DNA of 64,000 nt from an uncultured Clostridia bacterium (GTDB lineage: Bacteria > Acidobacteriota > Aminicenantia > JBFLYD01 > JBBIMS01), in the NCBI GenBank assembly GCA_964649495.1, contig CAZYPR010000003.1, forward strand, positions 17,879-81,878, given 5' to 3'. The position numbers and the translations under genes are program-made. Positions 1 to 64,000 of the stretch are shown in pieces; the first letter of the stretch is position 1, and the number at the start of each line of letters is the position of its first letter. The notes beneath the pieces are model-generated. The model did not search any database and was not told the origin of the DNA. It saw only the letters and a list, made by a program, of their open reading frames with translations.

Positions 1-629
1 ATGAGGTATATGGAAGTATTGAGGATGGTTCCTTCCATGAAAATTCCCCTCTGAATCCCTCCTCTCCATATTCAGCTTCCAAGGCAGGTGCAGATCGCCT
101 TGCCTATTCTTATTTCAAGACTTTTTCTGTTCCTGTAATAATTGTAAGACCTTGCAACAACTATGGTCCCTTTCAGTTCCCTGAAAAATTAATCCCCCTT
201 TTTATTACCAATGCTCTTGAAAACAAGGAACTCCCCCTTTACGGAGATGGGCAGAATGTGAGGGACTGGCTTTTTGTAAGGGATTGCTGTAGAGCAATAG
301 ATTTTGTTTTGAAAAATGGAAAAATTGGAGAAGTTTACAATATTGGTGCAGGACAAGAAGTTAAAAATATTGAAATTGCAAAAAAGATTCTTGAGCTAAC
401 AGGAAAATCTGAAAACCTCATAAAATTTGTCAAAGACAGACCTGGCCATGATAGAAGATACTCCCTTGACTGGTCGAAAATAAGGAGTTTAGGATGGCAT
501 CCTGAAGTTGGTATTGAAGAAGGACTGGAAATAACAGTTAAATGGTATAAGGAGAACCTTTCCTGGTGGAAAGAAATAAAGGAAGAGTCAGAGGAATTCA
601 AAAAGTTTTATAAATCTTATTACGGATAG
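1..629 (+). CDS. rfbB: dTDP-glucose 4,6-dehydratase, C-terminal part (5' end lies outside the window)
   Basis: The frame is open from position 3. The translation ...SPYSASKAGADRLAYSYFKTF...PCNNYGPFQFPEKLIPLFI...GDGQNVRDWLFVRDCCRAIDFVL carries the SDR extended-family YxxxK active-site context and the RmlB C-terminal motifs. The stop codon is at 627-629. Confidence 0.85.
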   Translation, partial: EVYGSIEDGSFHENSPLNPSSPYSASKAGADRLAYSYFKTFSVPVIIVRPCNNYGPFQFPEKLIPLFITNALENKELPLYGDGQNVRDWLFVRDCCRAIDFVLKNGKIGEVYNIGAGQEVKNIEIAKKILELTGKSENLIKFVKDRPGHDRRYSLDWSKIRSLGWHPEVGIEEGLEITVKWYKENLSWWKEIKEESEEFKKFYKSYYG

Positions 630-659
630 CATAAGTATAATCTTATATGGAGGATAGAT

Positions 660-1619
660 ATGAGAGTTCTTATAACAGGAATAACAGGATTTGCGGGGAG
701 TCATCTTGCAGAATATATTTTAAAGGAGTTCCATGATGTGGAGGTGTGGGGGCTTATCCGCTGGAGAAGTCCTCTCAACAACATAATTCAAATAAAAGAA
801 AAATTACACTTAGTAGAAGGAGATTTAAAAGATTATTTCTCTTTAAGGGAAGCACTGAAAATTTCAAAGCCTGACAGAATATTCCATCTTGCTGCTCAAA
901 GCTTTGTTCCCACCTCATGGAAACTTCCCGCAGAGACCTTCTCAATAAATGCAATTGGAGAGATAAATCTTTTTGAGGCAATAAGGGAGTTAAAACTTGA
1001 TCCATTAATACATATAGCGTGTTCATCAGAGGAGTATGGTCTTGTTTACGAAAATGAGGTTCCAATAAAAGAGACAAATCCCTTGAGACCCCTCAGTCCC
1101 TATGCGGTTTCAAAAGTTGCTCAGGATATGCTTGCCTTCCAATATTTTCAGAGTTACAAACTTAAAACTGTAAGGACAAGGGCTTTTAACCATTCGGGTC
1201 CAAGAAGGGGGCATGTTTTTGTCACTTCTAATTTTGCTATGCAAATTGCAATGATTGAAAAAGGAAAACAGCCTCCTGAGATTCATGTTGGGGATCTTAC
1301 AGCTAAAAGGGATTTTTCTGATGTCAGAGATGTTGTAAGAGGCTACTGGCTTTCCCTTGAAAAGGGTGAACCAGGAGAAGTCTACAATATAAGCTCAGGG
1401 AAGGCATACCAGATAAAAGAAATCCTCGATATTCTCCTCTCCTACAGCAAAGTAAATGTAAAAGTTGTTCAGGATCCTGAAAGGATGAGACCTTCAGATG
1501 TTCTTCTCCTTATAGGAGACAGCACAAAATTTCAATCCAAAACTGGATGGAAACCATCTATTCCGTTTGAGCAAACTCTAAAGGATCTCCTTGAATGGTG
1601 GAGAGAGAGAATACAATGA
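660..1619 (+). CDS. NAD-dependent epimerase/dehydratase of the GDP-mannose 4,6-dehydratase / GDP-4-keto-6-deoxymannose reductase (Gmd/Rmd) family
   Basis: The N-terminal Rossmann motif is MRVLITGITGFAGSHLAEYIL. The protein is a 319-aa extended SDR that sits directly after rfbB, with an RBS-like ggagg upstream. Confidence 0.7.
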   Translation: MRVLITGITGFAGSHLAEYILKEFHDVEVWGLIRWRSPLNNIIQIKEKLHLVEGDLKDYFSLREALKISKPDRIFHLAAQSFVPTSWKLPAETFSINAIGEINLFEAIRELKLDPLIHIACSSEEYGLVYENEVPIKETNPLRPLSPYAVSKVAQDMLAFQYFQSYKLKTVRTRAFNHSGPRRGHVFVTSNFAMQIAMIEKGKQPPEIHVGDLTAKRDFSDVRDVVRGYWLSLEKGEPGEVYNISSGKAYQIKEILDILLSYSKVNVKVVQDPERMRPSDVLLLIGDSTKFQSKTGWKPSIPFEQTLKDLLEWWRERIQ

Positions 1620-1645
1620 AAAAGTTAAAAAGCAAAAATTAAAGA

Positions 1646-2572
1646 GTGAAAGTAAAAGTTTTCATAACTGGATTGACAGGTTTTGCGGGAGTTCATTTAT
1701 CTCAATATCTTGAAGGAGAAGGTTTTGATGTTTACGGAACTTCATGGCCTGAGAAAATAGAAAACAAAAAAATTTTCTGGCTTGATTTAAGAAATGGAAG
1801 AAAACTGAGCAAGATTTTAAAGAGTATTAATCCTGACTGGATATTTCATCTTGCTGCTCTATCCCATGTTGGTGAGTCCTGGAAAATGGTGAAAAAAACA
1901 GTTTCTACAAATTTCCTTTCAACTTTAAATTTATTTGAAAGCGCCTTTAATCTTTCCAGGAAACCAAAAATTCTTTTTATAAGCTCTGCTGAAGTTTATG
2001 GCTCGGTAAAATATAATGAACTCCCCATAAAAGAGATTCAACCCGTAAATCCTTCGAATCCCTATGCATTCTCAAAACTTTTGGGTGAAATCCTTTCCTC
2101 CCTTTACAACTCTCTTGGAATGGAAATTCTTGTTGTCAGACCCTTTAATTACACTGGACCGGGACAGAGTCCAAAATTTGTATGTTCAGATTTTGCCTAT
2201 CAGATTGTTATGATTGAGAAAGGTAAATTAAAACCAGAGATAAGGGTTGGGAATCTCTCTGTTAGAAGGGATTTCACTGATGTTAGGGATGTTGTTAGAG
2301 CATTCAGAATCATAATGGAAAAAGGAGAGAAGGGAGCTCCTTACAATGTTTGTAGTGGAAAGAGCTATTCCATTGAGGAAATCCTTCAAACCCTTCTCCA
2401 ATTCTCAAAAAAAAAGATAGAAATAATAAAAGATGAGAGGAGGTTTAGGAAAGTTGATGTTCCTGATATTTACGGCGATTATTCAAAAGTAGAAGAACTC
2501 GGATGGAAGCCAACCATCCCCATTGAAAAGACCTTACAAGACATAATAAAATGGTGGAGGGAAAAGTTATGA
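1646..2572 (+). CDS. NAD-dependent epimerase/dehydratase, a paralog of the upstream gene (Gmd/Rmd-like)
   Basis: It has a GTG start and the Rossmann motif VFITGLTGFAGVHLSQYL. It is 308 aa and clearly paralogous to 660-1619 (shared DFxDVRDVVRA and YN[IV]xSG motifs). Confidence 0.7.
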   Translation: MKVKVFITGLTGFAGVHLSQYLEGEGFDVYGTSWPEKIENKKIFWLDLRNGRKLSKILKSINPDWIFHLAALSHVGESWKMVKKTVSTNFLSTLNLFESAFNLSRKPKILFISSAEVYGSVKYNELPIKEIQPVNPSNPYAFSKLLGEILSSLYNSLGMEILVVRPFNYTGPGQSPKFVCSDFAYQIVMIEKGKLKPEIRVGNLSVRRDFTDVRDVVRAFRIIMEKGEKGAPYNVCSGKSYSIEEILQTLLQFSKKKIEIIKDERRFRKVDVPDIYGDYSKVEELGWKPTIPIEKTLQDIIKWWREKL

Positions 2573-3570
2573 AAGTCCTTTTAACAGGAGGAACTGGTTT
2601 CTTAGGTAAAAATCTTCTTAAATCACTCCTTGAAAAAGGTTTTTCTATTAAAGCTCTTGTAAGAGATGAAAATAAAAAGGAAGAATTGGGAGAGGATATT
2701 GAGGTAGTAATCGGAGACATAAGAGATAGAGAAAAACTTTTCAAAGAATCAAAGAATATTGAAGGAATATTTCATCTCTCAGCCCTTGTAAAAAGCTGGG
2801 TTAGAAGGGTTCCCGATTATTATGAGATAAATGTTGAAGGAACAAGAAACATAATGGAAATATCCCGAAAAAGAGACATTAAAACCATTTATGTATCATC
2901 ATTTATAGTATCAGGCCCTACAGGGAACAGCATCTTTGAGGAAAAGGACTTTAAAGAAAGAAAGAAATTCTACAATCACTACGAGAGGTCAAAATATTTT
3001 GCATTTATGCTTGCAAAGGAATATATAAAATGGGGAGCCCCTGTCATAATTGTTTTTCCGGGAGTAATTTACGGAGAGGGAGAACTGAGGGATTCAAACA
3101 TAATAGTAAAGAATATAGTTGACCATTTAAACGGTTCTCTTCCAGGAATCTTAGGAAAAGGTAAATCTATCTGGAATTTTGTCTATGTAAAGGATTGTGT
3201 CAACGGTATTCTTCTTGCATGGGAAAAGGGGAAAATTGGAGAATCATACATAATTGGTGGAGAAAATGCGGAAAATAGAAGAGTTTTCGAAATCGCCCGT
3301 TCCTATACAGGAGCTAAAACTCCCATGCTAAATATTCCCTATTGGATTGGTTATGGATTTGGATTAATCCAGTATTTTATTGCTGAAATCTCTAACAAAC
3401 CTCCAAAATTTGTCCACAATGATGTTCTTATCTTTAAGAGAAACTGGGCATATAGCTCAAAAAAAGCTGAGAGGGAATTGGGTTATAAATGGAAGAATCT
3501 TGAGGAAGGGATGAAAATGACCCTCGACTGGCTAAAGGAGAAGGGATATGCAAAAATTTTCAGAGGATAA
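2569..3570 (+). CDS. NAD(P)-dependent oxidoreductase of the SDR family (HpnA/cinnamoyl-CoA-reductase-like sugar epimerase/reductase)
   Basis: It starts MKVLLTGGTGFLGKNLLKSLLEKG. The ATG at 2569 has a ggaggg RBS and overlaps the previous stop as ATGA. The ORF track instead begins at 2551. Confidence 0.6.
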   Translation: MKVLLTGGTGFLGKNLLKSLLEKGFSIKALVRDENKKEELGEDIEVVIGDIRDREKLFKESKNIEGIFHLSALVKSWVRRVPDYYEINVEGTRNIMEISRKRDIKTIYVSSFIVSGPTGNSIFEEKDFKERKKFYNHYERSKYFAFMLAKEYIKWGAPVIIVFPGVIYGEGELRDSNIIVKNIVDHLNGSLPGILGKGKSIWNFVYVKDCVNGILLAWEKGKIGESYIIGGENAENRRVFEIARSYTGAKTPMLNIPYWIGYGFGLIQYFIAEISNKPPKFVHNDVLIFKRNWAYSSKKAERELGYKWKNLEEGMKMTLDWLKEKGYAKIFRG

Positions 3571-4888
3571 AAGGAAGATTCTCCATATTTTGATGGGGTT
3601 TTTCGCATTACTTCTGAGATGGCTTCCCTGGCAGATTGCTCTCCTTTGTGCTCTGGCAGCATTAATCAACAATCTCACCCTTTTAAGGTGGATAGGAGAA
3701 AAAACTTTGTTCAGAGAAAAGGAGAGAAAAGGAGTAGGTGGAATAATATTTTATCCTATATCAGTTTTCCTTTTAATACTGATTTTCAGAAATTCCCTTC
3801 ACATTGCATCAGCAGGATGGGGGATGATGGCATTTGGTGATGGAATTGCCACATTAACGGGAATTCATTTTGGAAAGAAAAAACTTCCTTGGAACAAAGA
3901 AAAGAGCTGGGTTGGGCTTTTTTCATCTCTAATTTTTGGCTATATCTCAATGGTTTTTCTCATCTGGTGGGTAGGAACAAGGTATGGCTCTCTCAACAGC
4001 TATCTTCTATTCATTGCTCCCGCAATAGTTGCGATATTTGCATCCTTAATTGAAACAATGAAAATTGGAGTAGATGACAACCTCACAATCCCCCTCTTCT
4101 CTGGGATTTTTCTTTACTATCTCTATTTAATAGAACCTGAGATTTCAAAGGCAAATCTTCCAATCATAATTAACCGTCTTCCTTTAGCTCTCTTGTTCAC
4201 TGTGCTCTTTGCAATTGCTGGATATCTGATAAAGGGGGTCAATATTTCAGGTTTCTTCTCAGGAATTATAATTGGATTGGGGGTATGGGTATTCTCAGAC
4301 TATAAAGGATTTATATCTTTACTTCTATTTTTCCTTCTTGGGACCCTCTCAACAAAAATTGGATATTCAAGGAAAAAATCCTTGGGAATAGAAGAAAAAG
4401 GTGGAGGTGCAAGGTCTTATGAAAATGTTCTTGGAAAAGGTCTATCTCCGCTTCTATTCTCAATTCTTTCCCTTCTTTCAAAAAATCCAGTTGCATTTTC
4501 CATTGCCTTTTACTCATCCCTCTGTGCGGGAACCTTTGACACGGTTTCATCTGAGCTGGGAAAAGCTTTTGGAAAGAGAACAATCTCACCATTGAATTTT
4601 AAAGAGGTGAAGAAAGGAGAACCAGGAGGAATATCTTTTGAAGGATTAATCTCTGGCTTTCTCTCATCAATTATTTTTATTTTCATTTCATTCCTCTTTA
4701 ACCAAACATTTCCATTCAAATTCTTCCTTATAGCATTAGCTCTTTCATCGATAATTTCAAACATCGCAGAATCTTACATCTCAATTTTTCTTGAGGGAAA
4801 AGGGCTAATATCCAACGAAATAACAAATTTCCTAAATACTCTGATTGCGGGAGTTTCTGGATATTTTATTTATTCTTTGATGAGCTGA
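3548..4888 (+). CDS. Polytopic membrane protein fusing an N-terminal CTP-dependent polyprenol kinase-like domain (dolichol/phytol kinase, CDS family) to a C-terminal DUF92/COG1836-like domain
   Basis: The N-terminal half contains AFGDGIATLTGIHFGKKKLPWNKEKSWVG, matching the polyprenol-kinase/CDS signature (GDGxAxxxGxxxGxxKLPWNxxKSxxG). The C-terminal half is multi-TM with GGGARSYENVLGKG, reminiscent of the DUF92 (TMEM19/VTE6-like) family. The whole protein is about 12 TM segments. Confidence 0.5.
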   Translation: MQKFSEDKRKILHILMGFFALLLRWLPWQIALLCALAALINNLTLLRWIGEKTLFREKERKGVGGIIFYPISVFLLILIFRNSLHIASAGWGMMAFGDGIATLTGIHFGKKKLPWNKEKSWVGLFSSLIFGYISMVFLIWWVGTRYGSLNSYLLFIAPAIVAIFASLIETMKIGVDDNLTIPLFSGIFLYYLYLIEPEISKANLPIIINRLPLALLFTVLFAIAGYLIKGVNISGFFSGIIIGLGVWVFSDYKGFISLLLFFLLGTLSTKIGYSRKKSLGIEEKGGGARSYENVLGKGLSPLLFSILSLLSKNPVAFSIAFYSSLCAGTFDTVSSELGKAFGKRTISPLNFKEVKKGEPGGISFEGLISGFLSSIIFIFISFLFNQTFPFKFFLIALALSSIISNIAESYISIFLEGKGLISNEITNFLNTLIAGVSGYFIYSLMS

Positions 4889-5030
4889 AAAAACAAAACT
4901 GGTAATAGTCTTAGTAACTGGCTAAATTTCATAGCTGAGATGACATTAAAATCATTTATCGCATGCTAAAGCCTTTGGATACAAAGTTCCTTAAATTCCT
5001 CTTACTAAGTGGAATAAAGGTAACTCAGAA

Positions 5031-6272
5031 TTATCTCAATCTTTTTGCTTCTACAACTCCTTTTTTCCCATCGTAAAAGGCGTAACCTATCTTGTTTCCA
5101 TTCCTATCGAAAAACTCATAATTTATAGCAACAATTTCTCCTTCTTTGTAAGTATACTCGACTTTAATATTTCCTTGAGCTGACAAAATAGTTTTTGACC
5201 ATGTGAGAGTTTTTTCAGTGCCACGCTGTTCAATCCTCCCTGTCCAATCACGATTTGCAGGATCAGTAATTCTTCCAGGATCAAAACCCATAGATTCAGC
5301 TTGTTCAGGAGTAGGTAGATTTCTACCGCAGAAATCAATACCTCTACTTCCCCTCCCTGATGCAGACTCTGAGGGATTTATAATTGTTCTTCCCTTTTCT
5401 GTTTTTGAACTCTTTTCCCTTTCATAACCCGATTTTGTGGATTGGTCAGGATAGTTTTGAGCTGGTTGTATCCCTCTGTCTAAGGACTTCCCCCCTCTCT
5501 TTTCCTGTATGCTGATTTTCTCTTCTTTCCTTTTTTTGATAGAAACTCCAAATTTTTCATTTAATTCGTCAGCCTTTTTGCATACTGGGCTGTCACAGGA
5601 GACAATTTCAGGATTAGGTGTGTAGATAGTCTTTTTTATCCATTCCTTTCTGTCTGATGGATATTCGGTGGATCTTACCGCTCCCTTTGCAAACTCTTGC
5701 CATGCCTGACGGTCTAAGTTATCATCATTACGACCAATTACCCAGCCCGTATGGATGTCTTCCGCCAATCTGTCAAGTTGCTCTTTTGTAGGATTCTCCG
5801 ATTTTTTCACCTCCTCCATATCTCTTCTTGTTCTTTGGTCGTTTATTTCTCTTGCATTATTCAGATGATGCTCAGCCGATTGTGTATCATTATTAAGAAA
5901 ATCATTCATGGCTGAATCCATTTCTTCTATAACTTTTTTATTCTCTTCAGTTCTATCAACCTCACCTTCCATTACTTGTCCTTGTTTCCCTATAGAAATG
6001 GATGGCTTAGTAGGTAAACCTGTAAATTCAACTTCTCCTTTAAGGCTGTATGTTTTCAATCCTCCCATTGTCTTTTCAACTCCCTGACAGGGGTCATTTC
6101 CAACTGCAGGTGCAGAGAAGCCAATTGAAAAAATTGCTCTTCCAACCTCATTTTGCGCTTCTTCCTTCTTAACCCCTATTTTTTTGAAAATGGGATGTTT
6201 GGTCTGGGATGATAAAGAAGATGTAAAGAGCAATGAACCAATTAAAAACAGTACTAAATTTCTTTTTTTCAT
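5031..6272 (-). CDS. Secreted hypothetical protein, charged and low-complexity
   Basis: It has the signal peptide MKKRNLVLFLIGSLLFTSSLSSQ and a long K/E/R-rich body, with no recognisable catalytic motif. A ggagg RBS lies upstream. Confidence 0.45.
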   Translation of the reverse strand: MKKRNLVLFLIGSLLFTSSLSSQTKHPIFKKIGVKKEEAQNEVGRAIFSIGFSAPAVGNDPCQGVEKTMGGLKTYSLKGEVEFTGLPTKPSISIGKQGQVMEGEVDRTEENKKVIEEMDSAMNDFLNNDTQSAEHHLNNAREINDQRTRRDMEEVKKSENPTKEQLDRLAEDIHTGWVIGRNDDNLDRQAWQEFAKGAVRSTEYPSDRKEWIKKTIYTPNPEIVSCDSPVCKKADELNEKFGVSIKKRKEEKISIQEKRGGKSLDRGIQPAQNYPDQSTKSGYEREKSSKTEKGRTIINPSESASGRGSRGIDFCGRNLPTPEQAESMGFDPGRITDPANRDWTGRIEQRGTEKTLTWSKTILSAQGNIKVEYTYKEGEIVAINYEFFDRNGNKIGYAFYDGKKGVVEAKRLR

Positions 6273-6308
6273 ATGTAAACCTCCATTATTTTCTTTAAAG
6301 TGTATTTT

Positions 6309-7160
6309 TTAAAAAACAAAGTTTAAATTAGCGGATGAAGTTGATACGCCCTTTGTTCTGAAAGCAAGATTCAAATGGACAGGACCAAAAATATTTATAT
6401 TCACTCCTCCAATAAGGTAGACATTTTCTTTCATTTTTGAATTAAGTTCTATATCATATTTTACATTACCAATATCCGCAGGGGTCCCTTCCATAAACCA
6501 GCTTGTTTTTGGCTTCATATCTATGTATCCGCCACCGAGATAGGGTGTTAATTTCCCGAATTTTTTACTTAAAATTATTCCTGCGATGATTTCATTCACT
6601 GCTGTATCCACTCTGTATTTTACCTCTCCTCCTCCATGCTGGATTCTGAATTGCTCCTCCTCAAATTCTTTGAACTCAATCCCATTTATATACATTTTTC
6701 CGTCAGGTTTATATGTTATATAATCAGCATTTATTTCCGCTTTAAAGCCAGCAATTTCAAAAACTTTAACCTTTGCTCCCACTCCCCATATAAAAGATAT
6801 ATTCCCTTTAAATTTTAATTCCTGTGGTGGTGTTCCAGGTTCACCTGGTGGGTTCTCAAGCGAAACATTCCAATCGAGACTTGTGAAGCCTACTTTACCG
6901 TAAATTGAGAAGAAATTCAAAGGAGAAATAGAACATCTAAGGAAGGCTCTACTTGATTTTGAAGGGATTCCCTCCTTTGATGTTTCGAGAGTGTGAAAGT
7001 CAACTTTTCCGGGAAGTGTGATAACTGCCTTACCACCATTGTTTATAAGATTTCTATCACTTACACTCTCAAACTCCAAACCAAAGCTCAAAAACTTCTC
7101 CTGAGCTACTAAAGAAAAAATAAATAACATACTAAAAAGTATCCTTAGTGTGGATTTCAT
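6309..7160 (-). CDS. Outer-membrane beta-barrel protein
   Basis: It has a signal peptide (MKSTLRILFSMLFIFSLVAQE) and alternating hydrophobic beta-strand patterning. The C-terminal ...NLNFVF ends in Phe, as is typical for OMPs. A strong RBS (aggaggtaaaaaatg) precedes it. Confidence 0.55.
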   Translation of the reverse strand: MKSTLRILFSMLFIFSLVAQEKFLSFGLEFESVSDRNLINNGGKAVITLPGKVDFHTLETSKEGIPSKSSRAFLRCSISPLNFFSIYGKVGFTSLDWNVSLENPPGEPGTPPQELKFKGNISFIWGVGAKVKVFEIAGFKAEINADYITYKPDGKMYINGIEFKEFEEEQFRIQHGGGEVKYRVDTAVNEIIAGIILSKKFGKLTPYLGGGYIDMKPKTSWFMEGTPADIGNVKYDIELNSKMKENVYLIGGVNINIFGPVHLNLAFRTKGVSTSSANLNFVF

Positions 7161-7236
7161 TTTTTACCTCCTCATAAATTCTAAAATTCAAAGATGAAAA
7201 AGTCAAAGAATTTTAAATTTGAATTTAAGGTTTTTG

Positions 7237-7265
7237 TTGACAGCAGGAAAGAATTGTTTTATATT
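7237..7265 (+). promoter_or_regulatory. Sigma70-type promoter (TTGACA-17-TATATT) upstream of thiC
   Basis: TTGACA sits at 7237-7242, followed by a 17-nt spacer and TATATT at 7260-7265. The thiC ATG at 7286 lies 20 nt downstream. Confidence 0.4.
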
Positions 7266-7285
7266 TTGAACTAAGAGTCAATTCT

Positions 7286-8599
7286 ATGGAGAAATCAATG
7301 AGCTTAATAGATGAGCTAAAAAAGGGAAATATTCCTCCTTCAGTCAAGATTGTTGCTGAGGAGGAAGGGATTTCGAAAGAAGAACTTGCTGAAAATATAA
7401 TAAAGGGTCATGCTGTAATTGTTGCCAATAAACTTCACAGAAACATTAAACCTGTTGGAGTAGGTAAAAAGCTCAGAACAAAGGTGAATACAAATCTTGG
7501 AACTTCCATGGATTTTCCCCATATTAAGTATGAAATTGAGAAGCTGAAGCTTGCAATAAAATATAAAACAGACACAGTAATGGATTTGAGCACAGGGGGT
7601 AACATCGACCTTAATAGAAAGGAAATAATAAAAAATTCAACAGTTCCTGTTGGCTCTGTTCCAATTTATCAGGCGGCTATTTATGGTCTCTCAAAGTGGG
7701 GGAATATGGTAAATCTTACGGTTGATGATATTTTTCATGTCATTGAGCTTCATGCAAAGGATGGAATTGATTTTATAACTGTTCATGCGGGTTTGACTCT
7801 TAAGGGTGTTGAAAGGCTGAAAAAGCAGGGAAGGCTTACGAGCATTGTTTCAAGGGGTGGAGCTTTTATGGTTGGTTGGATGATTCATAACGAAAAGGAG
7901 AATCCTCTTTACGAGCACTTTGATAGACTCTTGGAAATTGCAAAAAAATATGAGCTCACACTGAGTCTTGGAGATGGGCTAAGACCTGGTTCAATTGCTG
8001 ACTCAACTGACTGGGCTCAGATAGATGAGCTCCTTGTTCTCGGAGAGCTTGTAAAGAGGGCGAGGTCAGCAGGGGTTCAGGCTATTGTCGAAGGACCCGG
8101 TCATATTCCAATAAATGAGATTTCAATGAATATAAAACTTCAGAAGAAGATTTGCGATGATGCTCCCTTTTATGTTCTTGGTCCTCTTGTCACAGATATC
8201 GGTGCGGGATACGACCATATAACTGCAGCGATTGGCGGAGCTGTAGCTAGTGCTGAAGGAGCTGATTTCCTCTGCTATGTTACACCAACCGAGCATATTG
8301 GACTACCTGATTTAGAAGATGTGAAACAAGGTTTGATAGCCTTTAGAATAGCTGCCCACGCAGGAGATATTGCAAAGGGAATAAAGGGGGCAAAGGAGAT
8401 GGACAGAAAGATGTCAGAGGCGAGATATAAGCTTGATTGGGCTGAGCAGGAGAGATTGAGCCTTGATCCTGAAAAGTTCAGGGAAGTTAGAATGAAGAGA
8501 GGGAGTAAATCGAAGGCATGCTCCATGTGTTCTGATCTTTGCGCAATGAAAGTAATTTCAGAATTCCTTGAGGAAGGAAATGTCCAGTATCTCTTATGA
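7286..8599 (+). CDS. thiC: Phosphomethylpyrimidine synthase (HMP-P synthase), the short archaeal/thermophile-type ThiC
   Basis: It contains ...VEGPGHIPINEI...PFYVLGPLVTDIGAGYDHITAAIGGA...FLCYVTPTEHIGLP...CSMCSDLCAMK, with the C-terminal Cx2Cx4C radical-SAM cluster motif characteristic of ThiC. Confidence 0.9.
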   Translation: MEKSMSLIDELKKGNIPPSVKIVAEEEGISKEELAENIIKGHAVIVANKLHRNIKPVGVGKKLRTKVNTNLGTSMDFPHIKYEIEKLKLAIKYKTDTVMDLSTGGNIDLNRKEIIKNSTVPVGSVPIYQAAIYGLSKWGNMVNLTVDDIFHVIELHAKDGIDFITVHAGLTLKGVERLKKQGRLTSIVSRGGAFMVGWMIHNEKENPLYEHFDRLLEIAKKYELTLSLGDGLRPGSIADSTDWAQIDELLVLGELVKRARSAGVQAIVEGPGHIPINEISMNIKLQKKICDDAPFYVLGPLVTDIGAGYDHITAAIGGAVASAEGADFLCYVTPTEHIGLPDLEDVKQGLIAFRIAAHAGDIAKGIKGAKEMDRKMSEARYKLDWAEQERLSLDPEKFREVRMKRGSKSKACSMCSDLCAMKVISEFLEEGNVQYLL

Positions 8600-9431
8600 A
8601 GGAATTTTATTCGGAACTGGTGGAGTCCCTCTTAGCACAAAGGGAAGTTCCACTGAAGATGGGATAAGAAGAATAAGGGAGCTTGACCTTGATTGCATGG
8701 AGATAGAGTGGGTCAGGGGAGTCCATTTGAGGGAGGAAGGAGCTCGCTCAATAAAAAAAGTTGCGGAAGAGGAGAGAGTTGCCCTTTCAGTTCATGCTCC
8801 CTATTTTATTAATTTAAATTCTGAAGATAAAGAGAAGAGAATTGCCAGTATGGAAAGAATAATTGTATCCTGCAGAATGGGAGAACTTGCGGGAGCAAGG
8901 TCTGTTGTCTTTCATCCTGGATATTATGGGAATTCAAAGGATGCTTACTCTGTAATAAGAGATTCGATAAAGGAGATCTCCGATGAGCTTAAAAGGGAAA
9001 GGAAGAAAATTACTTTAAGACCTGAAACAACAGGTAAGCCAACCCAGTTTGGTAGTCTTGATGAGATTTTGAAAATTTGCGAAGAGGTCGAGGGGGTTCT
9101 TCCATGCGTTGATTTCGCCCATATTCATTCAAGAGAGAGCGGAAAATACAACAGTTATGAGGAATTTGCAAAAATTTTAAAGAGAATTGAAAGAGCTCTG
9201 GGTAAAGAATCCCTGAAAAATATGCACATACATATTTCAGGGATTGATTATTCTTCTAAGGGAGAGAAGAAACATCTTAATTTACAGGAATCGGATTTTA
9301 AATTTGATGAATGGATTCAGGTTTTGAAAGATTTTAGCGTTCAGGGATTGGTAATTATTGAAAGTCCTAACCTTGAAACAGACGCAATTTTACTTAAAAG
9401 GCTTTATCATGGCAAGGGAATTAAAAGTTAA
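8568..9431 (+). CDS. Xylose-isomerase-like TIM-barrel protein of AP endonuclease family 2 (endonuclease IV-like)
   Basis: It carries VHAPYFINLNS, VVFHPGYY, LRPETTGK, CVDFAHIHS and MHIHISG, a pattern of His/Glu/Asp metal ligands resembling Nfo. It overlaps the thiC 3' end by 32 nt. Confidence 0.5.
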   Translation: MRKEMSSISYEGILFGTGGVPLSTKGSSTEDGIRRIRELDLDCMEIEWVRGVHLREEGARSIKKVAEEERVALSVHAPYFINLNSEDKEKRIASMERIIVSCRMGELAGARSVVFHPGYYGNSKDAYSVIRDSIKEISDELKRERKKITLRPETTGKPTQFGSLDEILKICEEVEGVLPCVDFAHIHSRESGKYNSYEEFAKILKRIERALGKESLKNMHIHISGIDYSSKGEKKHLNLQESDFKFDEWIQVLKDFSVQGLVIIESPNLETDAILLKRLYHGKGIKS

Positions 9432-10290
9432 ATTCTTAGGAGTAAGGGGAAGTTATCCCGTTTCTTCCAATGGATTTTTAAAGTTTGGGGGAAACACAGC
9501 ATCAGTTCTTGTTGAGACCCCTCATGTATTTGTTATTTTCGATGCTGGGACTGGAATTGTTAATGTTCCTTCCATAATTAAAAATAGTCCTCTTCCTATA
9601 ATCCTTCTCTTTTCCCATCTCCATCTCGACCATATAATCGGATACCCATTTTTCACAAGTCAGATAAACCCATCAATAGATCTTTATGTCGCTGGTCCAA
9701 ATTTTCCTTCCGATTTCTTTAAATTCATGGTTGACACTTTTAAATCTCCCATCTATCCTGTTTCATGGGGGCAGATCAAATCTCCCAAAATGATTTTCGC
9801 CCTTGATGGAGGTGAATCCCTTATAATTTATAAGGGAAGAGTCAGTCTTGCAGAAAAAGGAGATTTTGAGCATTCTGATAGAAAAGTAATAATTTCATCA
9901 TTAAAATCTAATGCTCATCCAGAGGACGGGGTTCTCATCTATTCCCTTCGATTCAATGGAAAGAAAATTGTTTATGCCACTGATGTGGAATGGAAAGGAA
10001 AACTGGACAGGAAAACAAAGATTTTTATGAAGGATTGTGATGTATTAATTCACGATGCTCAGTATACTCCTGAGGAATACAATTCAAAAAGTAATTCTAC
10101 TAAAGGTTTCGGGCATAGCACCTATATAATGTCCTGTGAAGCAGCAAAGGAGGTTTCAGCAAAAAACTTAATCCTGTTTCATCATGACCCTGGACATAAT
10201 GATTCTATGATAGAGGAAATTGAGAAAAGAGCAAGGAGTATTTATGTTAATACAAGATCCGCTTATGAGGGAATGGAAATAAGGGTTTGA
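9409..10290 (+). CDS. MBL-fold metallo-hydrolase
   Basis: The HLHLDHIIG motif (HxHxDH) is followed by downstream D/H ligands. The internal ATG at 9409 is the likely start, since the ORF track start at 9358 would lie deep inside the previous gene. Confidence 0.65.
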   Translation: MARELKVKFLGVRGSYPVSSNGFLKFGGNTASVLVETPHVFVIFDAGTGIVNVPSIIKNSPLPIILLFSHLHLDHIIGYPFFTSQINPSIDLYVAGPNFPSDFFKFMVDTFKSPIYPVSWGQIKSPKMIFALDGGESLIIYKGRVSLAEKGDFEHSDRKVIISSLKSNAHPEDGVLIYSLRFNGKKIVYATDVEWKGKLDRKTKIFMKDCDVLIHDAQYTPEEYNSKSNSTKGFGHSTYIMSCEAAKEVSAKNLILFHHDPGHNDSMIEEIEKRARSIYVNTRSAYEGMEIRV

Positions 10291-11711
10291 AGATGGAATT
10301 CCCTTTTATAATTGGTGGTAAAAAGAGGAAATCTGAAGCATTTAAAGATATAAAGAGCCCATGGAATGGAGAAGTTTGCTCAAGAGTATATCTCTCCGAA
10401 AAGGAGGACATAGAGGAGGGGGTAAAACTTGCAGATAGATCATTTGAGGGAACGAGGAAACTTCCTTCCCATGAGAGAGCTTTGATACTTGAGAAAATAT
10501 CTTCCCAGCTCGAGAAAAGAAAGGAGGAGATTGCCAGATGGATAGTTCTTCAGGCTGGGAAACCAATAAGAGACTCAAGAGCAGAGGTTGATAGGGCAAT
10601 ATTTACATTTAAGATTGCGAGTGAGGAAGCAAAAAGAATTGGTGGAGAGATAATAGACCTTGATTGGAGAAAAGGACTTGATAAAAGGGTTGGTTTGATC
10701 AGAAGATTTCCAGTAGGAACTATTCTTGCAATTACACCCTTCAATTTCCCTTTGAATCTTGTAGCCCATAAGGTTGCTCCCGCTATAGCTTCTGGGAATC
10801 CAATAATTTTGAGACCAGCAACCCAAACCCCTTCACCTTCATTAATTCTTGGAGAAATTGTTGTAGAATCAGGTTATCCTGAGAATGCAATATCTGTTGT
10901 TCCCAGCTCTCACGAATCTATAGAGTATCTTTTCACTGATGATAGAATAAAAAAAGTTACCTTTACAGGAAGTGCAGAGGTAGGATGGGAGATAAAGAAG
11001 AAGGCTTGGAAGAAAAAGGTGACATTGGAGCTTGGCGGGAATGCGGGTGTGATTGTTGATAGAGATGCAGATTTAGATTGGGCAGTTGAAAGGATTACAT
11101 TTGGTTCCTTTTCATATGCAGGGCAGATATGCATATCTGTTCAGAGAGTATGGATACATGAGGAAATATGGGATAATTTTATAAACAAATTCTTAGAAAG
11201 AACAAGAAAACTGAAAGTTGGAGACCCGAGGGATGAAGGTACTGATATTGGTCCCTTGATTGATGATGAATCAGCAAAGAGAGTAAGAGATTGGCTTGAT
11301 GAAGCAAAGGAAGGAGGTGCTATATTTTTAGAAGGAGGGAGAATAGAAGGAAGATTAATGGAGCCAACTATAATAACCAACACAAAACCAGAAATGAAAA
11401 TTTTCTGTGCAGAAGCTTTTGCTCCCCTTGTAATTGTTGAGAAATTCAGGGATTTTGAATCTGCAGTAGAAGGGGTGAATAATTCAGTTTACGGGCTTCA
11501 GGCTGGAGTGTTTACAAAGGATATAAAGAAAATATTCAGTGCTTTTGATAATCTTAATGTTGGAGGAGTTGTGGTTAATGATGTTCCCACTTTCCGTGTC
11601 GATCATATGCCTTACGGAGGAGTTAAAGAATCAGGTTTTGGAAGAGAGGGAATAAGATGGGCTATGGAGGAAATGACAGAGGTAAAACTCCTCGTCCTTA
11701 ATTTAGCGTAA
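10287..11711 (+). CDS. NAD(P)+-dependent aldehyde dehydrogenase (non-phosphorylating GAPDH, GapN-like, or lactaldehyde dehydrogenase family)
   Basis: It has the ALDH catalytic region ELGGNAGVIVDRDADLDWAVE...FGSFSYAGQICISVQRVWIHEEI with the Cys nucleophile context. It is 474 aa. Confidence 0.8.
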   Translation: MKMEFPFIIGGKKRKSEAFKDIKSPWNGEVCSRVYLSEKEDIEEGVKLADRSFEGTRKLPSHERALILEKISSQLEKRKEEIARWIVLQAGKPIRDSRAEVDRAIFTFKIASEEAKRIGGEIIDLDWRKGLDKRVGLIRRFPVGTILAITPFNFPLNLVAHKVAPAIASGNPIILRPATQTPSPSLILGEIVVESGYPENAISVVPSSHESIEYLFTDDRIKKVTFTGSAEVGWEIKKKAWKKKVTLELGGNAGVIVDRDADLDWAVERITFGSFSYAGQICISVQRVWIHEEIWDNFINKFLERTRKLKVGDPRDEGTDIGPLIDDESAKRVRDWLDEAKEGGAIFLEGGRIEGRLMEPTIITNTKPEMKIFCAEAFAPLVIVEKFRDFESAVEGVNNSVYGLQAGVFTKDIKKIFSAFDNLNVGGVVVNDVPTFRVDHMPYGGVKESGFGREGIRWAMEEMTEVKLLVLNLA

Positions 11712-11774
11712 AAGAATATGAAAACAATTAAGCTACGAGCTTTTTATTTTAACTTTTCAAAGGAGGATTTATAA

Positions 11775-12629
11775 ATGAGAGAGATTAGTTTGAAGTATGT
11801 AAAGGAAGAGATCAAAAGGAGCGTCCAGGAAGCAAATTTTATTCTCAGGGAGGATGTCCTTAAAATCATTGAGGAGGCTTCAAAAAAAGAAGAGTCAGAG
11901 GTAGGAAAGGAAGTATTCGACCAGATTTTGAAAAATGCCCAGATTGCCAGAGAGGAACTTCTCGCATTATGCCAGGACACAGGAGTTGCAGTATTTTTTG
12001 TTGAACTTGGTGAAGAAGTTAGATTTAAATATGACGGATTCAAAGGTCTTAGAGACGCCATTGAACAGGGAATGATTGAGGGATACAAAGAAGGTTATCT
12101 TAGAAACTCTATTGTTGAGGATCCCCTCAGAAGGAAGAACACAGGTAACAATGCTCCTGCATTTATCCACTGGGAACTTGTTCCTGGAGATAAGCTGAAA
12201 ATTTATTTCCTTGCAAAGGGTGGAGGAGCTGAGAACATGAGTGCAATTAGAATGTTCCCTCCTGCGGCTGGTGCAGAAGGTATTGAAAATTTTGTTGTTG
12301 AAACAGTGGAGAAAGCAAGTTCAAATCCATGTCCTCCAATTATAGTTGGAGTTGGTATTGGAGGGAATTTTGAAATTGCTCCTCTACTTGCTAAAAAAGC
12401 TCTTCTTAGAAATCCTGTTGGTTCCCATCATCCTGATCCATTTTATGCTGATATGGAAGAAAGACTCTTGAAAAGAATTAATAATCTCGGGATAGGTCCT
12501 CAGGGGCTCGGGGGTAGAATAACTGCTCTTGCTGTTCATATTGAGGTTCATCCATGCCATATTGCTTCAATGCCTACTGCTGTAAATATTGAATGCCACT
12601 CCCACAGAATAAGAGAAATGGAGTTTTAG
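11775..12629 (+). CDS. Fe-S hydro-lyase alpha subunit of the tartrate/fumarate subfamily (class I fumarate hydratase alpha)
   Basis: It contains the [18 protein letters not shown] signature (CQDTG), is 284 aa, and has a strong aggagga RBS. Confidence 0.7.
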
Positions 12630-12638
12630 GAGGTAAAA

Positions 12639-13190
12639 TTGATAGAGATAAGGTTTCACGGAAGAGGAGGTCAAGGAGCAGTAATAGCCTCTGAGATTCT
12701 TGCTTCAGCACTTTTTTCTGAAGGAAAATATGTTCAGACATTCCCCCAGTTTGGAGTTGAAAGGAGGGGTGCTCCTGTTTCCGCTTTTTTGAGAATAGAT
12801 GATAAACCGATAAATCTAAGATGCAGAGTTTACACTCCTGACCATATAATTGTTCTTGATCCAATTCTTATAGAATCAGTTAATGTTACAGATGGTTTAA
12901 AGAAAGGAGGTTGGATTGTTCTGAACACATCAAAAAGTCCGAAGGATTTCCCTAATTTTTCCGATTTTAAAGTTGCAGTAGTGGATGCCTCAGGCATTGC
13001 AATTAAATACAGACTTGGTCCAAAAACTGCCCCAATAGTTAACACTGCTATACTTGGTGCTTTTGTGAGAGCAACAGGTATTGTTAGTCTTGAATCTATT
13101 TTAAAAGCTATGGAAGAATATGTTCCTATTAAACTTGAGGAAAATAAAAAAGCTGCTAAGGATGCTTATGAGGAGGTAAAATGGGAATAA
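12639..13190 (+). CDS. porG: 2-oxoacid (pyruvate/ketoisovalerate):ferredoxin oxidoreductase gamma subunit
   Basis: It starts [50 protein letters not shown], the canonical PorG N-terminus. It has a TTG start with an aggagg RBS. Confidence 0.8.
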
Positions 13191-14830
13191 TTAAATTTGA
13201 AAAGCTATCCGATTTCCCTTATATGCCTGCTTCCCTCTCAGACACCCTTTATAACAGGACAGGTTCATGGAGAACTTTCAGACCCATTCACAGGAATAAA
13301 ATCCCTCCCTGCAACCACGCATGCCCAACCAATGAGAATATTCAGAAATATATTTATTTAATTCTTAAAGGAAATTATGATGAGGCATACAGAGTTATAA
13401 AAGAGGACAATCCAATCCCTTCCATAACAGGGAGGGTCTGCTACCATCCTTGCGAGACAGCTTGCAATAGAGATAAATTTGACAGAGCTATTTCAATTCA
13501 TCACATCGAAAGATTTCTTGGAGATTACGGACTCAATATAAAGGATAGATGGAATATTGTTGATAGAAAAGAAAAAATAGGGATAATTGGTTCAGGACCA
13601 GCAGGGCTTGCCTGTGCATATCATCTAAGAAGAAAAGGTTATAAAGTAAAAATATTTGAAGCAGAACCCCAGTTCGGAGGACTTCTAAGATATGGTATTC
13701 CTTCATATAGATTGCCAAAGGATATACTTGATGCAGAGATAAGAAAACTTGAGGAAATGGGGATTGAATTTGTTGCTAATCATAAAGTAAAAAGTCCCTA
13801 TGACCTTCTTGGAGAATTTGATGCTGTATTTGTAGGTATTGGTGCAACCCTTTCCACAAGTTTGGGAGTAGAGGGAGAAGATATAGAAGGAGTTATAAAA
13901 GGTATTGAATTTTTGAAAAGAGTGAATAAAGGAGAAAGGGTTGAGTTGGGTAAGAGAGTGGCAGTTATTGGAGGCGGTAACACAGCAATTGACTCCGCTC
14001 GAACTGCATTAAGGTTAGGAGCAGAAGTGAAGATTTTGTATAGGAGATCAAGGGCTGAGATGCCCGCTATACCATCTGAAGTTGAAGATGCAGAAGCAGA
14101 GGGTATTGAAATTGAATTCCTTGTAGCTCCTTCAAAAATTATCAGTGATAATGGAAGGTTATCTGGAATTGAATGCATAAGAATGGAGTTGGGAGAGCCT
14201 GATGAATCAGGAAGGCGAAAACCTGTTCCAGTTAAAGGCTCAGAATTTTTAATCCCATTGGACAATGTAATTTCAGCTATTGGAGAAAAGGTTGATCTTG
14301 GATTTTTTAATGGGCTTGAAACCACAAAATGGGGAGTTAAGGGAGATTATTTCGGAAGAACATCCTCAGAAAGAATATTTGTTGGTGGAGACTGTCTGAC
14401 AGGACCGGCAACAGTTGTAGAAGCTCTCGGTGCTGGGAAAAAATCTGCTATGGCAATAGACCATTTCTTAAGAAGTGAATCTTTTCCTGCAGTTGAAGAG
14501 GTAAAGCCTTTAGAGTTTGAGAAAATTAATCTTAATTATTTTAAGAAAAAGGAAAGAATTGAGCCTAAAAGACTTGAGCCATACGAGAGAATAAGCAACT
14601 TCAAAGAGGTATGGAAAAGATTTGAAGAACCTGCTTTAATTTCAGAATGCGAGAGATGCTTCTCCTGCGGGGTATGCAATGGATGCGATAATTGCTGGGT
14701 ATTCTGCCCCGATGTTTCGATAATCAGAAAGGGGGAAGATTATTCAGTGAATTATGATTATTGTAAAGGATGCGGAGTATGTGCAAAGGAGTGTCCGAGA
14801 AGTGTAATTGATATGGAGGAAGAAAGATGA
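13181..14830 (+). CDS. Fusion of a GltD-like FAD/NAD(P)H-binding oxidoreductase with a C-terminal PorD-type 2x[4Fe-4S] ferredoxin (delta subunit)
   Basis: It has an N-terminal Cys cluster (CNHACP...CYHPCETAC) and the dinucleotide fold IGIIGSGPAGLACAYHLRRKGYKV plus VAVIGGGNTAIDSA, as in the glutamate synthase small subunit/NfnB/SudA. The C-terminus CERCFSCGVCNGCDNCWVFCPD...CKGCGVCAKECP is the PorD delta signature. It sits between porG and porA. Confidence 0.7.
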   Translation: MGIIKFEKLSDFPYMPASLSDTLYNRTGSWRTFRPIHRNKIPPCNHACPTNENIQKYIYLILKGNYDEAYRVIKEDNPIPSITGRVCYHPCETACNRDKFDRAISIHHIERFLGDYGLNIKDRWNIVDRKEKIGIIGSGPAGLACAYHLRRKGYKVKIFEAEPQFGGLLRYGIPSYRLPKDILDAEIRKLEEMGIEFVANHKVKSPYDLLGEFDAVFVGIGATLSTSLGVEGEDIEGVIKGIEFLKRVNKGERVELGKRVAVIGGGNTAIDSARTALRLGAEVKILYRRSRAEMPAIPSEVEDAEAEGIEIEFLVAPSKIISDNGRLSGIECIRMELGEPDESGRRKPVPVKGSEFLIPLDNVISAIGEKVDLGFFNGLETTKWGVKGDYFGRTSSERIFVGGDCLTGPATVVEALGAGKKSAMAIDHFLRSESFPAVEEVKPLEFEKINLNYFKKKERIEPKRLEPYERISNFKEVWKRFEEPALISECERCFSCGVCNGCDNCWVFCPDVSIIRKGEDYSVNYDYCKGCGVCAKECPRSVIDMEEER

Positions 14831-15981
14831 AAAAAGTTATTACAGGAAATCATGCGGTATCATATGGTGTAAAGGTTTCGAGGGTTGAAGTAATCGCAGC
14901 ATATCCAATAACTCCCCAGACTCAAGTTGTAGAACTTCTCTCTGAGTTTTGTGCGTCTGGTGAACTGAATGCCAAATTTATAAAAGTAGAATCAGAACAT
15001 TCCGCAATGGCTGCATGTATAGGAGCATCAATTGCGGGAGCAAGAGCTTTCACTGCCACATCAGCTCAGGGGCTTGCTCTCATGCACGAACTCCTCCACT
15101 GGGCAGCGGGAGGAAGATTACCCATTGTAATGGCTGATATAAATCGTGCAATGGCGCCAGGGTGGTCTGTATGGACAGACCAGAATGATACTCTTTCCCA
15201 GAGGGATACTGGATGGATGCAGATATACTGTGAATCAAATCAGGAGGTTTTCGATTCTGTAATCCAAGGTTATAAGATTGCAGAGAAAGTTTCAATACCT
15301 TTAATGCTTGTTCTTGATGCATTTGTTCTATCCCATACCTCTGAGCCTGTTGATATCCCAGAGCAATCAAAGGTAGATGCTTATTTGCCACCCTATTCTC
15401 CAGAAATAAAGATTGATATAAATAATCCGAGGGCTTTTGGAGGTCTACTCTCTCCCGACCACTATTTTGAGTTGAGATATTTACTCCAGAAGGATATGGA
15501 AAGGGCAGTTAAGGTTGCTAAGGAAGTTGATGAGGAATTCTATGAAATTTTTGGAAGAAAATATGGTGTTGTTGAGCCTTACAAATGTGATGATGCAAAA
15601 ACAATAATTGTTGTTTCCTCAACTTTAACAGGAACTGCAAGGACTGTAATTGATGAGCTAAGGAAAAGAGGAAAGAAGGTGGGACTACTTAAAATAAGAT
15701 TCTTCAGACCTTTCCCCTTTGATGATGTAAAATCTATTCTTTTAAGCGCAAAGAAGGTTGCAGTAATTGATAGAAACATATCTTATGGAGCGGGAGGAAT
15801 ATTCTTCCAAGAAATAAAATCAGCCCTTTACAATGAAAAGAATAGACCACCTATTTTTGGATACATAACAGGGCTTGGAGGAAGGGATGTTACTCCTGAA
15901 ATTATAAGTGAAATAATAGAATACACTGAAAAAAATGAAATGCCTGAGGAGAATATCCTTTGGAGAGGAGTAATGCAATGA
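14827..15981 (+). CDS. porA: 2-oxoacid:ferredoxin oxidoreductase alpha subunit
   Basis: It starts MKKVITGNHAVSYGVKVSRVEVIAAYPITPQTQVVELLSEF, the canonical PorA N-terminus, and is translationally coupled to its neighbours. Confidence 0.85.
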   Translation: MKKVITGNHAVSYGVKVSRVEVIAAYPITPQTQVVELLSEFCASGELNAKFIKVESEHSAMAACIGASIAGARAFTATSAQGLALMHELLHWAAGGRLPIVMADINRAMAPGWSVWTDQNDTLSQRDTGWMQIYCESNQEVFDSVIQGYKIAEKVSIPLMLVLDAFVLSHTSEPVDIPEQSKVDAYLPPYSPEIKIDINNPRAFGGLLSPDHYFELRYLLQKDMERAVKVAKEVDEEFYEIFGRKYGVVEPYKCDDAKTIIVVSSTLTGTARTVIDELRKRGKKVGLLKIRFFRPFPFDDVKSILLSAKKVAVIDRNISYGAGGIFFQEIKSALYNEKNRPPIFGYITGLGGRDVTPEIISEIIEYTEKNEMPEENILWRGVMQ

Positions 15982-16856
15982 AAAACTTTGTTTTACCTGA
16001 AGAAGAGTATATGAGTTCAGGGCATCTTGCATGCCCAGGTTGCGGTGGAGCTCTTGCCATGAGATTTGCTCTTAAAGTTCTTGGAAGGAAGACAGTAATT
16101 TCTCTTCCCGCATGCTGCTGGTCTGTTATAGATGGTCCTTTTCCCTATTCCTCTTTAAGAATTCCTCTCTTCCACTGTGCCTTTGAAACCGCCGCATCCA
16201 CTGCTTCTGGAATAAGAGCTGCTCTTGATATTAAAGGGGTGGAAGATGTAAATGTTGTTGCATGGGCTGGAGATGGAGGAACTTTTGACATAGGGCTTCA
16301 GGCTCTTTCGGGAGCTGCTGAAAGGAATGAGAATATAATTTACATTTGTTATGACAATGAAGCTTATATGAATACTGGAATTCAGAGATCATCAGCAACT
16401 CCAAAGGGTGCATGGACAACAACAACTCCTGTTGAACATCCCAAGAGTGAGCCAAAAAAGAATATGGTTGAGATAATGGCAGCTCACAGAATCCCTTACA
16501 CAGCAACCCTTTCTATAGCATATCCTGATGATTTTGTTAGAAAGCTTGAAAAGGCAAAGAATATAAAAGGGACAAGATTCCTCCACATATTCTCTCCATG
16601 CCCTCCGGGATGGAAAATGGCACCAGAGCTGACAATTGAAATTGCAAGAATTGCGGTAAGGACAGGACTTTTCCCTCTTTATGAAGTTGAAGGTGGAATC
16701 AAATACACAATAAATGTTGAACCTGACTGGATTCCAATAATTGAATATTTTAGACTCCAGGGAAGATTTTCCCATTTAACAGAAGATGACCTGAAGGAAA
16801 TTGAAAATAATGTTAAAAGGGAATGGGAAATACTGAAAGGGAAATTAAGAAGTTAA
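15978..16856 (+). CDS. porB: 2-oxoacid:ferredoxin oxidoreductase beta subunit (TPP-binding)
   Basis: It contains GHLACPGCGGALAMRFALKVLG and the TPP motif GDGGTFDIGLQALSGAAERNENIIYICYDNEAYMNTG. The likely start is the ATG at 15978, overlapping the porA stop as ATGA. The ORF track begins at 15960. Confidence 0.85.
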   Translation: MKNFVLPEEEYMSSGHLACPGCGGALAMRFALKVLGRKTVISLPACCWSVIDGPFPYSSLRIPLFHCAFETAASTASGIRAALDIKGVEDVNVVAWAGDGGTFDIGLQALSGAAERNENIIYICYDNEAYMNTGIQRSSATPKGAWTTTTPVEHPKSEPKKNMVEIMAAHRIPYTATLSIAYPDDFVRKLEKAKNIKGTRFLHIFSPCPPGWKMAPELTIEIARIAVRTGLFPLYEVEGGIKYTINVEPDWIPIIEYFRLQGRFSHLTEDDLKEIENNVKREWEILKGKLRS

Positions 16857-16980
16857 AAGTAAAGGCATGGAAGAAACGAAAAATGAAAAGATAAAAAAGG
16901 AATCAAGATTAATTCCTTATTATTCAAAACTTACTTGCTCTTTTACTTTTTAATTTTAAATTTCTTCAGGAGGTTTTGAG

Positions 16981-17454
16981 ATGAAAAAAATAATTATTTC
17001 AATTCTTTTTCTACTCCTTCTATTTTCACTTGTCTCTGCACAGGAAAAAGCTTACAATTTCCTTCTTCAGGATATTTCAGGAAAAACTTACAGACTTTCA
17101 GATTATAAAGGCAAGGTTGTAATAGTAAATTTTTTCGCAACCTGGTGCAGATTCTGCAGAATGGAAATACCCCATCTTGTATCCCTTGCGGGAGAATACA
17201 AGGACAAGGTTCAGATTTTTTCAATCTCAGTGGATGAAAATCCGCATGATGTTCTTCCCAAATTTATAAGGGATTTCAATATAAATTATCCGGTTTTAAT
17301 TGCCAATGAGGATGTTATCTCCGCATACGGAGGTCTAACCGAAGGAATACCTTACACTGTTTTCATTGATAAAAACGGGATCATAAGGAATACCTATCTT
17401 GGAGCAAGGGATAAGAAAGTTTTTGAGGAAGAGATATCTAAATTGTTGAAGTAG
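16981..17454 (+). CDS. Periplasmic thiol-disulfide oxidoreductase, TlpA/ResA-like thioredoxin
   Basis: It has a signal peptide, then NFFATWCRFCRMEIPHL with the CxxC active site, in the TlpA family fold. It is 157 aa. Confidence 0.75.
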   Translation: MKKIIISILFLLLLFSLVSAQEKAYNFLLQDISGKTYRLSDYKGKVVIVNFFATWCRFCRMEIPHLVSLAGEYKDKVQIFSISVDENPHDVLPKFIRDFNINYPVLIANEDVISAYGGLTEGIPYTVFIDKNGIIRNTYLGARDKKVFEEEISKLLK

Positions 17455-17508
17455 GTCTCTCATTTTTTAGAAATTGATTGTTTTTGCTTTTGATTATATA
17501 ATTTCTTT

Positions 17509-17895
17509 GTGAAAAAAAGCATAAAAAACAAATTTAAAAAAATAAGTATATCAGTTGTTTATCTATTTGGTTCTCACGCAACCGGGTTGGAACATGGCAA
17601 AAGTGACATTGACATAGGAGTTGTTTTTGAAAAGGACCATAGTAGAGATCATCTCAAAATATACACTCAACTCTATGAGCTATTCTCAGAAATTTTTCCT
17701 GATAAGGAAATAGACATAGTTTTTCTCGAGGAAGCACCTCTTTCACTTCAGTTTGAAGCTATAAAATATGGGAAAGTTTTATATGAAAAAAATGTCAAAA
17801 TAAGACTTGATTATGAAGAGAAAACAATGCTGAAATATGCTGATTTTTTGCCCTTAGAAGAGGAAATGAACAGGGTAATTATCGAAAGAATATGA
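17509..17895 (+). CDS. Minimal nucleotidyltransferase (MNT/MntA-like antitoxin of a type VII HepT-MNT toxin-antitoxin system)
   Basis: It contains LFGSHATGLEHGKSDIDIGVVF, the GSx9-13DxD nucleotidyltransferase motif. It has a GTG start and is translationally coupled to the downstream HepT (4-nt ATGA overlap). Confidence 0.7.
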   Translation: MKKSIKNKFKKISISVVYLFGSHATGLEHGKSDIDIGVVFEKDHSRDHLKIYTQLYELFSEIFPDKEIDIVFLEEAPLSLQFEAIKYGKVLYEKNVKIRLDYEEKTMLKYADFLPLEEEMNRVIIERI

Positions 17896-18350
17896 AAAGT
17901 TTGCCAGTAAATAAAAATACTATAATTAAGAGACTTGATGAGATCCAGCGTTGTGTGGAAAAGCTGAAAAAATTTGAAAAGATGTCCTTTGATGAGTTTA
18001 ATAGTGGAGAAAATTTTGCGGTATCTGAACATTATCTGAGAAGAGCCCTCGAAGCAGTCTTCGAAATTGGTGCTCATATTTTAGCAAGACTTCCTGGAGG
18101 GATAACATCCAGCTATAAAGAAATCGCAAAAAAACTGGGCGAATATAAAATTATTCCATCTCAATTTGCAAGGGATAGCCTTATTAAAATGGCTGGTTAT
18201 AGGAATAGGCTTGTTCATTTTTATTTTGAGGTATCAATAGAAGAGCTTTATGAGATAATAAGAAAAGATCTTAAAGATTTCGATGTATTTACTGAATTAA
18301 TAAAAAAATTTTTGCTTGAACCCGAGAAGTTTGGATTAAAAGTAGAGTAG
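17892..18350 (+). CDS. HepT-like toxin (DUF86, HEPN domain) of a type VII toxin-antitoxin pair
   Basis: It has the HEPN Rx4HxY motif RNRLVHFY near the C-terminus, is 152 aa, and follows MNT directly. Confidence 0.7.
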   Translation: MKSLPVNKNTIIKRLDEIQRCVEKLKKFEKMSFDEFNSGENFAVSEHYLRRALEAVFEIGAHILARLPGGITSSYKEIAKKLGEYKIIPSQFARDSLIKMAGYRNRLVHFYFEVSIEELYEIIRKDLKDFDVFTELIKKFLLEPEKFGLKVE

Positions 18351-18389
18351 TAAATTCTCATTTAATCAGGGCTATTTAAACTTAAGTTT

Positions 18390-18646
18390 GAGGAAGCGGA
18401 AGAAGTGCCAGAGTCTGTAAGGGTGGATGACAGTGACATTGCAAGGAAAGAGAGGAGATTAAGGTGGTAATCATGGAAAGGAGCTCCATGGATGGATTAG
18501 AGGGTGTCTCTCTCCCTCTCAACCTCCTGGTTAAGGTTTGCCCTGAAGGCAACTTATATGAGACCGGGAGAGAAGAGAGGATACTCCTTAGTGAGCCTAA
18601 AAGCTCAGCTCAGGTGGTGTTTCACCCTCTTCCGGTCTCTTTTTTA
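18390..18646 (+). ncRNA. Candidate structured small RNA or long structured 3' UTR of unknown family, ending in an intrinsic terminator
   Basis: A segment of about 250 nt is clearly more GC-rich than its AT-rich flanks. It contains several local hairpins (GAGGG-N9-CCCTC; TTGCC-CTGAA-GGCAA). A long-range stem pairs GAGACCGG (18560-18567) with CCGGTCTC (18632-18639), immediately followed by TTTTTTT at 18640-18646. The only ORF inside it is compositionally atypical. Confidence 0.25.
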
Positions 18647-19056
18647 GAGAAATTCGCAAGAAAATTTAAATAACATATTTTTTTTATCTTATCTATGAGT
18701 GGATGGAATGGCATATGGCTACTTGGGACGATAGAATGATTAGAAGTGGTGCTATTGATCATGATTATTTGAAACCTCATTTTCAAGATCCATTACAGGG
18801 AAGCACCTTTTTAGAGAATTCAACATACTGAGATAATTTCTTAAAAGGAGTCATGCCAATTCCTGAATGAAATCTTATTGTATTATACCGTATCTTTTAA
18901 GGACATATCTAACAGTTGATGACTTTTTTTTGTCTTCAGGAATGATGGGTTTAATATATCTCCTACTCCATGGCTTATTCTTACCCTGATTACTATGTCC
19001 TAACCAGAAAGAGGGAAATATTTGACTCTTTTTTATCTTTATTCCATTATAATTAT

Positions 19057-20382
19057 ATGCTTGAGATTGTTTCTTCAGGGATTGAAAAGGCTCTAAGATT
19101 CATAAAAGGTGAGGGTAAACTCACTGAGTCAAATCTCAATCAAGCTCTCCGAGATGTAAGGCTTTCCCTTCTCCAGGCTGATGTGAATCTCAATGTTGTC
19201 AAGGATTTTATTGAGAGGGTCAAGACAAAAGCCCTTGGAAAAGAAGTCATGGAAAGCTTTACCCCATACACTCTTCTTGTAAAGATTGTAAGAGATGAAC
19301 TGTTAGAACTCTTTGGAAAAGAGAGCAAGCCCCTTCAATTTTCAAGCAAAATTCCCACAATTTTTATGCTTGCTGGTCTTCAGGGCACAGGAAAGACAAC
19401 AACCGCAGGAAAACTCGCTCTCTATCTCAAAGGGAATGGATATTCTCCAATCCTTGCATCCATTGATATGAAAAGACCCGCAGCCAAGAGCCAGCTTAAA
19501 ACAATTGCCCAATCAATAGGAATACCTTTTTATGATGTTAAGGAAGGGAATTTGATAGAAATAGTTAGTGAGCTCCTCAAGTTTGTTAAAGATAGAGGTT
19601 TCAATCCATTGATTGTTGATACTGCAGGGAGACTCCATGTTGACGATGAATTGATGAAAGAGTTAAAAGAGTTAAAAAGTTTGCTTCAACCTTCAGAGAC
19701 AATTTACATAGCAGATTCCATGACAGGACAGGATGCAGTAAGATCAGCCAAGATATTTGACGAGAAAATCGGTATAACCTCAATTATTCTTACAAAACTT
19801 GATGGAGACCAGAGAGGAGGAGCAGCTCTTTCAATTGTTTCTGTCACAGGAAAGCCAATAAAATTTATTGGCATAGGAGAAAAACATACAGATTTTCAAC
19901 CTTTCTATCCTGATCGTCTTGTCTCCAGAATCCTGGGGATGGGAGATATCCTCACCCTTGTTGAGAAAGCAGAAAAAGAAATTGACATAAAAAAAGCTGA
20001 AGAGATGGAAAAGAAGCTCAGAAAGGAGGAATTTACCCTTGAAGATTTAAGAGAACAATTGAAAATGATTAGGAAGATGGGTTCTTTCAAAGATATTCTT
20101 GAGCATCTTCCCGCAATCGGACCATTGAAAGCTCTTTCAGGAATTGATATTGACGACAGGAGAATTATCCACATGATTGCAATAATAGATTCAATGACTC
20201 CAAAGGAGAGACTACATCCCGAGAAGATAGATGGAAGAAGAAAGCTTAGAATTGCAAGAGGTTCAGGAAGGCCTGTCCAAGAAGTAAATCAGCTGATTCG
20301 TAATTTCCTTGAAATGAAAAAGTTGATGAAAAAATCAAGCTTTAAAAGACTCTTCAGTCTTGGAAATTTTCTGAAGGGTTAA
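19057..20382 (+). CDS. ffh: Signal recognition particle protein Ffh
   Basis: It has the N-domain ALRFIKGEGKLTESNLNQALRDVRLSLLQADVNLNVVKDF and the G-domain GLQGTGKTTTAGKLA...DTAGR...TKLDGD, plus a Met-rich M-domain. The ORF track start at 18970 is an in-frame upstream extension that is not homologous to Ffh. Confidence 0.9.
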   Translation: MLEIVSSGIEKALRFIKGEGKLTESNLNQALRDVRLSLLQADVNLNVVKDFIERVKTKALGKEVMESFTPYTLLVKIVRDELLELFGKESKPLQFSSKIPTIFMLAGLQGTGKTTTAGKLALYLKGNGYSPILASIDMKRPAAKSQLKTIAQSIGIPFYDVKEGNLIEIVSELLKFVKDRGFNPLIVDTAGRLHVDDELMKELKELKSLLQPSETIYIADSMTGQDAVRSAKIFDEKIGITSIILTKLDGDQRGGAALSIVSVTGKPIKFIGIGEKHTDFQPFYPDRLVSRILGMGDILTLVEKAEKEIDIKKAEEMEKKLRKEEFTLEDLREQLKMIRKMGSFKDILEHLPAIGPLKALSGIDIDDRRIIHMIAIIDSMTPKERLHPEKIDGRRKLRIARGSGRPVQEVNQLIRNFLEMKKLMKKSSFKRLFSLGNFLKG

Positions 20383-20383
20383 A

Positions 20384-20749
20384 TTGAAAAAAGAAGAATT
20401 TGAAATAATCGTTGAAGAGGTTATAGACTCACTTCCTGAGATTTTTAAAGAGAAACTGGATAATGTAGTAATAATGGTTGAGGATTGGCCATCAAATTCT
20501 GACCTCAAGTCCCTTGATCTTAAATCGAAAGATTTTCTATTTGGGCTTTACAGAGGAATCCCTCTGACTAAAAGGGGAGCATTTTACGGGAATTTCCCAC
20601 CCGATTGCATTGTTATATTCCAAAAACCTCTTGAGAATGCTTTCAAAGATATAAATGAAATGAAAAGAGAAATTGCAAAGACAGTTATGCACGAAATCGC
20701 CCACCACTTTGGATTCAATGAAGAAATGTTGAGAAAATTGGGCTATTAA
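20384..20749 (+). CDS. Small zinc metallopeptidase-family protein (minimal zincin/MMP-like, HExxH)
   Basis: It has the C-terminal HEIAHHFGFNEE (HExxH...E) zincin motif. It is 121 aa with a TTG start 2 nt after the ffh stop. Confidence 0.5.
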   Translation: MKKEEFEIIVEEVIDSLPEIFKEKLDNVVIMVEDWPSNSDLKSLDLKSKDFLFGLYRGIPLTKRGAFYGNFPPDCIVIFQKPLENAFKDINEMKREIAKTVMHEIAHHFGFNEEMLRKLGY

Positions 20750-20763
20750 AAAACAGGCATAAG

Positions 20764-20991
20764 CTATGAACAACTGTCGCAACTGGTTAATGAACATGTT
20801 GAACATGAAGATTTTGAGCTTACAGAGCTTTTAAATTTACTGCCGGAAGAAAACCCAAAGGTTGAAAAGAGCTTTTCCAGTTCCTCTGAACCACACTTTT
20901 CGCAAACAATTTTTTCAGATTTGCCGATTACAAGTTTTTCAAATTTCTCTCCGCATTTTTTACATTTATACTCAAATACAGGCATTTTCAA
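20764..20991 (-). CDS. FmdB-family zinc-ribbon protein
   Basis: It starts MPVFEYKCKKCGEKFEKLV...CEKCGSEELEKL, the classic FmdB N-terminal CxxC...CxxC ribbon, with a Ser/Cys-rich tail. Confidence 0.7.
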   Translation of the reverse strand: MKMPVFEYKCKKCGEKFEKLVIGKSEKIVCEKCGSEELEKLFSTFGFSSGSKFKSSVSSKSSCSTCSLTSCDSCS

Positions 20992-21131
20992 TCTCCTCTC
21001 AAAGATTATATTTTAACTTTAAAGAAAAAATTTGTAAAATTTCCAATGAAAAGTTAAGAGGGATATTCGATAACTCATACAATTTCTTGACAATGTTGGA
21101 GCTATTGTTTATAAAAGAGAGAGGAGGAAAG

Positions 21132-21662
21132 ATGAGAACCTGTTTTATTTTCAGTGGTGTGTTCTGGGGAGCTATTCTTATTCTCCTTGGAATATCAATA
21201 ATTCTAAGAAGCTTGCTCAATATTAATATTCCTTTTTTTCAGCTACTTATTTCTTTCTTTTTCATTTATATTGGTATAAGTATTCTTGCAGGAGGAGTGT
21301 GCTGGAAAAGATCACCGAGAACAATAGTTTTTGAAGAAAGGGAGGTCGAGGGGAGAGCTCACGATAAATACGATGTTGTATTTGGAAGGGCGGAAATTGA
21401 CCTTACAAAGGTATCCCTTGAGAAGGGAGATGTTAAAGTCTCTGTTAATACAGTTTTTGGCTCAGGGATTATAAAACTTAGCTCTCAGATTCCCGCTGAA
21501 GTAAGGGTTAACTCTGTTTTTGCTGAGGCGAAATTTCCCGATGGAAATTCAATACTTATGGGGAAATACATTTATAGAACAAAGGAGATCAAGGAAGGGG
21601 AGAACCGTCTAATAGTTGATGGGGATGTTGTCTTCGGCTCAATGGAAATAGTAACGAAATAG
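21132..21662 (+). CDS. Membrane protein with a C-terminal LiaF-like/DUF4097-like beta domain
   Basis: The ATG at 21132 follows the gagaggaggaaag RBS. Two TM helices are followed by repeated [VI]xFG[RS] units (VVFGRAEIDL...NTVFGSGIIKL...NSVFAEAKF...DVVFGSMEI), as in the LiaF C-terminal domain. The ORF track start at 20862 overlaps the FmdB gene and is unlikely. Confidence 0.45.
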   Translation: MRTCFIFSGVFWGAILILLGISIILRSLLNINIPFFQLLISFFFIYIGISILAGGVCWKRSPRTIVFEEREVEGRAHDKYDVVFGRAEIDLTKVSLEKGDVKVSVNTVFGSGIIKLSSQIPAEVRVNSVFAEAKFPDGNSILMGKYIYRTKEIKEGENRLIVDGDVVFGSMEIVTK

Positions 21663-21758
21663 GTAGATAAAGATTAATCTCAAAACCCGAATATTTTAAA
21701 AATAATGGTTCAGGTCAAAATGGAGAAAAAAGTTCTGGAGCTGATAAGTCTCATCCCT

Positions 21759-22175
21759 TCATTCGAGAATTAGGGTGTTACCCCTTACTTCTTTTATTCG
21801 GAGCACATCACCTTTTGATGGTTTTTTATCAGCAATTTTCCCTACCCACTCAGAACCATTTACTTTAACAAGGTATTTCCCTTCGTAAGAATCTATCTCT
21901 TCAATGACAACCGCTTCCTTCTCCAAAAGGCTCTCAGGTCCAACATCCTCCTTAAAAGTTTTAGCCACTTTATCTGCAAACCTTCTCGTGGAAAAAATTA
22001 GAATGAGAGAGAGAATGATAAATGCTAACCACTGGAAAACTGACTTTAATCCAATTAAGGCAAAAATTGAAACAATTAATGCAGATACGCCAAACCACAA
22101 TATTACAAACCCTGGAACGAATATCTCTGCTGAGCAAAGGAGAATTCCAACTATTAACCAGTAATACCAAGGCAT
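21759..22175 (-). CDS. NfeD-family membrane protein (short form with an OB-fold C-terminus)
   Basis: It starts MPWYYWLIVGILLCSAEIFVPGFVILWFGVSALIV with 3 TM segments, and ends in the beta-rich GDVLRIKEVRGNTLILE. It is the immediate downstream partner of the SPFH gene. Confidence 0.7.
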   Translation of the reverse strand: MPWYYWLIVGILLCSAEIFVPGFVILWFGVSALIVSIFALIGLKSVFQWLAFIILSLILIFSTRRFADKVAKTFKEDVGPESLLEKEAVVIEEIDSYEGKYLVKVNGSEWVGKIADKKPSKGDVLRIKEVRGNTLILE

Positions 22176-22178
22176 ATT

Positions 22179-23099
22179 TTATCCCTCCTTTTTGGGCTTT
22201 TCTTCTGAGAATATCTCTTTTATTCCTGCAAGACCGCTGAGAATTCCTGTTGCCTCTATGGGAAGGAAAATTTTAGTTGCCTGTCCTTGAGCTATTGCAG
22301 ATAAAGCTTCAAGATATTTCAAAGTTATTAAATCCATGGTAGGTTTCCCCTGATGAATGGAATTGAAAACCTTTATTATTGCCTCACCTTCACCTTCCGC
22401 AATTGCTATCTTCTCGTACTTTTTTGCATCAGCGACCTTTCTTATTGCTTCAGCCTGACCCTCTGCTTTCTTGATAGCTGCTTCCCTCTGTCCTTCGGCT
22501 TCAAGAATTGCAGACTGCTTCTTACCTTCAGCCTCGAGAATCATTGCTCTTTTGTCCCTCTCAGCCTTCATCTGTCTATGCATTGCCTGCATTACATCAG
22601 AAGGAGGATCAATCCTCTTAATCTCCACTCTTGTCACTTTAACACCCCATTTTTCAGTCGCATCATCAAGAGTCTGGCGAAGTTTTTTGTTAATTATCTC
22701 CCTGGATACAAGGGTCTGATCAAGGTCCATCTCTCCAATCATATTTCTGAGACTTGTCTGAGCCAATCTTGTAACCGCCAATCTGAAGTTTGCGATACTG
22801 TAGTAAAGCTTGAAGGGATCAGTGACCTCATAATAAACAATGGCATCAACAGTAACAACAACATTGTCTTTTGTAATAACTTCCTGAGGTTCAATATCTA
22901 CAACCTGTTCCCTTATATCTACTTTTTGAATGGTCTCTAAGAATGGAATTAAAAAAGTTATACCTGAACCAACTGTCCTCTTGTACTTTCCTAATCTTAC
23001 AACAATTCCTCTTTCATTGGGCTGTAGCATTCTTATTGAAGTCAACCCGAAAAGGATAACAAAAAAGATCAGAAAAAACAGGATTACAAAATTTGACAC
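22179..23099 (-). CDS. SPFH/Band 7 domain protein (stomatin/prohibitin-like)
   Basis: An N-terminal TM segment is followed by the SPFH core (IVYYEVTDPFKLYYSIANFRLAVTRLAQTSLRNMIGEMDLD) and a coiled-coil A/E/K-rich tail. Confidence 0.85.
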   Translation of the reverse strand: MSNFVILFFLIFFVILFGLTSIRMLQPNERGIVVRLGKYKRTVGSGITFLIPFLETIQKVDIREQVVDIEPQEVITKDNVVVTVDAIVYYEVTDPFKLYYSIANFRLAVTRLAQTSLRNMIGEMDLDQTLVSREIINKKLRQTLDDATEKWGVKVTRVEIKRIDPPSDVMQAMHRQMKAERDKRAMILEAEGKKQSAILEAEGQREAAIKKAEGQAEAIRKVADAKKYEKIAIAEGEGEAIIKVFNSIHQGKPTMDLITLKYLEALSAIAQGQATKIFLPIEATGILSGLAGIKEIFSEEKPKKEG

Positions 23100-23157
23100 T
23101 TAACCCTCCTAAAAGAATAAATTCTTAAGTAATTAAGATAATCCAATCTTTGTAATT

Positions 23158-23649
23158 TTGTCAATTTTTCAGACCTTAGGTTTTTATTTTACATCTTTTA
23201 TTTTTTCTGCTAAAATCTTTTTAATGAAAAATTTTTATTACTGGCTTTTCTTTATAGGAACTGTAGTATTGCTTTCTGCAATTGTAGGATATCCCTTTCT
23301 TGTGAAAATTCATAGCCCTTTTGCGCCCTTTGTTCATCTTTCCTTTTCCTTTGTCTGCCACCAAAAAGAGGAAAGATGCTTCCATATAAACGGGACTCCA
23401 CTACCAGTCTGTTCAAGATGCACGGGTATTTATACAGGTTTTCTTTTCGGGGTTTTGCTTTTCCCTTTATTAAGAAGATCCCTTTCTTTCAAATGGTTTT
23501 ACCTTCCTTTAAGCGCCTTCCCTATTGGTTTTGAAATATTAATTGAAAAAATGGGAATTTTAAATGAAAACATGGTGAGATTCTCATCCTCAATAGTTTT
23601 TGGGTTCTTCCTTTCATATACAGCAATCTGGAGTTTGAAGGAAAATTAA
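23158..23649 (+). CDS. DUF2085-family membrane protein
   Basis: It contains VCHQKEERCFHINGTPLPVCSRCTGIYTGFLFG, which matches the DUF2085 CHQxxER...CxRCxGIY signature. The start could be at the internal MKNFYYW. Confidence 0.55.
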   Translation: MSIFQTLGFYFTSFIFSAKIFLMKNFYYWLFFIGTVVLLSAIVGYPFLVKIHSPFAPFVHLSFSFVCHQKEERCFHINGTPLPVCSRCTGIYTGFLFGVLLFPLLRRSLSFKWFYLPLSAFPIGFEILIEKMGILNENMVRFSSSIVFGFFLSYTAIWSLKEN

Positions 23650-23730
23650 TGAAAAGAATCGAAAATGCAAAGATTCGAATAAAATTAATTTTTAACTTTT
23701 TAATTTTAAATTTTATTTCTGGAGGGTAAA

Positions 23731-24225
23731 ATGGAAGAAAGACCAAATATTTTAAAAGCCTCTCTAATAGCAGGAGTTGTTGCGGGATTTCTTTCAGGCT
23801 TGCCTTTGATTGGCTTTGTGAATCTATGCTTTTGTCTCTGGATAATTCTTGGGGGAATTCTATCCTCATACATTTTAACTTCGGGTTTCCCTCAACCTGT
23901 AAAAAGTGGAGATCATATGATTTCAGGTCTTCTCACTGGAGTTTTTGCTGCTATCATCTCTTTCATTGTCAGTATTCCATTTATGGCTGTTTCAGCAAAA
24001 TTTATGGAAAGGATACTCGATACAATTTTAAGAGCGTATGGAGAAGGTATCCCCCCAGATTTTGAATCGGCATTAAGGAGTAGAGAATTCTCAATTGCTT
24101 TCATCCCCCTTTATGTTGCAGGTCTTATTATAAACATGGTGATTTACGGAATATTTGGATTGATAGGTGGTCTTATTGGTGGAGCAATTTTTAAAAAGGA
24201 GATCCCTCCTCAGGAGATTAAATAA
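23731..24225 (+). CDS. Hypothetical polytopic membrane protein
   Basis: It has four predicted TM helices and a strong RBS (ggagggtaaaatg), with no recognisable motif. Confidence 0.4.
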   Translation: MEERPNILKASLIAGVVAGFLSGLPLIGFVNLCFCLWIILGGILSSYILTSGFPQPVKSGDHMISGLLTGVFAAIISFIVSIPFMAVSAKFMERILDTILRAYGEGIPPDFESALRSREFSIAFIPLYVAGLIINMVIYGIFGLIGGLIGGAIFKKEIPPQEIK

Positions 24226-24231
24226 AAGCTT

Positions 24232-25185
24232 ATGTTAATAAAGAAAAACTCCACCTTCCCGAAAACAAGAGTTATTGTTAATCCTGAATCCTCAAAGGGT
24301 GAAACAAGGAAGAAATGGTCACAAATAAAGGATGCCCTCAAATCTTTCATAAGAGAATTCAGATTTGAATTTACAGAAAAACCCCTTCAAGCCACAGAGA
24401 TTACAAGAGATTCGATTAAGGAAGGGTATGAATTTATAGTGGGAGTTGGTGGAGATGGAACTGTAAATGAGATAGCCAATGGATTTTTCGAAAATGAGAA
24501 GATTATGAATCCTGATGCTACAATGGGTATTATTCCCTCTGGAACTGGAAACGATTTTTCTAAATCCCTTAGGATTCCAAAGAAGATTAAGGAAGCCATA
24601 AAGTATTTAAAGGAAGGGCATGTTTTCAAGATTGATGTGGGAAAAGTTAAATTCATCGACCATAATGGTTTTGAGACCACAAGGTTCTTTCTAAATGTTG
24701 CTGATTTTGGAATTGGAGGAGAGGTTGTAAAAAGGGTTAACAAAAAAGATATTACAAAAAGAGGGAAATGGACATACTGGAGAGCTCTTTTTGAATCTGC
24801 AATTAAATTTAAAGGTTGTAAAGTAAAAGTTTCCATTGGAGATAAAGAGATTACAAAAAATTTCTTTATAGGTGCTGTTGCCAATGGAAAAATATTTGGA
24901 GGTAATATGCTAATTGCTCCCTCAGCATCCCTTGAAGACGGTCTTTTCGATATTGTCCTTGTGGAAAATATATCTCTATTAGAACTTTTAAAGAACGGGG
25001 TGAGGTTGATAAAAGGAACCCATTTAATCCACCCAAAGGTTCAGTTTTTCAGAGAAAAGAGAATAAGGGCTGTTCCTGAGGAGGGTAATGTTCTTATTGA
25101 GATGGATGGTGAACAGCCTGGCTATCTTCCCGCAGTATTCGAAATTGTTCCTGCAACAATAAGAGTTAAAGGTGCTTTGAGATGA
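24232..25185 (+). CDS. Lipid kinase of the diacylglycerol-kinase catalytic-domain family (YegS/BmrU-like)
   Basis: It has the GVGGDGTVNEIANG (GGDG) motif and GIIPSGTGNDF, the DAGK_cat fold. It is 317 aa. Confidence 0.75.
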   Translation: MLIKKNSTFPKTRVIVNPESSKGETRKKWSQIKDALKSFIREFRFEFTEKPLQATEITRDSIKEGYEFIVGVGGDGTVNEIANGFFENEKIMNPDATMGIIPSGTGNDFSKSLRIPKKIKEAIKYLKEGHVFKIDVGKVKFIDHNGFETTRFFLNVADFGIGGEVVKRVNKKDITKRGKWTYWRALFESAIKFKGCKVKVSIGDKEITKNFFIGAVANGKIFGGNMLIAPSASLEDGLFDIVLVENISLLELLKNGVRLIKGTHLIHPKVQFFREKRIRAVPEEGNVLIEMDGEQPGYLPAVFEIVPATIRVKGALR

Positions 25186-25670
25186 GAAATTAGTTCATAT
25201 CTTACAGCAGTTTTATAAAAAGTTCTTTCAAAGAGATATGTCAAGCCCTCCGTAAATTCTTTTCCAGTTGAAAGATTGGTTTTTATGACCCTGTAATCTA
25301 TCCTTATTGCAATTATTCCAAGGAAAATTTTTATTCCTCCACCGTAATTTTTGAAACTTTCATATGTAGAGATGTCTGATTTTTCTCCTGATAATCCGTA
25401 GCCTATGGTAATATAAGGAGCGAAACTTGCAAGGTCTAATGATAAAAGGGGATTTGCAGAGATAAAGTTCATGGAATTTGAAGTAAGACGAAATCCTTCG
25501 AGCTCCAACTGGATGAATGGAAACATATCCCATGCGAGAGCCACTCCATAAAGCTTTTTCCAGTCGTCGGTTTTAATTCCTCCAAAACCTGTAAGATCAA
25601 TGGAAAAAAGATTTCCCATGAAAAATAAAATACCCAAAAGAAAAATAATCTTTTTCATTTTTCCTCCCAT
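25122..25670 (-). CDS. Hypothetical small outer-membrane beta-barrel protein
   Basis: It has a signal peptide (MKKIIFLLGILFFMGNLFS, with an internal start likely) and alternating beta-strand patterning. It converges on and overlaps the lipid kinase 3' end by about 60 nt, so the end or validity is uncertain. Confidence 0.35.
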   Translation of the reverse strand: MGGKMKKIIFLLGILFFMGNLFSIDLTGFGGIKTDDWKKLYGVALAWDMFPFIQLELEGFRLTSNSMNFISANPLLSLDLASFAPYITIGYGLSGEKSDISTYESFKNYGGGIKIFLGIIAIRIDYRVIKTNLSTGKEFTEGLTYLFERTFYKTAVRYELISHLKAPLTLIVAGTISNTAGR

Positions 25671-25706
25671 ATCGTAAAATCTAACCCTTCAGACAAGCAA
25701 TAAAGA

Positions 25707-26147
25707 TTATCTATTTGTCAATTCCTCTCTCAAGTAATTTTTTACCCTTTCCAAAAAACTTTTATACAAAGGTTCTGTTTCCTGAACGAATCTCTTTATA
25801 GAAGCCCATCTTATATCAAGATATTCGTGAGCAATAATATTTCTAAGAGACACCCATCGAGATATTTTCTCCATCTCTTCTTTATCGAATCCCTTTACAA
25901 GAGATAAAAATGAAATTATTTCTCTATAGGTTTCTGGAAGCTTTATATCTTCAGCGGTAAGTATTAGTTTAGATATATCAATGGAAGAATTCACTATATT
26001 TTCTATCCATCTTTCAACATCTCTTCTTTTACTTCTATTAATGTTGTATTCCTCCCAGCTGAGATCTCTAAAAAAAGAATAATCTTCTATCTCCTTTTCA
26101 ATAAAGTTTACATGTTTGATAATTCTTTCTCTCAGTTCTTCTTTCAT
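25707..26147 (-). CDS. HepT-like HEPN toxin (DUF86), second type VII toxin-antitoxin pair
   Basis: It has the Rx4HxY motif RNIIAHEY. It is 146 aa and overlaps the upstream MNT gene by 4 nt. Confidence 0.65.
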   Translation of the reverse strand: MKEELRERIIKHVNFIEKEIEDYSFFRDLSWEEYNINRSKRRDVERWIENIVNSSIDISKLILTAEDIKLPETYREIISFLSLVKGFDKEEMEKISRWVSLRNIIAHEYLDIRWASIKRFVQETEPLYKSFLERVKNYLREELTNR

Positions 26148-26560
26148 TTCTTTCCTCTTTCAAGAAAATTTTTAAAGAGCATTTCTCTGAAATCTATTGC
26201 TTCCGAGGTGATTACTTCCATAAATTTAATGTAAAGCCCCCTGTCATTTATCGCAAGTGGTGTACCTCTGATTGCACTCGCAGAAATACTCGCAGATGCT
26301 CTATTCATAACAATAAGTTCTACCTCCTTTTTTAATATTTTCTCAATATCAGACCATATTTTATCCTCAGCTTCGTAAAATATATCCTTTTCATACTCTA
26401 TCGGATGTCTTTCTTCAGGATAAAAGTATACTGCAATATCAACATCTGATAGATTATGGGTAGTCCCTTTAGCTTGTGAGCCAAACAAAAAGGCAAAGGC
26501 AATGTCCTTACGATTTCTAAAATACTCTCTCAACAATTCTAAATTTTTCTCTTCTATCAT
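26144..26560 (-). CDS. Minimal nucleotidyltransferase (MNT antitoxin)
   Basis: It contains FLFGSQAKGTTHNLSDVDIAVYF, the GSx10DxD motif, and is 138 aa. Confidence 0.7.
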   Translation of the reverse strand: MIEEKNLELLREYFRNRKDIAFAFLFGSQAKGTTHNLSDVDIAVYFYPEERHPIEYEKDIFYEAEDKIWSDIEKILKKEVELIVMNRASASISASAIRGTPLAINDRGLYIKFMEVITSEAIDFREMLFKNFLERGKK

Positions 26561-26634
26561 CTTCTTTACAATTATAAATTAGGAAATTCCTAAAACAAAT
26601 TTAAACCTTAATTTTTAAAAAATGGGATTTAGAA

Positions 26635-26727
26635 TGGCGGAGAGGGTGGGATTCGAACCCACGCTCCGACTCATCGTCGGAGAATCGCTTAGCAGGCGAC
26701 CCTGTTCAACCACTCCAGCACCTCTCC
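26635..26727 (-). tRNA. tRNA-Ser (anticodon GCU), class II with a long variable arm
   Basis: The minus-strand sequence is GGAGAGG-TG-...-GTCGC-CTGCTAA-GCGAT-(21-nt variable arm)-GTGGG-TTCGAAT-CCCAC-CCTCTCC-GCCA. The acceptor stem is 7 bp, the T-loop is TTCGAAT, the anticodon loop CTGCTAA carries GCT, and the CCA is encoded. Confidence 0.85.
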
Positions 26728-26900
26728 TTTAGTTTTTAAAATACCACAGAGTTAAGATTTCTTCAACAATTGCAAGAGTCAAAATTTTTAATGGCTTTTG
26801 TGATATAATAGTTGAGCAGTCTAAAGAGAGATGCTTCAAGGATTTTTCTTGTCTTGAGACATAGTTGTTATACTCATTCCCTTCAGGTTAAAATATTTTT

Positions 26901-27347
26901 ATGCGAAGGAATTGGATTGTATTGATTCTTCTGACAATCTCATTTTTTCATACACCCCCCCTTAAAGGAGAAGAGGAAAAAAAAATGAGCTCCCTTGAAA
27001 AATCTCTTGTCCTTCCTGGATGGGGGCAAATTTCTGAAAAAAGATATTTAGAAGGAATAATTTTTGCAAGCGCAGAACTTTTCTGTATTGGAGGAATTAT
27101 TAAAAATCAAAGAGAGGGGAACAAATACTATAAACTATATAAAAATGCGGATAACACACAGGATGCTATCAAATTCAGGGAGTTGACTATTAAGTTTGAC
27201 AAGAGGAGAAACAGATTTATTGCAGGAGCAATAGCTGTTTGGGGATTGAATCTCATTGATATGTCTCTAAAAACTAAAAAAAAGAAAAATATAATTTTAA
27301 AATTTGGAGGAGAATCCATTGAGGTCTCATTCAAAAGGGAGTTTTAG
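26901..27347 (+). CDS. Hypothetical exported/membrane protein
   Basis: An N-terminal hydrophobic segment is followed by an LPGWGQ motif and a second hydrophobic segment (FIAGAIAVWGLNLI). It is 148 aa. An extended -10 (TGATATAAT) lies about 60 nt upstream. Confidence 0.35.
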   Translation: MRRNWIVLILLTISFFHTPPLKGEEEKKMSSLEKSLVLPGWGQISEKRYLEGIIFASAELFCIGGIIKNQREGNKYYKLYKNADNTQDAIKFRELTIKFDKRRNRFIAGAIAVWGLNLIDMSLKTKKKKNIILKFGGESIEVSFKREF

Positions 27348-28071
27348 GAAAAGATTTTTCTATCTTTTAAAAATTGAATTTATTTTTTTTATAAATCTTC
27401 TTTTTCTTTCAGGATGCAGTGAGAGGGTTTTTGACAATCCCTTTGACCCTTTTGTTTCAAAGGGAGAGTTTTTCATTGTAAATTATATAAGTCTTCCATC
27501 CTCTGACATAGGGGATATAACATGGGATGGCTCAACTTTGCTCTGCATAAGTAAAAGTGGGACAATATACAGCATAAACAGAGTGAACGGCTCTACTGTT
27601 AGAACCATTCCCTCACCACTCCCATCACCCACAGGTCTTGTTTACGATGGGACAGGATTATGGATTTCCAGTCCTGAGCAGCCTGAGATTTTAAAAATTA
27701 ATATTTTGAGTGGAGAGATAATAAAAAGGACAGGGGTTCAGAGACTTCAAATATCATCCCTTGCATGGGATGGTGAGAATCTTTTAGGATATGACCGTAT
27801 CACAAAAATAATTTACAAAATTAATAAGGAAACTGGGGAGATAATCTCATCAATAAAAATCCCCGGCTTTTCCGCTGGAGGGATTCTTTTTTTCGATGGT
27901 AATATATGGGTTTCAGATCCTCTTTCAGCCTTAATTTACAAACTGAATCCTGAAGGGAAAATACTCTCAACCTACTCATCTCCAGGGCAAAAACCTCAGG
28001 GGCTTACCTATGATGGAGCTTACCTTTGGAATTCCGATGCAAGCGGAAAAGCTTTTCAGCTAAGGTTTTAA
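27304..28071 (+). CDS. Beta-propeller lipoprotein, glutamine-cyclotransferase-like
   Basis: It has a lipobox (LFLSGCSE) and repeated [YW]DG..[LI]W.S blades (ITWDGSTLL, VYDGTGLWISS, LAWDGENLL, LFFDGNIWVSD, LTYDGAYLWNSD), as in the bacterial/plant glutaminyl cyclase propeller. Confidence 0.45.
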   Translation: MEENPLRSHSKGSFRKRFFYLLKIEFIFFINLLFLSGCSERVFDNPFDPFVSKGEFFIVNYISLPSSDIGDITWDGSTLLCISKSGTIYSINRVNGSTVRTIPSPLPSPTGLVYDGTGLWISSPEQPEILKINILSGEIIKRTGVQRLQISSLAWDGENLLGYDRITKIIYKINKETGEIISSIKIPGFSAGGILFFDGNIWVSDPLSALIYKLNPEGKILSTYSSPGQKPQGLTYDGAYLWNSDASGKAFQLRF

Positions 28072-29912
28072 TGAGGAACCTCAGGGAGATTCTATTCCTT
28101 ATTTTGATTCTTATCCTTTTTTCCAATGCTTATTCAAAATTAAAAGTTATAGGAACTGCAATGGGAGATTTTCTTTCATACAGTTACGATAAAAATATTT
28201 TCTATGGAGAAAGGGTTGAATTGAAGCTATGGGAATGGATTTTTAAAGGAGAAAGAATAATTATAGATTTTGACACAAATGTCCTGAACATTATGGGTGG
28301 TGTTGTAGTTGAAAGGGGTGATAAAAAAATCTCTTGTGATGAAGTGAGATTCACCTTTCTTTTTAAAAAATTTATTACCTTTAATTATGGAGAAAAGATT
28401 GAAATAAAATATTTTGATGAAAACTTGGAAGAAGAGGAGAAATCAACTGCAATTTTTGATATGAAGGAGATAGATGCGGAAATTGTTATAAATTCTTTCC
28501 TTTACTATACATTCAGGAAAATGGAGATTCTTGAGAATCTCAGAATAATTGGATACGATGTTATAAGTCATCTCGAGGGGATTCGTTCAATTCCTCTCGG
28601 TAAGTTTGTTGTTAAAAAAGGAACAATAAACATTGGTTCAGGAGTAAGAGTTGGAAAAGTATGGTATTCCAACTCCCAGGGAGTGGTTATGGATGCAACA
28701 GGCGTTGTAAAAAAGAAGGAGAATGATATAAGTAAAACATTACTGACATATGAGGAGAAGTCATTTTTAAAAGAATCTCCAGTTAGAAGAATTGTGAGAA
28801 TAAGAAATGAAAATAGATTATCCCTTGGGAAGAACTGGGAAGGCTCCCTTTCTGCCAATTTCGATTCCATCTCTGCCTGGAACACAAATCTTTCCTTTTC
28901 AAAAAAAACTCCATCTTTCAGCACCAATTTTTCCCTTTATCATTTTAAATCTTTTGTCAACATGCCATCGGAAACATGGTTAAGGCTGGATTCAAATATA
29001 AACAGTGAGAAAATTGCAAACACGATTTTCTCCCTCAGCTATGAAAAGAAAGGGCAACTTTTATCTTCCATTTCCATTTCAAAGGGGATTTTTAAAAATG
29101 TCTTTCTTTCAGCCTCCTCTTCCTATAATTTGATTAAGAAAAGGGGAGGATTTGAGGGGAGTAAAATTTTTTCAGGAACTCTATCTTTAAGATTTTCTCC
29201 AAGATTCTTCTCCCTCTCAAGCAATTACTCCCTTAATAATGATTTGGTAAGAGGAAACAGGCTTACAACACCTTCTTTGAATTTTGAACTCTCCCCTCTT
29301 TATTTTTATTCAAGACTAATTCAGATAAATTTTTCCAACACATTTTTCTATAACATCTGGGATGAACCTGAAGGGAAAAGAACTGACTACACAGACAACT
29401 TTGTATTGAATCTCTCAACTTCTATAAATACAATCCCTCTTTTGAAAAATCTCTCTTTTAATTATAGAATTGAGCATCTCTGGAGGGGTAAAGGAGAGGA
29501 GTTTTTAACTTCTGGAGCATCCTTCAACCTCAGGAAGGAATTTTTTAAAAAAAATTTAAATATTTCTTTTCTCTATAATTTCAACACGAGAAGAAGGACA
29601 AAGGGCTGGTTTATTGAAGGGAATAATTTTGAAAATCTTTCTTTACATCTCAATTTCAAGCCCTACAAACCTTTAACTCTGGACATTTCCATGAATGGAG
29701 AACCAAGGAGAGGACTTGTGAACTCCTTTGGCTCATTAAATTATTCCCTTGGAAGAAGCTGGCTTGCAGAGCTTGATTTCAATTACGACTTTCTAATTAA
29801 AAAAATCGCCAATCTTGAGACATATTTAATAAGAGAGACCGAAAAATTTAGTATAAGAATTGGATGGAGGATGCTTGGAAAACAAATATTTGTGGATTTT
29901 CTTCCAAAATGA
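28071..29912 (+). CDS. Large hypothetical secreted/outer-membrane beta-rich protein
   Basis: The start at 28071 overlaps the previous stop (TAATG). It has the signal peptide MRNLREILFLILILILFSNAYS. It is 613 aa, rich in N/S/F/Y with beta-strand alternation, and has no catalytic motif. Confidence 0.45.
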   Translation: MRNLREILFLILILILFSNAYSKLKVIGTAMGDFLSYSYDKNIFYGERVELKLWEWIFKGERIIIDFDTNVLNIMGGVVVERGDKKISCDEVRFTFLFKKFITFNYGEKIEIKYFDENLEEEEKSTAIFDMKEIDAEIVINSFLYYTFRKMEILENLRIIGYDVISHLEGIRSIPLGKFVVKKGTINIGSGVRVGKVWYSNSQGVVMDATGVVKKKENDISKTLLTYEEKSFLKESPVRRIVRIRNENRLSLGKNWEGSLSANFDSISAWNTNLSFSKKTPSFSTNFSLYHFKSFVNMPSETWLRLDSNINSEKIANTIFSLSYEKKGQLLSSISISKGIFKNVFLSASSSYNLIKKRGGFEGSKIFSGTLSLRFSPRFFSLSSNYSLNNDLVRGNRLTTPSLNFELSPLYFYSRLIQINFSNTFFYNIWDEPEGKRTDYTDNFVLNLSTSINTIPLLKNLSFNYRIEHLWRGKGEEFLTSGASFNLRKEFFKKNLNISFLYNFNTRRRTKGWFIEGNNFENLSLHLNFKPYKPLTLDISMNGEPRRGLVNSFGSLNYSLGRSWLAELDFNYDFLIKKIANLETYLIRETEKFSIRIGWRMLGKQIFVDFLPK

Positions 29913-29913
29913 T

Positions 29914-31536
29914 TTAGTCTTTACCCCAGGAGAACATAAAAGGTTTCAATTTTCTTGCTCTTGATTTATGTCTTAATTTTCTCAATGCCTTTGCTTCAAT
30001 CTGCCTTATTCTTTCCCTTGTTACCTTAAAGTGCTGACCAACTTCCTCAAGGGTATGCTCATTACCATCAAAGAGTCCGAATCTCATCCTTAGAACTGTT
30101 GCCTCTCTCGGAGTTAAAGTTTTTAAAACATCTTCTATTTGCTCCCTTAGGCTTTTCCTTATTACTGTCTCAGCGGGAGAAGGTATTCTCTGATCCTCTA
30201 TAAAATCACCAAGATGGCTGTCCTCTTCCTCTCCTATAGGAGTCTCAAGAGAAACTGGTTCCTGTGCGATCTTAAGAATTTTTCTCACTTTGCTCACAGG
30301 CATTTCCATCTTCTGGGCTATCTCCTCAGTAGTAGGGTCTCTCTTCAATTCATGGTGGAGCTGGCGGGATACCTTTATAAGCTTGTTTATTGTCTCAATC
30401 ATGTGAACAGGAATTCTAATTGTTCTTGCTTGGTCAGCTATAGCTCTTGTTATTGCCTGCCTTATCCACCATGTAGCATATGTTGAAAATTTAAATCCTC
30501 TTTTATATTCAAACTTCTCTACAGCCTTCATTAATCCAAGATTCCCTTCCTGAAGAAGGTCAAGAAAATGAAGACCTCTGTTGGTGTATTTCTTTGCTAT
30601 TGATACAACAAGCCTTAAATTCGCTTCTATAAGCTGTTTCTTTGCTTCATCCATTTCCTCACGAGCTTTTTCAATATCTCTAATTATCTTCCTTAACTCC
30701 TCCGCCTTTACCCCATACTCCTTTTCCTTCTCAAGAAGAACCTTTTTGAGCCTATTTATCTCCTCAGTAAGTTTTTCTTTTGATTCTTTTTTCTTGCTGT
30801 TCGCCATCTTCTCAGTCAATTTATTTATTTTCTTCTCTATTTTTGAAAGCTCCCTCTCTTTATCTTTAATACTGTCTATAAAAGATTTTCTGTATTCGGG
30901 ATTGAAATCAATATCCCTTATAATCTCACTTATTTTTACAAGTATTCTCCCCCTTGTAATAGCGCTCTTTTTCCTTGCTTTTTCCAACTCCTTTTTAAGA
31001 TTTTCAAGGGTTGAGAGTTTCTTCTTTAAATCATCTTTTATCTCCTGAATTTTCACCTCATTGTGCTCCTCCTCAAGGTCAAGAACCTTCTCCATCTCTA
31101 TCTCGCCTGAAATTAGTTTTCTGAAGATTGTGAGGATCTCGTCGAGAACAATTGGAGTTCTGGAAAGAGCTTTTATTATGTCCCTTGCTCCCTTCTCTAT
31201 CCTCATGGCAATCTCAATCTCCCCTTCCCTTGAAAGGAGAGGGATACCTCCCATTTCCTTAAGATAAAGCCTTACAGGATCCCCTATCCTTTCTGCTTCT
31301 TCCTCCCTTCTTCTCTCTTCCATCCCCTCTTCAAGTAGCTCATTTTCAAGAGTCTCTTCTTCTGTAGGTTCATAAACTCTCAACCCATAAGTATCGACTG
31401 CTGATATCATGTCAAGCTCATCAGTGGGTTCAAAATCCGAAGAAAAGGGAGCGGGCAATTCATCCTGCACATCAAAATCTTTTGTCATAGAACTTCTAAT
31501 ATCTATTGAATCCTTCTTTTTCATTTTCCTCCTCAT
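29914..31536 (-). CDS. rpoD: RNA polymerase primary sigma factor (sigma-70)
   Basis: It has region 2 ([67 protein letters not shown]) and region 4 ([15 protein letters not shown]...[28 protein letters not shown]). The N-terminus is acidic and the spacer is long. Confidence 0.9.
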
Positions 31537-33240
31537 TTATATTAAAGTTATTATATCCTTAGTTATTTTTTGCTTTAGAAGGAGGAGTTCCTTTAATCTT
31601 TCCCTGTTTCCTGCTTTCTCTTCCTTTGTGATTTCCTCCTGCAATTTCTTGTGCTTTCTTTCAAGTATCAATCTCTTTATTGCCTTTAAATACTCTCTCA
31701 TCTCATCAACTGTAATTTCTCCTCCTTCATCAAGAAGTATCTTATATATTATACGCTGTTTCTCCCGAGAAAATTTCTCCTGAATATGAGCGGGACTAAT
31801 CTCGCCTTTCTCTTCAATAATCTGAATCAGACTTTCAATCAGATCCTTCTGCCCAAGCTCAGATAAATCGAGGGTTCGAAGGACTGAAACAATCTCATTG
31901 GAAAACTCTTTTCCCTTTATAATAGCAAATATTAATTTCTTCTCCGCAGGTGTTATTAATTCTGTTTGTGATGATGATTGCGGAACATCTTTTCTCCTTA
32001 GCATGCGAAGAATCAGTTCCTCTTCTATTCCTGCCAGAGAAGAAAGCTCTCTAACATATGTTCTCTTAAGAATTGGCTCCCTTATTCCATTTAAAACTTC
32101 TATTATACTCCTTATTCTTTTTGCCTTCTCCTCAGGAGAGATATTTTCATTAATTTTGTAATTTCTAATAAGAAATTCAACGGGAGAAAGAGCTCTGGAC
32201 AAAGCTTCCTCAACTCCTTCCTTCCCCCTCTCCCTTACAAAAGTGTCGGGATCAAGCCCTTGAGGAATGGATACGATTTTAAGAGAGATGTCCTGGGAGA
32301 GGATTATGGGTATAGCTCTTATTGTGGATGCAATTCCTGAGCTATCAGGATCATAGAAAATATAAATTTTATCTGTAAATTTTCTTAAAAGGGAGACCTG
32401 ATCCTCTGTAAGACTTGTTCCGAGAGATGCAACAGTATTTTTAAAACCATTAATGAATAGAGAGATCTGATCCATGTACCCCTCAACAAGTATCGCAAAT
32501 CCTTTATCCTTTATCTCCTCCTTTGCGAGGTCAAGACCAAAAAGTTCCATTCTTTTTTTGTAAACAGGGGTTTCAGGAGAGTTCAGGTATTTTGGATTTT
32601 CCTCAAATATTGTTCTTCCACCAAAAGCTATTATCCTTCCTGAGATATTTCTGATGGGAAACATAACCCTTCCACGGAAGCGGTCTATGAGACCTCTTTC
32701 AGTTCTTATCCCGAGTCCTGAAAGGGAGATAATATTTTCATTATAACCTTTGTTTCTCAAATACTTAACAAGGGAGTCCCACTGGTTGGGGGAAAAACCA
32801 AGTCCAAGAGTTTCAATCCAGTTTCCACTAATGCCTCTCCCCTCAATATATTTCCTTGCCATCTCTCCTTCTCTTCCTTTAAGACAATTCTGGAAAAATA
32901 GCTGGGCAGATTGATTTATTTCAAGGATATCATCCTCAATTTTCTTTGTAGGGGATGTCCTCTTTGGAATTGCTATGTTGTATTTCTTTGCAAGAAATTC
33001 AAGAGCTGAAGGGAAATCAAGCCCTTCCTTTTCCATCACAAGAGTGAATATGTCTCCACCCGCACCACATCCAAAGCAATGATACAAACCTTTTTCAGGA
33101 TCAACAGTAAATGAAGGGGTCTTCTCTGTGTGAAAAGGGCACAATCCTATAAATCTTTTCCCACTTTTCTTAAGTTTTGTATAGTTAGAAGCTATCTCTA
33201 TTATATCTGCCCTCTCTTTTATTTTTTCGATTATGTCCAT
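31537..33240 (-). CDS. dnaG: DNA primase
   Basis: It has the zinc ribbon CPFHTEKTPSFTV...YHCFGCGAGGD and the TOPRIM region (EGYMDQISL...). It sits immediately upstream of rpoD in the classic dnaG-rpoD operon. Confidence 0.9.
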   Translation of the reverse strand: MDIIEKIKERADIIEIASNYTKLKKSGKRFIGLCPFHTEKTPSFTVDPEKGLYHCFGCGAGGDIFTLVMEKEGLDFPSALEFLAKKYNIAIPKRTSPTKKIEDDILEINQSAQLFFQNCLKGREGEMARKYIEGRGISGNWIETLGLGFSPNQWDSLVKYLRNKGYNENIISLSGLGIRTERGLIDRFRGRVMFPIRNISGRIIAFGGRTIFEENPKYLNSPETPVYKKRMELFGLDLAKEEIKDKGFAILVEGYMDQISLFINGFKNTVASLGTSLTEDQVSLLRKFTDKIYIFYDPDSSGIASTIRAIPIILSQDISLKIVSIPQGLDPDTFVRERGKEGVEEALSRALSPVEFLIRNYKINENISPEEKAKRIRSIIEVLNGIREPILKRTYVRELSSLAGIEEELILRMLRRKDVPQSSSQTELITPAEKKLIFAIIKGKEFSNEIVSVLRTLDLSELGQKDLIESLIQIIEEKGEISPAHIQEKFSREKQRIIYKILLDEGGEITVDEMREYLKAIKRLILERKHKKLQEEITKEEKAGNRERLKELLLLKQKITKDIITLI

Positions 33241-33349
33241 TTAATAAAGCTACATTCAATTTAAATATAGGAATTTTTCTGAAATTTGTCAAGATGAGTT
33301 GACTTTTAAAATGATTACCTTTGGATAATCCAAAAATAAAATGTAAATT

Positions 33350-34723
33350 TTACTTCCCAATGCAGAATCTACTAAAAATATTTTCAAGGATATCCTCAGT
33401 TTTTATCTCTCCTGTTAACTCTGAAAGATAGAGTGAACCTTCTTTTATTTTTTCCACGATAATCTCCTCTCCCTTCCCATCTTCAACCATTTCAAGAGCC
33501 TCGGATAGTTTCTCGCAAGCCTTTTCAAGGAGTTCTTTCTGCCTTAGATTCATTATTACTTCACTTTCTTCTGTTGAGGGAATAAATTTTTCCTTTATCA
33601 ATTCCATTAATTTATCAATGTTTTCCCCCATTTTGGCTGAAATTGAAATAGAAGGTGATGATGGAAAATTTTCAAGAACTTTTTCCTTTTCCAGTCGAGA
33701 TGAGAGATCCATTTTATTAAATGCAACAATAACTTTTTGCCCCTTTGTTTTCTCAATTATCTTCATATCCTCTTCGTTCAATCTTTCTGAGAGGTCAAAC
33801 ATAACAATTACACCATCAGACCTTTCTATAATGCTTTTTGTCCTTTTTATTCCTTCTTTTTCAACCTCATTCATTGCTTCAGCAATTCCCGCTGTATCCA
33901 CAATGTTTAAAGGGACTCCATCTAAATTTATTCTTTCTCTTATATAATCCCTTGTTGTTCCTGGAAATGGACTAACTATTGCTCTTTCCTCCTTGAGAAG
34001 GGCATTGAAGAGAGTTGATTTCCCTACATTGGGTTTCCCCACAATGGAAATTGTTAACCCTTCGGATAAAATTCTTCCATAATTGAATGTGGAAAGCAAG
34101 TTTTCTATCTCTTCAATTGTTCCCATTAAAAGCTTCAAGATTTCTTCTTTCTGAAGCTCTATCTCATCCTCGGGAAATTCAATCAGAGCTTCCAAATTTG
34201 AAATTAGAAGGAGGATATTCTCTTTTAAATTATTAATTTTTTTTGACAACCTCCCTTCAATCTGAGTATAGGAAAGAAGAGCCTGTCTCAAGGTTAATGA
34301 ATTTATAAGCTCGTTGATTGCTTCAGCCTGGAGTAGATCTATCTTACCATTAAGATAGGCTCTCTTAGTGAATTCTCCAGGTTTTGCAATCCTTGCTCCA
34401 CTTTTTGAGAATAGTTCAACAATTCTTAAAAGGATTGGAATGCTACTGTGGCAACTAATCTCAACAACATCCTCACCTGTGTAAGAGTTTGGTCCTTTGA
34501 AATATGTGAGAAGACAATTTTCTATTTTCATATTTATTTCATCATCAAAGATGTATCCCAGATAAACCCTTCTCGGCTCAATCTCTTTAACCTCCTTACT
34601 CTTAAAAAATTTAAAAGCTATTGAAAGAGAATCTTTTCCACTCAATCTAACAATTCCTATCCCACCTTTTCCCATGGGTGTTGATATTGCGACAATTGTT
34701 TCTCTTACGAAACTATTTTGCAT
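33350..34723 (-). CDS. mnmE: tRNA uridine-5-carboxymethylaminomethyl modification GTPase
   Basis: It has the G-domain GKPNVGKSTLFNALL...DTAGI...NKMD and a C-terminal ...CIGK tetrapeptide. It is 457 aa. Confidence 0.9.
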   Translation of the reverse strand: MQNSFVRETIVAISTPMGKGGIGIVRLSGKDSLSIAFKFFKSKEVKEIEPRRVYLGYIFDDEINMKIENCLLTYFKGPNSYTGEDVVEISCHSSIPILLRIVELFSKSGARIAKPGEFTKRAYLNGKIDLLQAEAINELINSLTLRQALLSYTQIEGRLSKKINNLKENILLLISNLEALIEFPEDEIELQKEEILKLLMGTIEEIENLLSTFNYGRILSEGLTISIVGKPNVGKSTLFNALLKEERAIVSPFPGTTRDYIRERINLDGVPLNIVDTAGIAEAMNEVEKEGIKRTKSIIERSDGVIVMFDLSERLNEEDMKIIEKTKGQKVIVAFNKMDLSSRLEKEKVLENFPSSPSISISAKMGENIDKLMELIKEKFIPSTEESEVIMNLRQKELLEKACEKLSEALEMVEDGKGEEIIVEKIKEGSLYLSELTGEIKTEDILENIFSRFCIGK

Positions 34724-34736
34724 CTTTGAATTCGCT

Positions 34737-35342
34737 CTACTCTTTTACTGGGTATATTCTAACTCTTTTAAAAAATCCATCTCCAAGGCTTTCGCTCTTC
34801 AATTTCTCCGTATTTGAAACAATTATGTGGACAATTCTCCTTTCCCATGGAGCCATGGGCTCAAGAACTCTTTCAATCCCACTCCTGAGGACATAATTTA
34901 CTGCATCCTTAGCAATTTTCTCAACTTTATGTTCCCTTCTTTTTCTGAATCCTTCACATTCAAGGAGAATTCTTTTCTCAAATCTTGAAAATATTTTGTT
35001 ATATAAGTACTGAAGAGCAAGGATTGCCTCACCATTGTTGGCAAGAAAGATATCTTTGTCAGGTCCCCAGAAGTTTATTTCAATAAAATCTCCTTTGGCT
35101 GTCACAGAAAAATTCACATCAAGTTTGCTCACCTCAAGAAGCTGACGACTGAATTCTGCAATTTTCTTTTCATCTTCATTATGTTTCACCCATGCCTTAA
35201 CAACTATCTCCCTATCTTTCCCTGTCATTTTTGTTTTCTCTGGAACTACCCTGTACTCTATTCTTTCTTCATTTTCTCCAAAAAACTTTTTAATTTCCTT
35301 TAAAACCTCTTCAAGGTTTCTTCCTTTGAACTCTCTTTCCAT
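34737..35342 (-). CDS. jag: Jag/R3H-KH domain RNA-binding protein (SpoIIIJ-associated protein)
   Basis: It has a KH-like domain and a C-terminal R3H motif region (ERRIVHIIV). It lies between yidC and mnmE, as in the conserved yidC-jag cluster. Confidence 0.75.
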   Translation of the reverse strand: MEREFKGRNLEEVLKEIKKFFGENEERIEYRVVPEKTKMTGKDREIVVKAWVKHNEDEKKIAEFSRQLLEVSKLDVNFSVTAKGDFIEINFWGPDKDIFLANNGEAILALQYLYNKIFSRFEKRILLECEGFRKRREHKVEKIAKDAVNYVLRSGIERVLEPMAPWERRIVHIIVSNTEKLKSESLGDGFFKRVRIYPVKE

Positions 35343-36933
35343 GCTCCTTTCCTGTTTTGTAAATATATTTATTCATCAAATACTGTTGTCCAATTTGAAG
35401 GATATTCTGGACAAGCCAGTATAAAACAAGACCACTGGGAAAATTCATAAAGAATATTGTAAGAAATACTGGCATTAGAAGCATGATTTTCTTTTGGGAT
35501 GGGTCTCCTCCAGTTGGAGTCATTTTCTGAATGATAAACTGGGTTATCCCCATTAAAATTGGTATTACATAGTAAGGATCTTTAAGGGATAGATCCTTAA
35601 TCCATAAGACAAAGGGTTTGTGCCTTATCTCCACTGCTCTTGAGAGAAGGTTGAAAAATCCCCAAAGGATTGGTAACTGAAGGAGCATTGGAAGGCATCC
35701 GCTTGCTGGATTTATTCCCTCTTCCTTGTAAATATTCATAAGCTCCATATTGAATTTTTTCCTCTGTTCTGGATCTGTCTTCATCTTCTTGTATTTTTCC
35801 CTCAAAGCTTTTATCCTTGGCTGGACTTTCTGCATTTTTGCCATTGAAACCATTGAAGTCCATGTGAGGGGGAAGAGAAAGACTTTTAAAATTATTGTGA
35901 GGATAATTATTGCAACACCATAATTGGGAATCATTTTGTAAAGCCAGTTAAGGATGATAAGGAGAAACTGAGCAATGAATCCGAACCAACCGAAGTTTAC
36001 AACCTTTTCCAGCTCTATTTTCTCCTTCCCTAAAAAAGTCTTTTTCAAAGTTCCAAATTCCTTTGGACCTAAATAGATGGCAGATGGATTTGAAACAACA
36101 ATATAATTTAAAGGCTCACCTTTCGGGACATCAATTTTTTCAAACAATATCCTTGATGTTTGGGCAGAGATGGCAATAATTGTAAAGTAATTTGTCTCGT
36201 AAGCAGACCATTTAAGAAGTCCTCTAAATATTTCTCCTGGATTAAATTTTTTGTCCTCTTTCCTAACAAGATTCTTCCCATCCCAGTAAACAATGTTGAA
36301 CTTGTCCATTCTCTTCTTCATCTCCTCCGGAGAGAATCTTCCAATCCTTGGACCAATATAAATGGAGGGAGAGATTGGCTCCCCCTCTTTTATTATTGAA
36401 ACCTCATGCTCAAAGAGGTATGAATTTCCGTAAAAGACAAACTTTTTCAAAACAGTTAGGTTCTCCCAAGAATATTTAAGAATCAATTCTTTTTTCTCGT
36501 TTTCTCTTAAATTAATCTCTGTCACAGAGGGAAGGAAAAAGGAATTGTTTAAAAATAAGATGGAGTCATCGAGTTTCAGATTTAAAGGGAAGGGAGCATT
36601 GGGAGGAATTTCAGGAATTAACTCCAGATCAGATCTCTTTTCATCTTTATATTTTTTCAGGACAAAGCTCTTCAAAACCCCTCCCCTGTTGGAAATGAGA
36701 GCCCTGAAAAGAGGCGTTTCAACTCTTACAATTTTTTCTTCTATATCCTTTGTCCAAGGAGGTATTTCTACTTCTATTTTTTTCAGAGGGACTTCTGAAT
36801 CAACAACTTTTTTTTCAACCGAGATTTTTTCAGGCTGAATCTTTTGAGGAGAAGGAGGTGGAGAAATGAACTGGTAATATATCAGTATTATGATAAATGA
36901 AATTGCAAGGGCTAAAATTATTCTCTTTTCCAT
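35311..36933 (-). CDS. yidC: Membrane protein insertase YidC
   Basis: An N-terminal TM segment is followed by a large periplasmic domain and the conserved C-terminal 5-TM core (FGWFGFIAQFLLIILNWLYK...NPASGCLPMLLQLPILWGFF...). It is 540 aa. Confidence 0.85.
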   Translation of the reverse strand: MEKRIILALAISFIIILIYYQFISPPPSPQKIQPEKISVEKKVVDSEVPLKKIEVEIPPWTKDIEEKIVRVETPLFRALISNRGGVLKSFVLKKYKDEKRSDLELIPEIPPNAPFPLNLKLDDSILFLNNSFFLPSVTEINLRENEKKELILKYSWENLTVLKKFVFYGNSYLFEHEVSIIKEGEPISPSIYIGPRIGRFSPEEMKKRMDKFNIVYWDGKNLVRKEDKKFNPGEIFRGLLKWSAYETNYFTIIAISAQTSRILFEKIDVPKGEPLNYIVVSNPSAIYLGPKEFGTLKKTFLGKEKIELEKVVNFGWFGFIAQFLLIILNWLYKMIPNYGVAIIILTIILKVFLFPLTWTSMVSMAKMQKVQPRIKALREKYKKMKTDPEQRKKFNMELMNIYKEEGINPASGCLPMLLQLPILWGFFNLLSRAVEIRHKPFVLWIKDLSLKDPYYVIPILMGITQFIIQKMTPTGGDPSQKKIMLLMPVFLTIFFMNFPSGLVLYWLVQNILQIGQQYLMNKYIYKTGKEHGKRVQRKKP

Positions 36934-37149
36934 TTATTCTGGAACCTCATCAATCCCACCAGGATGGAAGGGATTACACTTTAAAATTCTTTTGACTCCA
37001 AGAAAAACTCCCTTTAAAACTCCATGTCTTTCAATTGCCTGATATGTGTAAGTGGAGCATGGGGGATAAAATCTACAGTTTGTGCCAAGAATGGGAGAGA
37101 TAAAAAACTTATAAAATCTCAAAAAAAATAAAGCGAGTTTCTTTACCAT
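36934..37149 (-). CDS. yidD: Membrane protein insertion efficiency factor YidD
   Basis: It contains [17 protein letters not shown]...NPFHPGGID, the YidD signature, and is 71 aa. Confidence 0.8.
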
Positions 37150-37153
37150 AAAT

Positions 37154-37447
37154 TCAGAAATTACCTTCCTTTTTCAATCTTGAAAAGTTGCTCAACAGCT
37201 CCTCAATCAAAACATTCTCAGGAAAAAAGCTAACATCTCTCAATGGAAATATTATTATATCATAACTTTCAGGAAAAATTTCTTTGTTTTTTCTAAAAAT
37301 CTCCTTATAAATTCTTTTAATCCTGTTCCTTACAACTGCTTTTCCAACCTTAGAAGAAACATTAATAACGATTCTTTTTAATCCTTTTTTATTTGGAAAA
37401 GCAAATATTTTCATGTTTTCACTTTTCACTTTTTTCCCTTTTGTCAA
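37154..37447 (-). CDS. rnpA: Ribonuclease P protein component
   Basis: It is basic, with [14 protein letters not shown] (RNRxKR RnpA motif). It is positioned between rpmH and yidD. Confidence 0.75.
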
Positions 37448-37502
37448 AATTTCAACAATCTCTTTTTTTTTAAAGTCCTTTCTTCTTTTCTAAGAGTTTC
37501 TT

Positions 37503-37640
37503 TCATGAAGGTGTGAGAACCTTTCTTCCCTTTTTTCTCCTCCTTTTAAGAACCTCTCTCCCCCCTTTTGTTTTCATTCTTGCTCTGAAACCGTGGGTTT
37601 TTCTCCTCCTTCTTTTGTTGGGCTGAAATGTTCTCTTCAT
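37503..37640 (-). CDS. rpmH: 50S ribosomal protein L34
   Basis: The minus strand translates to [45 protein letters not shown] (45 aa), the canonical L34. It is not in the ORF track because it is under 60 aa. Confidence 0.85.
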
Positions 37641-37852
37641 TCCTTAACCTCTCTATTTAAGGGAAATTAAATAAAATTAAATCATAAAATCGAAAGAATT
37701 TCAATTCATTCAAAGCTCTTTTTAGTGCACATTTTCATTTTTTAAGGTCTCTTCCCAAATCATGGCTTTCAAAGCTAATTCACGAACAATTAAAACATGT
37801 TGACAAATACTGAAATTTCTGAAAGAATATTATTCTTTGAAAGGAGGCAATT

Positions 37853-38269
37853 ATGGCTATTGATGTTGGAAAGGGAGCAAAAAGCCTTAAATCAGATCCA
37901 AATGTTGTCCCTCTTTGTGATGTTCTCCTTGTCCTTTTAATAATATTCTTTGTCATCACCCCAGCTATCCAAAAAGGGATTGATGTAAAACTCCCCGAGC
38001 CAGGAGGAAGCAAGAGCGGAATGGATATCTCATCCGTTGTTGTCCTCACTATAAAAAATGACCTCTCAATTCTAATCAACAAGGAGCCCGTTGATAGAAA
38101 TCTTGTCCTCCAGAGGCTAAGAGAGATTTACGCCACTAGAACTGATAAAACAATATTTGTAAGAGCTGCATTGAGAGTTCCGTATAAAGAGGTTGTAAAA
38201 GTAATAGATATTGCTAAAGGAGCGGGTGTAGAAGTTGTAGGTATTATGCCAGAAGAGTATAACGAATAA
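37853..38269 (+). CDS. exbD: Biopolymer transport protein of the ExbD/TolR family
   Basis: A single TM segment (VLLVLLIIFFVITPAI) is followed by the periplasmic domain (...VVLTIKNDLSILINKEPV...IFVRAALRVPYKEVVKVIDIAKGAG). No exbB/tolQ partner lies adjacent. Confidence 0.7.
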   Translation: MAIDVGKGAKSLKSDPNVVPLCDVLLVLLIIFFVITPAIQKGIDVKLPEPGGSKSGMDISSVVVLTIKNDLSILINKEPVDRNLVLQRLREIYATRTDKTIFVRAALRVPYKEVVKVIDIAKGAGVEVVGIMPEEYNE

Positions 38270-38341
38270 GAGTTGGAAGAAGAGGGAATAGGGGTAAATT
38301 TTAGGCTTTGAAAATTCTTTTCTTTTGATATATTATGTAAT

Positions 38342-39457
38342 GTGAAAAAATATTTAATTTATTTTCTTCCTGTTATATTTGTTGTATTTCTAATATTTTA
38401 TTTTCTCTCCTTTCCCGAGATTAAAATAAGTATAAAAAACCCAGTAAATTTTACAATTTTAGAGATTTTCGGTGAGGTGAGTTTAGCAAGAAATGGACAG
38501 GAAATTAATATAAAGGAAATCCCGTTTGTTCTCCATTTAAAAGATGAAATCAACATTAAACCATTCTCAGGTTTAACTATATTGTGCAAAAACTCATCTA
38601 TTGTAATCTGCCATCCCACTACAGTCATTTCCATTGGTGACAATTTTATTAACTTAAAGAGTGGTCTCATTGAGTGGAAGAATGGAAGGGATGGTATAGA
38701 AATCCATTTTGAAGACGGATCAATACTTTATCCATCAGGAAGAGGATTAATTGAGATAGATTCAAAATTAACTATTATTTCTTTAAAAAATGAATCAAGG
38801 TACAAAATTGGAAGTAGAGAGGGGAAGGTTGAGGAGCTCCAGAAATTAATAGTAGATGCGGGGAAATTAATGACAGAGAAGGTAGAAAAGCCTCCAGTTC
38901 TTTTATCTCCCAAAAGTGGTGAAGTTTACGGAGATTGGAAAAAAGATTTTGGAACCATGAATGTTTCCATAGCGGATCCAACTGGATATGATCAGTACCT
39001 ATTTGAAGTCTCTTCCGACCCATATTTTTTGAGCACTATGTTTTCCATATTTTTAAAGGATAAGGATGCTCGCATTTCCCTTGAAAGAATTGGGACAGGG
39101 AAAAGATACGCAAGGGTAATTCCATATAAAGGAAGAATATCTGGTCTTCCCAGTGAGTCTGTTGAATTTTTTGTCAAAGCTTTTCCTCTCTCCAAACCTT
39201 TAGAAGAAGGAACTCCTCCAAGAATAGATATTCATTCGGTAATTCTGAGCGGAAATATTGTAATTGTTAAGGGAAAGGTAGATAGGGAGTGCAGATTGTT
39301 TGTTAACAAAGAAGAAGTAAGTCCTGAACCCAACGGTGATTTCAATGTTCCAATAATTTTTAAAGATATTGGAGAAAAATGGATTGAGATTGAAGCAATC
39401 TCCCCTAATGGCTTACGCTCTTCAAAGAGACAGAGGGTTTTTCTGGTAGGATACTGA
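38342..39457 (+). CDS. Hypothetical single-pass membrane protein with a beta-rich extracytoplasmic domain (possibly FecR-like sensor)
   Basis: An N-terminal TM segment (YFLPVIFVVFLIFYFL) is followed by beta-strand-rich sequence with no catalytic motifs. It is 371 aa. Confidence 0.35.
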   Translation: MKKYLIYFLPVIFVVFLIFYFLSFPEIKISIKNPVNFTILEIFGEVSLARNGQEINIKEIPFVLHLKDEINIKPFSGLTILCKNSSIVICHPTTVISIGDNFINLKSGLIEWKNGRDGIEIHFEDGSILYPSGRGLIEIDSKLTIISLKNESRYKIGSREGKVEELQKLIVDAGKLMTEKVEKPPVLLSPKSGEVYGDWKKDFGTMNVSIADPTGYDQYLFEVSSDPYFLSTMFSIFLKDKDARISLERIGTGKRYARVIPYKGRISGLPSESVEFFVKAFPLSKPLEEGTPPRIDIHSVILSGNIVIVKGKVDRECRLFVNKEEVSPEPNGDFNVPIIFKDIGEKWIEIEAISPNGLRSSKRQRVFLVGY

Positions 39458-39486
39458 ATATGCAAAAAAACTTTATGGAGGCATAA

Positions 39487-40515
39487 ATGGGATTGTTTTC
39501 CTGGCTGACTGACCGAATCTCTTCAGATATTGCTATAGATCTTGGAACATCAAACACTTTGATCTATTTAAAAGGGAAAGGGATTGTTCTTAATGAACCT
39601 TCAATTGTGGCGTTAAATCCAAACACCGGAAAGATCCAAGCTGTTGGGAATGTTGCAAAAGAGATGCTTGGAAAAACTCCTTCCAATATTGTGGCTGTGA
39701 AACCAATGAGGGATGGAGTGATTGCAGATTTTGAGTGTGCTGAGAAGATGCTTGAATATTTTATCATGAAGGGAGGGGGAAGAAACTCAATACTCAGACC
39801 GAGGATTGTAATTGCAATTCCTACAGAGATTACACAGGTTGAGAGCAAAGCGGTAAAAGAGGCAGCAATGAGGACAAAGGCTTCTGAAGTTCATCTTATA
39901 TATCAGCCAATGGCTGCCGCTGTAGGAGCAGATTTACCCATCGATGAGCCTGCGGGAAATATAATTGTGGATATCGGAGGAGGAACAACTGATGTAGCGG
40001 TAATATCCCTTTATGGAATTGTAATTTCCCAGTCGATAAGAGTAGCGGGAAATGAAATGGATGAGGCAATTATTCAATATATAAAAAAGAAATACAATCT
40101 TCTCATTGGAGAGAAAACTGCTGAGATGATAAAGATTGAGATTGGTTCAGCTTACCCCCTCGATGAGCCAAAATCAATGGAGATAAAAGGGAGAGATTTA
40201 AAGGATGGGATTCCCAAGACAATTGTTGTTACTGATTCCGAGATAAGGGAGGCGTTAAGGGATGTTGTCGACACAATAGTAGAATGCATAAGGAGCGTTC
40301 TTGAGAAAACACCTCCTGAACTAGCCGCTGATATTGTTGACAGGGGGATTGTCCTCACTGGTGGAGGTGCTCTTTTGAAAAATCTCGATAAGAAGATAAG
40401 GGAGGAAACCTCTCTTCCAGTTTTTCTAACTGAAGACCCCTTGAAAACTGTTGTTCTTGGGACAGGAAAGGTTCTTGAAAATAAAGAGCTTTTGGAAAAG
40501 ATTGCAATTGGTTAA
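39487..40515 (+). CDS. mreB: Rod shape-determining actin homolog MreB
   Basis: It has the actin-fold motifs IAIDLGTSNTLIY and IIVDIGGGTTDVAVIS...VLTGGGALLKNLD. It is 342 aa. Confidence 0.9.
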   Translation: MGLFSWLTDRISSDIAIDLGTSNTLIYLKGKGIVLNEPSIVALNPNTGKIQAVGNVAKEMLGKTPSNIVAVKPMRDGVIADFECAEKMLEYFIMKGGGRNSILRPRIVIAIPTEITQVESKAVKEAAMRTKASEVHLIYQPMAAAVGADLPIDEPAGNIIVDIGGGTTDVAVISLYGIVISQSIRVAGNEMDEAIIQYIKKKYNLLIGEKTAEMIKIEIGSAYPLDEPKSMEIKGRDLKDGIPKTIVVTDSEIREALRDVVDTIVECIRSVLEKTPPELAADIVDRGIVLTGGGALLKNLDKKIREETSLPVFLTEDPLKTVVLGTGKVLENKELLEKIAIG

Positions 40516-40523
40516 TCCATTTT

Positions 40524-41312
40524 ATGGAAGTAAATGGTAGATTTTCCAATTTTACTTTTATCATTCTTTCTATCATCTTCTTTATTCTAATTTTTTTTCA
40601 AACCCATAAAGGTTCATCTTTTATAAAATCTTCCCTTTCATCTATAAACTCATTTTTTTTAAATTTTTCCCATTCTGTCAAAGAAAATGTAAAGGGTCTT
40701 ACTGAAAATTTTCAGGAATTAAAAAAACTTAAAAAAGAAAAGGAAGAGCTTGAGAAAATAAATCTCTCCTTAAAAATTAAAATATTCAATCTCGAGAATG
40801 AGCTTCAGAAATACAGAAAAATTGGAAATTTATTTGAGGGTTCAGAATTTAATTTTTTAATTGCAGAGACAATCGGATGGGACATAACCAATCCATATGT
40901 TGGAATTGTTATAAACAAAGGGACAAAGGACGGAGTAAAGAATTACTCTCCTGTTCTTGATAGATGGTTCAATTTAGTCGGGAGGGTTTTGAAAGCTTCT
41001 TACAGTTTCAGCGAAGTAATTCTCCTTACAAACTTTGAATTCTCAGCAAGTGTTAAAATAAAGGAAAATGTTTTTGCTATCCTTTCAGGAGAGAATTCTT
41101 CCCTTTGCACTTTAAATTATATTACAGCTGAGTCTGAAATCAGTGAAGGAATGGAGGTTTATACATCAGGATTTGATAGAATTTTCCCTCCTGGAATAAG
41201 GGTTGGAAAGATTGAAAAGATTGGAAAATATGACGGTGGTATTAGAATTGTAAATGTAAAGCCTTATGCAAACTTAAAATCTCTTGGTATTGTCCTGGTT
41301 TTGAAAAAATGA
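40524..41312 (+). CDS. mreC: Rod shape-determining protein MreC
   Basis: It has an N-terminal TM segment, a coiled-coil (LKKLKKEKEELEKINLSLKIKIFNLENELQKYRK) and beta domains. It lies between mreB and mreD. Confidence 0.75.
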   Translation: MEVNGRFSNFTFIILSIIFFILIFFQTHKGSSFIKSSLSSINSFFLNFSHSVKENVKGLTENFQELKKLKKEKEELEKINLSLKIKIFNLENELQKYRKIGNLFEGSEFNFLIAETIGWDITNPYVGIVINKGTKDGVKNYSPVLDRWFNLVGRVLKASYSFSEVILLTNFEFSASVKIKENVFAILSGENSSLCTLNYITAESEISEGMEVYTSGFDRIFPPGIRVGKIEKIGKYDGGIRIVNVKPYANLKSLGIVLVLKK

Positions 41313-41797
41313 GCTTGAACTATCTTGGAATTTTAGGAATTTTATTAGCTTTTATTATAAATCATTTAATTTCCCAGATAAATCCATTTATTCTACAGTT
41401 TGTAAATCTTTATTCAATTACGGTTATTTTTATTGCACTAAAAAAATTCAAGCCATCTTCTATATTGATTTCTGCATTTGCAGGTATATTGGAAGATATA
41501 ACCTCTTTCCTTCCCATCGGAGTAAACGCATTAAAAAAATTAATTCTTATCTTTATAGTTAGCAGGATTTCCAATTACATTTCAATATCATCATTTTTTG
41601 GTTATTTTATTCTGCTCTTCTTCTCGGTTCTTTTTGAAATTGCTCTTCTTATCTTAATAACTGGATTCTTTGGTCTAAAAAATCCCATCGGTGCTTTTTA
41701 TGAACTTCTCCTATTTCAGCCCTTAATAACATCAATCATTGGAGCTCCATTATTCATTATTTTTTCAAAAAGGACTGAAAATGGAAAGAATTATTAG
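41309..41797 (+). CDS. mreD: Rod shape-determining protein MreD
   Basis: It is a small polytopic membrane protein at the conserved position after mreC. Confidence 0.6.
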   Translation: MSLNYLGILGILLAFIINHLISQINPFILQFVNLYSITVIFIALKKFKPSSILISAFAGILEDITSFLPIGVNALKKLILIFIVSRISNYISISSFFGYFILLFFSVLFEIALLILITGFFGLKNPIGAFYELLLFQPLITSIIGAPLFIIFSKRTENGKNY

Positions 41798-43577
41798 AAG
41801 AATCAAACTCGTTGAGAAATTTGTCATTGTTGTCTTCTTTTTATTTTTCTTTGTTTTTTTCAGAGTTCAAATTTTGCATCACTCCTATTACAAAGATTTA
41901 TCTTTAAAAAATATTACAAAAAGAGTTGAAACATTTGCACCCAGGGGAATTATCCTCGACAGAAACGAAAGAATAATAGTTGATAACCGTAATATTCTTA
42001 GCCTCTCTTTAAAAAGAGAGTTTATTGGAAAAAAAGATGAAATTTTTGAAAGGACATCACGGATTATTAACCTTGAAAGGAGCTATTTTAATAATGAAAT
42101 TGAGAGAAAAAGGGCACTCCCCCATTTTGTTCCTGTTCTCCTTAAAAAGAATATCAGCTTTGAAGAAATTTCTCTAATAGAAGCAAGAAAGACAGATTTT
42201 CCTGAACTTTCAATAATTGCAGAACCTGTCAGATATTATCCCTATGAAGGGATTGCATCCCATGTTCTCGGGTATGTTGGTTCACTTTCGAGGGATGAGG
42301 CTTTCATTTATAGCGATTTAAATCCTGCTTCCCCAATAGGAAAAGCTGGAATAGAAAGATTCTACGACACTCTTTTGAGGGGTGAGAATGGATGGATTGA
42401 ATATTTCGTTGACAGTAAAGGAAAAATAATTATGAAAAGGGATTCTAAACCCTTCAAAACAGGTAATTCTTTAAAATTAACCCTTGACATTCCCCTTCAG
42501 AAGTTTGTGGAGGAACAGTTAAAAGGAGAAAAAGGTGCGGTTGTTGTTATGGATCCAGAAGATGGAGGAATACTTGCAATGGCTTCATCACCCACTTTCA
42601 GTCTCAATTTATTCACCCCCTCTATTTCATTTGAGAACTGGAGTATGGTTTCACAGGATCCCGCTAAACCTCTTGTAAATAGAGCTATTCAGGGTTTATA
42701 TTCTCCTGGTTCTGTTTTCAAAATTGTTCTTGCCCTTGCAGGAATGCAGGAGGGAATCATAAAACCAGAGGACACGATTTTTTGTCCAGGATACATAAAT
42801 GTGGGCACTGAGGTTTACCGATGCTGGAAAGGTGGTGGACACGGTCATACAAATCTTTACAAAGCTATTGTGGAATCTTGCAATGTTTATTTTTACACTC
42901 TCGGTAAAAAATTGGGTCCTGAAAAAATAAAAAAATATGCAAATCTATTAGGTCTTGGAGCTTTGACAGGGATAGACCTTTCCGAAGAAATACAGGGAAT
43001 TGTTCCTGACCCTGAATGGAAAAAAGAAGTTAGGAAGGAACCTTGGTATCAGGGAGATACAGTAATTCTTTCCATAGGGCAAGGCTATGTTCTCTTAACG
43101 CCCCTTCAAGTTGCAAGTTTAATTACTACAGTTGTAAATAATGGAGTAAGGAAGGTTCCCCATCTTCTGAAGGGATTTTATGACCCCAATGGCAATTTTC
43201 ATAATATTGAATGGAATTTAAAAGATAAAGAGAGTGGGATTAAAAAAGAATTTTTTGAGATCTTGAAAAAATGTATGTGGGGGGTTGTTAACGATGGCGG
43301 AACAGGAAGGGCAACCCTTATTCCAGACCTTGATGTTTGTGGAAAAACAGGAACTGTAGAAGTTGTTTCAAGAGGTAAAAAACCATCTCTTAAACCCCAT
43401 GCCTGGTTTGCGGGTTTTGCTCCATTGAAAAATCCTGAGATAGTTGTTGTTGTCTTACTTGAGAATGCAGGGAAAGGTGGTGAAAAAGCTGCTCCCATTG
43501 CAAGAAACATCTTTCTTTATTATTTCGGAAAACCAGTCCCTTTAACAAAGGAAACAGAGATAAAAACGGTGGAATAA
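41781..43577 (+). CDS. mrdA: Penicillin-binding protein 2 (elongasome transpeptidase)
   Basis: It has the transpeptidase motifs SPGSVFK (SxxK), the SCN triad context (...ESCNVYFY) and KTGT (CGKTGTVEV). The likely start is the ATG at 41781 (MERIIRRIKL). Confidence 0.85.
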   Translation: MERIIRRIKLVEKFVIVVFFLFFFVFFRVQILHHSYYKDLSLKNITKRVETFAPRGIILDRNERIIVDNRNILSLSLKREFIGKKDEIFERTSRIINLERSYFNNEIERKRALPHFVPVLLKKNISFEEISLIEARKTDFPELSIIAEPVRYYPYEGIASHVLGYVGSLSRDEAFIYSDLNPASPIGKAGIERFYDTLLRGENGWIEYFVDSKGKIIMKRDSKPFKTGNSLKLTLDIPLQKFVEEQLKGEKGAVVVMDPEDGGILAMASSPTFSLNLFTPSISFENWSMVSQDPAKPLVNRAIQGLYSPGSVFKIVLALAGMQEGIIKPEDTIFCPGYINVGTEVYRCWKGGGHGHTNLYKAIVESCNVYFYTLGKKLGPEKIKKYANLLGLGALTGIDLSEEIQGIVPDPEWKKEVRKEPWYQGDTVILSIGQGYVLLTPLQVASLITTVVNNGVRKVPHLLKGFYDPNGNFHNIEWNLKDKESGIKKEFFEILKKCMWGVVNDGGTGRATLIPDLDVCGKTGTVEVVSRGKKPSLKPHAWFAGFAPLKNPEIVVVVLLENAGKGGEKAAPIARNIFLYYFGKPVPLTKETEIKTVE

Positions 43578-44659
43578 TGAAAAAACTAAAGGATATTGAT
43601 TTTATTATTATTTTCACAGTAATAATAATTACTATTATCGGGATTCTTCTCATTTACAGCTCTTCTCAAGGGAAAGAAGCTCTCTGGAAGAAACAGCTTA
43701 TATGGGCGATTTCTTCAACAGGAGTCTTGTTTTCTGTGATATTTATAAACATAAAATCTCTGATATTTTATTCACCAATTTTTTATTTTCTATCAATTCT
43801 CCCTCTCTTCTATTTATTACTATTCGGAAAGAGAATAGCAGGGGCAAAAAGCTGGATAGACTTCGGTTATTTCGCTGTTCAGCCTTCTGAATTTGTAAAA
43901 ATAACAACAGCTCTCTTTCTCGCAAAGATAATATCAAGTTTTGAAGGAGACTCTTTAAAGTTCAAGAATGTTTCAAAAATATCCTTTGTTATTCTTTTCC
44001 CTTTTTCCCTCATATTTCTTCAACCCGACTACGGAACTGCATTCACTTTCATCTCTCTACTTGCATTTTCCATTTTTATCGGTGGTATACGAACCTCAAC
44101 TCTTATCATTCTCATAATTTTAATCTTTATAGGTGGGCTTTTTAGCTGGGAATATATTCTTAAGGATTATCATAAAGCAAGAATAATTTCTATCTTTTTC
44201 CCTGAGTTTGACCCAGAAGGTAGCAGTTATCAACTGATTCAATCGAAAATAGCCATTGGCTCAGGAGGTTTATCAGGAAAAGGTTTTCTAAAAGGGGACC
44301 AAACAAAGGCGGGATTTCTTCCAACTCCATCCACAGACTTTATCCTCTCCTCAGCAGGCGAAGAGTTTGGATTTATTGGCATTTTTGTAATTCTTTCCCT
44401 TTATATAATTTTATTTTTAAGAATTTTTAAAATAATGAAAAAAATAGAGGATAGGGGAGTTTTAGTTTTTGTTTTTCTCATTTTTTCCATAATTTTTTTC
44501 CAGTTTTTGCTCAATGTTTCCATGGTTCTGGGCTTTTTCCCTGTTATAGGAATCCCACTACCCTTTCTTAGCTATGGTGGCTCCTCACTACTTTCCCTTT
44601 ATCTAAGTATAGGTCTTATTTTAAATGGAAAAATAAGGGGTAAGATAGAGGAAAAATGA
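43577..44659 (+). CDS. rodA: Peptidoglycan glycosyltransferase RodA (SEDS family)
   Basis: It is a 10-TM SEDS protein with ...QPSEFVKITTALFLAK... and the C-terminal GIPLPFLSYGGSSLL motif. Confidence 0.85.
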   Translation: MKKLKDIDFIIIFTVIIITIIGILLIYSSSQGKEALWKKQLIWAISSTGVLFSVIFINIKSLIFYSPIFYFLSILPLFYLLLFGKRIAGAKSWIDFGYFAVQPSEFVKITTALFLAKIISSFEGDSLKFKNVSKISFVILFPFSLIFLQPDYGTAFTFISLLAFSIFIGGIRTSTLIILIILIFIGGLFSWEYILKDYHKARIISIFFPEFDPEGSSYQLIQSKIAIGSGGLSGKGFLKGDQTKAGFLPTPSTDFILSSAGEEFGFIGIFVILSLYIILFLRIFKIMKKIEDRGVLVFVFLIFSIIFFQFLLNVSMVLGFFPVIGIPLPFLSYGGSSLLSLYLSIGLILNGKIRGKIEEK

Positions 44660-44820
44660 AAGTTCTTTTTTTATCAGAAAATTTTTTGACCCTTTTATTA
44701 TTTTTTGTTATAAGTAAACCTTAAAATTAGAAAATGTATGGAGGAAAATCCATAGTGAGAAGAAATAAAACACATCCTTTCCTTTTTACTTTTAAATTTT
44801 AACTTTTATTAGGAGGGTTT

Positions 44821-45861
44821 ATGATAGGAATTTGTGGCTATGGTTCGTATCTTCCGAGATTGAGGATTAAATCTGAAACCATTGCTAAGCAATGGGGTAT
44901 GGATCCTGAATCTATTAAAAAAGGTTTGCTTCTCTACGAAAAGACTGTTCCAAATCATGACGAGGACACAATAACAATCTCTATTGAAGCAGCAAAGAAT
45001 GCTTTGAAGAGAGCGGGAATTTCTCCATCGGAAATTGGTGCAGTTTATGTAGGTTCAGAATCTCACCCTTATGTTGTAAAACCAACAGGAACTGTTGTTG
45101 CAGAAGCTCTCGGTATAACCCCTGATGTCCATATAGCGGATTTTGAATTTGCCTGTAAAGCTGGAACAGAAGCAATGTTTGTGGCATACTCTCAGGTTAA
45201 AGCTGGTGTTGTCAAATATGCCCTTGCTATTGGAGCTGACACATCTCAGGGAGCACCTGGAGATCCCCTTGAATATTCAGCCTCAGCGGGTGGAAGCGCT
45301 TTTATTTTTGGATCTGAAAGAATTGTTGCAGAAGTTATCGAAACTTATTCCTTCACAACAGATACTCCCGATTTCTGGAGAAGAGAGTATGAGTTCTATC
45401 CAAGACATGGAGGAAGATTCACCGGAGAGCAGGCGTATTTCAGGCACATAATATCTGCAGGAAAAGAAATAATGAAAAGAGCAGGACTAACTGCAAGGGA
45501 TATTGACTATGCGGTCTTCCATATGCCAAACGGAAAATTCCCTCAACAAGTAGCAAAAGCATTGGGTTTTGATCTAAAACAAATTGAACCAGGATGGATA
45601 GTTCCATGGATGGGTAACACCTATTCAGGCTCATCTCCAACAGGTCTTTCAGCAACTCTTGATATTGCAAAACCAGGGGATAAGATTATTATTGTATCTT
45701 TTGGTTCTGGAGCTGGTTCAGATGCTTTCATCTTCAAAGTTACGGAGAGAATAGAAGAGGTAAGGAATCTTGCTCCAAAAGTAAAGGATATGCTTGATGG
45801 AAAGAAGATATATGTGGATTATGGAAGTTATGCAAAAATAAGAGGAAAAATAATTGTTTAG
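44821..45861 (+). CDS. Hydroxymethylglutaryl-CoA synthase, archaeal/PksG-type
   Basis: It starts MIGICGYGSYLPRLRIKSETIAKQWGMDPESIKKGL, collinear with archaeal HMGCS. It has the active-site Cys context ADFEFACKAGTEAM and is 346 aa. Confidence 0.8.
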   Translation: MIGICGYGSYLPRLRIKSETIAKQWGMDPESIKKGLLLYEKTVPNHDEDTITISIEAAKNALKRAGISPSEIGAVYVGSESHPYVVKPTGTVVAEALGITPDVHIADFEFACKAGTEAMFVAYSQVKAGVVKYALAIGADTSQGAPGDPLEYSASAGGSAFIFGSERIVAEVIETYSFTTDTPDFWRREYEFYPRHGGRFTGEQAYFRHIISAGKEIMKRAGLTARDIDYAVFHMPNGKFPQQVAKALGFDLKQIEPGWIVPWMGNTYSGSSPTGLSATLDIAKPGDKIIIVSFGSGAGSDAFIFKVTERIEEVRNLAPKVKDMLDGKKIYVDYGSYAKIRGKIIV

Positions 45862-45870
45862 GAGGTAAAA

Positions 45871-47019
45871 ATGAGAGATGTTGCAATAATAGGGGCGGGA
45901 ATAACTAAATTTGGTGAGCACTGGAAAAAATCAATAAGGGACATTTTTGTTGAATCCGCTCTAATGGCAATTAAGGACGCTGGAGTGGATCACATTGATT
46001 CCATGTATGTCGGATGTATGTCAGGAGGCCTATTCGTTGCTCAGGAACATCTCGGAGCTTATCTTGCTGACTATCTTGGTCAAAGCTCAATTCCAGCTGT
46101 AAGGATTGAGTCTGCATGTGCATCAGGAGGCACTGCTTTGAGAATGGGTTTCATTGAAGTTGCATCAGGTTTATCAGATATAGTTCTTGTGGGAGGAGTA
46201 GAAAAGATGACAGATACGGATGATGTGACATTTGCACTTGCAACTGCAGCTGAACAGGAATATGAAGTATTCCATGGAATCACATTCCCTGGTTTATATG
46301 CTCTTATAGCCAACGCATACATGAAAAGATATGGGCTAACAAGGGAGCAACTTGCAATGGTGGCAGTAAAGAATCACAAACACGGTTCATTAAACCCCAA
46401 TGCCCAATTTCAATCAGAAATAACCATTGAAGCGGTTCTGAGCTCCACTCTTGTTGCTGATCCATTAAGATTAATGGATTGCTCTCCTGTCTCTGATGGT
46501 TCCGCATGTGTGATTCTTTGTCCTCTTGAATTGGCAAAAAAATTCACCGACACCCCTGTCAAAATAATAGGCTCAGGAATGGCAACTGATACTATTGCTT
46601 TACATTCAAGGAAGGATATAACAAGTCTTAAAGCTGTCTCCCTTTCTGCAGAAAAAGCTTACAAGATGGCGGGGATCAAACCAGAGGATGTGAATGTTGC
46701 AGAGGTTCATGATTGTTTCACAATAGCTGAAATTATAATAACTGAGGAACTGGGTTTCGCGGAGAGAGGGAAGGGAGGAGAACTTGTAGAGAAAGGTGAG
46801 ACATTCATTGGAGGTAGGATACCTGTGAATACCAGTGGTGGATTAAAGGCAAAGGGTCATCCAGTGGGTGCTACTGGAGTTGCACAAGCAGTGGAAATCT
46901 TTTACCAGCTCCAGGGAAGAGCAGAAAAAAGGCAGGTTAAGAATGCAAGAATAGGTTTAACCCAGAATATGGGAGGCTCTGGAGCCTCCTCAGTTGTTCA
47001 TATAATGGAGGTGGTATAA
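45871..47019 (+). CDS. Acetyl-CoA C-acetyltransferase (archaeal-type thiolase/SCP-x-like)
   Basis: It has [18 protein letters not shown], the Cys nucleophile context [13 protein letters not shown], and C-terminal GHPVGATG with an active-site Cys/His region. It is 382 aa. Confidence 0.8.
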
Positions 47020-47411
47020 TGTCAGTCCCAAAATACTGGAGAGAAATCCCTCAAAGGTATAGATTGGAGGCGGGGAAGTGCAAAAATTGTGGCTATATTG
47101 CCTTCCCTCCAAGACAGATCTGTCCTGAATGTAAAAAGAATGATTTTGAGAATATAAGACTTTCAGATACTGGTAAAATAATCTCCTACACAATAATAAG
47201 AGTTCCTCCCAAAAATTTCTCCTTCCAATCTCCTTATCCAGTTGCAATTATAGAGCTTGATGGTGGAGGGAGAATCACTGCTCAGATAACTGATGCAAGC
47301 CCTGAAGAAATTGAAATTGGTGCAAAAGTTAGGATTGTCTTGAGGAAAATTCAAGAAGAAGGGAAAGATGGAATCATATGCTATGGGTATAAAGCTACCC
47401 TTGAGAAATAG
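47019..47411 (+). CDS. DUF35 OB-fold/zinc-ribbon scaffold protein of the thiolase-HMGCS complex
   Basis: It has the [20 protein letters not shown] rubredoxin-like ribbon followed by an OB fold. It is 130 aa and translationally coupled to the thiolase (ATAATG overlap). Confidence 0.8.
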
Positions 47412-47413
47412 GA

Positions 47414-49021
47414 ATGTTTAGAATAGAAAGCAAGATAAATACATCCTCTTCTGAGTTCAAAGAGAACTTTGAGCACATGAAGAGGAGTGTGGAGGAGCTT
47501 AAAGAAAGACTTGAAGAGGTCAAGAAAGGGGGACCATCTGAAGCAGTGAAAAAACATAAAGAGAGGGGTAAGCTCACAGTAAGGGAAAGGCTTGCGCTGC
47601 TATTTGATCCAGGAACCCCATTCCTTGAACTTTCACCCCTTGCTGCCTATGGAATGTATAACAATGAAGCTCCCTGCGCTGGAATTGTGACTGGGATAGG
47701 TGTTGTCCACGGAAGAGAGGTTCTTGTTGTTGCTAATGATGCAACAGTTAAGGGAGGGACATATTTCCCTGAAACAATAAAGAAGCATGTCAGAGCTCAA
47801 GAAATAGCCATGGAGAATCGTCTCCCTTGCATATATCTTGTTGACTCGGGAGGAATCTTTCTTCCCCTTCAATCAGGAACATTCCCCGACAAGGAACATT
47901 TTGGAAGAATATTTTACAATCAAGCAAGAATGTCGGCAATGGGAATACCACAGATTTCAGTTGTGATGGGTTCATGCACTGCGGGAGGAGCATATGTTCC
48001 CGCAATGAGTGATGAGACGGTAATTGTGAGGCGTCAGGGAACAATATTCATTGGTGGACCTCCTCTTGTAAAGGCGGCCACAGGTGAGGAGGTGACTGCA
48101 GAAGAGTTGGGAGGGGCTGATGTGCATTGTAGAATTTCGGGTGTCTCGGATCATTATGCCCTAAATGATGAGCATGCCATAGAGATTACAAGGAACATCG
48201 TTGCAAATCTTCCAAAGAACAAGAAGTTTGAGCTTGATGTGGAAGATCCAAAAGAGCCTTATTACGATCCACAGGAAATTTATGGGATAGTTCCTAAAGA
48301 TCTGAGAAAACCCTTTGACATGAAGGAGATAATTGCAAGAATTGTAGATGGTAGCGAATTCCATGAGTTCAAAGAACTCTATGGTCCAACTCTTGTATGC
48401 GGTTTTGCCAGGATAATGGGTTATCCTGTGGGGATTGTTGCCAACAACGGGGTCCTTTTCTCAGAAAGTTCCCTTAAAGGTGCTCACTTTGTATCCATGT
48501 GCGCTGTCAGAAAAATTCCTCTTATATTCCTCCAAAATATTACTGGATTTATTGTTGGGAAACAGTATGAACATGGTGGAATCGCAAAGGATGGGGCAAA
48601 AATGGTTCATGCTGTTGCCAACGCAGATGTTCCCAAATTCACTGTAATAATCGGAGGCTCTTATGGAGCGGGTAATTATGCGATGGCGGGAAGAGCTTAC
48701 GATCCAAGGCTTCTCTGGATGTGGCCCACAGCAAGAATATGTGTAATGGGAGGGGAGCAGGCTGCGAACACCCTTCTTACTGTGAAACTTGAAGCCCTTG
48801 CAAGGGAAGGAAAAACCATGACAGAGGAGGAACAGGAGAAATTCAAAGAGCCAATCCTTAAAAAGTATGAAGAGGAATCTTCAGCCTATTATTCAACTGC
48901 ACGACTCTGGGACGATGGAATTTTAGATCCCCTTGATACAAGGGAAGCTCTCGCCTTGGGAATTGCTATGAGTTTAAACGCTCCAATCCCCGATCACAGA
49001 TTTGGTGTTTTCAGGATGTAG
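47414..49021 (+). CDS. Acyl-CoA carboxyltransferase beta subunit, methylcrotonyl-CoA carboxylase beta (MccB/LiuB)-like
   Basis: The N-terminal [28 protein letters not shown] and tandem carboxyltransferase N/C domains are collinear with MCCase beta. It is 535 aa. Confidence 0.8.
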
Positions 49022-49027
49022 AATTAA

Positions 49028-49813
49028 ATGAGCTACTCAACAATACTATTTTTAAAAGAAAAATTTATAGGGAAAATAATTCTCAATCGACCTGAGATCC
49101 ACAATGCCTTTAACGATTTAATGATTTCAGAATTGAACTTTGCTCTTGACCAAATTGAAAGGGATTCAGAAATAAGAGTAGTTGTTATAACAGGAGCGGG
49201 TGAGTCCTTTTGTGCAGGAGCAGATCTAAACTGGATGAAAAGAGTGAAAGATTGGAGTTATGAGAGAAATTATGAGGATGCTTTGATGGTTGCTGAACTT
49301 ATGGAGAGGATATACACATTTCCAAAACCTTTAATAACAAGAGTTAATGGAACAACAATTGGTGGAGGGACAGGGATTGTTGCAGCATCAGATATTTCAA
49401 TTGCATCAGAAAATGCTATTTTTGGCCTTGCTGAAGTTAAAATAGGACTCGTTCCCTCAGTAATTTCTCCATATCTCATAAAGAGATGCGGTGAAAGAGT
49501 TTGTAGAGAAATTTTTTTAACAGGGGAAAGGATCTCTGCAAGAAAAGCTCTTGAATTTGGGCTTGTCAACTATGTGGTTCCGAAAGAAGAACTGGACAAA
49601 AAAGTGGAGGAAATCGTGAAGATGCTTCTAAGTAGTGGTCCCAATGCAATGAAGATGTGCAAGGAGCTTATTAAGAGAGTTTCGGAAACTCCAATTTCTG
49701 AAGTTAAATCTTACACTGCTGATATAATTGCTAAGATCAGGATAAGTGAAGAAGGGCAAGAAGGAATCTCTTCATTCCTTGAAAAAAGGAAACCCAAGTG
49801 GGTGAAGGAATAA
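49028..49813 (+). CDS. Enoyl-CoA hydratase/isomerase (crotonase), methylglutaconyl-CoA hydratase-like
   Basis: It has the crotonase oxyanion-hole region VVVITGAGESFCAGADLNWM and catalytic Glu positions (GGGTGIVAASDISIASENAIFGLAEV). It is 261 aa. Confidence 0.8.
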   Translation: MSYSTILFLKEKFIGKIILNRPEIHNAFNDLMISELNFALDQIERDSEIRVVVITGAGESFCAGADLNWMKRVKDWSYERNYEDALMVAELMERIYTFPKPLITRVNGTTIGGGTGIVAASDISIASENAIFGLAEVKIGLVPSVISPYLIKRCGERVCREIFLTGERISARKALEFGLVNYVVPKEELDKKVEEIVKMLLSSGPNAMKMCKELIKRVSETPISEVKSYTADIIAKIRISEEGQEGISSFLEKRKPKWVKE

Positions 49814-49816
49814 GCT

Positions 49817-50761
49817 TTAGAAGTCCTGTTCCTCTCCGCAATAGGGGCATTTTTTAACAACATTAGATATCAATCTTTTACAGTTCCAGCACTTTTTTTC
49901 TCTTTTTATTTCTCTCATCTTTATCCTTTCTTTTATATCTCTGATAGAATCTGAATGGACATCCTTCCCAAGAAATCTTTCTATCTCTTCAATAATTTCT
50001 GAAGCACTCTGGTATCTTTCTTGAGGATTTGCCTTTAATGCTTTCATACATATGTTTGAAATTTCCCTTGGAACAGAAGGATTAGCCTTGTGGAGTGGAG
50101 TTATCTTTCCTTCCCTTGCAAGCTTTTCAATAACAAAGGGATTTGCATCAAGGATTGGTGGTGCTCCTGTCAGCATTTCGTATAGAATACATCCCAAAGA
50201 ATAAATGTCTGAGACAAAGGAGGATTTTCCCGCAAACTGTTCTGGTGCCATATAAGGGGGTGAACCAATCCTTGTTGTTGCATAAGGAACCCCTTCTATC
50301 CATGTAGATGTTCCGAAATCACCTATTTTTGCAATACCATCTTTAGTTATTAAAATATTTGAAGGACGAAGATCTCTGTGAATAATTTTATGTTCATGGG
50401 CATGCTTAACACCAAGACATATCTGTCTGAAATAATTTAAAGCGGTAGAAAGAGAAAGTTTACCTTCCCTTTCTATTATTCTATGAAGAGACTCGCCATC
50501 AACATACTCCATAACAATAAAAAAGTAAGGGTCTATTTTCTCTGCAGTGATAACCTGAACAATATTTGGATGGGTGAGGGCTGCTTGAACCTGTGGTTCC
50601 TTTAAAAGGTTCATCAAATCTGTAGATTGTCTATGAGGAACTTTTAAAGCAACTTTTTTCTTTAACCAGAGATCCTGGGCAAGATAAACAGTTCCAAATC
50701 CACCTGTTCCGAGGACCTCAAGGATTACATATTTTCCTAATCTTTGTCCCTTTAAAAACAA
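49817..50761 (-). CDS. Hanks-type Ser/Thr protein kinase with a C-terminal zinc ribbon
   Basis: It has GTGGFGTVYLA...ALK (VAIK-like), HRDLRPSNILI, DFGTS and SPPYMAPE motifs. The tail CWNCKRLISNVVKKCPYCGEEQDF is a CxxC...CxxC ribbon. Confidence 0.8.
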   Translation of the reverse strand: MFLKGQRLGKYVILEVLGTGGFGTVYLAQDLWLKKKVALKVPHRQSTDLMNLLKEPQVQAALTHPNIVQVITAEKIDPYFFIVMEYVDGESLHRIIEREGKLSLSTALNYFRQICLGVKHAHEHKIIHRDLRPSNILITKDGIAKIGDFGTSTWIEGVPYATTRIGSPPYMAPEQFAGKSSFVSDIYSLGCILYEMLTGAPPILDANPFVIEKLAREGKITPLHKANPSVPREISNICMKALKANPQERYQSASEIIEEIERFLGKDVHSDSIRDIKERIKMREIKREKKCWNCKRLISNVVKKCPYCGEEQDF

Positions 50762-50762
50762 T

Positions 50763-51485
50763 CTAATTCCTCCAAAAAATATTAAAGAGGGTGAGAGCAG
50801 AGATTACAGCGGTTTCGCTTCTGAGGATATACTTCCCAAGGGAAACTGATTTGAAGCCATTATTCAGTATAACAATTTCTTCTTCCTTCTCCCATCCTCC
50901 CTCCGGTCCAAAGAGTAATACAGCGGATTTTGGTTTTTTAGCTAAAATTTCTTTTATAATTATATCTCCATTTTCGCTAAAGAGTAATTTTTCTCCTTCA
51001 AAAGAAATTCTTAAAAATTTTTCAAGCTCTAACGGAGGTTCTATTTTCGGAAGGTATAATCTTTTTGATTGTTTGAGTGCGTTTATTGCAACGGATCTCC
51101 AGTGCCTTAGCTTTGGTTCAATCCCTTCTTTTCTTATTATTTTTGACCTCTTTGAATGAATTAGGAATATTTGGTCCGTTCCAAGCTCAGTTCCTTTCTG
51201 GATAATAAAATCCATGGTTTCATTTTTTAAAATGGCTTGTGCAAGAATAACTGGGGGATTCTCCCTCTCTTCCCTTTTCCTTTCCAGTATTTTAACCTTT
51301 GTGCTTTTCCTTCCTATTGAAATCACCTCCCCAGTATATAAATTCCCCTCTCCATCGGTAAGGGAAATTTTCTCACCAATTCTTCCTCTCAAAACTTTAG
51401 AAAAATGTATGTGCTCTTCCTCTGAAAGGAAACAGACATCATTTTCTATTTTTTCAGGATAGATAAAGAATCTATTTGCAGTCAA
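50763..51485 (-). CDS. rsmE: 16S rRNA (uracil1498-N3)-methyltransferase
   Basis: It has a PUA-like N-terminus and the SPOUT C-terminus (LLFGPEGGWEKEE...LGKYILRSETAVISALTL). It is 240 aa and directly downstream of dnaJ. Confidence 0.7.
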   Translation of the reverse strand: MTANRFFIYPEKIENDVCFLSEEEHIHFSKVLRGRIGEKISLTDGEGNLYTGEVISIGRKSTKVKILERKREERENPPVILAQAILKNETMDFIIQKGTELGTDQIFLIHSKRSKIIRKEGIEPKLRHWRSVAINALKQSKRLYLPKIEPPLELEKFLRISFEGEKLLFSENGDIIIKEILAKKPKSAVLLFGPEGGWEKEEEIVILNNGFKSVSLGKYILRSETAVISALTLFNIFWRN

Positions 51486-51488
51486 TTT

Positions 51489-52607
51489 TTAATGGTATAT
51501 ATTTTTAATTTTTGATTTTATTTCTTCATAGTGCCGGGAACTTTCGTCTCCTCTTAATAATGCAAGCTGTTGAAGGAGTTTCTTCTCTTCCTTTGTAAGA
51601 TTTGTTGGAGTCACAACCTTTACTTTGACAAATAGATCCCCCCTTCTTGCACTTCCGAGGATTCTCATCCCCTTACCTTTTAACCTGAAAACAGTTCCTG
51701 TTTGAGTTTCCTCAGGAATTTTCAAATGTTCATCACCATCAAGAGTTGGTATTTTCAGCTCTGCTCCCAAGGCAGCCTGGGTAAATGTTATAGGTATTTC
51801 CATATACAAATTATCCCCCCTTCTTTCAAAAATAGGATGAGGAGCTATTCTTACAACAACATAAAGATCTCCTCTCCTTTCTCCAAATTCTCCCATTTCA
51901 CCTTCTCCCTGAATTCTCAGTTTAGCACCAGAGTCAATTCCAGCAGGAATCTTGATTTTTAGTGTTCTCTTCTCCTTTTTCTTCCCTGTTCCCCTGCATG
52001 CTTTGCATGGATTCTTTGCAATTTCTCCAGTGCCATTGCACTGGGGACATGTTCTCGATATGGAGAAAAAGCCCTGCTGATACCTTACATGACCCGAGCC
52101 ACCACATGTTGGGCATACTTCTCTCCTTGTCCCTTTCTCAACCCCTTCACCACCACAGACTGAACAGACTTCATCCCTCAAGACATCTATTTCCTTTTCC
52201 ACTCCCATGAACGCATCCTCAAGGAGAATTTCTATTTCAAGCCATATATCAGCTCCTGGCTTTGGTCTCCTTTTACCTCTCCTTGGTGAAAAGAAATCGA
52301 ATCCAAAAAAATTACCAAGTATATCTTCAAATTCTTGAAAAATTGAAGATGAGAATATATCAAAATCTGTAAATTGCTCACCCCTTAAACCAGAATGTCC
52401 GTAAGTGTCATAAATTCTTCTTTTTTCGGGATCGCCAAGAACAGAGTATGCTTCTGCTGCTTCTTTGAATTTTTCCTCTGCCTCTTTATTTCCAGGGTTT
52501 CTGTCAGGGTGATACTTTAATGCAAGATTTCTGTATGCCTTTTTTATCTCTTCTTGAGTTGCATTCCTTGGAACTCCTAAAATCTCGTAATAATCCTTCT
52601 TTTTCAT
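51489..52607 (-). CDS. dnaJ: Molecular chaperone DnaJ
   Basis: It has the J-domain ([33 protein letters not shown]), a G/F region and four CxxCxGxG zinc-finger repeats. Confidence 0.9.
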
Positions 52608-52609
52608 AA

Positions 52610-54415
52610 TTAGAGCTTATTGGAAATAATTTTTGTTAGTTTTTCCTTAACCTCATTCAAGTCTGCCTGAAATTTCCTCATCTCATTGATATCATTTGTA
52701 TTTATTGCATTTTCAGCTCTTGAAATTAAAAGCCAGAGTTCTTCAATGTTAATATCCCTGAGCATATACGATGCTTTATTTAAAGACTCTTTTATTCCCC
52801 ATATTATTGCATCCAGTTCATCCCTGAGATGTTTCATTTCCATTTTTCTTCTGTCCTCTTCCCTGTATTTTTCCGCTTCTTCGATCATTCTCTCTATTTC
52901 CTGAGGTGTGAGTCCAGATGATGGTTCCACTACTATCTGTTGGGCTTGTCCAGTTCCCTTGTCAACTGCAGATACCTTGACTATTCCATTCGAGTCAATC
53001 TCAAAGGTCACATCTATCTGGGGAATCCCCTTTGGAGCGGGGAAAATATCTGTTAAATAGAAATAGCCGAGAGAACGGTTGGCAGACGCTATCTCCCTTT
53101 CTCCCTGTAGGACATGAATTTTAACAGTAGTCTGATTATCCTCCACTGTTGTGAATGTCATTGTTTTTCTAACGGGTATAGTTGTATTTCTTTCAATAAT
53201 TTTTACAAACTGGTCTCCCTTGGTTTCAACTCCAAGAGAGAGGGGGGTGACATCCAGAAGGACTATGTCATAAATTTCTCCACTCAAGATACTTCCTTGA
53301 ACCGAAGCCCCAATAGATACAACTTCATCGGGATTGATTGAAATATTGGGCTCCTTTCCGAAATATTCTCCCACAAGTTTTATTATCTTAGGCATCCTTG
53401 TTTGTCCACCAACGAGAATTACATCATCAATATCCAGTTTGGAAATTTTTGCATCTTTGATTGCTTTATCCAGTAAAGGAGGAATCCTTTCAAGGAGAGC
53501 CGAGACAGCATTCTCGAGTTCATCTCTTGTTATAACCCTTGTAAGATGCAATGGTTTTGAGTCAAGCTCTGCAATAAAAGGAAGGTTTATCTCTGCAGAA
53601 GCACTGTAGGATAGCTCTATTTTTGCCTTTTCACAGGCTTCTTTCAATCTCTGAAGCGATTCTCTCCTTTCTCTCAAATCAATATTGTAATTATTCTTGA
53701 ATTCATTGCAGATTAAATCTATTAAAATTTCGTCTATATCGTCACCTCCAAGAAATGAATCTCCAGCAGTGGAGAGGACATGGAAAACTCCCTTTCTTAT
53801 CTCAAGAATTGAAATATCAAATGTTCCACCACCGAGATCAAAAACCGCTATGAGCCCTTCCTTTTTCTTATGGAAACCGTAGGCGAGAGCAGCTGCAGTA
53901 GGCTCATTTATGATTCTAACAACCTCGAGACCCGCTATTGTTCCCGCATCCTTTGTTGCCTGCCTCTGGGCATCATCAAAATTTGCTGGAACAGTAATAA
54001 CAGCTTTTTTCACTTTCTCTCCAATGTAAGCTTCAGCACAATCTTTTAAATAGGAGAGAATCATAGCGGAGATTTCCTGTGGAGAGAACACCTTTTCTCC
54101 AACAAGTATTCTTACATCACCACTGGAAGACTCGGTTAATTTATAGCTAATTCTTCTCTGTAATTCTTGAACCTCAGAAGAATTGAATTTTCTTCCCATC
54201 AATCTCTTCACTGAGAAAACTGTATTTTCAGCATTTATAATTGCCTGCCTTTTTGCAGAGATTCCGATTAGCCTTTCCCCAGAAGGAGTAAAAGCAATTA
54301 TAGAAGGTGTTGTTCTTGAGCCTTCAAAATTTGGAATAACATTTACCTTTCCACTTTCAATAAACGATATGCAGGAATTTGTTGTTCCTAAATCAATCCC
54401 CACTATCTTTTCCAT
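52610..54415 (-). CDS. dnaK: Molecular chaperone DnaK (Hsp70)
   Basis: It has [26 protein letters not shown] and [13 protein letters not shown]. The likely start is the ATG at 54415 ([10 protein letters not shown]). The ORF track start at 54463 is a TTG that extends into grpE. Confidence 0.9.
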
Positions 54416-54998
54416 TCCCTCTCTCCCTTGATAAATTCTGGCTCTTCTCCACAGGGACTGCAACCCTTACTAAGGAAGGTCTCAAAAGCTTCTCATTTAG
54501 AAGATAACCTTTCTGAAATTCCTCAATTACTATGGGTCTATCCACTTCCTCTGAATCAACCTTGAAAATAGCCTCATGATAAAAAGGATTGAACTCTGCA
54601 CCTACTGCCTCTATAGGCTTCAAGCCAAACCTAAAAAGGATTTCTTTAAAATTCTTATATATTAGTTCTATCCCCTTTCTGAATGCTTCATTTTGTTCTG
54701 TCGGATTGGAAATAGCCCTCTCAAAGTCATCAATAATAGGAAGAAGTGCAAGGATAACCTCTGATAGAACTACATTGTAGAACTCTCTCTTTTCTTTTTC
54801 GGTTCTTTTGCGTAGATTATCTATATCAGCGATAGCCCTTAAATATCTTTTGTAAATTTCATCTTTTTCTTTTTTCAGTTCTTCAATACTATTTTTTAAT
54901 AGTTCTATACTTTCCTCCTCAAATAATTCCTTCTTTTCTTTCGTTTCAATTTGTTCGTTTTTTATCTCTTCTGACTTATCTTCTCTTTCTTCATCCAT
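54393..54998 (-). CDS. grpE: Nucleotide exchange factor GrpE
   Basis: It has a long coiled-coil N-terminus and the C-terminal GrpE core (...YKRYLRAIADIDNLRKR...VLPVIDDF...). It is 201 aa. Confidence 0.85.
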   Translation of the reverse strand: MDEEREDKSEEIKNEQIETKEKKELFEEESIELLKNSIEELKKEKDEIYKRYLRAIADIDNLRKRTEKEKREFYNVVLSEVILALLPIIDDFERAISNPTEQNEAFRKGIELIYKNFKEILFRFGLKPIEAVGAEFNPFYHEAIFKVDSEEVDRPIVIEEFQKGYLLNEKLLRPSLVRVAVPVEKSQNLSRERGNGKDSGD

Positions 54999-55013
54999 TT
55001 AAAACCTCCATAA

Positions 55014-56024
55014 TTAAGAGAAAACCTGAGAAAGAAATTTTGCAGTTCCATCTACAAGGGGTATGGTCAGTTTGTAAAACATTCTCCTTGAGCCTATTAT
55101 TCCCACTGACCCTGCAATGTTCTCTCCTGTTTTCAACCCTGAGATAACGAAGGAGCATGTTGGTAAAGGGAAAGCATCTATTTCAGAACCAAATATAACC
55201 TTTGTTCCTTCACTGCATACCTGCTGTAGAAGCTTTAATAAAGCAGTTTTTTCTTCAAGGCTTTTCAATAGATTTTTCAAAGCATCTATATCAGGAAATT
55301 CAGGTTTTCCTAAAAGGTTTTCATGTCCTTGCATATGAACATCTATTTTTTCTTCCCTTTCCTCCTCAATTTTATGGAAGAAATTAATGAATTTTTCCAG
55401 CAATCTTGCAAAATTTTTCCTTTCAGTGTTAATCTCTCTCAGCAAGGTCATTTTTACTGTATTGAGGGTTTGACCCGCAAATTTTTCCTGAATATAAGAG
55501 GAGAGTTTTAAGAGCTCCTCTTGAGTGAACCCCTCAGTATTTTTGAAAACTTTTGTTACTACCAGGTTTGAGGAACTCAGAAGAGTGAGAAGAATGGCGG
55601 AATTAGATATTTTTTCAAAATTTATATAATTGAATGTAATGAACTCAATTGGAGGAACCACAATAAAGCTCATGCAATCAGAAGTATCAGATAAGAATTT
55701 TGAGGTTCTCTCAAGTAAAGCATCAATCTCAAAAGGTGTATTGCCAATAAGCATTTCTCCAATTTCGTGGGGTTCCCTCATCTCCTCAAGGATTGATTCT
55801 GCATAAAATTTCAATCCTTTATCCGTAGGGATTCTTCCTGAAGCTACATGAGGCTGGAAGAGAAAATCTTCCTTTTCAAGCTTTGCCATTATATTTCTAA
55901 TTGTTGCTGGGCTTAGAGTGTAGCCAAGCTCACGGGCTATAAATTGAGATGAGACAGGAGCCCCTTCCTTTAAATAGGACTCAACTATCAATCTCAAAAT
56001 TGTCTCTACTCTTCTTTCCATCAT
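55014..56024 (-). CDS. hrcA: Heat-inducible transcription repressor HrcA
   Basis: It has an N-terminal winged-HTH (SSQFIARELGYTLSPATIRNIMAKLE) and a C-terminal HrcA domain. It is the first gene of the hrcA-grpE-dnaK-dnaJ operon. Confidence 0.85.
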   Translation of the reverse strand: MMERRVETILRLIVESYLKEGAPVSSQFIARELGYTLSPATIRNIMAKLEKEDFLFQPHVASGRIPTDKGLKFYAESILEEMREPHEIGEMLIGNTPFEIDALLERTSKFLSDTSDCMSFIVVPPIEFITFNYINFEKISNSAILLTLLSSSNLVVTKVFKNTEGFTQEELLKLSSYIQEKFAGQTLNTVKMTLLREINTERKNFARLLEKFINFFHKIEEEREEKIDVHMQGHENLLGKPEFPDIDALKNLLKSLEEKTALLKLLQQVCSEGTKVIFGSEIDAFPLPTCSFVISGLKTGENIAGSVGIIGSRRMFYKLTIPLVDGTAKFLSQVFS

Positions 56025-56032
56025 TTAATTAT

Positions 56033-56061
56033 TTTATACCAATAAAAAGTTTATTAGTCAA
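56033..56061 (-). promoter_or_regulatory. Sigma70-type promoter for hrcA (TTGACT-17-TATAAA); near-leaderless transcript
   Basis: On the minus strand, TTGACT (56061-56056), a 17-nt spacer, TATAAA (56038-56033), and then only 8 nt to the ATG at 56024. Confidence 0.35.
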
Positions 56062-56098
56062 GAAAAGACTGTAGAATAAAATCATTTTTATGATCCTG

Positions 56099-56127
56099 TT
56101 GACACCAGAATTTTTCAGAGGTATATT
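56099..56127 (+). promoter_or_regulatory. Sigma70-type promoter (TTGACA-17-TATATT) for the nuoE-like operon
   Basis: TTGACA sits at 56099-56104, followed by a 17-nt spacer and TATATT at 56122-56127. It is about 150 nt upstream of the ATG at 56282 and divergent from hrcA. Confidence 0.35.
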
Positions 56128-56281
56128 TAAGAATGACTAATATAATTTTTTCTGGAGGACTAATAAATGAAATATTTTCGGAATTATTCTATTATATCTT
56201 TACACTTAAAAGCCCTCTTTAGAAGAAATCCTTTAAGAAAAATTCTATAAAAATTAAAAATCATTTTTGAGGTGGTGTATT

Positions 56282-56830
56282 ATGGATAAAACAAAATCTC
56301 AAAAAGGAACAAAAAAATTATCCAAAAAAAGGACTGATAAGGATTCTGTTCCTGAATTTGTGGATGAATGTATTAAAAGGCAGGGAGGTCTCCTCATTCC
56401 TGTGCTTCAGGAGATCCAGGCACATTACCGCTATCTTCCAGAACAGGCTCTTAGGGAGGTTTCAAAGAAACTTGGGATTCCTTTGAGGGATGTTTACGGA
56501 GTAGCAACATTCTATAGAGCATTTGCTCTTACTCCCAGGGGTGAGCACGAGGTTACAATCTGTCTTGGAACTGCTTGCCATGTCAGAGGCGGAGCCAATA
56601 TAGTTAATACCCTCTCAACAGACCTTGGAATCTCTCCCGGACAGACAACCCCTGATGGAAAATTCACCCTTGAAACAGTTAACTGTCTTGGTTGCTGTGC
56701 AATCGGACCAATTGTAGTTGTTGACGGCGAATATCATGGGGAGATGAACTCCCAGAAAGCAAGAAAGTTGATTGAGAAATTAAAAAAGGAGGAGAAAAAT
56801 GCCAAAGCTAAAGTCTCCAAAAGAGCTTGA
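56282..56830 (+). CDS. NuoE/HoxE/HydC-like [2Fe-2S] thioredoxin-fold subunit of an NADH-dependent flavin oxidoreductase module
   Basis: It has the Cys ligands ...ICLGTACHVRGG...VNCLGCCAIGPIVVVDGEYHG. The likely start is the ATG at 56282 with a gaggtggtg RBS. Confidence 0.8.
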   Translation: MDKTKSQKGTKKLSKKRTDKDSVPEFVDECIKRQGGLLIPVLQEIQAHYRYLPEQALREVSKKLGIPLRDVYGVATFYRAFALTPRGEHEVTICLGTACHVRGGANIVNTLSTDLGISPGQTTPDGKFTLETVNCLGCCAIGPIVVVDGEYHGEMNSQKARKLIEKLKKEEKNAKAKVSKRA

Positions 56831-58676
56831 AAATTTAAGGAAGAAAATTCACGAGAAGAAGGATAGCACAAAAAAGATAATTTCAATTTCATCTGGGACA
56901 TGCGGAAGAGCAAGTGGCTCCCTTAAGATTGTTGATGCTTTTAAATCAGCTGTAAAAGGTCACGAGGAAAAGATTCAGCTCAAGGAGACAGGTTGCCATG
57001 GATTCTGCAGTGCAGAACCAAATGTTATAATCTTCCCTGAAGAGCTCTTTTACAGGAATCTTAAGCCTGAAGATGCTGAAAAAATTGTTTCCTCCATTCT
57101 AAAGGGGGAGATACTATATGAACTTACATATCAGGATAACGGGACAAGATTTCCCTATTTAAAGGAGATCCCTTTTTACAAAGACCAGAAAAGAGTTCTC
57201 CTCAACGACAATCCCCTTGTGGATCCAACAAGTATTGAAGATTACATTTCCCTTGGAGGTTATTCCTCTCTTTCCAAAGCTCTTTCTATGGAGCCAGATA
57301 AAATTATAGAAGAGATCAAAAAGTCGGGTCTCAGAGGCAGAGGTGGAGCAGGATTCCCAACAGGAAGGAAATGGGAAATTGTAAGGGAACAGAATAGCGA
57401 TGTTAAGTTCATAATCTGTAACGCTGACGAAGGAGATCCTGGCGCTTACATGGACAGAAGCCTTCTTGAAGGTAATCCTCACCTTGTAATTGAGGGAATG
57501 ATAATTGGTGGATATGCCATTGGTGCCACCCAGGGATGGATTTATGTAAGGGATGAGTATCCATTGGCGGTTCAGAATGTGACAAAGGCATTAGAGGATG
57601 CAAGAAAGTTAGGGTTTCTTGGAAAGAATATTCTTGGTTCATCCTTTAGTTTCGATATAAAGATTGCAAGAGGTGCGGGAGCCTTTGTTTGTGGTGAAGA
57701 AACAGCTCTGATTGCATCCATTGAAGGAAAGAGAGGAATTCCTCGACAGCGTCCTCCTTATCCCGCTCATAAGGGACTTTTTGGAAAACCTACCAACATT
57801 AACAATGTTGAGACATGGGGAAATGTAACAAGGATAATTGATAAGGGAGCTGATTGGTACTCAAGTATTGGGACTCAAGGCTCAAAAGGAACAAAGATAT
57901 TCTCTCTTGTTGGAAAAGTCAAAAACACAGGTCTTGTGGAAGTTCCCATGGGTATGAGCATTAATGAACTTGTTTTTAAAGTTGGAGGAGGTGCTCAGAA
58001 TGGTAAGAAAATAAAGGCTGTTCAGATTGGTGGACCTTCGGGAGGATGTATACCCTCAGAGCTCTTCCATTTACCTATTGATTACGAATCTCTTACCTCT
58101 GCAGGAGCAATAATGGGTTCAGGCGGAATGATTGTAATGGATGAGGACACCTGTATGGTAGATGTTGCAAGATACTTCACAAACTTCCTCCAGGATGAAT
58201 CCTGCGGAAAGTGTGTCTCCTGCAGGGAGGGAACCCAGAGAATGTATGAGATTTTAAAAGAGATTACAGAAGGAAGAGGAACTGAAGAACATCTTACTCT
58301 TCTTGAAGAGCTTGGAACAATTGTTAAGGATGCTTCCATGTGCGGACTTGGGCAGACCGCTCCTAATCCAGTTCTTTCTACCCTTAGGTATTTCAGGCAT
58401 GAGTATGAAGCTCACATTAAAGAAAAAAGATGTCCCGCCTTAGTATGCAAGGAACTAGTTCATTATTATATCCTTCCTGACAAATGTGTTGGTTGTCTTC
58501 TCTGTCTAAAATCCTGCCCTTCAGGAGCTATCTCTGGCGAGTTGAAGAAGGTTCATGTAATTGATGATTATAAATGTATTAAATGTGGGATCTGTATGGA
58601 GGTGTGCCCTGAGAAAGTAAGGGCTGTGATTAAGTACTCAGGTGAAAGACCTGAAAAGGAGGAGAGAAATGGCTAA
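56799..58676 (+). CDS. NuoF/HydB-like NADH-binding flavoprotein subunit (FMN, N-terminal [2Fe-2S] thioredoxin-like domain, C-terminal 2x[4Fe-4S])
   Basis: It has GRGGAGFPTGRKWE (NADH/FMN site), the SLBB and 4Fe-4S region ...ESCGKCVSCREGT..., and the C-terminal ferredoxin CVGCLLCLKSCP...CIKCGICMEVCP. The N-terminal extension carries SSGTCGRASGS...GCHGFCS. This is the architecture of HydB/HndC-type subunits. Confidence 0.85.
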   Translation: MPKLKSPKELENLRKKIHEKKDSTKKIISISSGTCGRASGSLKIVDAFKSAVKGHEEKIQLKETGCHGFCSAEPNVIIFPEELFYRNLKPEDAEKIVSSILKGEILYELTYQDNGTRFPYLKEIPFYKDQKRVLLNDNPLVDPTSIEDYISLGGYSSLSKALSMEPDKIIEEIKKSGLRGRGGAGFPTGRKWEIVREQNSDVKFIICNADEGDPGAYMDRSLLEGNPHLVIEGMIIGGYAIGATQGWIYVRDEYPLAVQNVTKALEDARKLGFLGKNILGSSFSFDIKIARGAGAFVCGEETALIASIEGKRGIPRQRPPYPAHKGLFGKPTNINNVETWGNVTRIIDKGADWYSSIGTQGSKGTKIFSLVGKVKNTGLVEVPMGMSINELVFKVGGGAQNGKKIKAVQIGGPSGGCIPSELFHLPIDYESLTSAGAIMGSGGMIVMDEDTCMVDVARYFTNFLQDESCGKCVSCREGTQRMYEILKEITEGRGTEEHLTLLEELGTIVKDASMCGLGQTAPNPVLSTLRYFRHEYEAHIKEKRCPALVCKELVHYYILPDKCVGCLLCLKSCPSGAISGELKKVHVIDDYKCIKCGICMEVCPEKVRAVIKYSGERPEKEERNG

Positions 58677-59358
58677 GATAAGGATTGATGGTATTGAGTT
58701 TGATGCTCCTGAGAACTGGACAATCCTTGAAACAGCAAAATTTCTCGGGCTTGAAATACCGACCCTCTGCTATTATGAGGGTTTAACTCCATGGGGTGGA
58801 TGCAGAATCTGTCTTGTTGAGATTGGCAAAGATAATAATACAAAGCTTGTTACATCCTGCACATATCCTGTGGAAGAAGGATTAAATGTAAAAACTTCCA
58901 CTCCAAGGGTATTGAAGGCAAGAAAAATGATGTTAGAACTAATGATTGCCCAGTGCCCGACATCAAAGGTTCTTCAGGATATGGCAGCAAAGATAGGAGT
59001 GGATAAAGTTAGATTCAAGCCAAAATGGGAAACATGCATTTACTGTGGGCTATGTGTAAGAATGTGTGAAGAGCAGATGATGGCTTCAGCTATTGGATTT
59101 GTCAACAGAGGGAATAAACTCAAAATTACAACTCCCTTTGATATTTCCTCTGAAGATTGTAGAAGATGCGGAGGATGTATTTACATTTGCCCTGCCTGCA
59201 CTCTCAGATGCGAAGGTGGAAAGCCCCAATCTGTGATCTGCGCAAGATGCGAGAACTCTCTTCAACCAACCTGTGTTGAAGTATACGGCAATTTCACATG
59301 CTGGATGGGTTTAAAAGGAGAATGTGGAACTTGCGTCCCAATAGAAAAGACCAAATGA
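58669..59358 (+). CDS. NuoG/HydA N-terminal-like Fe-S protein (2Fe-2S plus multiple 4Fe-4S) that lacks any H-cluster or molybdopterin catalytic domain
   Basis: It has the 2Fe-2S ferredoxin start MAKIRIDGIEFDAPENWTILETAKFLGLEIPTLCYYEG...CRICLVEI, followed by CPTSKV, CIYCGLCVRMCEE, CRRCGGCIYICPAC and a Cys-rich tail. It is only 229 aa. The ATG at 58669 overlaps the previous stop. Confidence 0.7.
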   Translation: MAKIRIDGIEFDAPENWTILETAKFLGLEIPTLCYYEGLTPWGGCRICLVEIGKDNNTKLVTSCTYPVEEGLNVKTSTPRVLKARKMMLELMIAQCPTSKVLQDMAAKIGVDKVRFKPKWETCIYCGLCVRMCEEQMMASAIGFVNRGNKLKITTPFDISSEDCRRCGGCIYICPACTLRCEGGKPQSVICARCENSLQPTCVEVYGNFTCWMGLKGECGTCVPIEKTK

Positions 59359-59415
59359 AAGCAATTCAATTTTTGAGAATTCTTTTAAATTTTCCATGAA
59401 AGGAGGTTTTATAAA

Positions 59416-60993
59416 ATGAGCTTTACAAAAATAAACGCAACAGCGGCAACATTAACAAAGAACAGGACCGAGGGTTCTGTAGTCCCAATAAGTGGAATGT
59501 GTGTAACATGTGTGGATGGGTGTATAGGAATGTGTGAAATAGGAAAATCAGCCTACCGTGGAGCAGAGGCAATCTATCCTCAGCCCTTCGGTATTATTAC
59601 CTCTGCGGGAGAGAAAGATTATCCCATTGACCTTTCCCATTTTTCCATAATGGGCTCTGCTACAGGTGCGTATGGAATTGAGGCTGATTCAGACAAGGCA
59701 ATCTTCCCAAATGTAAATTTGGAGAGAAGGATTGGAAGAGACAAGGGGATTAAGTTGAGACTTCCAATTGTTCTTGGAGGACTTGGCTCCACAGCCATTG
59801 CAAAGAATAACTGGGAAGGAATAGCGGGTGGAGCAGCAATAACAGGGATAATATGCACAGTGGGTGAGAATATCTGCGGAATGGATCCCCAGTCGGAAAT
59901 TGTTAATGGTAAAGTTAAACGCTCCCCTGAAATGGAAAGAAGAATAAGGCTTTACAGGGAGTGGCAGCAGGACGGTTATGGAACAATTGCAGTTCAGGCT
60001 AATGTGGAGGATACAAGACTTGGTGTTCATGAGTATGTTATTGAAAAACTTGGTGTTGAGGCAGTTGAGCTAAAATGGGGACAAGGAGCAAAGGATATTG
60101 GTGGAGAGGTAAAGATTAAAGATCTGAAGATGGCACAAATGTTGAAGGATAGAGGATATGTTGTGCTTCCTGATCCCTATGACCCAGAGGTTATAAAATC
60201 CTTTGAGAGAAAGGTTTTCCACGAGTTTGAAAGACATTCAAGGGTTGGAATGGTTGATCTTGAATCTTTCTGCAAGAGAGTGGAGGAGCTCAGAAAGTTC
60301 GGAGCAAAATATGTATTTTTGAAGACAGGGGCTTACAGACCTCAGGATCTTGCAAGAGCTGTAAAATATGCTTCAGAAGCCCAAATTGATCTTTTAACAG
60401 TTGACGGAGCGGGAGGCGGAACTGGAATGAGCCCATGGAGAATGATGAATGAGTGGGGGGTTCCACCTATAGAGCTCTGGTCCCTTCTCTATCAGTATCT
60501 TGACAAACTTGCTAAAAAAGGAAAATATATACCAGATGTGGCTGTAGCCAGTGGAATAATTCTTGAAGACCAGATTTTTAAAGCCCTTGCAATTGGTGCT
60601 CCTTACTTCAAATTGGTTTGCATGGCAAGAGGTCCTGTTGCAGCTGCAATGGTTGGAAAGAATATAATTAGAATGATGGAGGAAGGTCAGACTCCTGTTT
60701 ATGTAACTCGATTTGGAGTTTCAAAGGAAGAGATTTTTGTTACCGCTCCTGAACTTAAGAGAAGATATGGTGATAGATTCGAGCAGATACCAGCTGGAGC
60801 AATGGGACTTTACACCTACATGAAAAGAATTGAACAGGGGCTTAAACAACTAATGGCAGGAAGCAGAAAATTCTCCCTTGATTATATAACAAGAGATGAT
60901 ATTGCAGCAATAACAAAGGAAGCAGCTGGGATTAGCGGAATTAAATATGTAATGGAACTGGACAAAGAAGAAGCAGAAAAGATTCTTGAATAG
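59416..60993 (+). CDS. FMN-dependent glutamate-synthase-domain-2-like oxidoreductase (GltB central-domain family) with an N-terminal Cys cluster
   Basis: It has LLTVDGAGGGTGMSPWRMMNEWGVP, the GltS FMN-domain DGxxGGTG signature, and an N-terminal CVTCVDGCIGMCEIGK (Cx2Cx3Cx3C). It is 525 aa with a strong aaaggagg RBS. Confidence 0.7.
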   Translation: MSFTKINATAATLTKNRTEGSVVPISGMCVTCVDGCIGMCEIGKSAYRGAEAIYPQPFGIITSAGEKDYPIDLSHFSIMGSATGAYGIEADSDKAIFPNVNLERRIGRDKGIKLRLPIVLGGLGSTAIAKNNWEGIAGGAAITGIICTVGENICGMDPQSEIVNGKVKRSPEMERRIRLYREWQQDGYGTIAVQANVEDTRLGVHEYVIEKLGVEAVELKWGQGAKDIGGEVKIKDLKMAQMLKDRGYVVLPDPYDPEVIKSFERKVFHEFERHSRVGMVDLESFCKRVEELRKFGAKYVFLKTGAYRPQDLARAVKYASEAQIDLLTVDGAGGGTGMSPWRMMNEWGVPPIELWSLLYQYLDKLAKKGKYIPDVAVASGIILEDQIFKALAIGAPYFKLVCMARGPVAAAMVGKNIIRMMEEGQTPVYVTRFGVSKEEIFVTAPELKRRYGDRFEQIPAGAMGLYTYMKRIEQGLKQLMAGSRKFSLDYITRDDIAAITKEAAGISGIKYVMELDKEEAEKILE

Positions 60994-61010
60994 TTTTAAT
61001 TAGATATTAA

Positions 61011-61076
61011 GAGAGGGGAAATAGCTAATAGCTGTGAGTTTTTAGCTGTTAGTAAATTCCCCTCTCATTTTTATCC
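61011..61076. terminator. Bidirectional intrinsic terminator between convergent genes
   Basis: A perfect 10-bp inverted repeat, GAGAGGGGAA (61011-61020) with TTCCCCTCTC (61067-61076), encloses a nested 9-bp hairpin (CTAATAGCT...AGCTGTTAG). T-runs follow on both strands. Confidence 0.5.
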
Positions 61077-61120
61077 CTACCCCAAAGGGAGTTAAATCTT
61101 TCCTCCCGAGAGCTAACTGC

Positions 61121-61807
61121 TCATTGCTGAGAAAATGAGCTTTTTGCCTTTGCAATCAATTCCCTCAATTCCCTTGCAGATTCTTCTGGGTCAGGAGAGC
61201 TAACAATTGCAGAGACCACTGCAACGCCATCAGCACCACTTTTTATAACATCAATAACATTTTCCCTGTTTATTCCTCCAATTCCAATAACAGGAACTCT
61301 TACAGATTCTTTTATTCTCCTTATTCCATCAAGCCCAAGGGGTGATCCTGCATCAGGTTTGGTTGGAGTTGAAAAGACAGGACTCACAGCAATGTAATCC
61401 GCTCCCTTTTCAGATTTCTCAACTGCCTCAAGGACAGATCCTGCAGATGCTCCAATTATAAATTTCTTCCCCAATATTCTTCTTGCAATCTCCACAGGCA
61501 TGTCTTCATTTCCAAGATGAACTCCATCAGCATTAACAGCAAGTGCAACATCAACCCTGTCGTTAATTATAAGGGGTATATTCTTTCCCTCAATAATTTT
61601 CTTTACCTCTAATGCCTCTTCAATAAACTCTTTTGTCGATAAACTCTTCTCCCTCAACTGAATAATGGTAACCCCCCCTTCCACAGCCTTTTTTATCATT
61701 TGGAAAAATGGTAGATTTGAAAGCCTTCTATCTGTTACAAGATAAAGATCCCAAATTATTTTCCTTCTCATTCTAAAATTAAATCTACTTTTTCTCCAGA
61801 GATTCAA
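61121..61807 (-). CDS. thiE: Thiamine-phosphate synthase
   Basis: It has ...LYLVTDRRL..., the TMP-TENI fold, and VIGIGGINRENVIDVIKSGADGVAVVSAI at the C-terminus. The true start is likely at an internal Met, because the N-terminal extension overlaps the upstream TPR gene. Confidence 0.8.
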   Translation of the reverse strand: MNLWRKSRFNFRMRRKIIWDLYLVTDRRLSNLPFFQMIKKAVEGGVTIIQLREKSLSTKEFIEEALEVKKIIEGKNIPLIINDRVDVALAVNADGVHLGNEDMPVEIARRILGKKFIIGASAGSVLEAVEKSEKGADYIAVSPVFSTPTKPDAGSPLGLDGIRRIKESVRVPVIGIGGINRENVIDVIKSGADGVAVVSAIVSSPDPEESARELRELIAKAKSSFSQQ

Positions 61808-62741
61808 TTAGTTTTTTAATCTCTTCAGAATTGGGTGCATTGGGCGAAAGTTCGAGATATTTCTTTAGATTTTCCTTTGCTTTTATGAATTCTCCTTTAT
61901 TAAAATAAGCATATCCAAGTTTTAGATATGGTTCTGACCACTCAGGCTTTATCTGGGATGAAAGAGTAAAAAATTGAATTGCTTCATCAACTTTTCCATT
62001 TGAAAAGTAAATCTCTCCTACATTGTAAGCAAGCACCTCATCCTTGGGATTAATTTCAAGGGATTTTTTGAAACTTTCCTGAGCTGATATATAATCACCC
62101 TTTTTCACAAAAGCTTCTCCCAGTCCTGCTAAAGCCTTCGCTGCAAGCTCATTTCCACTTAAATCCTGTTTTTTCTCTTTTAAATTTGAAATGACAGTAT
62201 TGTATTCTTCTATTGCTTTTTCATACTGACCAAGTTCTTTGTAACAATTTCCTAAATTGTAATGAACCTGAAAAGCTGATGGGTTTTTCTCCAAGAATTT
62301 AATGTATGAGGAGATTGCTTCTTCATACTTTCCTTCATTAAAAAGTTTGTTTCCTTCGTCCAAGAGCTCAATCCCTTCTTCATATTCTGGCTCTGCGGGT
62401 TTAGTTTTTTTAAGGACAATATCAATGGAAGGATTTCTTTCGAGCTGACTTACAAAAATAGCTTGCTCAAAAGGTTCATATCCTTCAGCGGAAACCCTTA
62501 ACATCCATATTCCAGTTCCAAGCCCCATAATAGACCATTTTCCTTTCTTGTCTGTCTTTACATCTCTTACAGCGCCCTTTTCTTCCTGGTGCTCAAGAAT
62601 AATTTTCGCTCCTACAACTGGTTTCCCCTCTTCATCTTTAACAGTCCCCCCAATTCGAGCTGTTCCCCTTCCAGCTTGGGCAAAAATGAGAGAAAATGAA
62701 AGAATCAATATTGTTGCAAAAATTGAGATTCTAACAAACAT
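61785..62741 (-). CDS. Secreted tetratricopeptide-repeat protein with an N-terminal carboxypeptidase-regulatory-like beta domain
   Basis: It has a signal peptide (MFVRISIFATILILSFSLIFAQA), then GTVKDEEGKPVVGAKIIL, followed by multiple TPR units (YNLGNCYKELGQYEKAIEEY...). Confidence 0.7.
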   Translation of the reverse strand: MFVRISIFATILILSFSLIFAQAGRGTARIGGTVKDEEGKPVVGAKIILEHQEEKGAVRDVKTDKKGKWSIMGLGTGIWMLRVSAEGYEPFEQAIFVSQLERNPSIDIVLKKTKPAEPEYEEGIELLDEGNKLFNEGKYEEAISSYIKFLEKNPSAFQVHYNLGNCYKELGQYEKAIEEYNTVISNLKEKKQDLSGNELAAKALAGLGEAFVKKGDYISAQESFKKSLEINPKDEVLAYNVGEIYFSNGKVDEAIQFFTLSSQIKPEWSEPYLKLGYAYFNKGEFIKAKENLKKYLELSPNAPNSEEIKKLIESLEKK

Positions 62742-62758
62742 TTTTAATCCTCCATGAT

Positions 62759-63625
62759 TTATTTAATTTCAATTTTTTTAACCTTTTTCTTAGAACTGTT
62801 ATTTGCATTATTCTTAATTTCAACTTCTATTTCATATCTCCCTTTTTCAAGGTTTACCTCAAAAATTAATGTATGAAATGGTGTTTTTAAATTATTTATA
62901 TCGTCAAGAGTAAATTTTAACATAATTTCTTCACTTTTGCTGAAAACAACTCTCTTTTTTTCATCCTTTACATTAACTGAAAGAATCAAGTTTGTGTAAA
63001 AATCAGAGTCTTTCTTCTCAAGAGCAATTGATTTATATGGAATTTCAATCTTGACAAGATCCCTCTCAAAATTTATCTCAAAATCGATTGAAATCTTAGA
63101 AACTTTTACCTCTGGTCCAATGGTTGCCTGAGAGATATTGATCTGAGCAATCTGATAAGCAGAAAGAGGTGTTAGCTGATATGTTCCAGACCAGTAATAA
63201 TCAACAAAAATTATTGGGAAAAATCCATAATACCAGATTTCAGTAGGAAGATCGCCGTGATATCTTCCCATTGGGTAAGTGTATCTCTCTGTTGGCGGTC
63301 CAAGGAGTATATAAACCATTCCCCTGTCCTGAAGCCATCCATCTTTCCCAAAAAGTTTGTTTGCCTCTTCAATTCTTTTAAAATATTCCTCTCTAAATTC
63401 ATTTTCTTCAGTCTCTGGAACAGGGTCTCTCCTTTTCCAGAATTCCTCAATGAAAGCCTTTCTTTCAGAAGAAGGAAGTGAAAGAAAATTCTTTTTCTCT
63501 TCCTTTGTTATTATGTATCTAACTTTTGAAAGAAATTCTTTCTCTTCAAAGGTTAAATTGTTTTTGATTGATGGTCCGCAGGAAATAATAATTAAAAGAG
63601 AAATAATGACAAAAATATTTTTCAT
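62759..63625 (-). CDS. GWxTD-domain lipoprotein
   Basis: It has a lipobox (LIIISCGPS). It contains ...FWKRRDP...DGWLQDRGMVYILLGPP, matching the GWxTD motif (G-W-x-x-D-R-G). It is 288 aa. Confidence 0.5.
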   Translation of the reverse strand: MKNIFVIISLLIIISCGPSIKNNLTFEEKEFLSKVRYIITKEEKKNFLSLPSSERKAFIEEFWKRRDPVPETEENEFREEYFKRIEEANKLFGKDGWLQDRGMVYILLGPPTERYTYPMGRYHGDLPTEIWYYGFFPIIFVDYYWSGTYQLTPLSAYQIAQINISQATIGPEVKVSKISIDFEINFERDLVKIEIPYKSIALEKKDSDFYTNLILSVNVKDEKKRVVFSKSEEIMLKFTLDDINNLKTPFHTLIFEVNLEKGRYEIEVEIKNNANNSSKKKVKKIEIK

Positions 63626-64000
63626 TTCCCTTTTAGAACTGAAACTATCTTTTTTATTTCTTCTTGAGTGGGATTTATCTCCAAGGACTTCTCAAAAGCA
63701 GAAAGAGCATTCTCTTTATCATTAATTTTTAAATAACACTCACCAATAGAATTAAGAACAGACAATTTCAATCCAAAATTAGAAAGAAATTCCTTGTAAA
63801 GCCTTATAGCTTCGTTATATTCTCCTAATGCCTGGTGAGTCATTGCAAGTATTTCCAATGTTTCTCCTTCTTTTTTATCTGAGGTTGTGAATGGAGAAAG
63901 GATTTCTTTTATATGATCGAACTTTTTCATCAAAAATAGAGCTTTTGAATAGCCAATTGCAAATTTCTGATTCAGGGGATTCATGTGGTAAGCCTCTTTG
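63622..64000 (-). CDS. Tetratricopeptide-repeat protein, partial (5' end probably outside the window)
   Basis: It has TPR units (ALGEYNEAIRLYKEFL...GECYLKINDKENALSAFEKSLEINP). The ORF is open to the window edge. Confidence 0.55.
   Translation of the reverse strand, partial: KEAYHMNPLNQKFAIGYSKALFLMKKFDHIKEILSPFTTSDKKEGETLEILAMTHQALGEYNEAIRLYKEFLSNFGLKLSVLNSIGECYLKINDKENALSAFEKSLEINPTQEEIKKIVSVLKGK

Follow-up and report, generated by a model that had tools for sequence, protein, structure and literature searches.

An archaeal-type HMG-CoA synthase complex linked to methylcrotonyl-CoA carboxylase genes in bacteria suggests a lyase-free variant of leucine and isovalerate metabolism

The archaeal mevalonate pathway starts with a complex of an acetoacetyl-CoA thiolase, an HMG-CoA synthase (HMGCS) and a DUF35 protein, which was described in 2018. 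HMG-CoA is also met in the leucine/isovalerate (Liu) pathway, whose gene clusters, such as liuABCDE of Pseudomonas, include HMG-CoA lyase (LiuE), and in the myxobacterial Aib pathway (MvaS, LiuC, AibA/B and AibC). In this work, we describe five co-directional genes (positions 44821-49813, + strand) from an uncultured sediment bacterium of the Aminicenantes, in which the archaeal trio directly precedes the genes for MccB, the beta subunit of 3-methylcrotonyl-CoA carboxylase (MCC), and for the hydratase LiuC. The whole 64 kb stretch of DNA analysed is called the window. No published description of this arrangement was found in the literature, and it points to a form of leucine/isovalerate metabolism that saves energy and has so far not been described.

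The five genes and their operon

The first gene (44821..45861, +) encodes an archaeal-type (short) HMGCS of 346 aa. With TIGR00748, which models the archaeal HMGCS, its score is 536 bits (cut-off 353), and with NF003274 it is 532 bits (cut-off 244), compared with 108 bits for the MvaS-type model TIGR01835 (cut-off 360). The Cys motif EFACKAGT and the His motif FHxPNGKF are retained, and the HMGCS proteins from bacteria group together in a separate clade that excludes the one archaeal sequence used as reference. The second gene (45871..47019, +) encodes an SCP2-type acetoacetyl-CoA thiolase of 382 aa, with 571 bits against NF004720 (cut-off 420) and 565 bits against NF053570, slightly below the cut-off of 600. 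It carries the ACASG Cys and an HDCF sequence, which corresponds to the HDxF motif with a described catalytic role (PMC12960953). The third gene (47019..47411, +), which shares its first nucleotide with the thiolase stop, encodes a DUF35 scaffold protein of 130 aa with a zinc ribbon (zf-ChsH2, PF12172) and an OB fold (OB_ChsH2_C, PF01796). The top PDB match of each protein is the corresponding subunit of the Methanothermococcus thermolithotrophicus complex, namely 6esq_I (461 bits), 6esq_A (399 bits) and 6esq_E (122 bits).

The fourth gene (47414..49021, +) encodes a carboxyltransferase of 535 aa (MccB/LiuB; 532 bits against PF01039, Carboxyl_trans). It reaches 764-793 bits against characterised MCC beta subunits (n=3), with 793 bits for 9tps from L. 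pneumophila, 764 bits for 3u9r_B from P. aeruginosa and 763 bits for human MCCC2, compared with approximately 280 bits against PccB and 192 bits against GcdA. Judged by these scores, it is a bona fide MccB and not a GcdA-like protein. The fifth gene (49028..49813, +) encodes a LiuC/AtuE-type 3-methylglutaconyl-CoA hydratase of 261 aa with a crotonase fold (207 bits against ECH_1). Among NCBIfam models, it scores highest with NF004227 (gamma-carboxygeranoyl-CoA hydratase; 259 bits, under the cut-off of 426), and it shares a blastp cluster with the MccB-adjacent ECH of 48 loci, some of them canonical liu clusters that carry a lyase. GGGTG takes the place of the first crotonase Glu, and the second is retained in AEV. 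Profile and PDB scores thus bear out all five gene identities proposed in an earlier note on this DNA, as well as its grouping of the carboxyltransferase with MccB.

The genes are separated by 9, -1, 2 and 6 nt, with no terminator-like site on the + strand inside the group, and form a single operon, with HMG-CoA as the metabolite on which each product is predicted to act. An AT-rich leader of 161 nt (44660..44820, +), lying between rodA and the operon, is the presumed promoter region as read in the sequence. It matches no Rfam family, and sigma-70-like matches across the region are not commoner than in shuffled sequence. Genes for biotin carboxylase (BC), biotin carboxyl carrier protein (BCCP), HMG-CoA lyase and isovaleryl-CoA dehydrogenase, which the earlier note had found missing next to the operon, were not detected by tblastn anywhere in the 64 kb window, and neither was ETF.

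Conservation of the linkage and the place of HMG-CoA lyase

The trio is linked to the window's MccB clade in 27 non-redundant loci of several phyla, which supports the link that the earlier note had proposed. The hosts belong to Aminicenantes/Acidobacteriota, WOR-3, Stahl-, Glass- and Edwardsbacteria, Ignavibacteria and Zixibacteria, the Zixibacteria locus having the thiolase and DUF35 genes without HMGCS. In a neighbour-joining tree, the trio-linked MccBs form one clade and all lyase-linked MccBs fall outside it. Since the adjacency recurs so widely, it is not a chance event, and the genes are supported as a conserved module that functions around HMG-CoA. Gene order is variable within the phylum, with Aminicenantes AC-335-A11 carrying MccB-LiuC-BC-BCCP without the trio. 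Conversely, a trio with no MccB is present in the chemolithoautotroph Thermosulfidibacter takaii (as far as covered by a 4.4 kb contig), in Ignavibacteriota and in 8 further loci.

HMG-CoA lyase was found within 10 kb at none of the 27 trio-linked loci, in contrast to at least 34 of approximately 72 other, canonical MccB loci, where the usual order is MccB-LiuC-BC-BCCP-lyase. The trio occupies the usual place of the lyase, and the two are strictly exclusive in the loci compared; the absence of the lyase, like that of HMG-CoA reductase below, holds for the loci and the window examined. A second case of a displaced lyase is found in Marinifilum, where MccB-LiuC-BC-BCCP is followed by an AtuA-like gene and no lyase is present; the AtuA model has a single strong structural match, with a PDB entry that bears the title citramalate lyase.

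In most relatives, LiuC is directly followed, in the same operon, by an ATP-grasp BC of the AccC type and by a BCCP, and the operon therefore encodes an ordinary ATP-dependent MCC; this runs counter to the earlier note, which had taken the missing alpha subunit as a sign of a decarboxylase. Both genes are missing from the operon site only in the window's close relatives (L001 and L092), and in the window organism they are presumably encoded elsewhere in the genome. In Bacteroidales loci, BC is replaced by a protein that combines a 5S/OadA-like carboxyltransferase with a biotinyl domain.

Trio-linked loci often lie inside superclusters of amino-acid or acyl-CoA catabolism. In WOR-3, L009 and L010, the neighbours are PCC, methylmalonyl-CoA mutase and epimerase, CoA-transferase, Met gamma-lyase, AlaDH, ECH, 3HCDH and thiolase; elsewhere they include ETF and an FeS oxidoreductase (L004), butyrate kinase and PTB (L005), or an acetate kinase after LiuC (L003). 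The WOR-3 supercluster also contains an NMO/FabK-family oxidoreductase.

Direction of flux and competing explanations

We tentatively propose, at somewhat less than even chances, that the operon serves a lyase-free variant of the Liu pathway in which the complex runs backwards and one thioester is saved. First, 3-methylcrotonyl-CoA would be carboxylated by MCC, composed of the window's MccB with BC and BCCP. LiuC would then hydrate 3-methylglutaconyl-CoA to HMG-CoA, and the thiolase/HMGCS/DUF35 complex would replace HMG-CoA lyase, working backwards by way of its shared CoA site. The net reaction of this last step would be HMG-CoA + 2 CoA -> 3 acetyl-CoA + H2O, by which all three C2 units would be kept as thioesters. 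If so, an anaerobic fermenter would gain approximately 2 ATP instead of approximately 1 per isovaleryl-CoA through acetate formation.

We infer the flux direction and the reversal of HMGCS; sequence by itself is compatible with either direction. The replacement of the lyase by the trio, together with the position of several loci among catabolic genes, speaks for a role in catabolism or in supplying HMG-CoA rather than for synthesis of isovaleryl-CoA from acetyl-CoA, and the ATP-grasp BC and BCCP after LiuC fit the carboxylating direction. The catabolic context is circumstantial, as acyl-CoA dehydrogenases and kinases operate both ways. By our own estimates, the net reverse reaction would cost only approximately +10 to +19 kJ/mol, and reversal of citrate synthase, a known feature of the reversed oxidative TCA cycle, approximately +35 kJ/mol. 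Against the lyase-free reading, HMGCS is held to be physiologically irreversible, and we know of no report of a reversed HMGCS. The window also lacks BC/BCCP, isovaleryl-CoA dehydrogenase and ETF, and in trio-only loci, such as that of T. takaii, a forward, anabolic role is more natural.

A rather unlikely alternative, though the one that survives best, is convergent supply of HMG-CoA to a mevalonate pathway. The trio would work forwards (3 acetyl-CoA -> HMG-CoA), MCC and LiuC would add leucine carbon, which without a lyase escapes loss as acetoacetate, and an HMG-CoA reductase encoded elsewhere would lead to isoprenoids. By sequence, the trio belongs fully to the complex with which the archaeal pathway begins, and a biosynthetic role is natural in trio-only loci, including that of the autotroph T. 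takaii. The missing lyase is equally compatible with this explanation, the ATP-dependent MCC agrees with its direction, and haloarchaea and Leishmania have known routes from leucine to isoprenoids. However, searches of the window and of approximately 170 trio/MccB loci (about 2 Mb; hand-typed query sequences) revealed neither HMG-CoA reductase nor mevalonate kinase, although bacterial mevalonate genes are usually clustered, and a full-text literature search returned no report of a mevalonate pathway for these phyla. Isoprenoid demand may be high, given that GGGPS and DGGGPS orthologues were reported in 12/12 FCB phyla surveyed (PMC6431249), but as a sink it is small for a leucine route that takes four genes and consumes ATP, and the catabolic superclusters with acetate or butyrate kinase are left unexplained.

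Distinctly less probable is the route preferred in the earlier note, from acetyl-CoA through HMG-CoA (trio), 3-methylglutaconyl-CoA (LiuC as dehydratase) and 3-methylcrotonyl-CoA + CO2 (MccB backwards) to isovaleryl-CoA for iso-branched lipids or leucine. Carboxybiotin would be unloaded through ATP synthesis, by transcarboxylation or by a Na+ pump. HMGCS would then run in its favoured direction, the window lacks BC/BCCP, the Bacteroidales biotinyl protein indicates that an ATP-independent partner of MccB is possible, and the WOR-3 NMO/FabK-family enzyme could be cited in its favour. In form, the route parallels the myxobacterial Aib operon, in which mvaS accompanies a decarboxylase and a reductase. 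Most relatives, however, keep an ATP-grasp BC and BCCP, which are superfluous for a decarboxylase and would imply an ATP-yielding reversal of MCC, for which no precedent in vivo is known. Membership in the Aib pathway finds no support, the cluster having neither an AibA/B-like protein of the CoA-transferase fold nor an AibC-like reductase. The energy-conserving Na+-pump version is likewise unsupported: the carboxyltransferase is an MccB and not of the GcdA type, and a membrane decarboxylase subunit is neither encoded in the window operon nor found repeatedly beside it in relatives. The direction itself is disfavoured by the replacement of the lyase and by neighbours such as PCC, methylmalonyl-CoA mutase, Met gamma-lyase, ETF and acetate or butyrate kinase, and as a fermentation the route would, by our estimate, be a poor electron sink.

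That a mevalonate-type trio and a liu operon remnant merely abut, with no shared metabolite flow, could be argued from the variable gene order (AC-335-A11) and the window's lack of BC/BCCP, but is very improbable in view of adjacency in 27 loci of several phyla, a single clade of trio-linked MccBs, gaps of just -1 to 9 nt and the strict exclusion of the lyase.

Comparison with known systems

The lyase-free reading can be set against four described systems and one analogy. The operon shares with the archaeal complex three adjacent subunits, each with its closest match there, and the HMGCS and thiolase catalytic motifs. It differs in its bacterial host, in its operon shared with MccB and LiuC, in having no mevalonate gene found nearby and in a direction that may be the reverse. 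From Pseudomonas liuABCDE and the canonical clusters of Acidobacteriota, Bdellovibrionales, Bacteroidales and Melainabacteria, it shares an orthologous MccB (66-72% identity to the canonical-cluster loci) directly followed by a LiuC-type hydratase, to which the window's relatives add BC and BCCP. In contrast to these, trio-linked loci have the trio in place of LiuE, the alpha subunit comes as separate BC and BCCP proteins, and the window has neither these nor LiuA.

Like the Aib pathway, the operon combines an HMG-CoA synthase and a LiuC-type enzyme outside a mevalonate cluster and would handle the same intermediates; unlike it, the HMGCS is not MvaS but the short archaeal type, accompanied by thiolase and DUF35, and a biotin-dependent MccB stands in place of the AibA/B decarboxylase and AibC reductase. 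GcdABCD and other Na+-pumping biotin decarboxylases share a carboxyltransferase of the same superfamily and a glutaconyl-type CoA ester, but GcdA is a distant match and the membrane beta subunit is absent in and near the operon. By way of analogy only, citrate synthase works backwards in the reversed oxidative TCA cycle of Thermosulfidibacter and Desulfurella. The enzyme family and the pathway are different and the reversal of HMGCS is our proposal, yet in both cases a hydrolysing Claisen-type synthase would run in reverse, saving an ATP or a thioester relative to a lyase.

The HMG-CoA operon and its surroundings

Five co-directional ORFs on the plus strand encode an archaeal-type HMG-CoA synthase (HMGCS; gene 1, 44821-45861), a thiolase (gene 2, 45871-47019), a DUF35 protein (gene 3, 47019-47411), MccB (gene 4, 47414-49021), and LiuC (gene 5, 49028-49813); the first three are called here the trio. 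Gene 1 exceeds the cut-offs of two equivalogs for archaeal HMGCS, with 536 bits for TIGR00748 (cut-off 353) and 532 bits for NF003274 (cut-off 244), and stays below that of the prokaryotic MvaS-type model TIGR01835 (108 bits, cut-off 360). Gene 2 is a SCP2-type thiolase (NF004720, 571 bits, cut-off 420), and gene 3 carries the DUF35 zinc ribbon PF12172 and OB fold PF01796. The closest solved structures are the matching 6ESQ/6ET9 chains (461 bits for HMGCS, 399 for the thiolase, and 122 for DUF35). The catalytic Cys/His motifs of HMGCS, EFACKAGT and FHxPNGKF, align with chain 6esq_I, and those of the thiolase, ACASG (Cys) and HDCF, with 6esq_A; the latter corresponds to the HDxF motif, whose role has been described (PMC12960953).

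Gene 4 matches 9TPS, which bioRxiv 10.64898/2025.12.22.694428 served to identify as the MCC beta subunit of Legionella pneumophila, with 793 bits, and P. aeruginosa MccB and human MCCC2 with 764 and 763 bits, versus about 280 bits for PccB and 192 bits for GcdA. These scores indicate a genuine MccB; firm clustering with PccB/AccD rather than MccB/GcdA would have counted against the reading of the earlier note, and on this point the result favors that reading. Gene 5 is a crotonase whose best model, NF004227, gives 259 bits, below its cut-off, and it stays under the cut-off of all NCBIfam equivalogs. It shares a similarity cluster with the MccB-adjacent hydratase of 48 loci, canonical liu clusters included, and its active-site pattern is of the single-Glu type (GGGTG...AEV); by synteny, it appears closest to an AtuE/LiuC-type methylglutaconyl-CoA hydratase. 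Profile models, structure matches, and MCC beta scores together bear out the description of the genes in that note.

The block follows rodA after a 161-nt leader, its intergenic spacings are 9, -1, 2, and 6 nt (the thiolase stop and the DUF35 start share 1 nt), and a convergent Ser/Thr kinase gene lies 3 nt past the final stop. Scanning of 44300-50900 found no terminator-like site on the plus strand within the block and one downstream of LiuC, while promoter-like matches were not more frequent than in shuffled sequences. No riboswitch or T-box was found upstream, and an Rfam search across the whole window matched a tRNA only. Judged by this layout, the five genes read as a single operon. Its neighbors are housekeeping genes: those for PBP2 and rodA precede it, and rsmE, dnaJ, grpE, and hrcA lie downstream in the opposite orientation. 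By the names of its closest homologs, the window belongs to an Aminicenantes bacterium (OP8, Acidobacteriota). The G+C content of the operon, taken at 46001-50000, is 0.40-0.42, versus 0.34-0.39 typical of the window, as would suit a module that is highly conserved or was acquired.

Several other features of the window were recorded. A 2-oxoacid:ferredoxin oxidoreductase cluster of the pyruvate/2-ketoisovalerate family (12639-16856, plus strand) has a gamma subunit narrowly above the PorC cut-off, a beta subunit above that of the 3-methyl-2-oxobutanoate dehydrogenase beta model, and a 549-aa GltD-like NAD(P)-binding FeS flavoprotein between gamma and alpha; located 28 kb from the operon, it could be a source of branched acyl-CoA. 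A soluble NADH-linked FeS flavoprotein module (56267-60993, plus strand) comprises a NuoE-like 2Fe-2S protein, a 625-aa NuoF-like protein with extra 4Fe-4S domains, a Fer2_4 protein, and a 525-aa glutamate-synthase-domain protein. Two MNT (Polbeta nucleotidyltransferase)/HepT toxin-antitoxin pairs occur at 17509-18350 (plus strand) and 25707-26560 (minus strand). A 446-aa membrane protein (3548-4888, plus strand) matches DUF92/TIGR00297 in its C-terminal half only, with no family match for the N-terminal ~215 aa, and its gene is preceded by three sugar-nucleotide epimerase/dehydratase genes. Despite the presence of thiC (7286-8599, plus strand) and thiE (61121-61807, minus strand), no match to a TPP riboswitch anywhere in the window attained the gathering score of Rfam.

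Distribution of the module and its relation to HMG-CoA lyase

Two independent scans, one seeded with MccB (one genome per GTDB species) and one with HMGCS (JGI metagenomes), from which the best-scoring loci were taken, gave together with contig look-ups ~170 loci that were analyzed by ORF clustering and tblastn. Where MccB shares 75% identity or more with its counterpart in the window, the thiolase and DUF35 genes lie directly upstream in all loci listed but one, and HMGCS is also present in all such thiolase/DUF35-bearing loci except the one of Zixibacteria. Trio-MccB loci occur in Aminicenantales (L091), Acidobacteriota (L008), WOR-3 (L088, a complete genome), Stahlbacteria (L009), Glassbacteria (L007), Edwardsbacteria (L005), and Ignavibacteria (L024), and the Zixibacteria locus (L003) has thiolase, DUF35, and MccB. 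Among the matches listed, the trio is linked to this MccB in 27 non-redundant loci, and the trio-linked MccBs form a single clade in a neighbor-joining (NJ) tree.

The usual form of the module has seven genes, HMGCS-thiolase-DUF35-MccB-LiuC-BC-BCCP, where BC is biotin carboxylase and BCCP the biotin carboxyl carrier. In most relatives (L004, L005, L007, L008, L088, L091, L119, and others), BC and BCCP stand immediately 3' of LiuC, and the BC scores above the accC equivalog cut-off. The five-gene form is restricted to the window, in whose 64 kb neither BC nor BCCP was found, and to two near-identical contigs (L001 and L092). The one exception to trio linkage, Aminicenantes AC-335-A11 (L090), has MccB-LiuC-BC-BCCP with the trio not adjacent. 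The module is thus mobile and prone to rearrangement, and the lack of BC and BCCP beside the window operon is a recent local trait rather than a property of the system.

MCC with LiuC is also the most frequent companion of the trio (27/44 informative loci among the matches listed). Bacterial HMGCS sequences form one clade in an NJ tree with one archaeal reference; MCC-linked members stand on both main branches, while AtuA-linked (Ignavibacteriota) and partnerless members are derived groups. Two arrangements are additional variants of the same theme: in the metagenome contig L165, a carboxyltransferase merely 46% identical to MccB is followed by the trio, ECH, and an acyl-CoA dehydrogenase (ACAD), and in the metagenome contigs L120/L121, ACAD lies directly 5' of the trio, co-directional, with MccB ~7 kb off on the other strand. 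The cluster of Zixibacteria SM23_81 (L003/L002) is degenerate, with genes for thiolase, an SBF-family transporter, DUF35, MccB, arylsulfotransferase, LiuC, and acetate kinase and, further on, BC; an ORF upstream of its thiolase was considered as HMGCS and rejected, having no Pfam match and no HMGCS similarity.

The trio also occurs without MccB. In ten Ignavibacteriota-like loci (L089, L098, L099, L102, L104, L105, L116, L141, L173, and L174), the order is PCMT-MiaA-trio-AtuA-AtuA_Fd-PrfB. In Ignavibacterium sp. AP026678 (L172), the PCMT-MiaA-AtuA-PrfB block contains no trio, which shows the trio to be an insertion into this lineage-specific block; the trio-AtuA link was therefore downgraded as independent support, as it may reflect lineage synteny only. 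In Thermosulfidibacter takaii ABI70S6 (L087, read assembly), a chemolithoautotroph known for its reversible citrate synthase, the trio HMGCS is 77% identical to that of the window, with which it forms a sister pair in the tree, and the next gene encodes flagellin, not MccB.

MccBs that are 66-72% identical to that of the window come from Acidobacteriota, Vicinamibacterales, Bdellovibrionales, Bacteroidales, Melainabacteria, and Thermoplasmatales archaea, and belong to canonical clusters, typically MccB-LiuC-BC-BCCP-HMG-CoA lyase, frequently also with ACAD and CoA-transferase A/B; the lyase has the motif EVGPRDGLQNE. A lyase gene lies within 10 kb in at least 34 of ~72 canonical MccB loci versus none of the 27 trio-linked loci; the trio thus takes the genomic and logical place of the HMG-CoA-removing enzyme. 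Neither HMG-CoA lyase (LiuE) nor acyl-CoA dehydrogenase (LiuA/IVD) was found in the window.

Several trio-MCC clusters are embedded in catabolic superclusters. In WOR-3, L009, and L010, genes for PCC, methylmalonyl-CoA mutase and epimerase, CoA-transferase, methionine gamma-lyase, and AlaDH lie upstream, and those for a second ECH, 3-hydroxyacyl-CoA dehydrogenase, thiolase, and biotin ligase downstream. The neighbors are ETF and an FeS oxidoreductase in L004 and butyrate kinase and PTB in L005, and in L003 acetate kinase stands immediately 3' of LiuC.

Two lineages with related MccBs deserve separate mention. In five Bacteroidales MAGs (L016, L022, L039, L040, and L069), a ~724-aa protein encoded ~1.7-2.7 kb past the MccB start replaces the ATP-grasp BC after MccB-LiuC; it has a 5S-transcarboxylase/PycB/OadA-like domain and a C-terminal biotinyl domain, matches 5ks8_C (155 bits) and 1rqb (139 bits), and is a candidate for an ATP-independent oxaloacetate:3-methylcrotonyl-CoA transcarboxylase. 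Two HMGL-like genes and ACAD are retained in these loci, in some also CoA-transferase A/B. In Thermoplasmatales/Proteinoplasmatales (L013, L014, L017, and L028), MccB is ~70% identical to bacterial ones and the order is ECH-ECH-BC-BCCP-MccB, with ACAD nearby and the lyase absent; as archaea have the trio in any case, the fate of HMG-CoA comes into question there too.

Possible directions of flux

HMG-CoA connects the products of all five genes, and flux could conceivably run in three directions. We tentatively infer a lyase-free catabolism of leucine or isovalerate, in which the trio would run in reverse as a thioester-conserving HMG-CoA cleavage system replacing the lyase. ATP-driven MCC and LiuC would make HMG-CoA, and the trio would carry out its two channeled reactions backwards, converting HMG-CoA and 2 CoA to 3 acetyl-CoA. 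By the lyase route, one C2 unit would exit as acetoacetate and need re-activation; per isovaleryl-CoA, we estimate ~2 acetyl-CoA net minus 1 ATP for MCC, an ATP yield not above that of isovalerate excretion, as opposed to 3 acetyl-CoA and ~+2 ATP by the trio route. We put thiolase condensation at roughly +26 kJ/mol and the HMGCS reaction at roughly -35 to -45 kJ/mol, so the net reverse reaction comes to about +10 to +19 kJ/mol, for which a high CoA/acetyl-CoA ratio could suffice.

The main rival, which we consider doubtful, holds that the trio runs forwards, with MCC and LiuC adding leucine carbon to an HMG-CoA pool bound for mevalonate. It is favored by the trio-only genomes of T. takaii and Ignavibacteriota, as well as by the GGGPS/DGGGPS orthologs reported across FCB phyla (PMC6431249); however, neither HMGR nor mevalonate kinase or other GHMP genes were found by motif or by tblastn with approximate query sequences in the window or the ~170 related loci, as covered by flanks of ~10 kb on each side. 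A full-text literature search likewise returned no mevalonate pathway described for these phyla. If this rival were true, isoprenoid synthesis in FCB and Acidobacteriota bacteria, lineages reported with archaeal lipid genes, would have an entry of archaeal type that leucine feeds.

The opposite direction, proposed in the earlier note as an Aib-like route from acetyl-CoA through HMG-CoA, 3-methylglutaconyl-CoA, and 3-methylcrotonyl-CoA to isovaleryl-CoA, appears unlikely. Its case for decarboxylation, the missing alpha subunit, fails because relatives retain an ATP-dependent BC and BCCP in the operon. Assignment to the Aib pathway was not sustained either: AibA/B are absent, as is any dehydrogenase or reductase of AibC type from the operon, and no CoA-transferase domain occurs in the five operon proteins (0/5), nor a CoA-transferase A/B homolog in the window. 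The other option considered there, energy-conserving decarboxylation, was rejected in the form of a Na+-pumping glutaconyl-CoA decarboxylase, as the carboxyltransferase is of the wrong type and the membrane subunit absent; the operon encodes no membrane protein and related loci have no conserved membrane neighbor. That unrelated units merely abut is highly improbable given the recurrent trio-MccB linkage, and the view of the operon as a real functional unit around HMG-CoA stands.

Significance and comparison with known systems

The components are well known; their combination in one operon, trio with MCC and LiuC, exclusive of the lyase and spread across many uncultured phyla, is not, and a full-text literature search returned no description of this cluster. 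If the catabolic reading is true, the trio would provide the first case of an HMGCS that is reversed physiologically, a markedly new use of this enzyme, and substrate-level ATP from isovaleryl-CoA would be roughly doubled. Thioester-conserving cleavage would make leucine oxidation pay for a fermenter, and the energy gain could account for the spread of the module among amino-acid-fermenting sediment phyla. The module also offers a defined seven-protein set for asking whether channeling drives an "irreversible" synthase complex backwards. Archaeal-type HMGCS matches in bacterial MAGs are readily taken as evidence of a mevalonate pathway; the bacterial-clade HMGCS gene never occurred with HMGR in the stretches covered.

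Among known systems, the trio resembles the thiolase/HMGCS/DUF35 complex of Methanothermococcus thermolithotrophicus: all three subunit genes are adjacent in the window with motifs kept, and a similar physical complex, with a fused CoA site for the channeling of acetoacetyl-CoA, is predicted. In the archaeal complex, an endergonic thiolase step is coupled to the exergonic HMGCS step (PMC11522927). The canonical Liu pathway shares the orthologous MccB and adjacent hydratase, whereas the window operon is without BC/BCCP, LiuE, and LiuA. The myxobacterial Aib pathway differs in having AibA/AibB, AibC, and an MvaS-type HMGCS, none of which belongs to the window operon. The proposed reversal of HMGCS would have its counterpart in the reversal of citrate synthase, which is established in the reversed oxidative TCA cycle and is far more demanding than the net reverse trio reaction.

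Follow-up and report, generated by a model that had tools for sequence, protein, structure and literature searches.

Which reaction is served by an electron-bifurcation-type flavin/iron-sulfur module whose neighbouring gene encodes a glutamate synthase-like flavoprotein? This question is raised by four genes, here named E, F, G and X, in a 64,000-nt stretch of DNA from an uncultured Clostridia bacterium (the window, analysed at its full length). All four open reading frames are present and co-directional on the plus strand, and they form a single operon across positions 56099-61074, which is flanked in the window by heat-shock and thiamine genes. The first-pass annotation had described four translationally coupled genes behind one promoter, and this description could be retained only in part. 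E and F overlap by 32 nt and F and G by 8 nt, whereas G and X are 57 nt apart and X has its own ribosome-binding site (AAAGGAGG), so that only E, F and G are overlapped. The sigma-70-like promoter candidate (TTGACA-17-TATATT, 56099..56127, plus strand) agrees with the consensus at 11 of 12 positions, but remains a mere consensus match, which is not significant alone (15 promoter-type sites were found in the scan versus 11.5 expected). No Rfam match was obtained in the approximately 150-nt leader that follows it. Downstream of X, an intrinsic terminator (61011..61074, plus strand) consists of a 10-bp GC-rich outer stem and an 11-bp inner stem, followed by AUUUUUAU; this hairpin with its U-run has a folding energy of -33.6 kcal/mol (z = -8.15), and none of 200 shuffled sequences folded equally well.

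The gene bfuC (nuoE-like; E, 56282..56830, plus strand) encodes a thioredoxin-like [2Fe-2S] protein of 182 aa, which matches PF01257 (2Fe-2S_thioredx) with 165 bits, as expected from the earlier assignment. Its start had been placed at TTG 56267; judged from the sequence, ATG 56282 is most likely the start, with GAGGTGG located 7 nt upstream, and the TTG is kept as an alternative. BfuC subunits of Bfu enzymes account for the eight best PDB matches of E (7t2r_C with 145 bits to 7q4v_C with 122), and complex I NuoE does not exceed 101 bits. Its cluster cysteines 94, 99, 135 and 139 are 100% conserved in 29 homologs, and the single [2Fe-2S] cluster (C1) that defines BfuC is present.

The gene bfuB (HydB-type nuoF; F, 56799..58676, plus strand) encodes a protein of 625 aa, in which Pfam domains and PDB alignment revealed an N-terminal [2Fe-2S] domain, FMN/NADH site, SLBB domain, N3-type [4Fe-4S] cluster, CPxxxC site and C-terminal 2x[4Fe-4S] domain. 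The corresponding Pfam matches are PF01257 (residues 20-99), Complex1_51K (161 bits), SLBB, NADH_4Fe-4S (117 bits) and two C-terminal Fer4 motifs at 556-606. F aligns over its full length with bifurcating BfuB proteins of known structure (7t2r_B 787 bits, 8a6t_B 764, 9n5u_B 742, 7p5h_B 678), while non-bifurcating NuoF/FdsB do not exceed 409 bits. All its Cys motifs align with those of 7t2r_B, 8a6t_B and 9n5u_B, and it carries the Bfu-type motif DEGDPGAYMDR. Both sets of BfuB features are found in F, namely the NuoF-type FMN/NAD(H) site with the N3-type [4Fe-4S] cluster (B1), and the extra clusters (N-terminal thioredoxin-like [2Fe-2S], CPxxxC B2/Zn site, C-terminal B3 and B4), which bears out the proposed HydB-type NuoF with bifurcating-type extra clusters. 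According to Schut et al., extra clusters B2-B5 are lost or absent in non-bifurcating homologs (PMC9304861). Along their full length, E and F are about 60% identical to HydC/HydB of the bifurcating hydrogenases (HydABC, NiFe-HydABCSL) and to NfnC/NfnB of the transhydrogenase NfnABC (StnABC), with every cofactor motif included; E-F-G-X contains no H-cluster, NiFe or pterin module. In a phylogeny of NuoF-like subunits, the X-linked BfuBs formed a group separate from three solved BfuBs, although with a bootstrap value of only 52/100.

The gene bfuA (nuoG N-terminal-like; G, 58669..59358, plus strand) is preceded by the ribosome-binding site AAGGAGG ahead of ATG 58669 and encodes a protein of 229 aa with Fer2_4 and Fer4_7 domains. 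It had been regarded as a NuoG fragment without catalytic domain, a description that can now be refined to a WorA-like short BfuA, the best PDB match being WorA (9mqx_A, 247 aa, 124 bits). G carries a [2Fe-2S] cluster site (C34/45/48/64) and two [4Fe-4S] motifs (C123/126/129/133 and C164/167/170/174), which fulfil the N-terminal Fe-S wire of BfuA (A1 [2Fe-2S], A2 and A4 [4Fe-4S]). These twelve cysteines are 100% conserved in 53 homologs, and eight more conserved cysteines are present in the C-terminal part (177, 181, 191, 194, 202, 211, 219 and 222), with an overall Cys conservation of 94-100%. The His-ligated A3 cluster is missing from G, which is also the case in Type 2 enzymes.

WorABCSL (PDB 9mqx) is a tungsten aldehyde oxidoreductase-Bfu in which a separate catalytic module is brought in by a short BfuA (PMC12318220), and it falls under Type 2 of the Schut et al. 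2022 classification (PMC9304861). It shares with the present system a complete set of clusters in the BfuBC core, a short BfuA (about 230-250 aa) without the His-ligated A3 cluster or a large C-terminal domain, a Cys-rich BfuA C-terminal tail, and a catalytic site on a separate docking subunit, which is predicted for X. Unlike WorA, which has a four-Cys zinc finger, G has its eight extra cysteines; in place of tungstopterin WorL and polyferredoxin WorS there is a single FMN TIM barrel with a Cys4 motif, and the probable third substrate is far higher in redox potential than aldehydes.

X (59416..60993, plus strand) is a 525-aa FMN TIM-barrel protein of the Glu_synthase (PF01645) superfamily, as assigned by Pfam and motifs, and is probably the substrate-converting subunit. 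PF01645 is the sole Pfam family that matches it (53.8 bits versus a cut-off of 20.4), although the match is partial, with the best stretch at residues 280-400; no NCBIfam match was found. The GltB-like character proposed earlier is supported and the Cx2Cx3Cx3C motif confirmed, the latter corresponding to C29/C32/C36/C40. These four cysteines, the only conserved ones in X, are invariant in 74 homologs together with K220, K226, R273, H274, R276 and K303. A GltS-type loop, ELKWGQGAKDIGGE, is located at 218-231, and VDGAGGGTGMSPW at 329-341. With its FMN TIM barrel above the PF01645 threshold, the QGAK loop and the GGTGxSP FMN-phosphate motif, the last two common to X and E. coli GltB in a motif alignment, X meets the description of the GltS FMN synthase domain with partial coverage; a conserved Lys at the LKTG strand end is also GltB-like. 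Unlike GltB, X has no amidotransferase, central or GXGXG domain within its 525 aa, and it has the N-terminal Cx2Cx3Cx3C instead of the Cx5Cx4C [3Fe-4S] motif; no conserved Cys of that motif was found after the last FMN-binding strand (C402 occurs in 5% of homologs). X belongs to a small and compact family, with 1106 representatives among 1.84 billion. A known standalone function of such a GltB-like clade would have refuted the earlier interpretation, and none is assigned in the family libraries or the literature that we searched.

The four-gene arrangement is conserved far beyond chance: of the 66 related loci whose upstream DNA extends for at least 3.2 kb, 64 have the same gene order, with F and G preceding X (E, F and G in 59). 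Bacteria and archaea of more than 25 phyla are represented among the conserved loci, Asgard, ANME-1 and Thermoplasmatota included, and in a 92%-identical relative these four genes are found with different flanks. Gene-neighbourhood conservation, suggested earlier as a check, was thus observed for the GltB-like gene across Bacteria and Archaea, and neither a hydrogenase nor a formate dehydrogenase module or catalytic gene was detected in any of 80 related loci, in line with the claim that a GltB-like partner takes their place. None of the refuting conditions set out with the first-pass annotation was fulfilled. Median identity is 71% for X, 60% for F, 57% for G and 54% for E, X being the most conserved subunit. 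At least 594 species-representative genomes were matched, and with X about 70% identical across Bacteria and Archaea, these sequence data point to a core function that is under strong constraint and shared horizontally.

A GltD-like (GltS beta-type) domain is fused to F in 42 of 67 loci, where it is located at the BfuB C-terminus and replaces the 2x[4Fe-4S] ferredoxin arm; the operon copy in the window has no GltD domain. Such a GltD-like NAD(P)H/FAD domain is also known from NfnA/StnC, but there the fusion is to BfuA rather than to BfuB.

Genes for GDH, GS, NtrC or NrpR were found in 30 of the 80 loci, and no nitrogen gene was within reach in the other 50. Individual counts are 14 for GDH, 9 for GS, 2 for NrpR and 4 for Lrp/AsnC, with a histidine kinase and sigma54 NtrC-type regulator in nine loci; sigma54-like -24/-12 elements lie upstream in four of eight NtrC loci. 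GS is placed upstream in Aminicenantes and downstream in Thermoplasmatota. The X family is thus linked, like GltS, to a GltD-like domain and to GS and GDH genes. The GDH, GS, NtrC and NrpR neighbourhood favours 2-oxoglutarate/glutamate over an enoate, although the substrate is inferred. None of the 80 loci showed a glutamine amidotransferase, which makes ammonia more likely than glutamine as the nitrogen donor.

E, F and G each best match solved Bfu subunits, and their order with X is conserved; there is a strong case from homology and gene order, without biochemical data, that E, F, G and X represent a Bfu (HydABC-type) family complex. The four proteins would form one soluble flavin/iron-sulfur complex, in which E and F make up the conserved BfuBC core, NAD(H) binds at the FMN of F, and the C-terminal 2x[4Fe-4S] domain of F is inferred to be an arm facing ferredoxin. 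G may act as a WorA-like BfuA wire that conducts electrons from [2Fe-2S] to the two successive [4Fe-4S] clusters and then to the C-terminal tail, which would hold one or two extra Cys-ligated centres. X is inferred to dock on G, and its N-terminal Cys4 centre, a putative stand-in for the [3Fe-4S] cluster of canonical GltS, would pass single electrons to the FMN, as the Fe-S centre does in GltB. There, 2-oxoglutarate and NH3 would be interconverted with L-glutamate via 2-iminoglutarate, like the synthase site of glutamate synthase; free ammonia is the proposed donor because the amidotransferase is absent. The complex would then amount to a glutamate synthase that lacks an amidotransferase, is linked to NAD(H) and ferredoxin, stands under nitrogen control, and has BfuABC as its reductant module rather than the GltD or free ferredoxin of GltS. 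The direction is likewise inferred, and either NADH plus reduced ferredoxin may yield glutamate, or glutamate and reduced ferredoxin may be formed from 2 NADH, or this second reaction may run backwards.

To this reading, in which a Bfu-family complex couples NAD(H) and ferredoxin to 2-oxoglutarate + NH3 ⇌ glutamate as its third reaction, we give an even chance, with substrate and direction inferred. The lack of a canonical [3Fe-4S] motif, amidotransferase domain and GXGXG domain in X counts against it, and we know of no established physiological ammonia-dependent GltS. Further points against it are the missing matches of X to solved structures and NCBIfam, the narrow reach of its alignment with GltS, the uncertain Arg992 counterpart, the heat-shock and thiamine flanks in the window, and the 50 loci without a nitrogen gene. 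GDH in many of these genomes already carries out the same net reaction, which also counts against glutamate. The 2-oxoglutarate/glutamate couple lies at about -0.12 to -0.14 V, far above the approximately -0.4 V of known Bfu third substrates, and the coupling mode would therefore be unlike all known Bfu cases. Slightly short of even odds, in our estimate, is the broader proposal of an unrecognised glutamate synthase class, which would be amidotransferase-free, driven by BfuABC with NADH and ferredoxin (NAD(P)H instead of ferredoxin in the fused relatives), would offer strict anaerobes an ATP-independent route connecting ammonia and glutamate, and would be the first Bfu with a high-potential organic third substrate.

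An unlikely but still credible explanation is that X acts on a different substrate within the same Bfu-type complex, such as another 2-oxo acid/imine pair, an N-alkyl-glutamate-type reaction, an activated C=C bond, or a 2-hydroxy acid (lactate, 2-hydroxyglutarate) as in confurcating lactate dehydrogenases. X is too far from canonical GltS for its substrate to be transferred by sequence: no significant sequence match to solved structures, GltS included, was obtained, and the Pfam match and hhalign to GltS cover mainly the FMN-phosphate region. Its catalytic loop has a one-residue deletion relative to GltS, the Gln978 of GltS is not conserved in it, and the counterpart of GltS Arg992 is uncertain (numbering of the Synechocystis structure). 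The nearest solved folds are alpha-hydroxy-acid oxidases, at only 11-17% sequence identity. Unlike lactate oxidase, glycolate oxidase, mandelate dehydrogenase and flavocytochrome b2, however, X lacks the catalytic His/Arg: the His-x-x-Arg of PF01070 after the sixth barrel strand is absent and X has DGAGGGTGMSPW there, with the GltS-type DGAGGGTG at that strand end, and Pfam gives Glu_synthase and no FMN_dh match at E <= 0.01. Other stand-alone PF01645 proteins do have non-GltS roles, such as the N-methylglutamate synthase subunit (PMC6237917), but MgsA/MgsB-type partner subunits are absent, and the recurrent neighbours are GDH, GS, NtrC-type and NrpR genes with no lactate, glycolate or acyl-CoA genes among them.

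It is improbable, in our view, that the enzyme is non-bifurcating, with electrons passing to X from NADH (or from ferredoxin only) and the extra clusters of F being inherited baggage or an alternative entry port. The likely substrate couple of X is well above NAD+/NADH, and there is therefore no energetic need for ferredoxin in the reductive direction. The ferredoxin arm is also dispensable in the family because the GltD-like domain replaces it in most loci. The short form, however, has kept all Bfu-specific cluster ligands and DEGDPGA(F/Y)MDR under selection, whereas non-bifurcating relatives lost B2-B5 (PMC9304861).

A glutamine-dependent GOGAT, with X as synthase, the Bfu module as reductase, and the glutaminase (GltB domain 1) and GXGXG parts encoded elsewhere and joining the complex, as in split archaeal-type GltS, is also improbable. 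GS directly adjoins in nine loci, as expected for a GS-GOGAT pair, and split GltB systems exist, such as the gogat cluster of C. thermocellum (PMC9888227). Split GltS genes are usually clustered, however, and no amidotransferase or GXGXG gene was among the recurrent neighbours in the 80 loci (the rest of the genomes not included); the four-gene unit travels as a self-contained block, and tblastn of the 64-kb window, with GltD, GDH, GS, NtrC and NrpR queries only, found no related genes. Chance adjacency, with the NuoEFG-like genes serving a hydrogenase or formate dehydrogenase elsewhere and X unrelated, is already near refuted: HydBC-like modules are often annotated as hydrogenase subunits and one locus (L050) has G-X without E-F upstream, but the order is kept in both domains of life, the genes share overlaps, one promoter-like site and one terminator, G has no catalytic domain, and the loci hold no hydrogenase or formate dehydrogenase gene.

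Bfu is the most abundant and least understood electron-bifurcating enzyme family, in which 18 of 57 clades were left without function by Schut et al. (PMC9304861), and no description of the E-F-G-X system was found in the searched literature. If the glutamate reading is true, the family would gain a new third reaction on one small flavoprotein, which makes the system experimentally tractable, and the first third couple probably above NAD+/NADH, which bears on the disputed mechanism of bifurcation. It would also be a candidate answer to how glutamate is made or broken in uncultured sediment and subsurface anaerobes, such as Aminicenantes, Zixibacteria, Thermoplasmatota and Asgard archaea, as an ATP-independent, redox-carrier-tuned link between ammonia and glutamate that spans more than 25 phyla, among them Asgard, ANME-1, Methanoperedens and Thermoplasmatota archaea. 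Also in favour of GltS-like chemistry, a 36%-identical relative carries a fusion to FrhB, as do the putative F420-dependent glutamate synthases (FGltS; PMC3448663).

The gene cluster on the forward strand consists of E (BfuC/NuoE-like; 56282-56830, 182 aa), F (BfuB/HydB-type NuoF; 56799-58676, 625 aa), G (a short BfuA/NuoG N-terminal Fe-S protein; 58669-59358, 229 aa), and X (a predicted FMN TIM-barrel protein; 59416-60993, 525 aa). E and F overlap by 32 nt and F and G by 8 nt, and a gap of 57 nt separates G from X. The start of E was placed at 56282 because GAGGTGG sits 7 nt upstream; AAGGAGG is found upstream of G and AAAGGAGG upstream of X. A consensus-like promoter candidate (TTGACA-17-TATATT) is located at 56099-56127, the promoter consensus scan of the window being not significant as a whole, and a very stable hairpin with a U-run (61011-61074) closes the four-gene unit. 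The leader of about 150 nt matches no RNA family in Rfam, a search of the full 64 kb likewise gave no riboswitch, and no sigma54 element was seen upstream of the window copy by reading of the sequence. The operon is flanked by unrelated genes, including the divergent hrcA-grpE-dnaK-dnaJ (51489-56024, reverse strand) and the convergent thiE (61121-61807, reverse strand). The best protein matches came from Candidatus Aminicenantes, with X 92% identical to a MAG protein, and an exact-sequence look-up of X returned no record. A 92%-identical relative possesses the same four genes with other flanking genes; the operon thus acts as one self-contained block.

The first-pass annotation read the cluster as a NuoE/NuoF/truncated-NuoG module joined to a GltB-like FMN protein, and every domain that it listed was upheld by Pfam. 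Judged from sequence comparison, E-F-G is a core of the HydABC-type electron-bifurcating (Bfu) family and not a complex I fragment. F matched characterised BfuB subunits over its full length (NiFe-HydB 7t2r_B, 787 bits; HydB 8a6t_B, 764 bits; NfnB 9n5u_B, 742 bits; WorB 9mqx_B, 703 bits; 7p5h_B, 678 bits), whereas non-bifurcating NuoF/FdsB reached at most 409 bits. The cysteine motifs of F all align, namely those of the N-terminal [2Fe-2S] and N3-type clusters, the CPxxxC site, and two C-terminal CxxCxxCxxxCP, and the DEGDPGA(F/Y)MDR motif is present. The top eight solved-structure matches of E were BfuC subunits, and the top match of G was WorA (9mqx_A, 247 aa) of the tungsten aldehyde oxidoreductase WorABCSL. 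Previous work showed that WorA is a short BfuA without the His-ligated A3 cluster, and that its C-terminus forms a Cys4 zinc finger and an adaptor helix recruiting a separate catalytic module (PMC12318220). Like WorA, G has a [2Fe-2S] and two [4Fe-4S] motifs and lacks the His-ligated cluster. It also carries eight additional C-terminal cysteines, conserved at 94-100% in 53 homologs, which would be enough for one or two more metal centres. According to the scheme of Schut et al., Type 2 enzymes combine an invariant BfuBC core and a short BfuA with an extra subunit that handles the third substrate (PMC9304861). The E-F-G-X architecture is Type 2-like in this scheme, meets every membership criterion of the Bfu family that was testable, and has its nearest counterpart in WorABCSL. 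In a neighbour-joining tree of the BfuB core, the X-linked copies all fell together, apart from three solved BfuBs; the bootstrap support of this clade was only 52/100, so its monophyly is not claimed.

X belongs, as a remote member, to the Glu_synthase superfamily. PF01645 matched X with 53.8 bits, above threshold, and the best stretch covered residues 280-400 only. The NCBIfam search of X gave no match, and the PDB sequence search returned nothing but de novo TIM barrels and noise, with no solved structure matched, so that no template-based residue mapping of X was available. When the X family was compared with E. coli GltB by hhalign, only the FMN-phosphate region was aligned (70-87% probability), in which 'VDGAGGGTGMSPW' of X is the counterpart of 'GYDGGTGASP'. 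The stretch 'VELKWGQGAKDIGGE' (X 217-231) is the counterpart of E. coli GltB 'IQIKVAQGAKPGEGGQ'; since hhalign covered the FMN-phosphate region only, this QGAK correspondence rests on pairwise alignment and direct motif reading. An intermediate form, 'GQGAKPGMGGE', occurs in an FrhB-fused relative. In Synechocystis Fd-GltS, QGAK holds Gln969 and the catalytic Lys972. By its sequence motifs, X corresponds to the synthase site of GltS. Fold searches with X did not recover GltS and gave hydroxy-acid oxidase matches, which were rejected as functional evidence because the His-x-x-Arg pair defining these oxidases is missing in X.

The only conserved cysteines of X are C29, C32, C36, and C40, which are invariant in 74 homologs and stay nearly so in relatives as distant as about 30% identity, with one sequence lacking the segment. 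The [3Fe-4S] motif of GltS is absent. X meets the synthase-domain motif criteria of GltS but fails those of [3Fe-4S], amidotransferase, and GXGXG, and the enzyme was therefore not filed as a canonical GOGAT. The X family is distinct from canonical GltB, and it is small: 1106 of 1.84 billion representatives in an exhaustive representative library matched at E <= 1e-3, many of which are fragments.

Scanning one genome per species revealed at least 594 relatives of X. The best 80 of these are 67-79% identical to X and come from bacteria (Aminicenantes, Zixibacteria, Bacteroidota, Ignavibacteria/Chlorobi, Clostridia, Desulfobacterota, Chloroflexi, Planctomycetota, Omnitrophota, Elusimicrobiota, KSB1, Acetothermia, Aerophobetes, Coatesbacteria, and Actinomycetota) and archaea (Asgard, Methanophagales (ANME-1), Methanoperedens, Altiarchaeales, and Thermoplasmatota). 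Among the 66 loci whose upstream DNA extends for at least 3.2 kb, F followed by G lies directly upstream of X in 64, G is slightly farther from X in one further locus (L040), and E is also present in 59. With a median identity of 71%, X is the most conserved of the four, ahead of F (60%), G (57%), and E (54%). The 67-79% range of X (L001-L080 against window 59416-60993) holds between Bacteria and Archaea, with E, F, and G less conserved, which implies that the operon has passed horizontally between the two domains and that X is under unusually strong constraint. The E-F-G-X operon is real, conserved, and apparently undescribed so far. No description of a BfuABC-GltB-like enzyme was found in the searched full-text literature and key Bfu papers, although the coverage was incomplete and this is absence of evidence only. 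A supplementary file of Schut et al. 2022 mentions neither glutamate nor Aminicenantes (PMC9304861).

In the 80 loci, the most frequent neighbour families beyond E, F, G, and X are the following. Glutamate dehydrogenase (GDH) accounts for 18 genes at varied positions in 14 loci from at least eight phyla; a histidine kinase and a sigma54 NtrC-type activator are located directly upstream in nine loci, and glutamine synthetase (GS) is a neighbour in nine. Lrp/AsnC regulators are present in four loci and the nitrogen repressor NrpR in two. At least one of GDH, GS, NtrC, or NrpR occurs in 30 of the 80 loci; tblastn found none of them in the 64-kb window. A strict sigma54 motif search upstream of the operons found none, and a relaxed search, without a shuffle control, gave plausible -24/-12 sigma54-like elements in four of eight NtrC loci. 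No recurring amidotransferase, GXGXG, hydrogenase, formate dehydrogenase, or pterin gene was present in the 80 neighbourhoods. In a Promethearchaeota/Asgard MAG (L021, 1921-12328), E-F(long)-G-X is flanked by three GDH paralogs in the same orientation, of which one precedes the operon and two follow it.

We are highly confident in the identity of the E-F-G-X complex, and regard the glutamate/2-oxoglutarate assignment as evenly balanced. The four proteins would form one complex, in which NAD(H) may react at the FMN of F and ferredoxin at its C-terminal clusters, while the C-terminal centres of G would wire the core to X. The N-terminal Cys4 centre of X is proposed to be the electron entry point to the X FMN, delivering one electron each time, and this FMN would reduce 2-iminoglutarate to glutamate, or catalyse the reverse, the imine arising from 2-oxoglutarate and free ammonia. 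Of this mechanism, the motifs for cofactor binding, the homology, and the conserved gene order are observed, and the rest is inferred. The 2-oxoglutarate/glutamate couple, at about -0.12 to -0.14 V, is more positive than NAD+/NADH, which makes three modes conceivable. In mode (a), NADH and reduced ferredoxin would yield glutamate, so that assimilation would be strongly driven when nitrogen is limiting; in mode (b), two NADH would yield glutamate and reduced ferredoxin; mode (c), the reverse of (b), would let reduced ferredoxin help to draw the oxidation of glutamate forward in anaerobes that degrade protein. The neighbouring regulator and GS genes point to assimilation, but with GDH genes nearby and given how many of the hosts live, mode (c) stays possible; the data are compatible with either direction and with obligatory or non-obligatory coupling. 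A futile cycle of GDH and the X complex acting as a transhydrogenase was rejected on thermodynamic grounds, since net NADH to reduced ferredoxin would have no driving force.

F occurs in two forms that interleave in the tree. The window copy is the short, ferredoxin-type form, and in 42 of 67 loci F is long (about 1030-1090 aa), with a GltD/NfnB-like module (Fer4_20 and Pyr_redox_2) replacing the C-terminal 2x[4Fe-4S] domain. This module is of the same kind as the GltD-type subunit that reduces GltB in NADPH-GltS (PMC8097209). A 36%-identical relative fused to an F420-binding FrhB module resembles putative F420-dependent glutamate synthases of methanogens (PMC3448663). Both fusions indicate that the X-type subunit is combined with different reductant modules, like glutamate synthases. 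A second X-like gene, 50-61% identical, lies beside the operon in four loci (L002 997-2643, reverse; L032 9987-11576, forward; L035 3015-4604, reverse; L067 2129-3712, forward, followed by an IclR regulator) and could be an alternative catalytic subunit. These paralogs occur in four lineages that are far apart (Desulfatiglandales, Altiarchaeales, Methanoperedens, and Dethiobacter), share the Cys4 motif of X, and also match PF01645; the operon at L067 is that of Dethiobacter alkaliphilus.

Some E proteins bear a zinc-ribbon extension; E reaches 280-340 aa in many loci through this C-terminal region, which is a separate gene in some loci. A small Cys-rich gene (about 90-135 aa, no Pfam match) is often found upstream of E, and lies between the NtrC-type regulator and E in L007 (2726-3010, with 3011-3901 alongside), L062 (2682-3029), and five other loci. 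Two Firmicutes loci contain second, divergent BfuB/NuoF-like paralogs (L055 15771-17578 and L067 13019-15121; 44% and 20% core identity to window F) a few kb downstream of the X operon and not linked to X, so these genomes carry several Bfu-type modules.

Elsewhere in the window, a 2-oxoacid:ferredoxin oxidoreductase operon (12639-16856, forward strand) follows fumarate hydratase and aldehyde dehydrogenase genes (10287-12629). Between its gamma subunit (12639-13190) and alpha/beta subunits (14827-15981, 15960-16856), a 549-aa GltD/NfnB-like FAD and 2x[4Fe-4S] protein (13181-14830; Fer4_20 and Pyr_redox_2) is inserted, which shares 35% identity with the GltD-like domain that related loci carry as a fusion to BfuB. 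The operon may encode an NAD(P)H-linked 2-oxoacid oxidoreductase, which could supply or consume 2-oxoglutarate and ferredoxin. A tRNA (26638-26727, reverse strand) is the only Rfam gathering-level RNA match in the 64 kb. The ACP_syn_III_C/HMG-CoA-synthase-like, thiolase-like, carboxyl transferase, and enoyl-CoA hydratase cluster (44821-49813, forward strand) may belong to a branched-chain acyl-CoA or mevalonate-related pathway. Finally, a Ser/Thr-kinase-like ORF ending in a CxxC...CxxC zinc-ribbon tail (49817-50761, reverse strand) adjoins rsmE-like, dnaJ, dnaK, grpE, and hrcA genes, all of them identified from the reading of translations alone.
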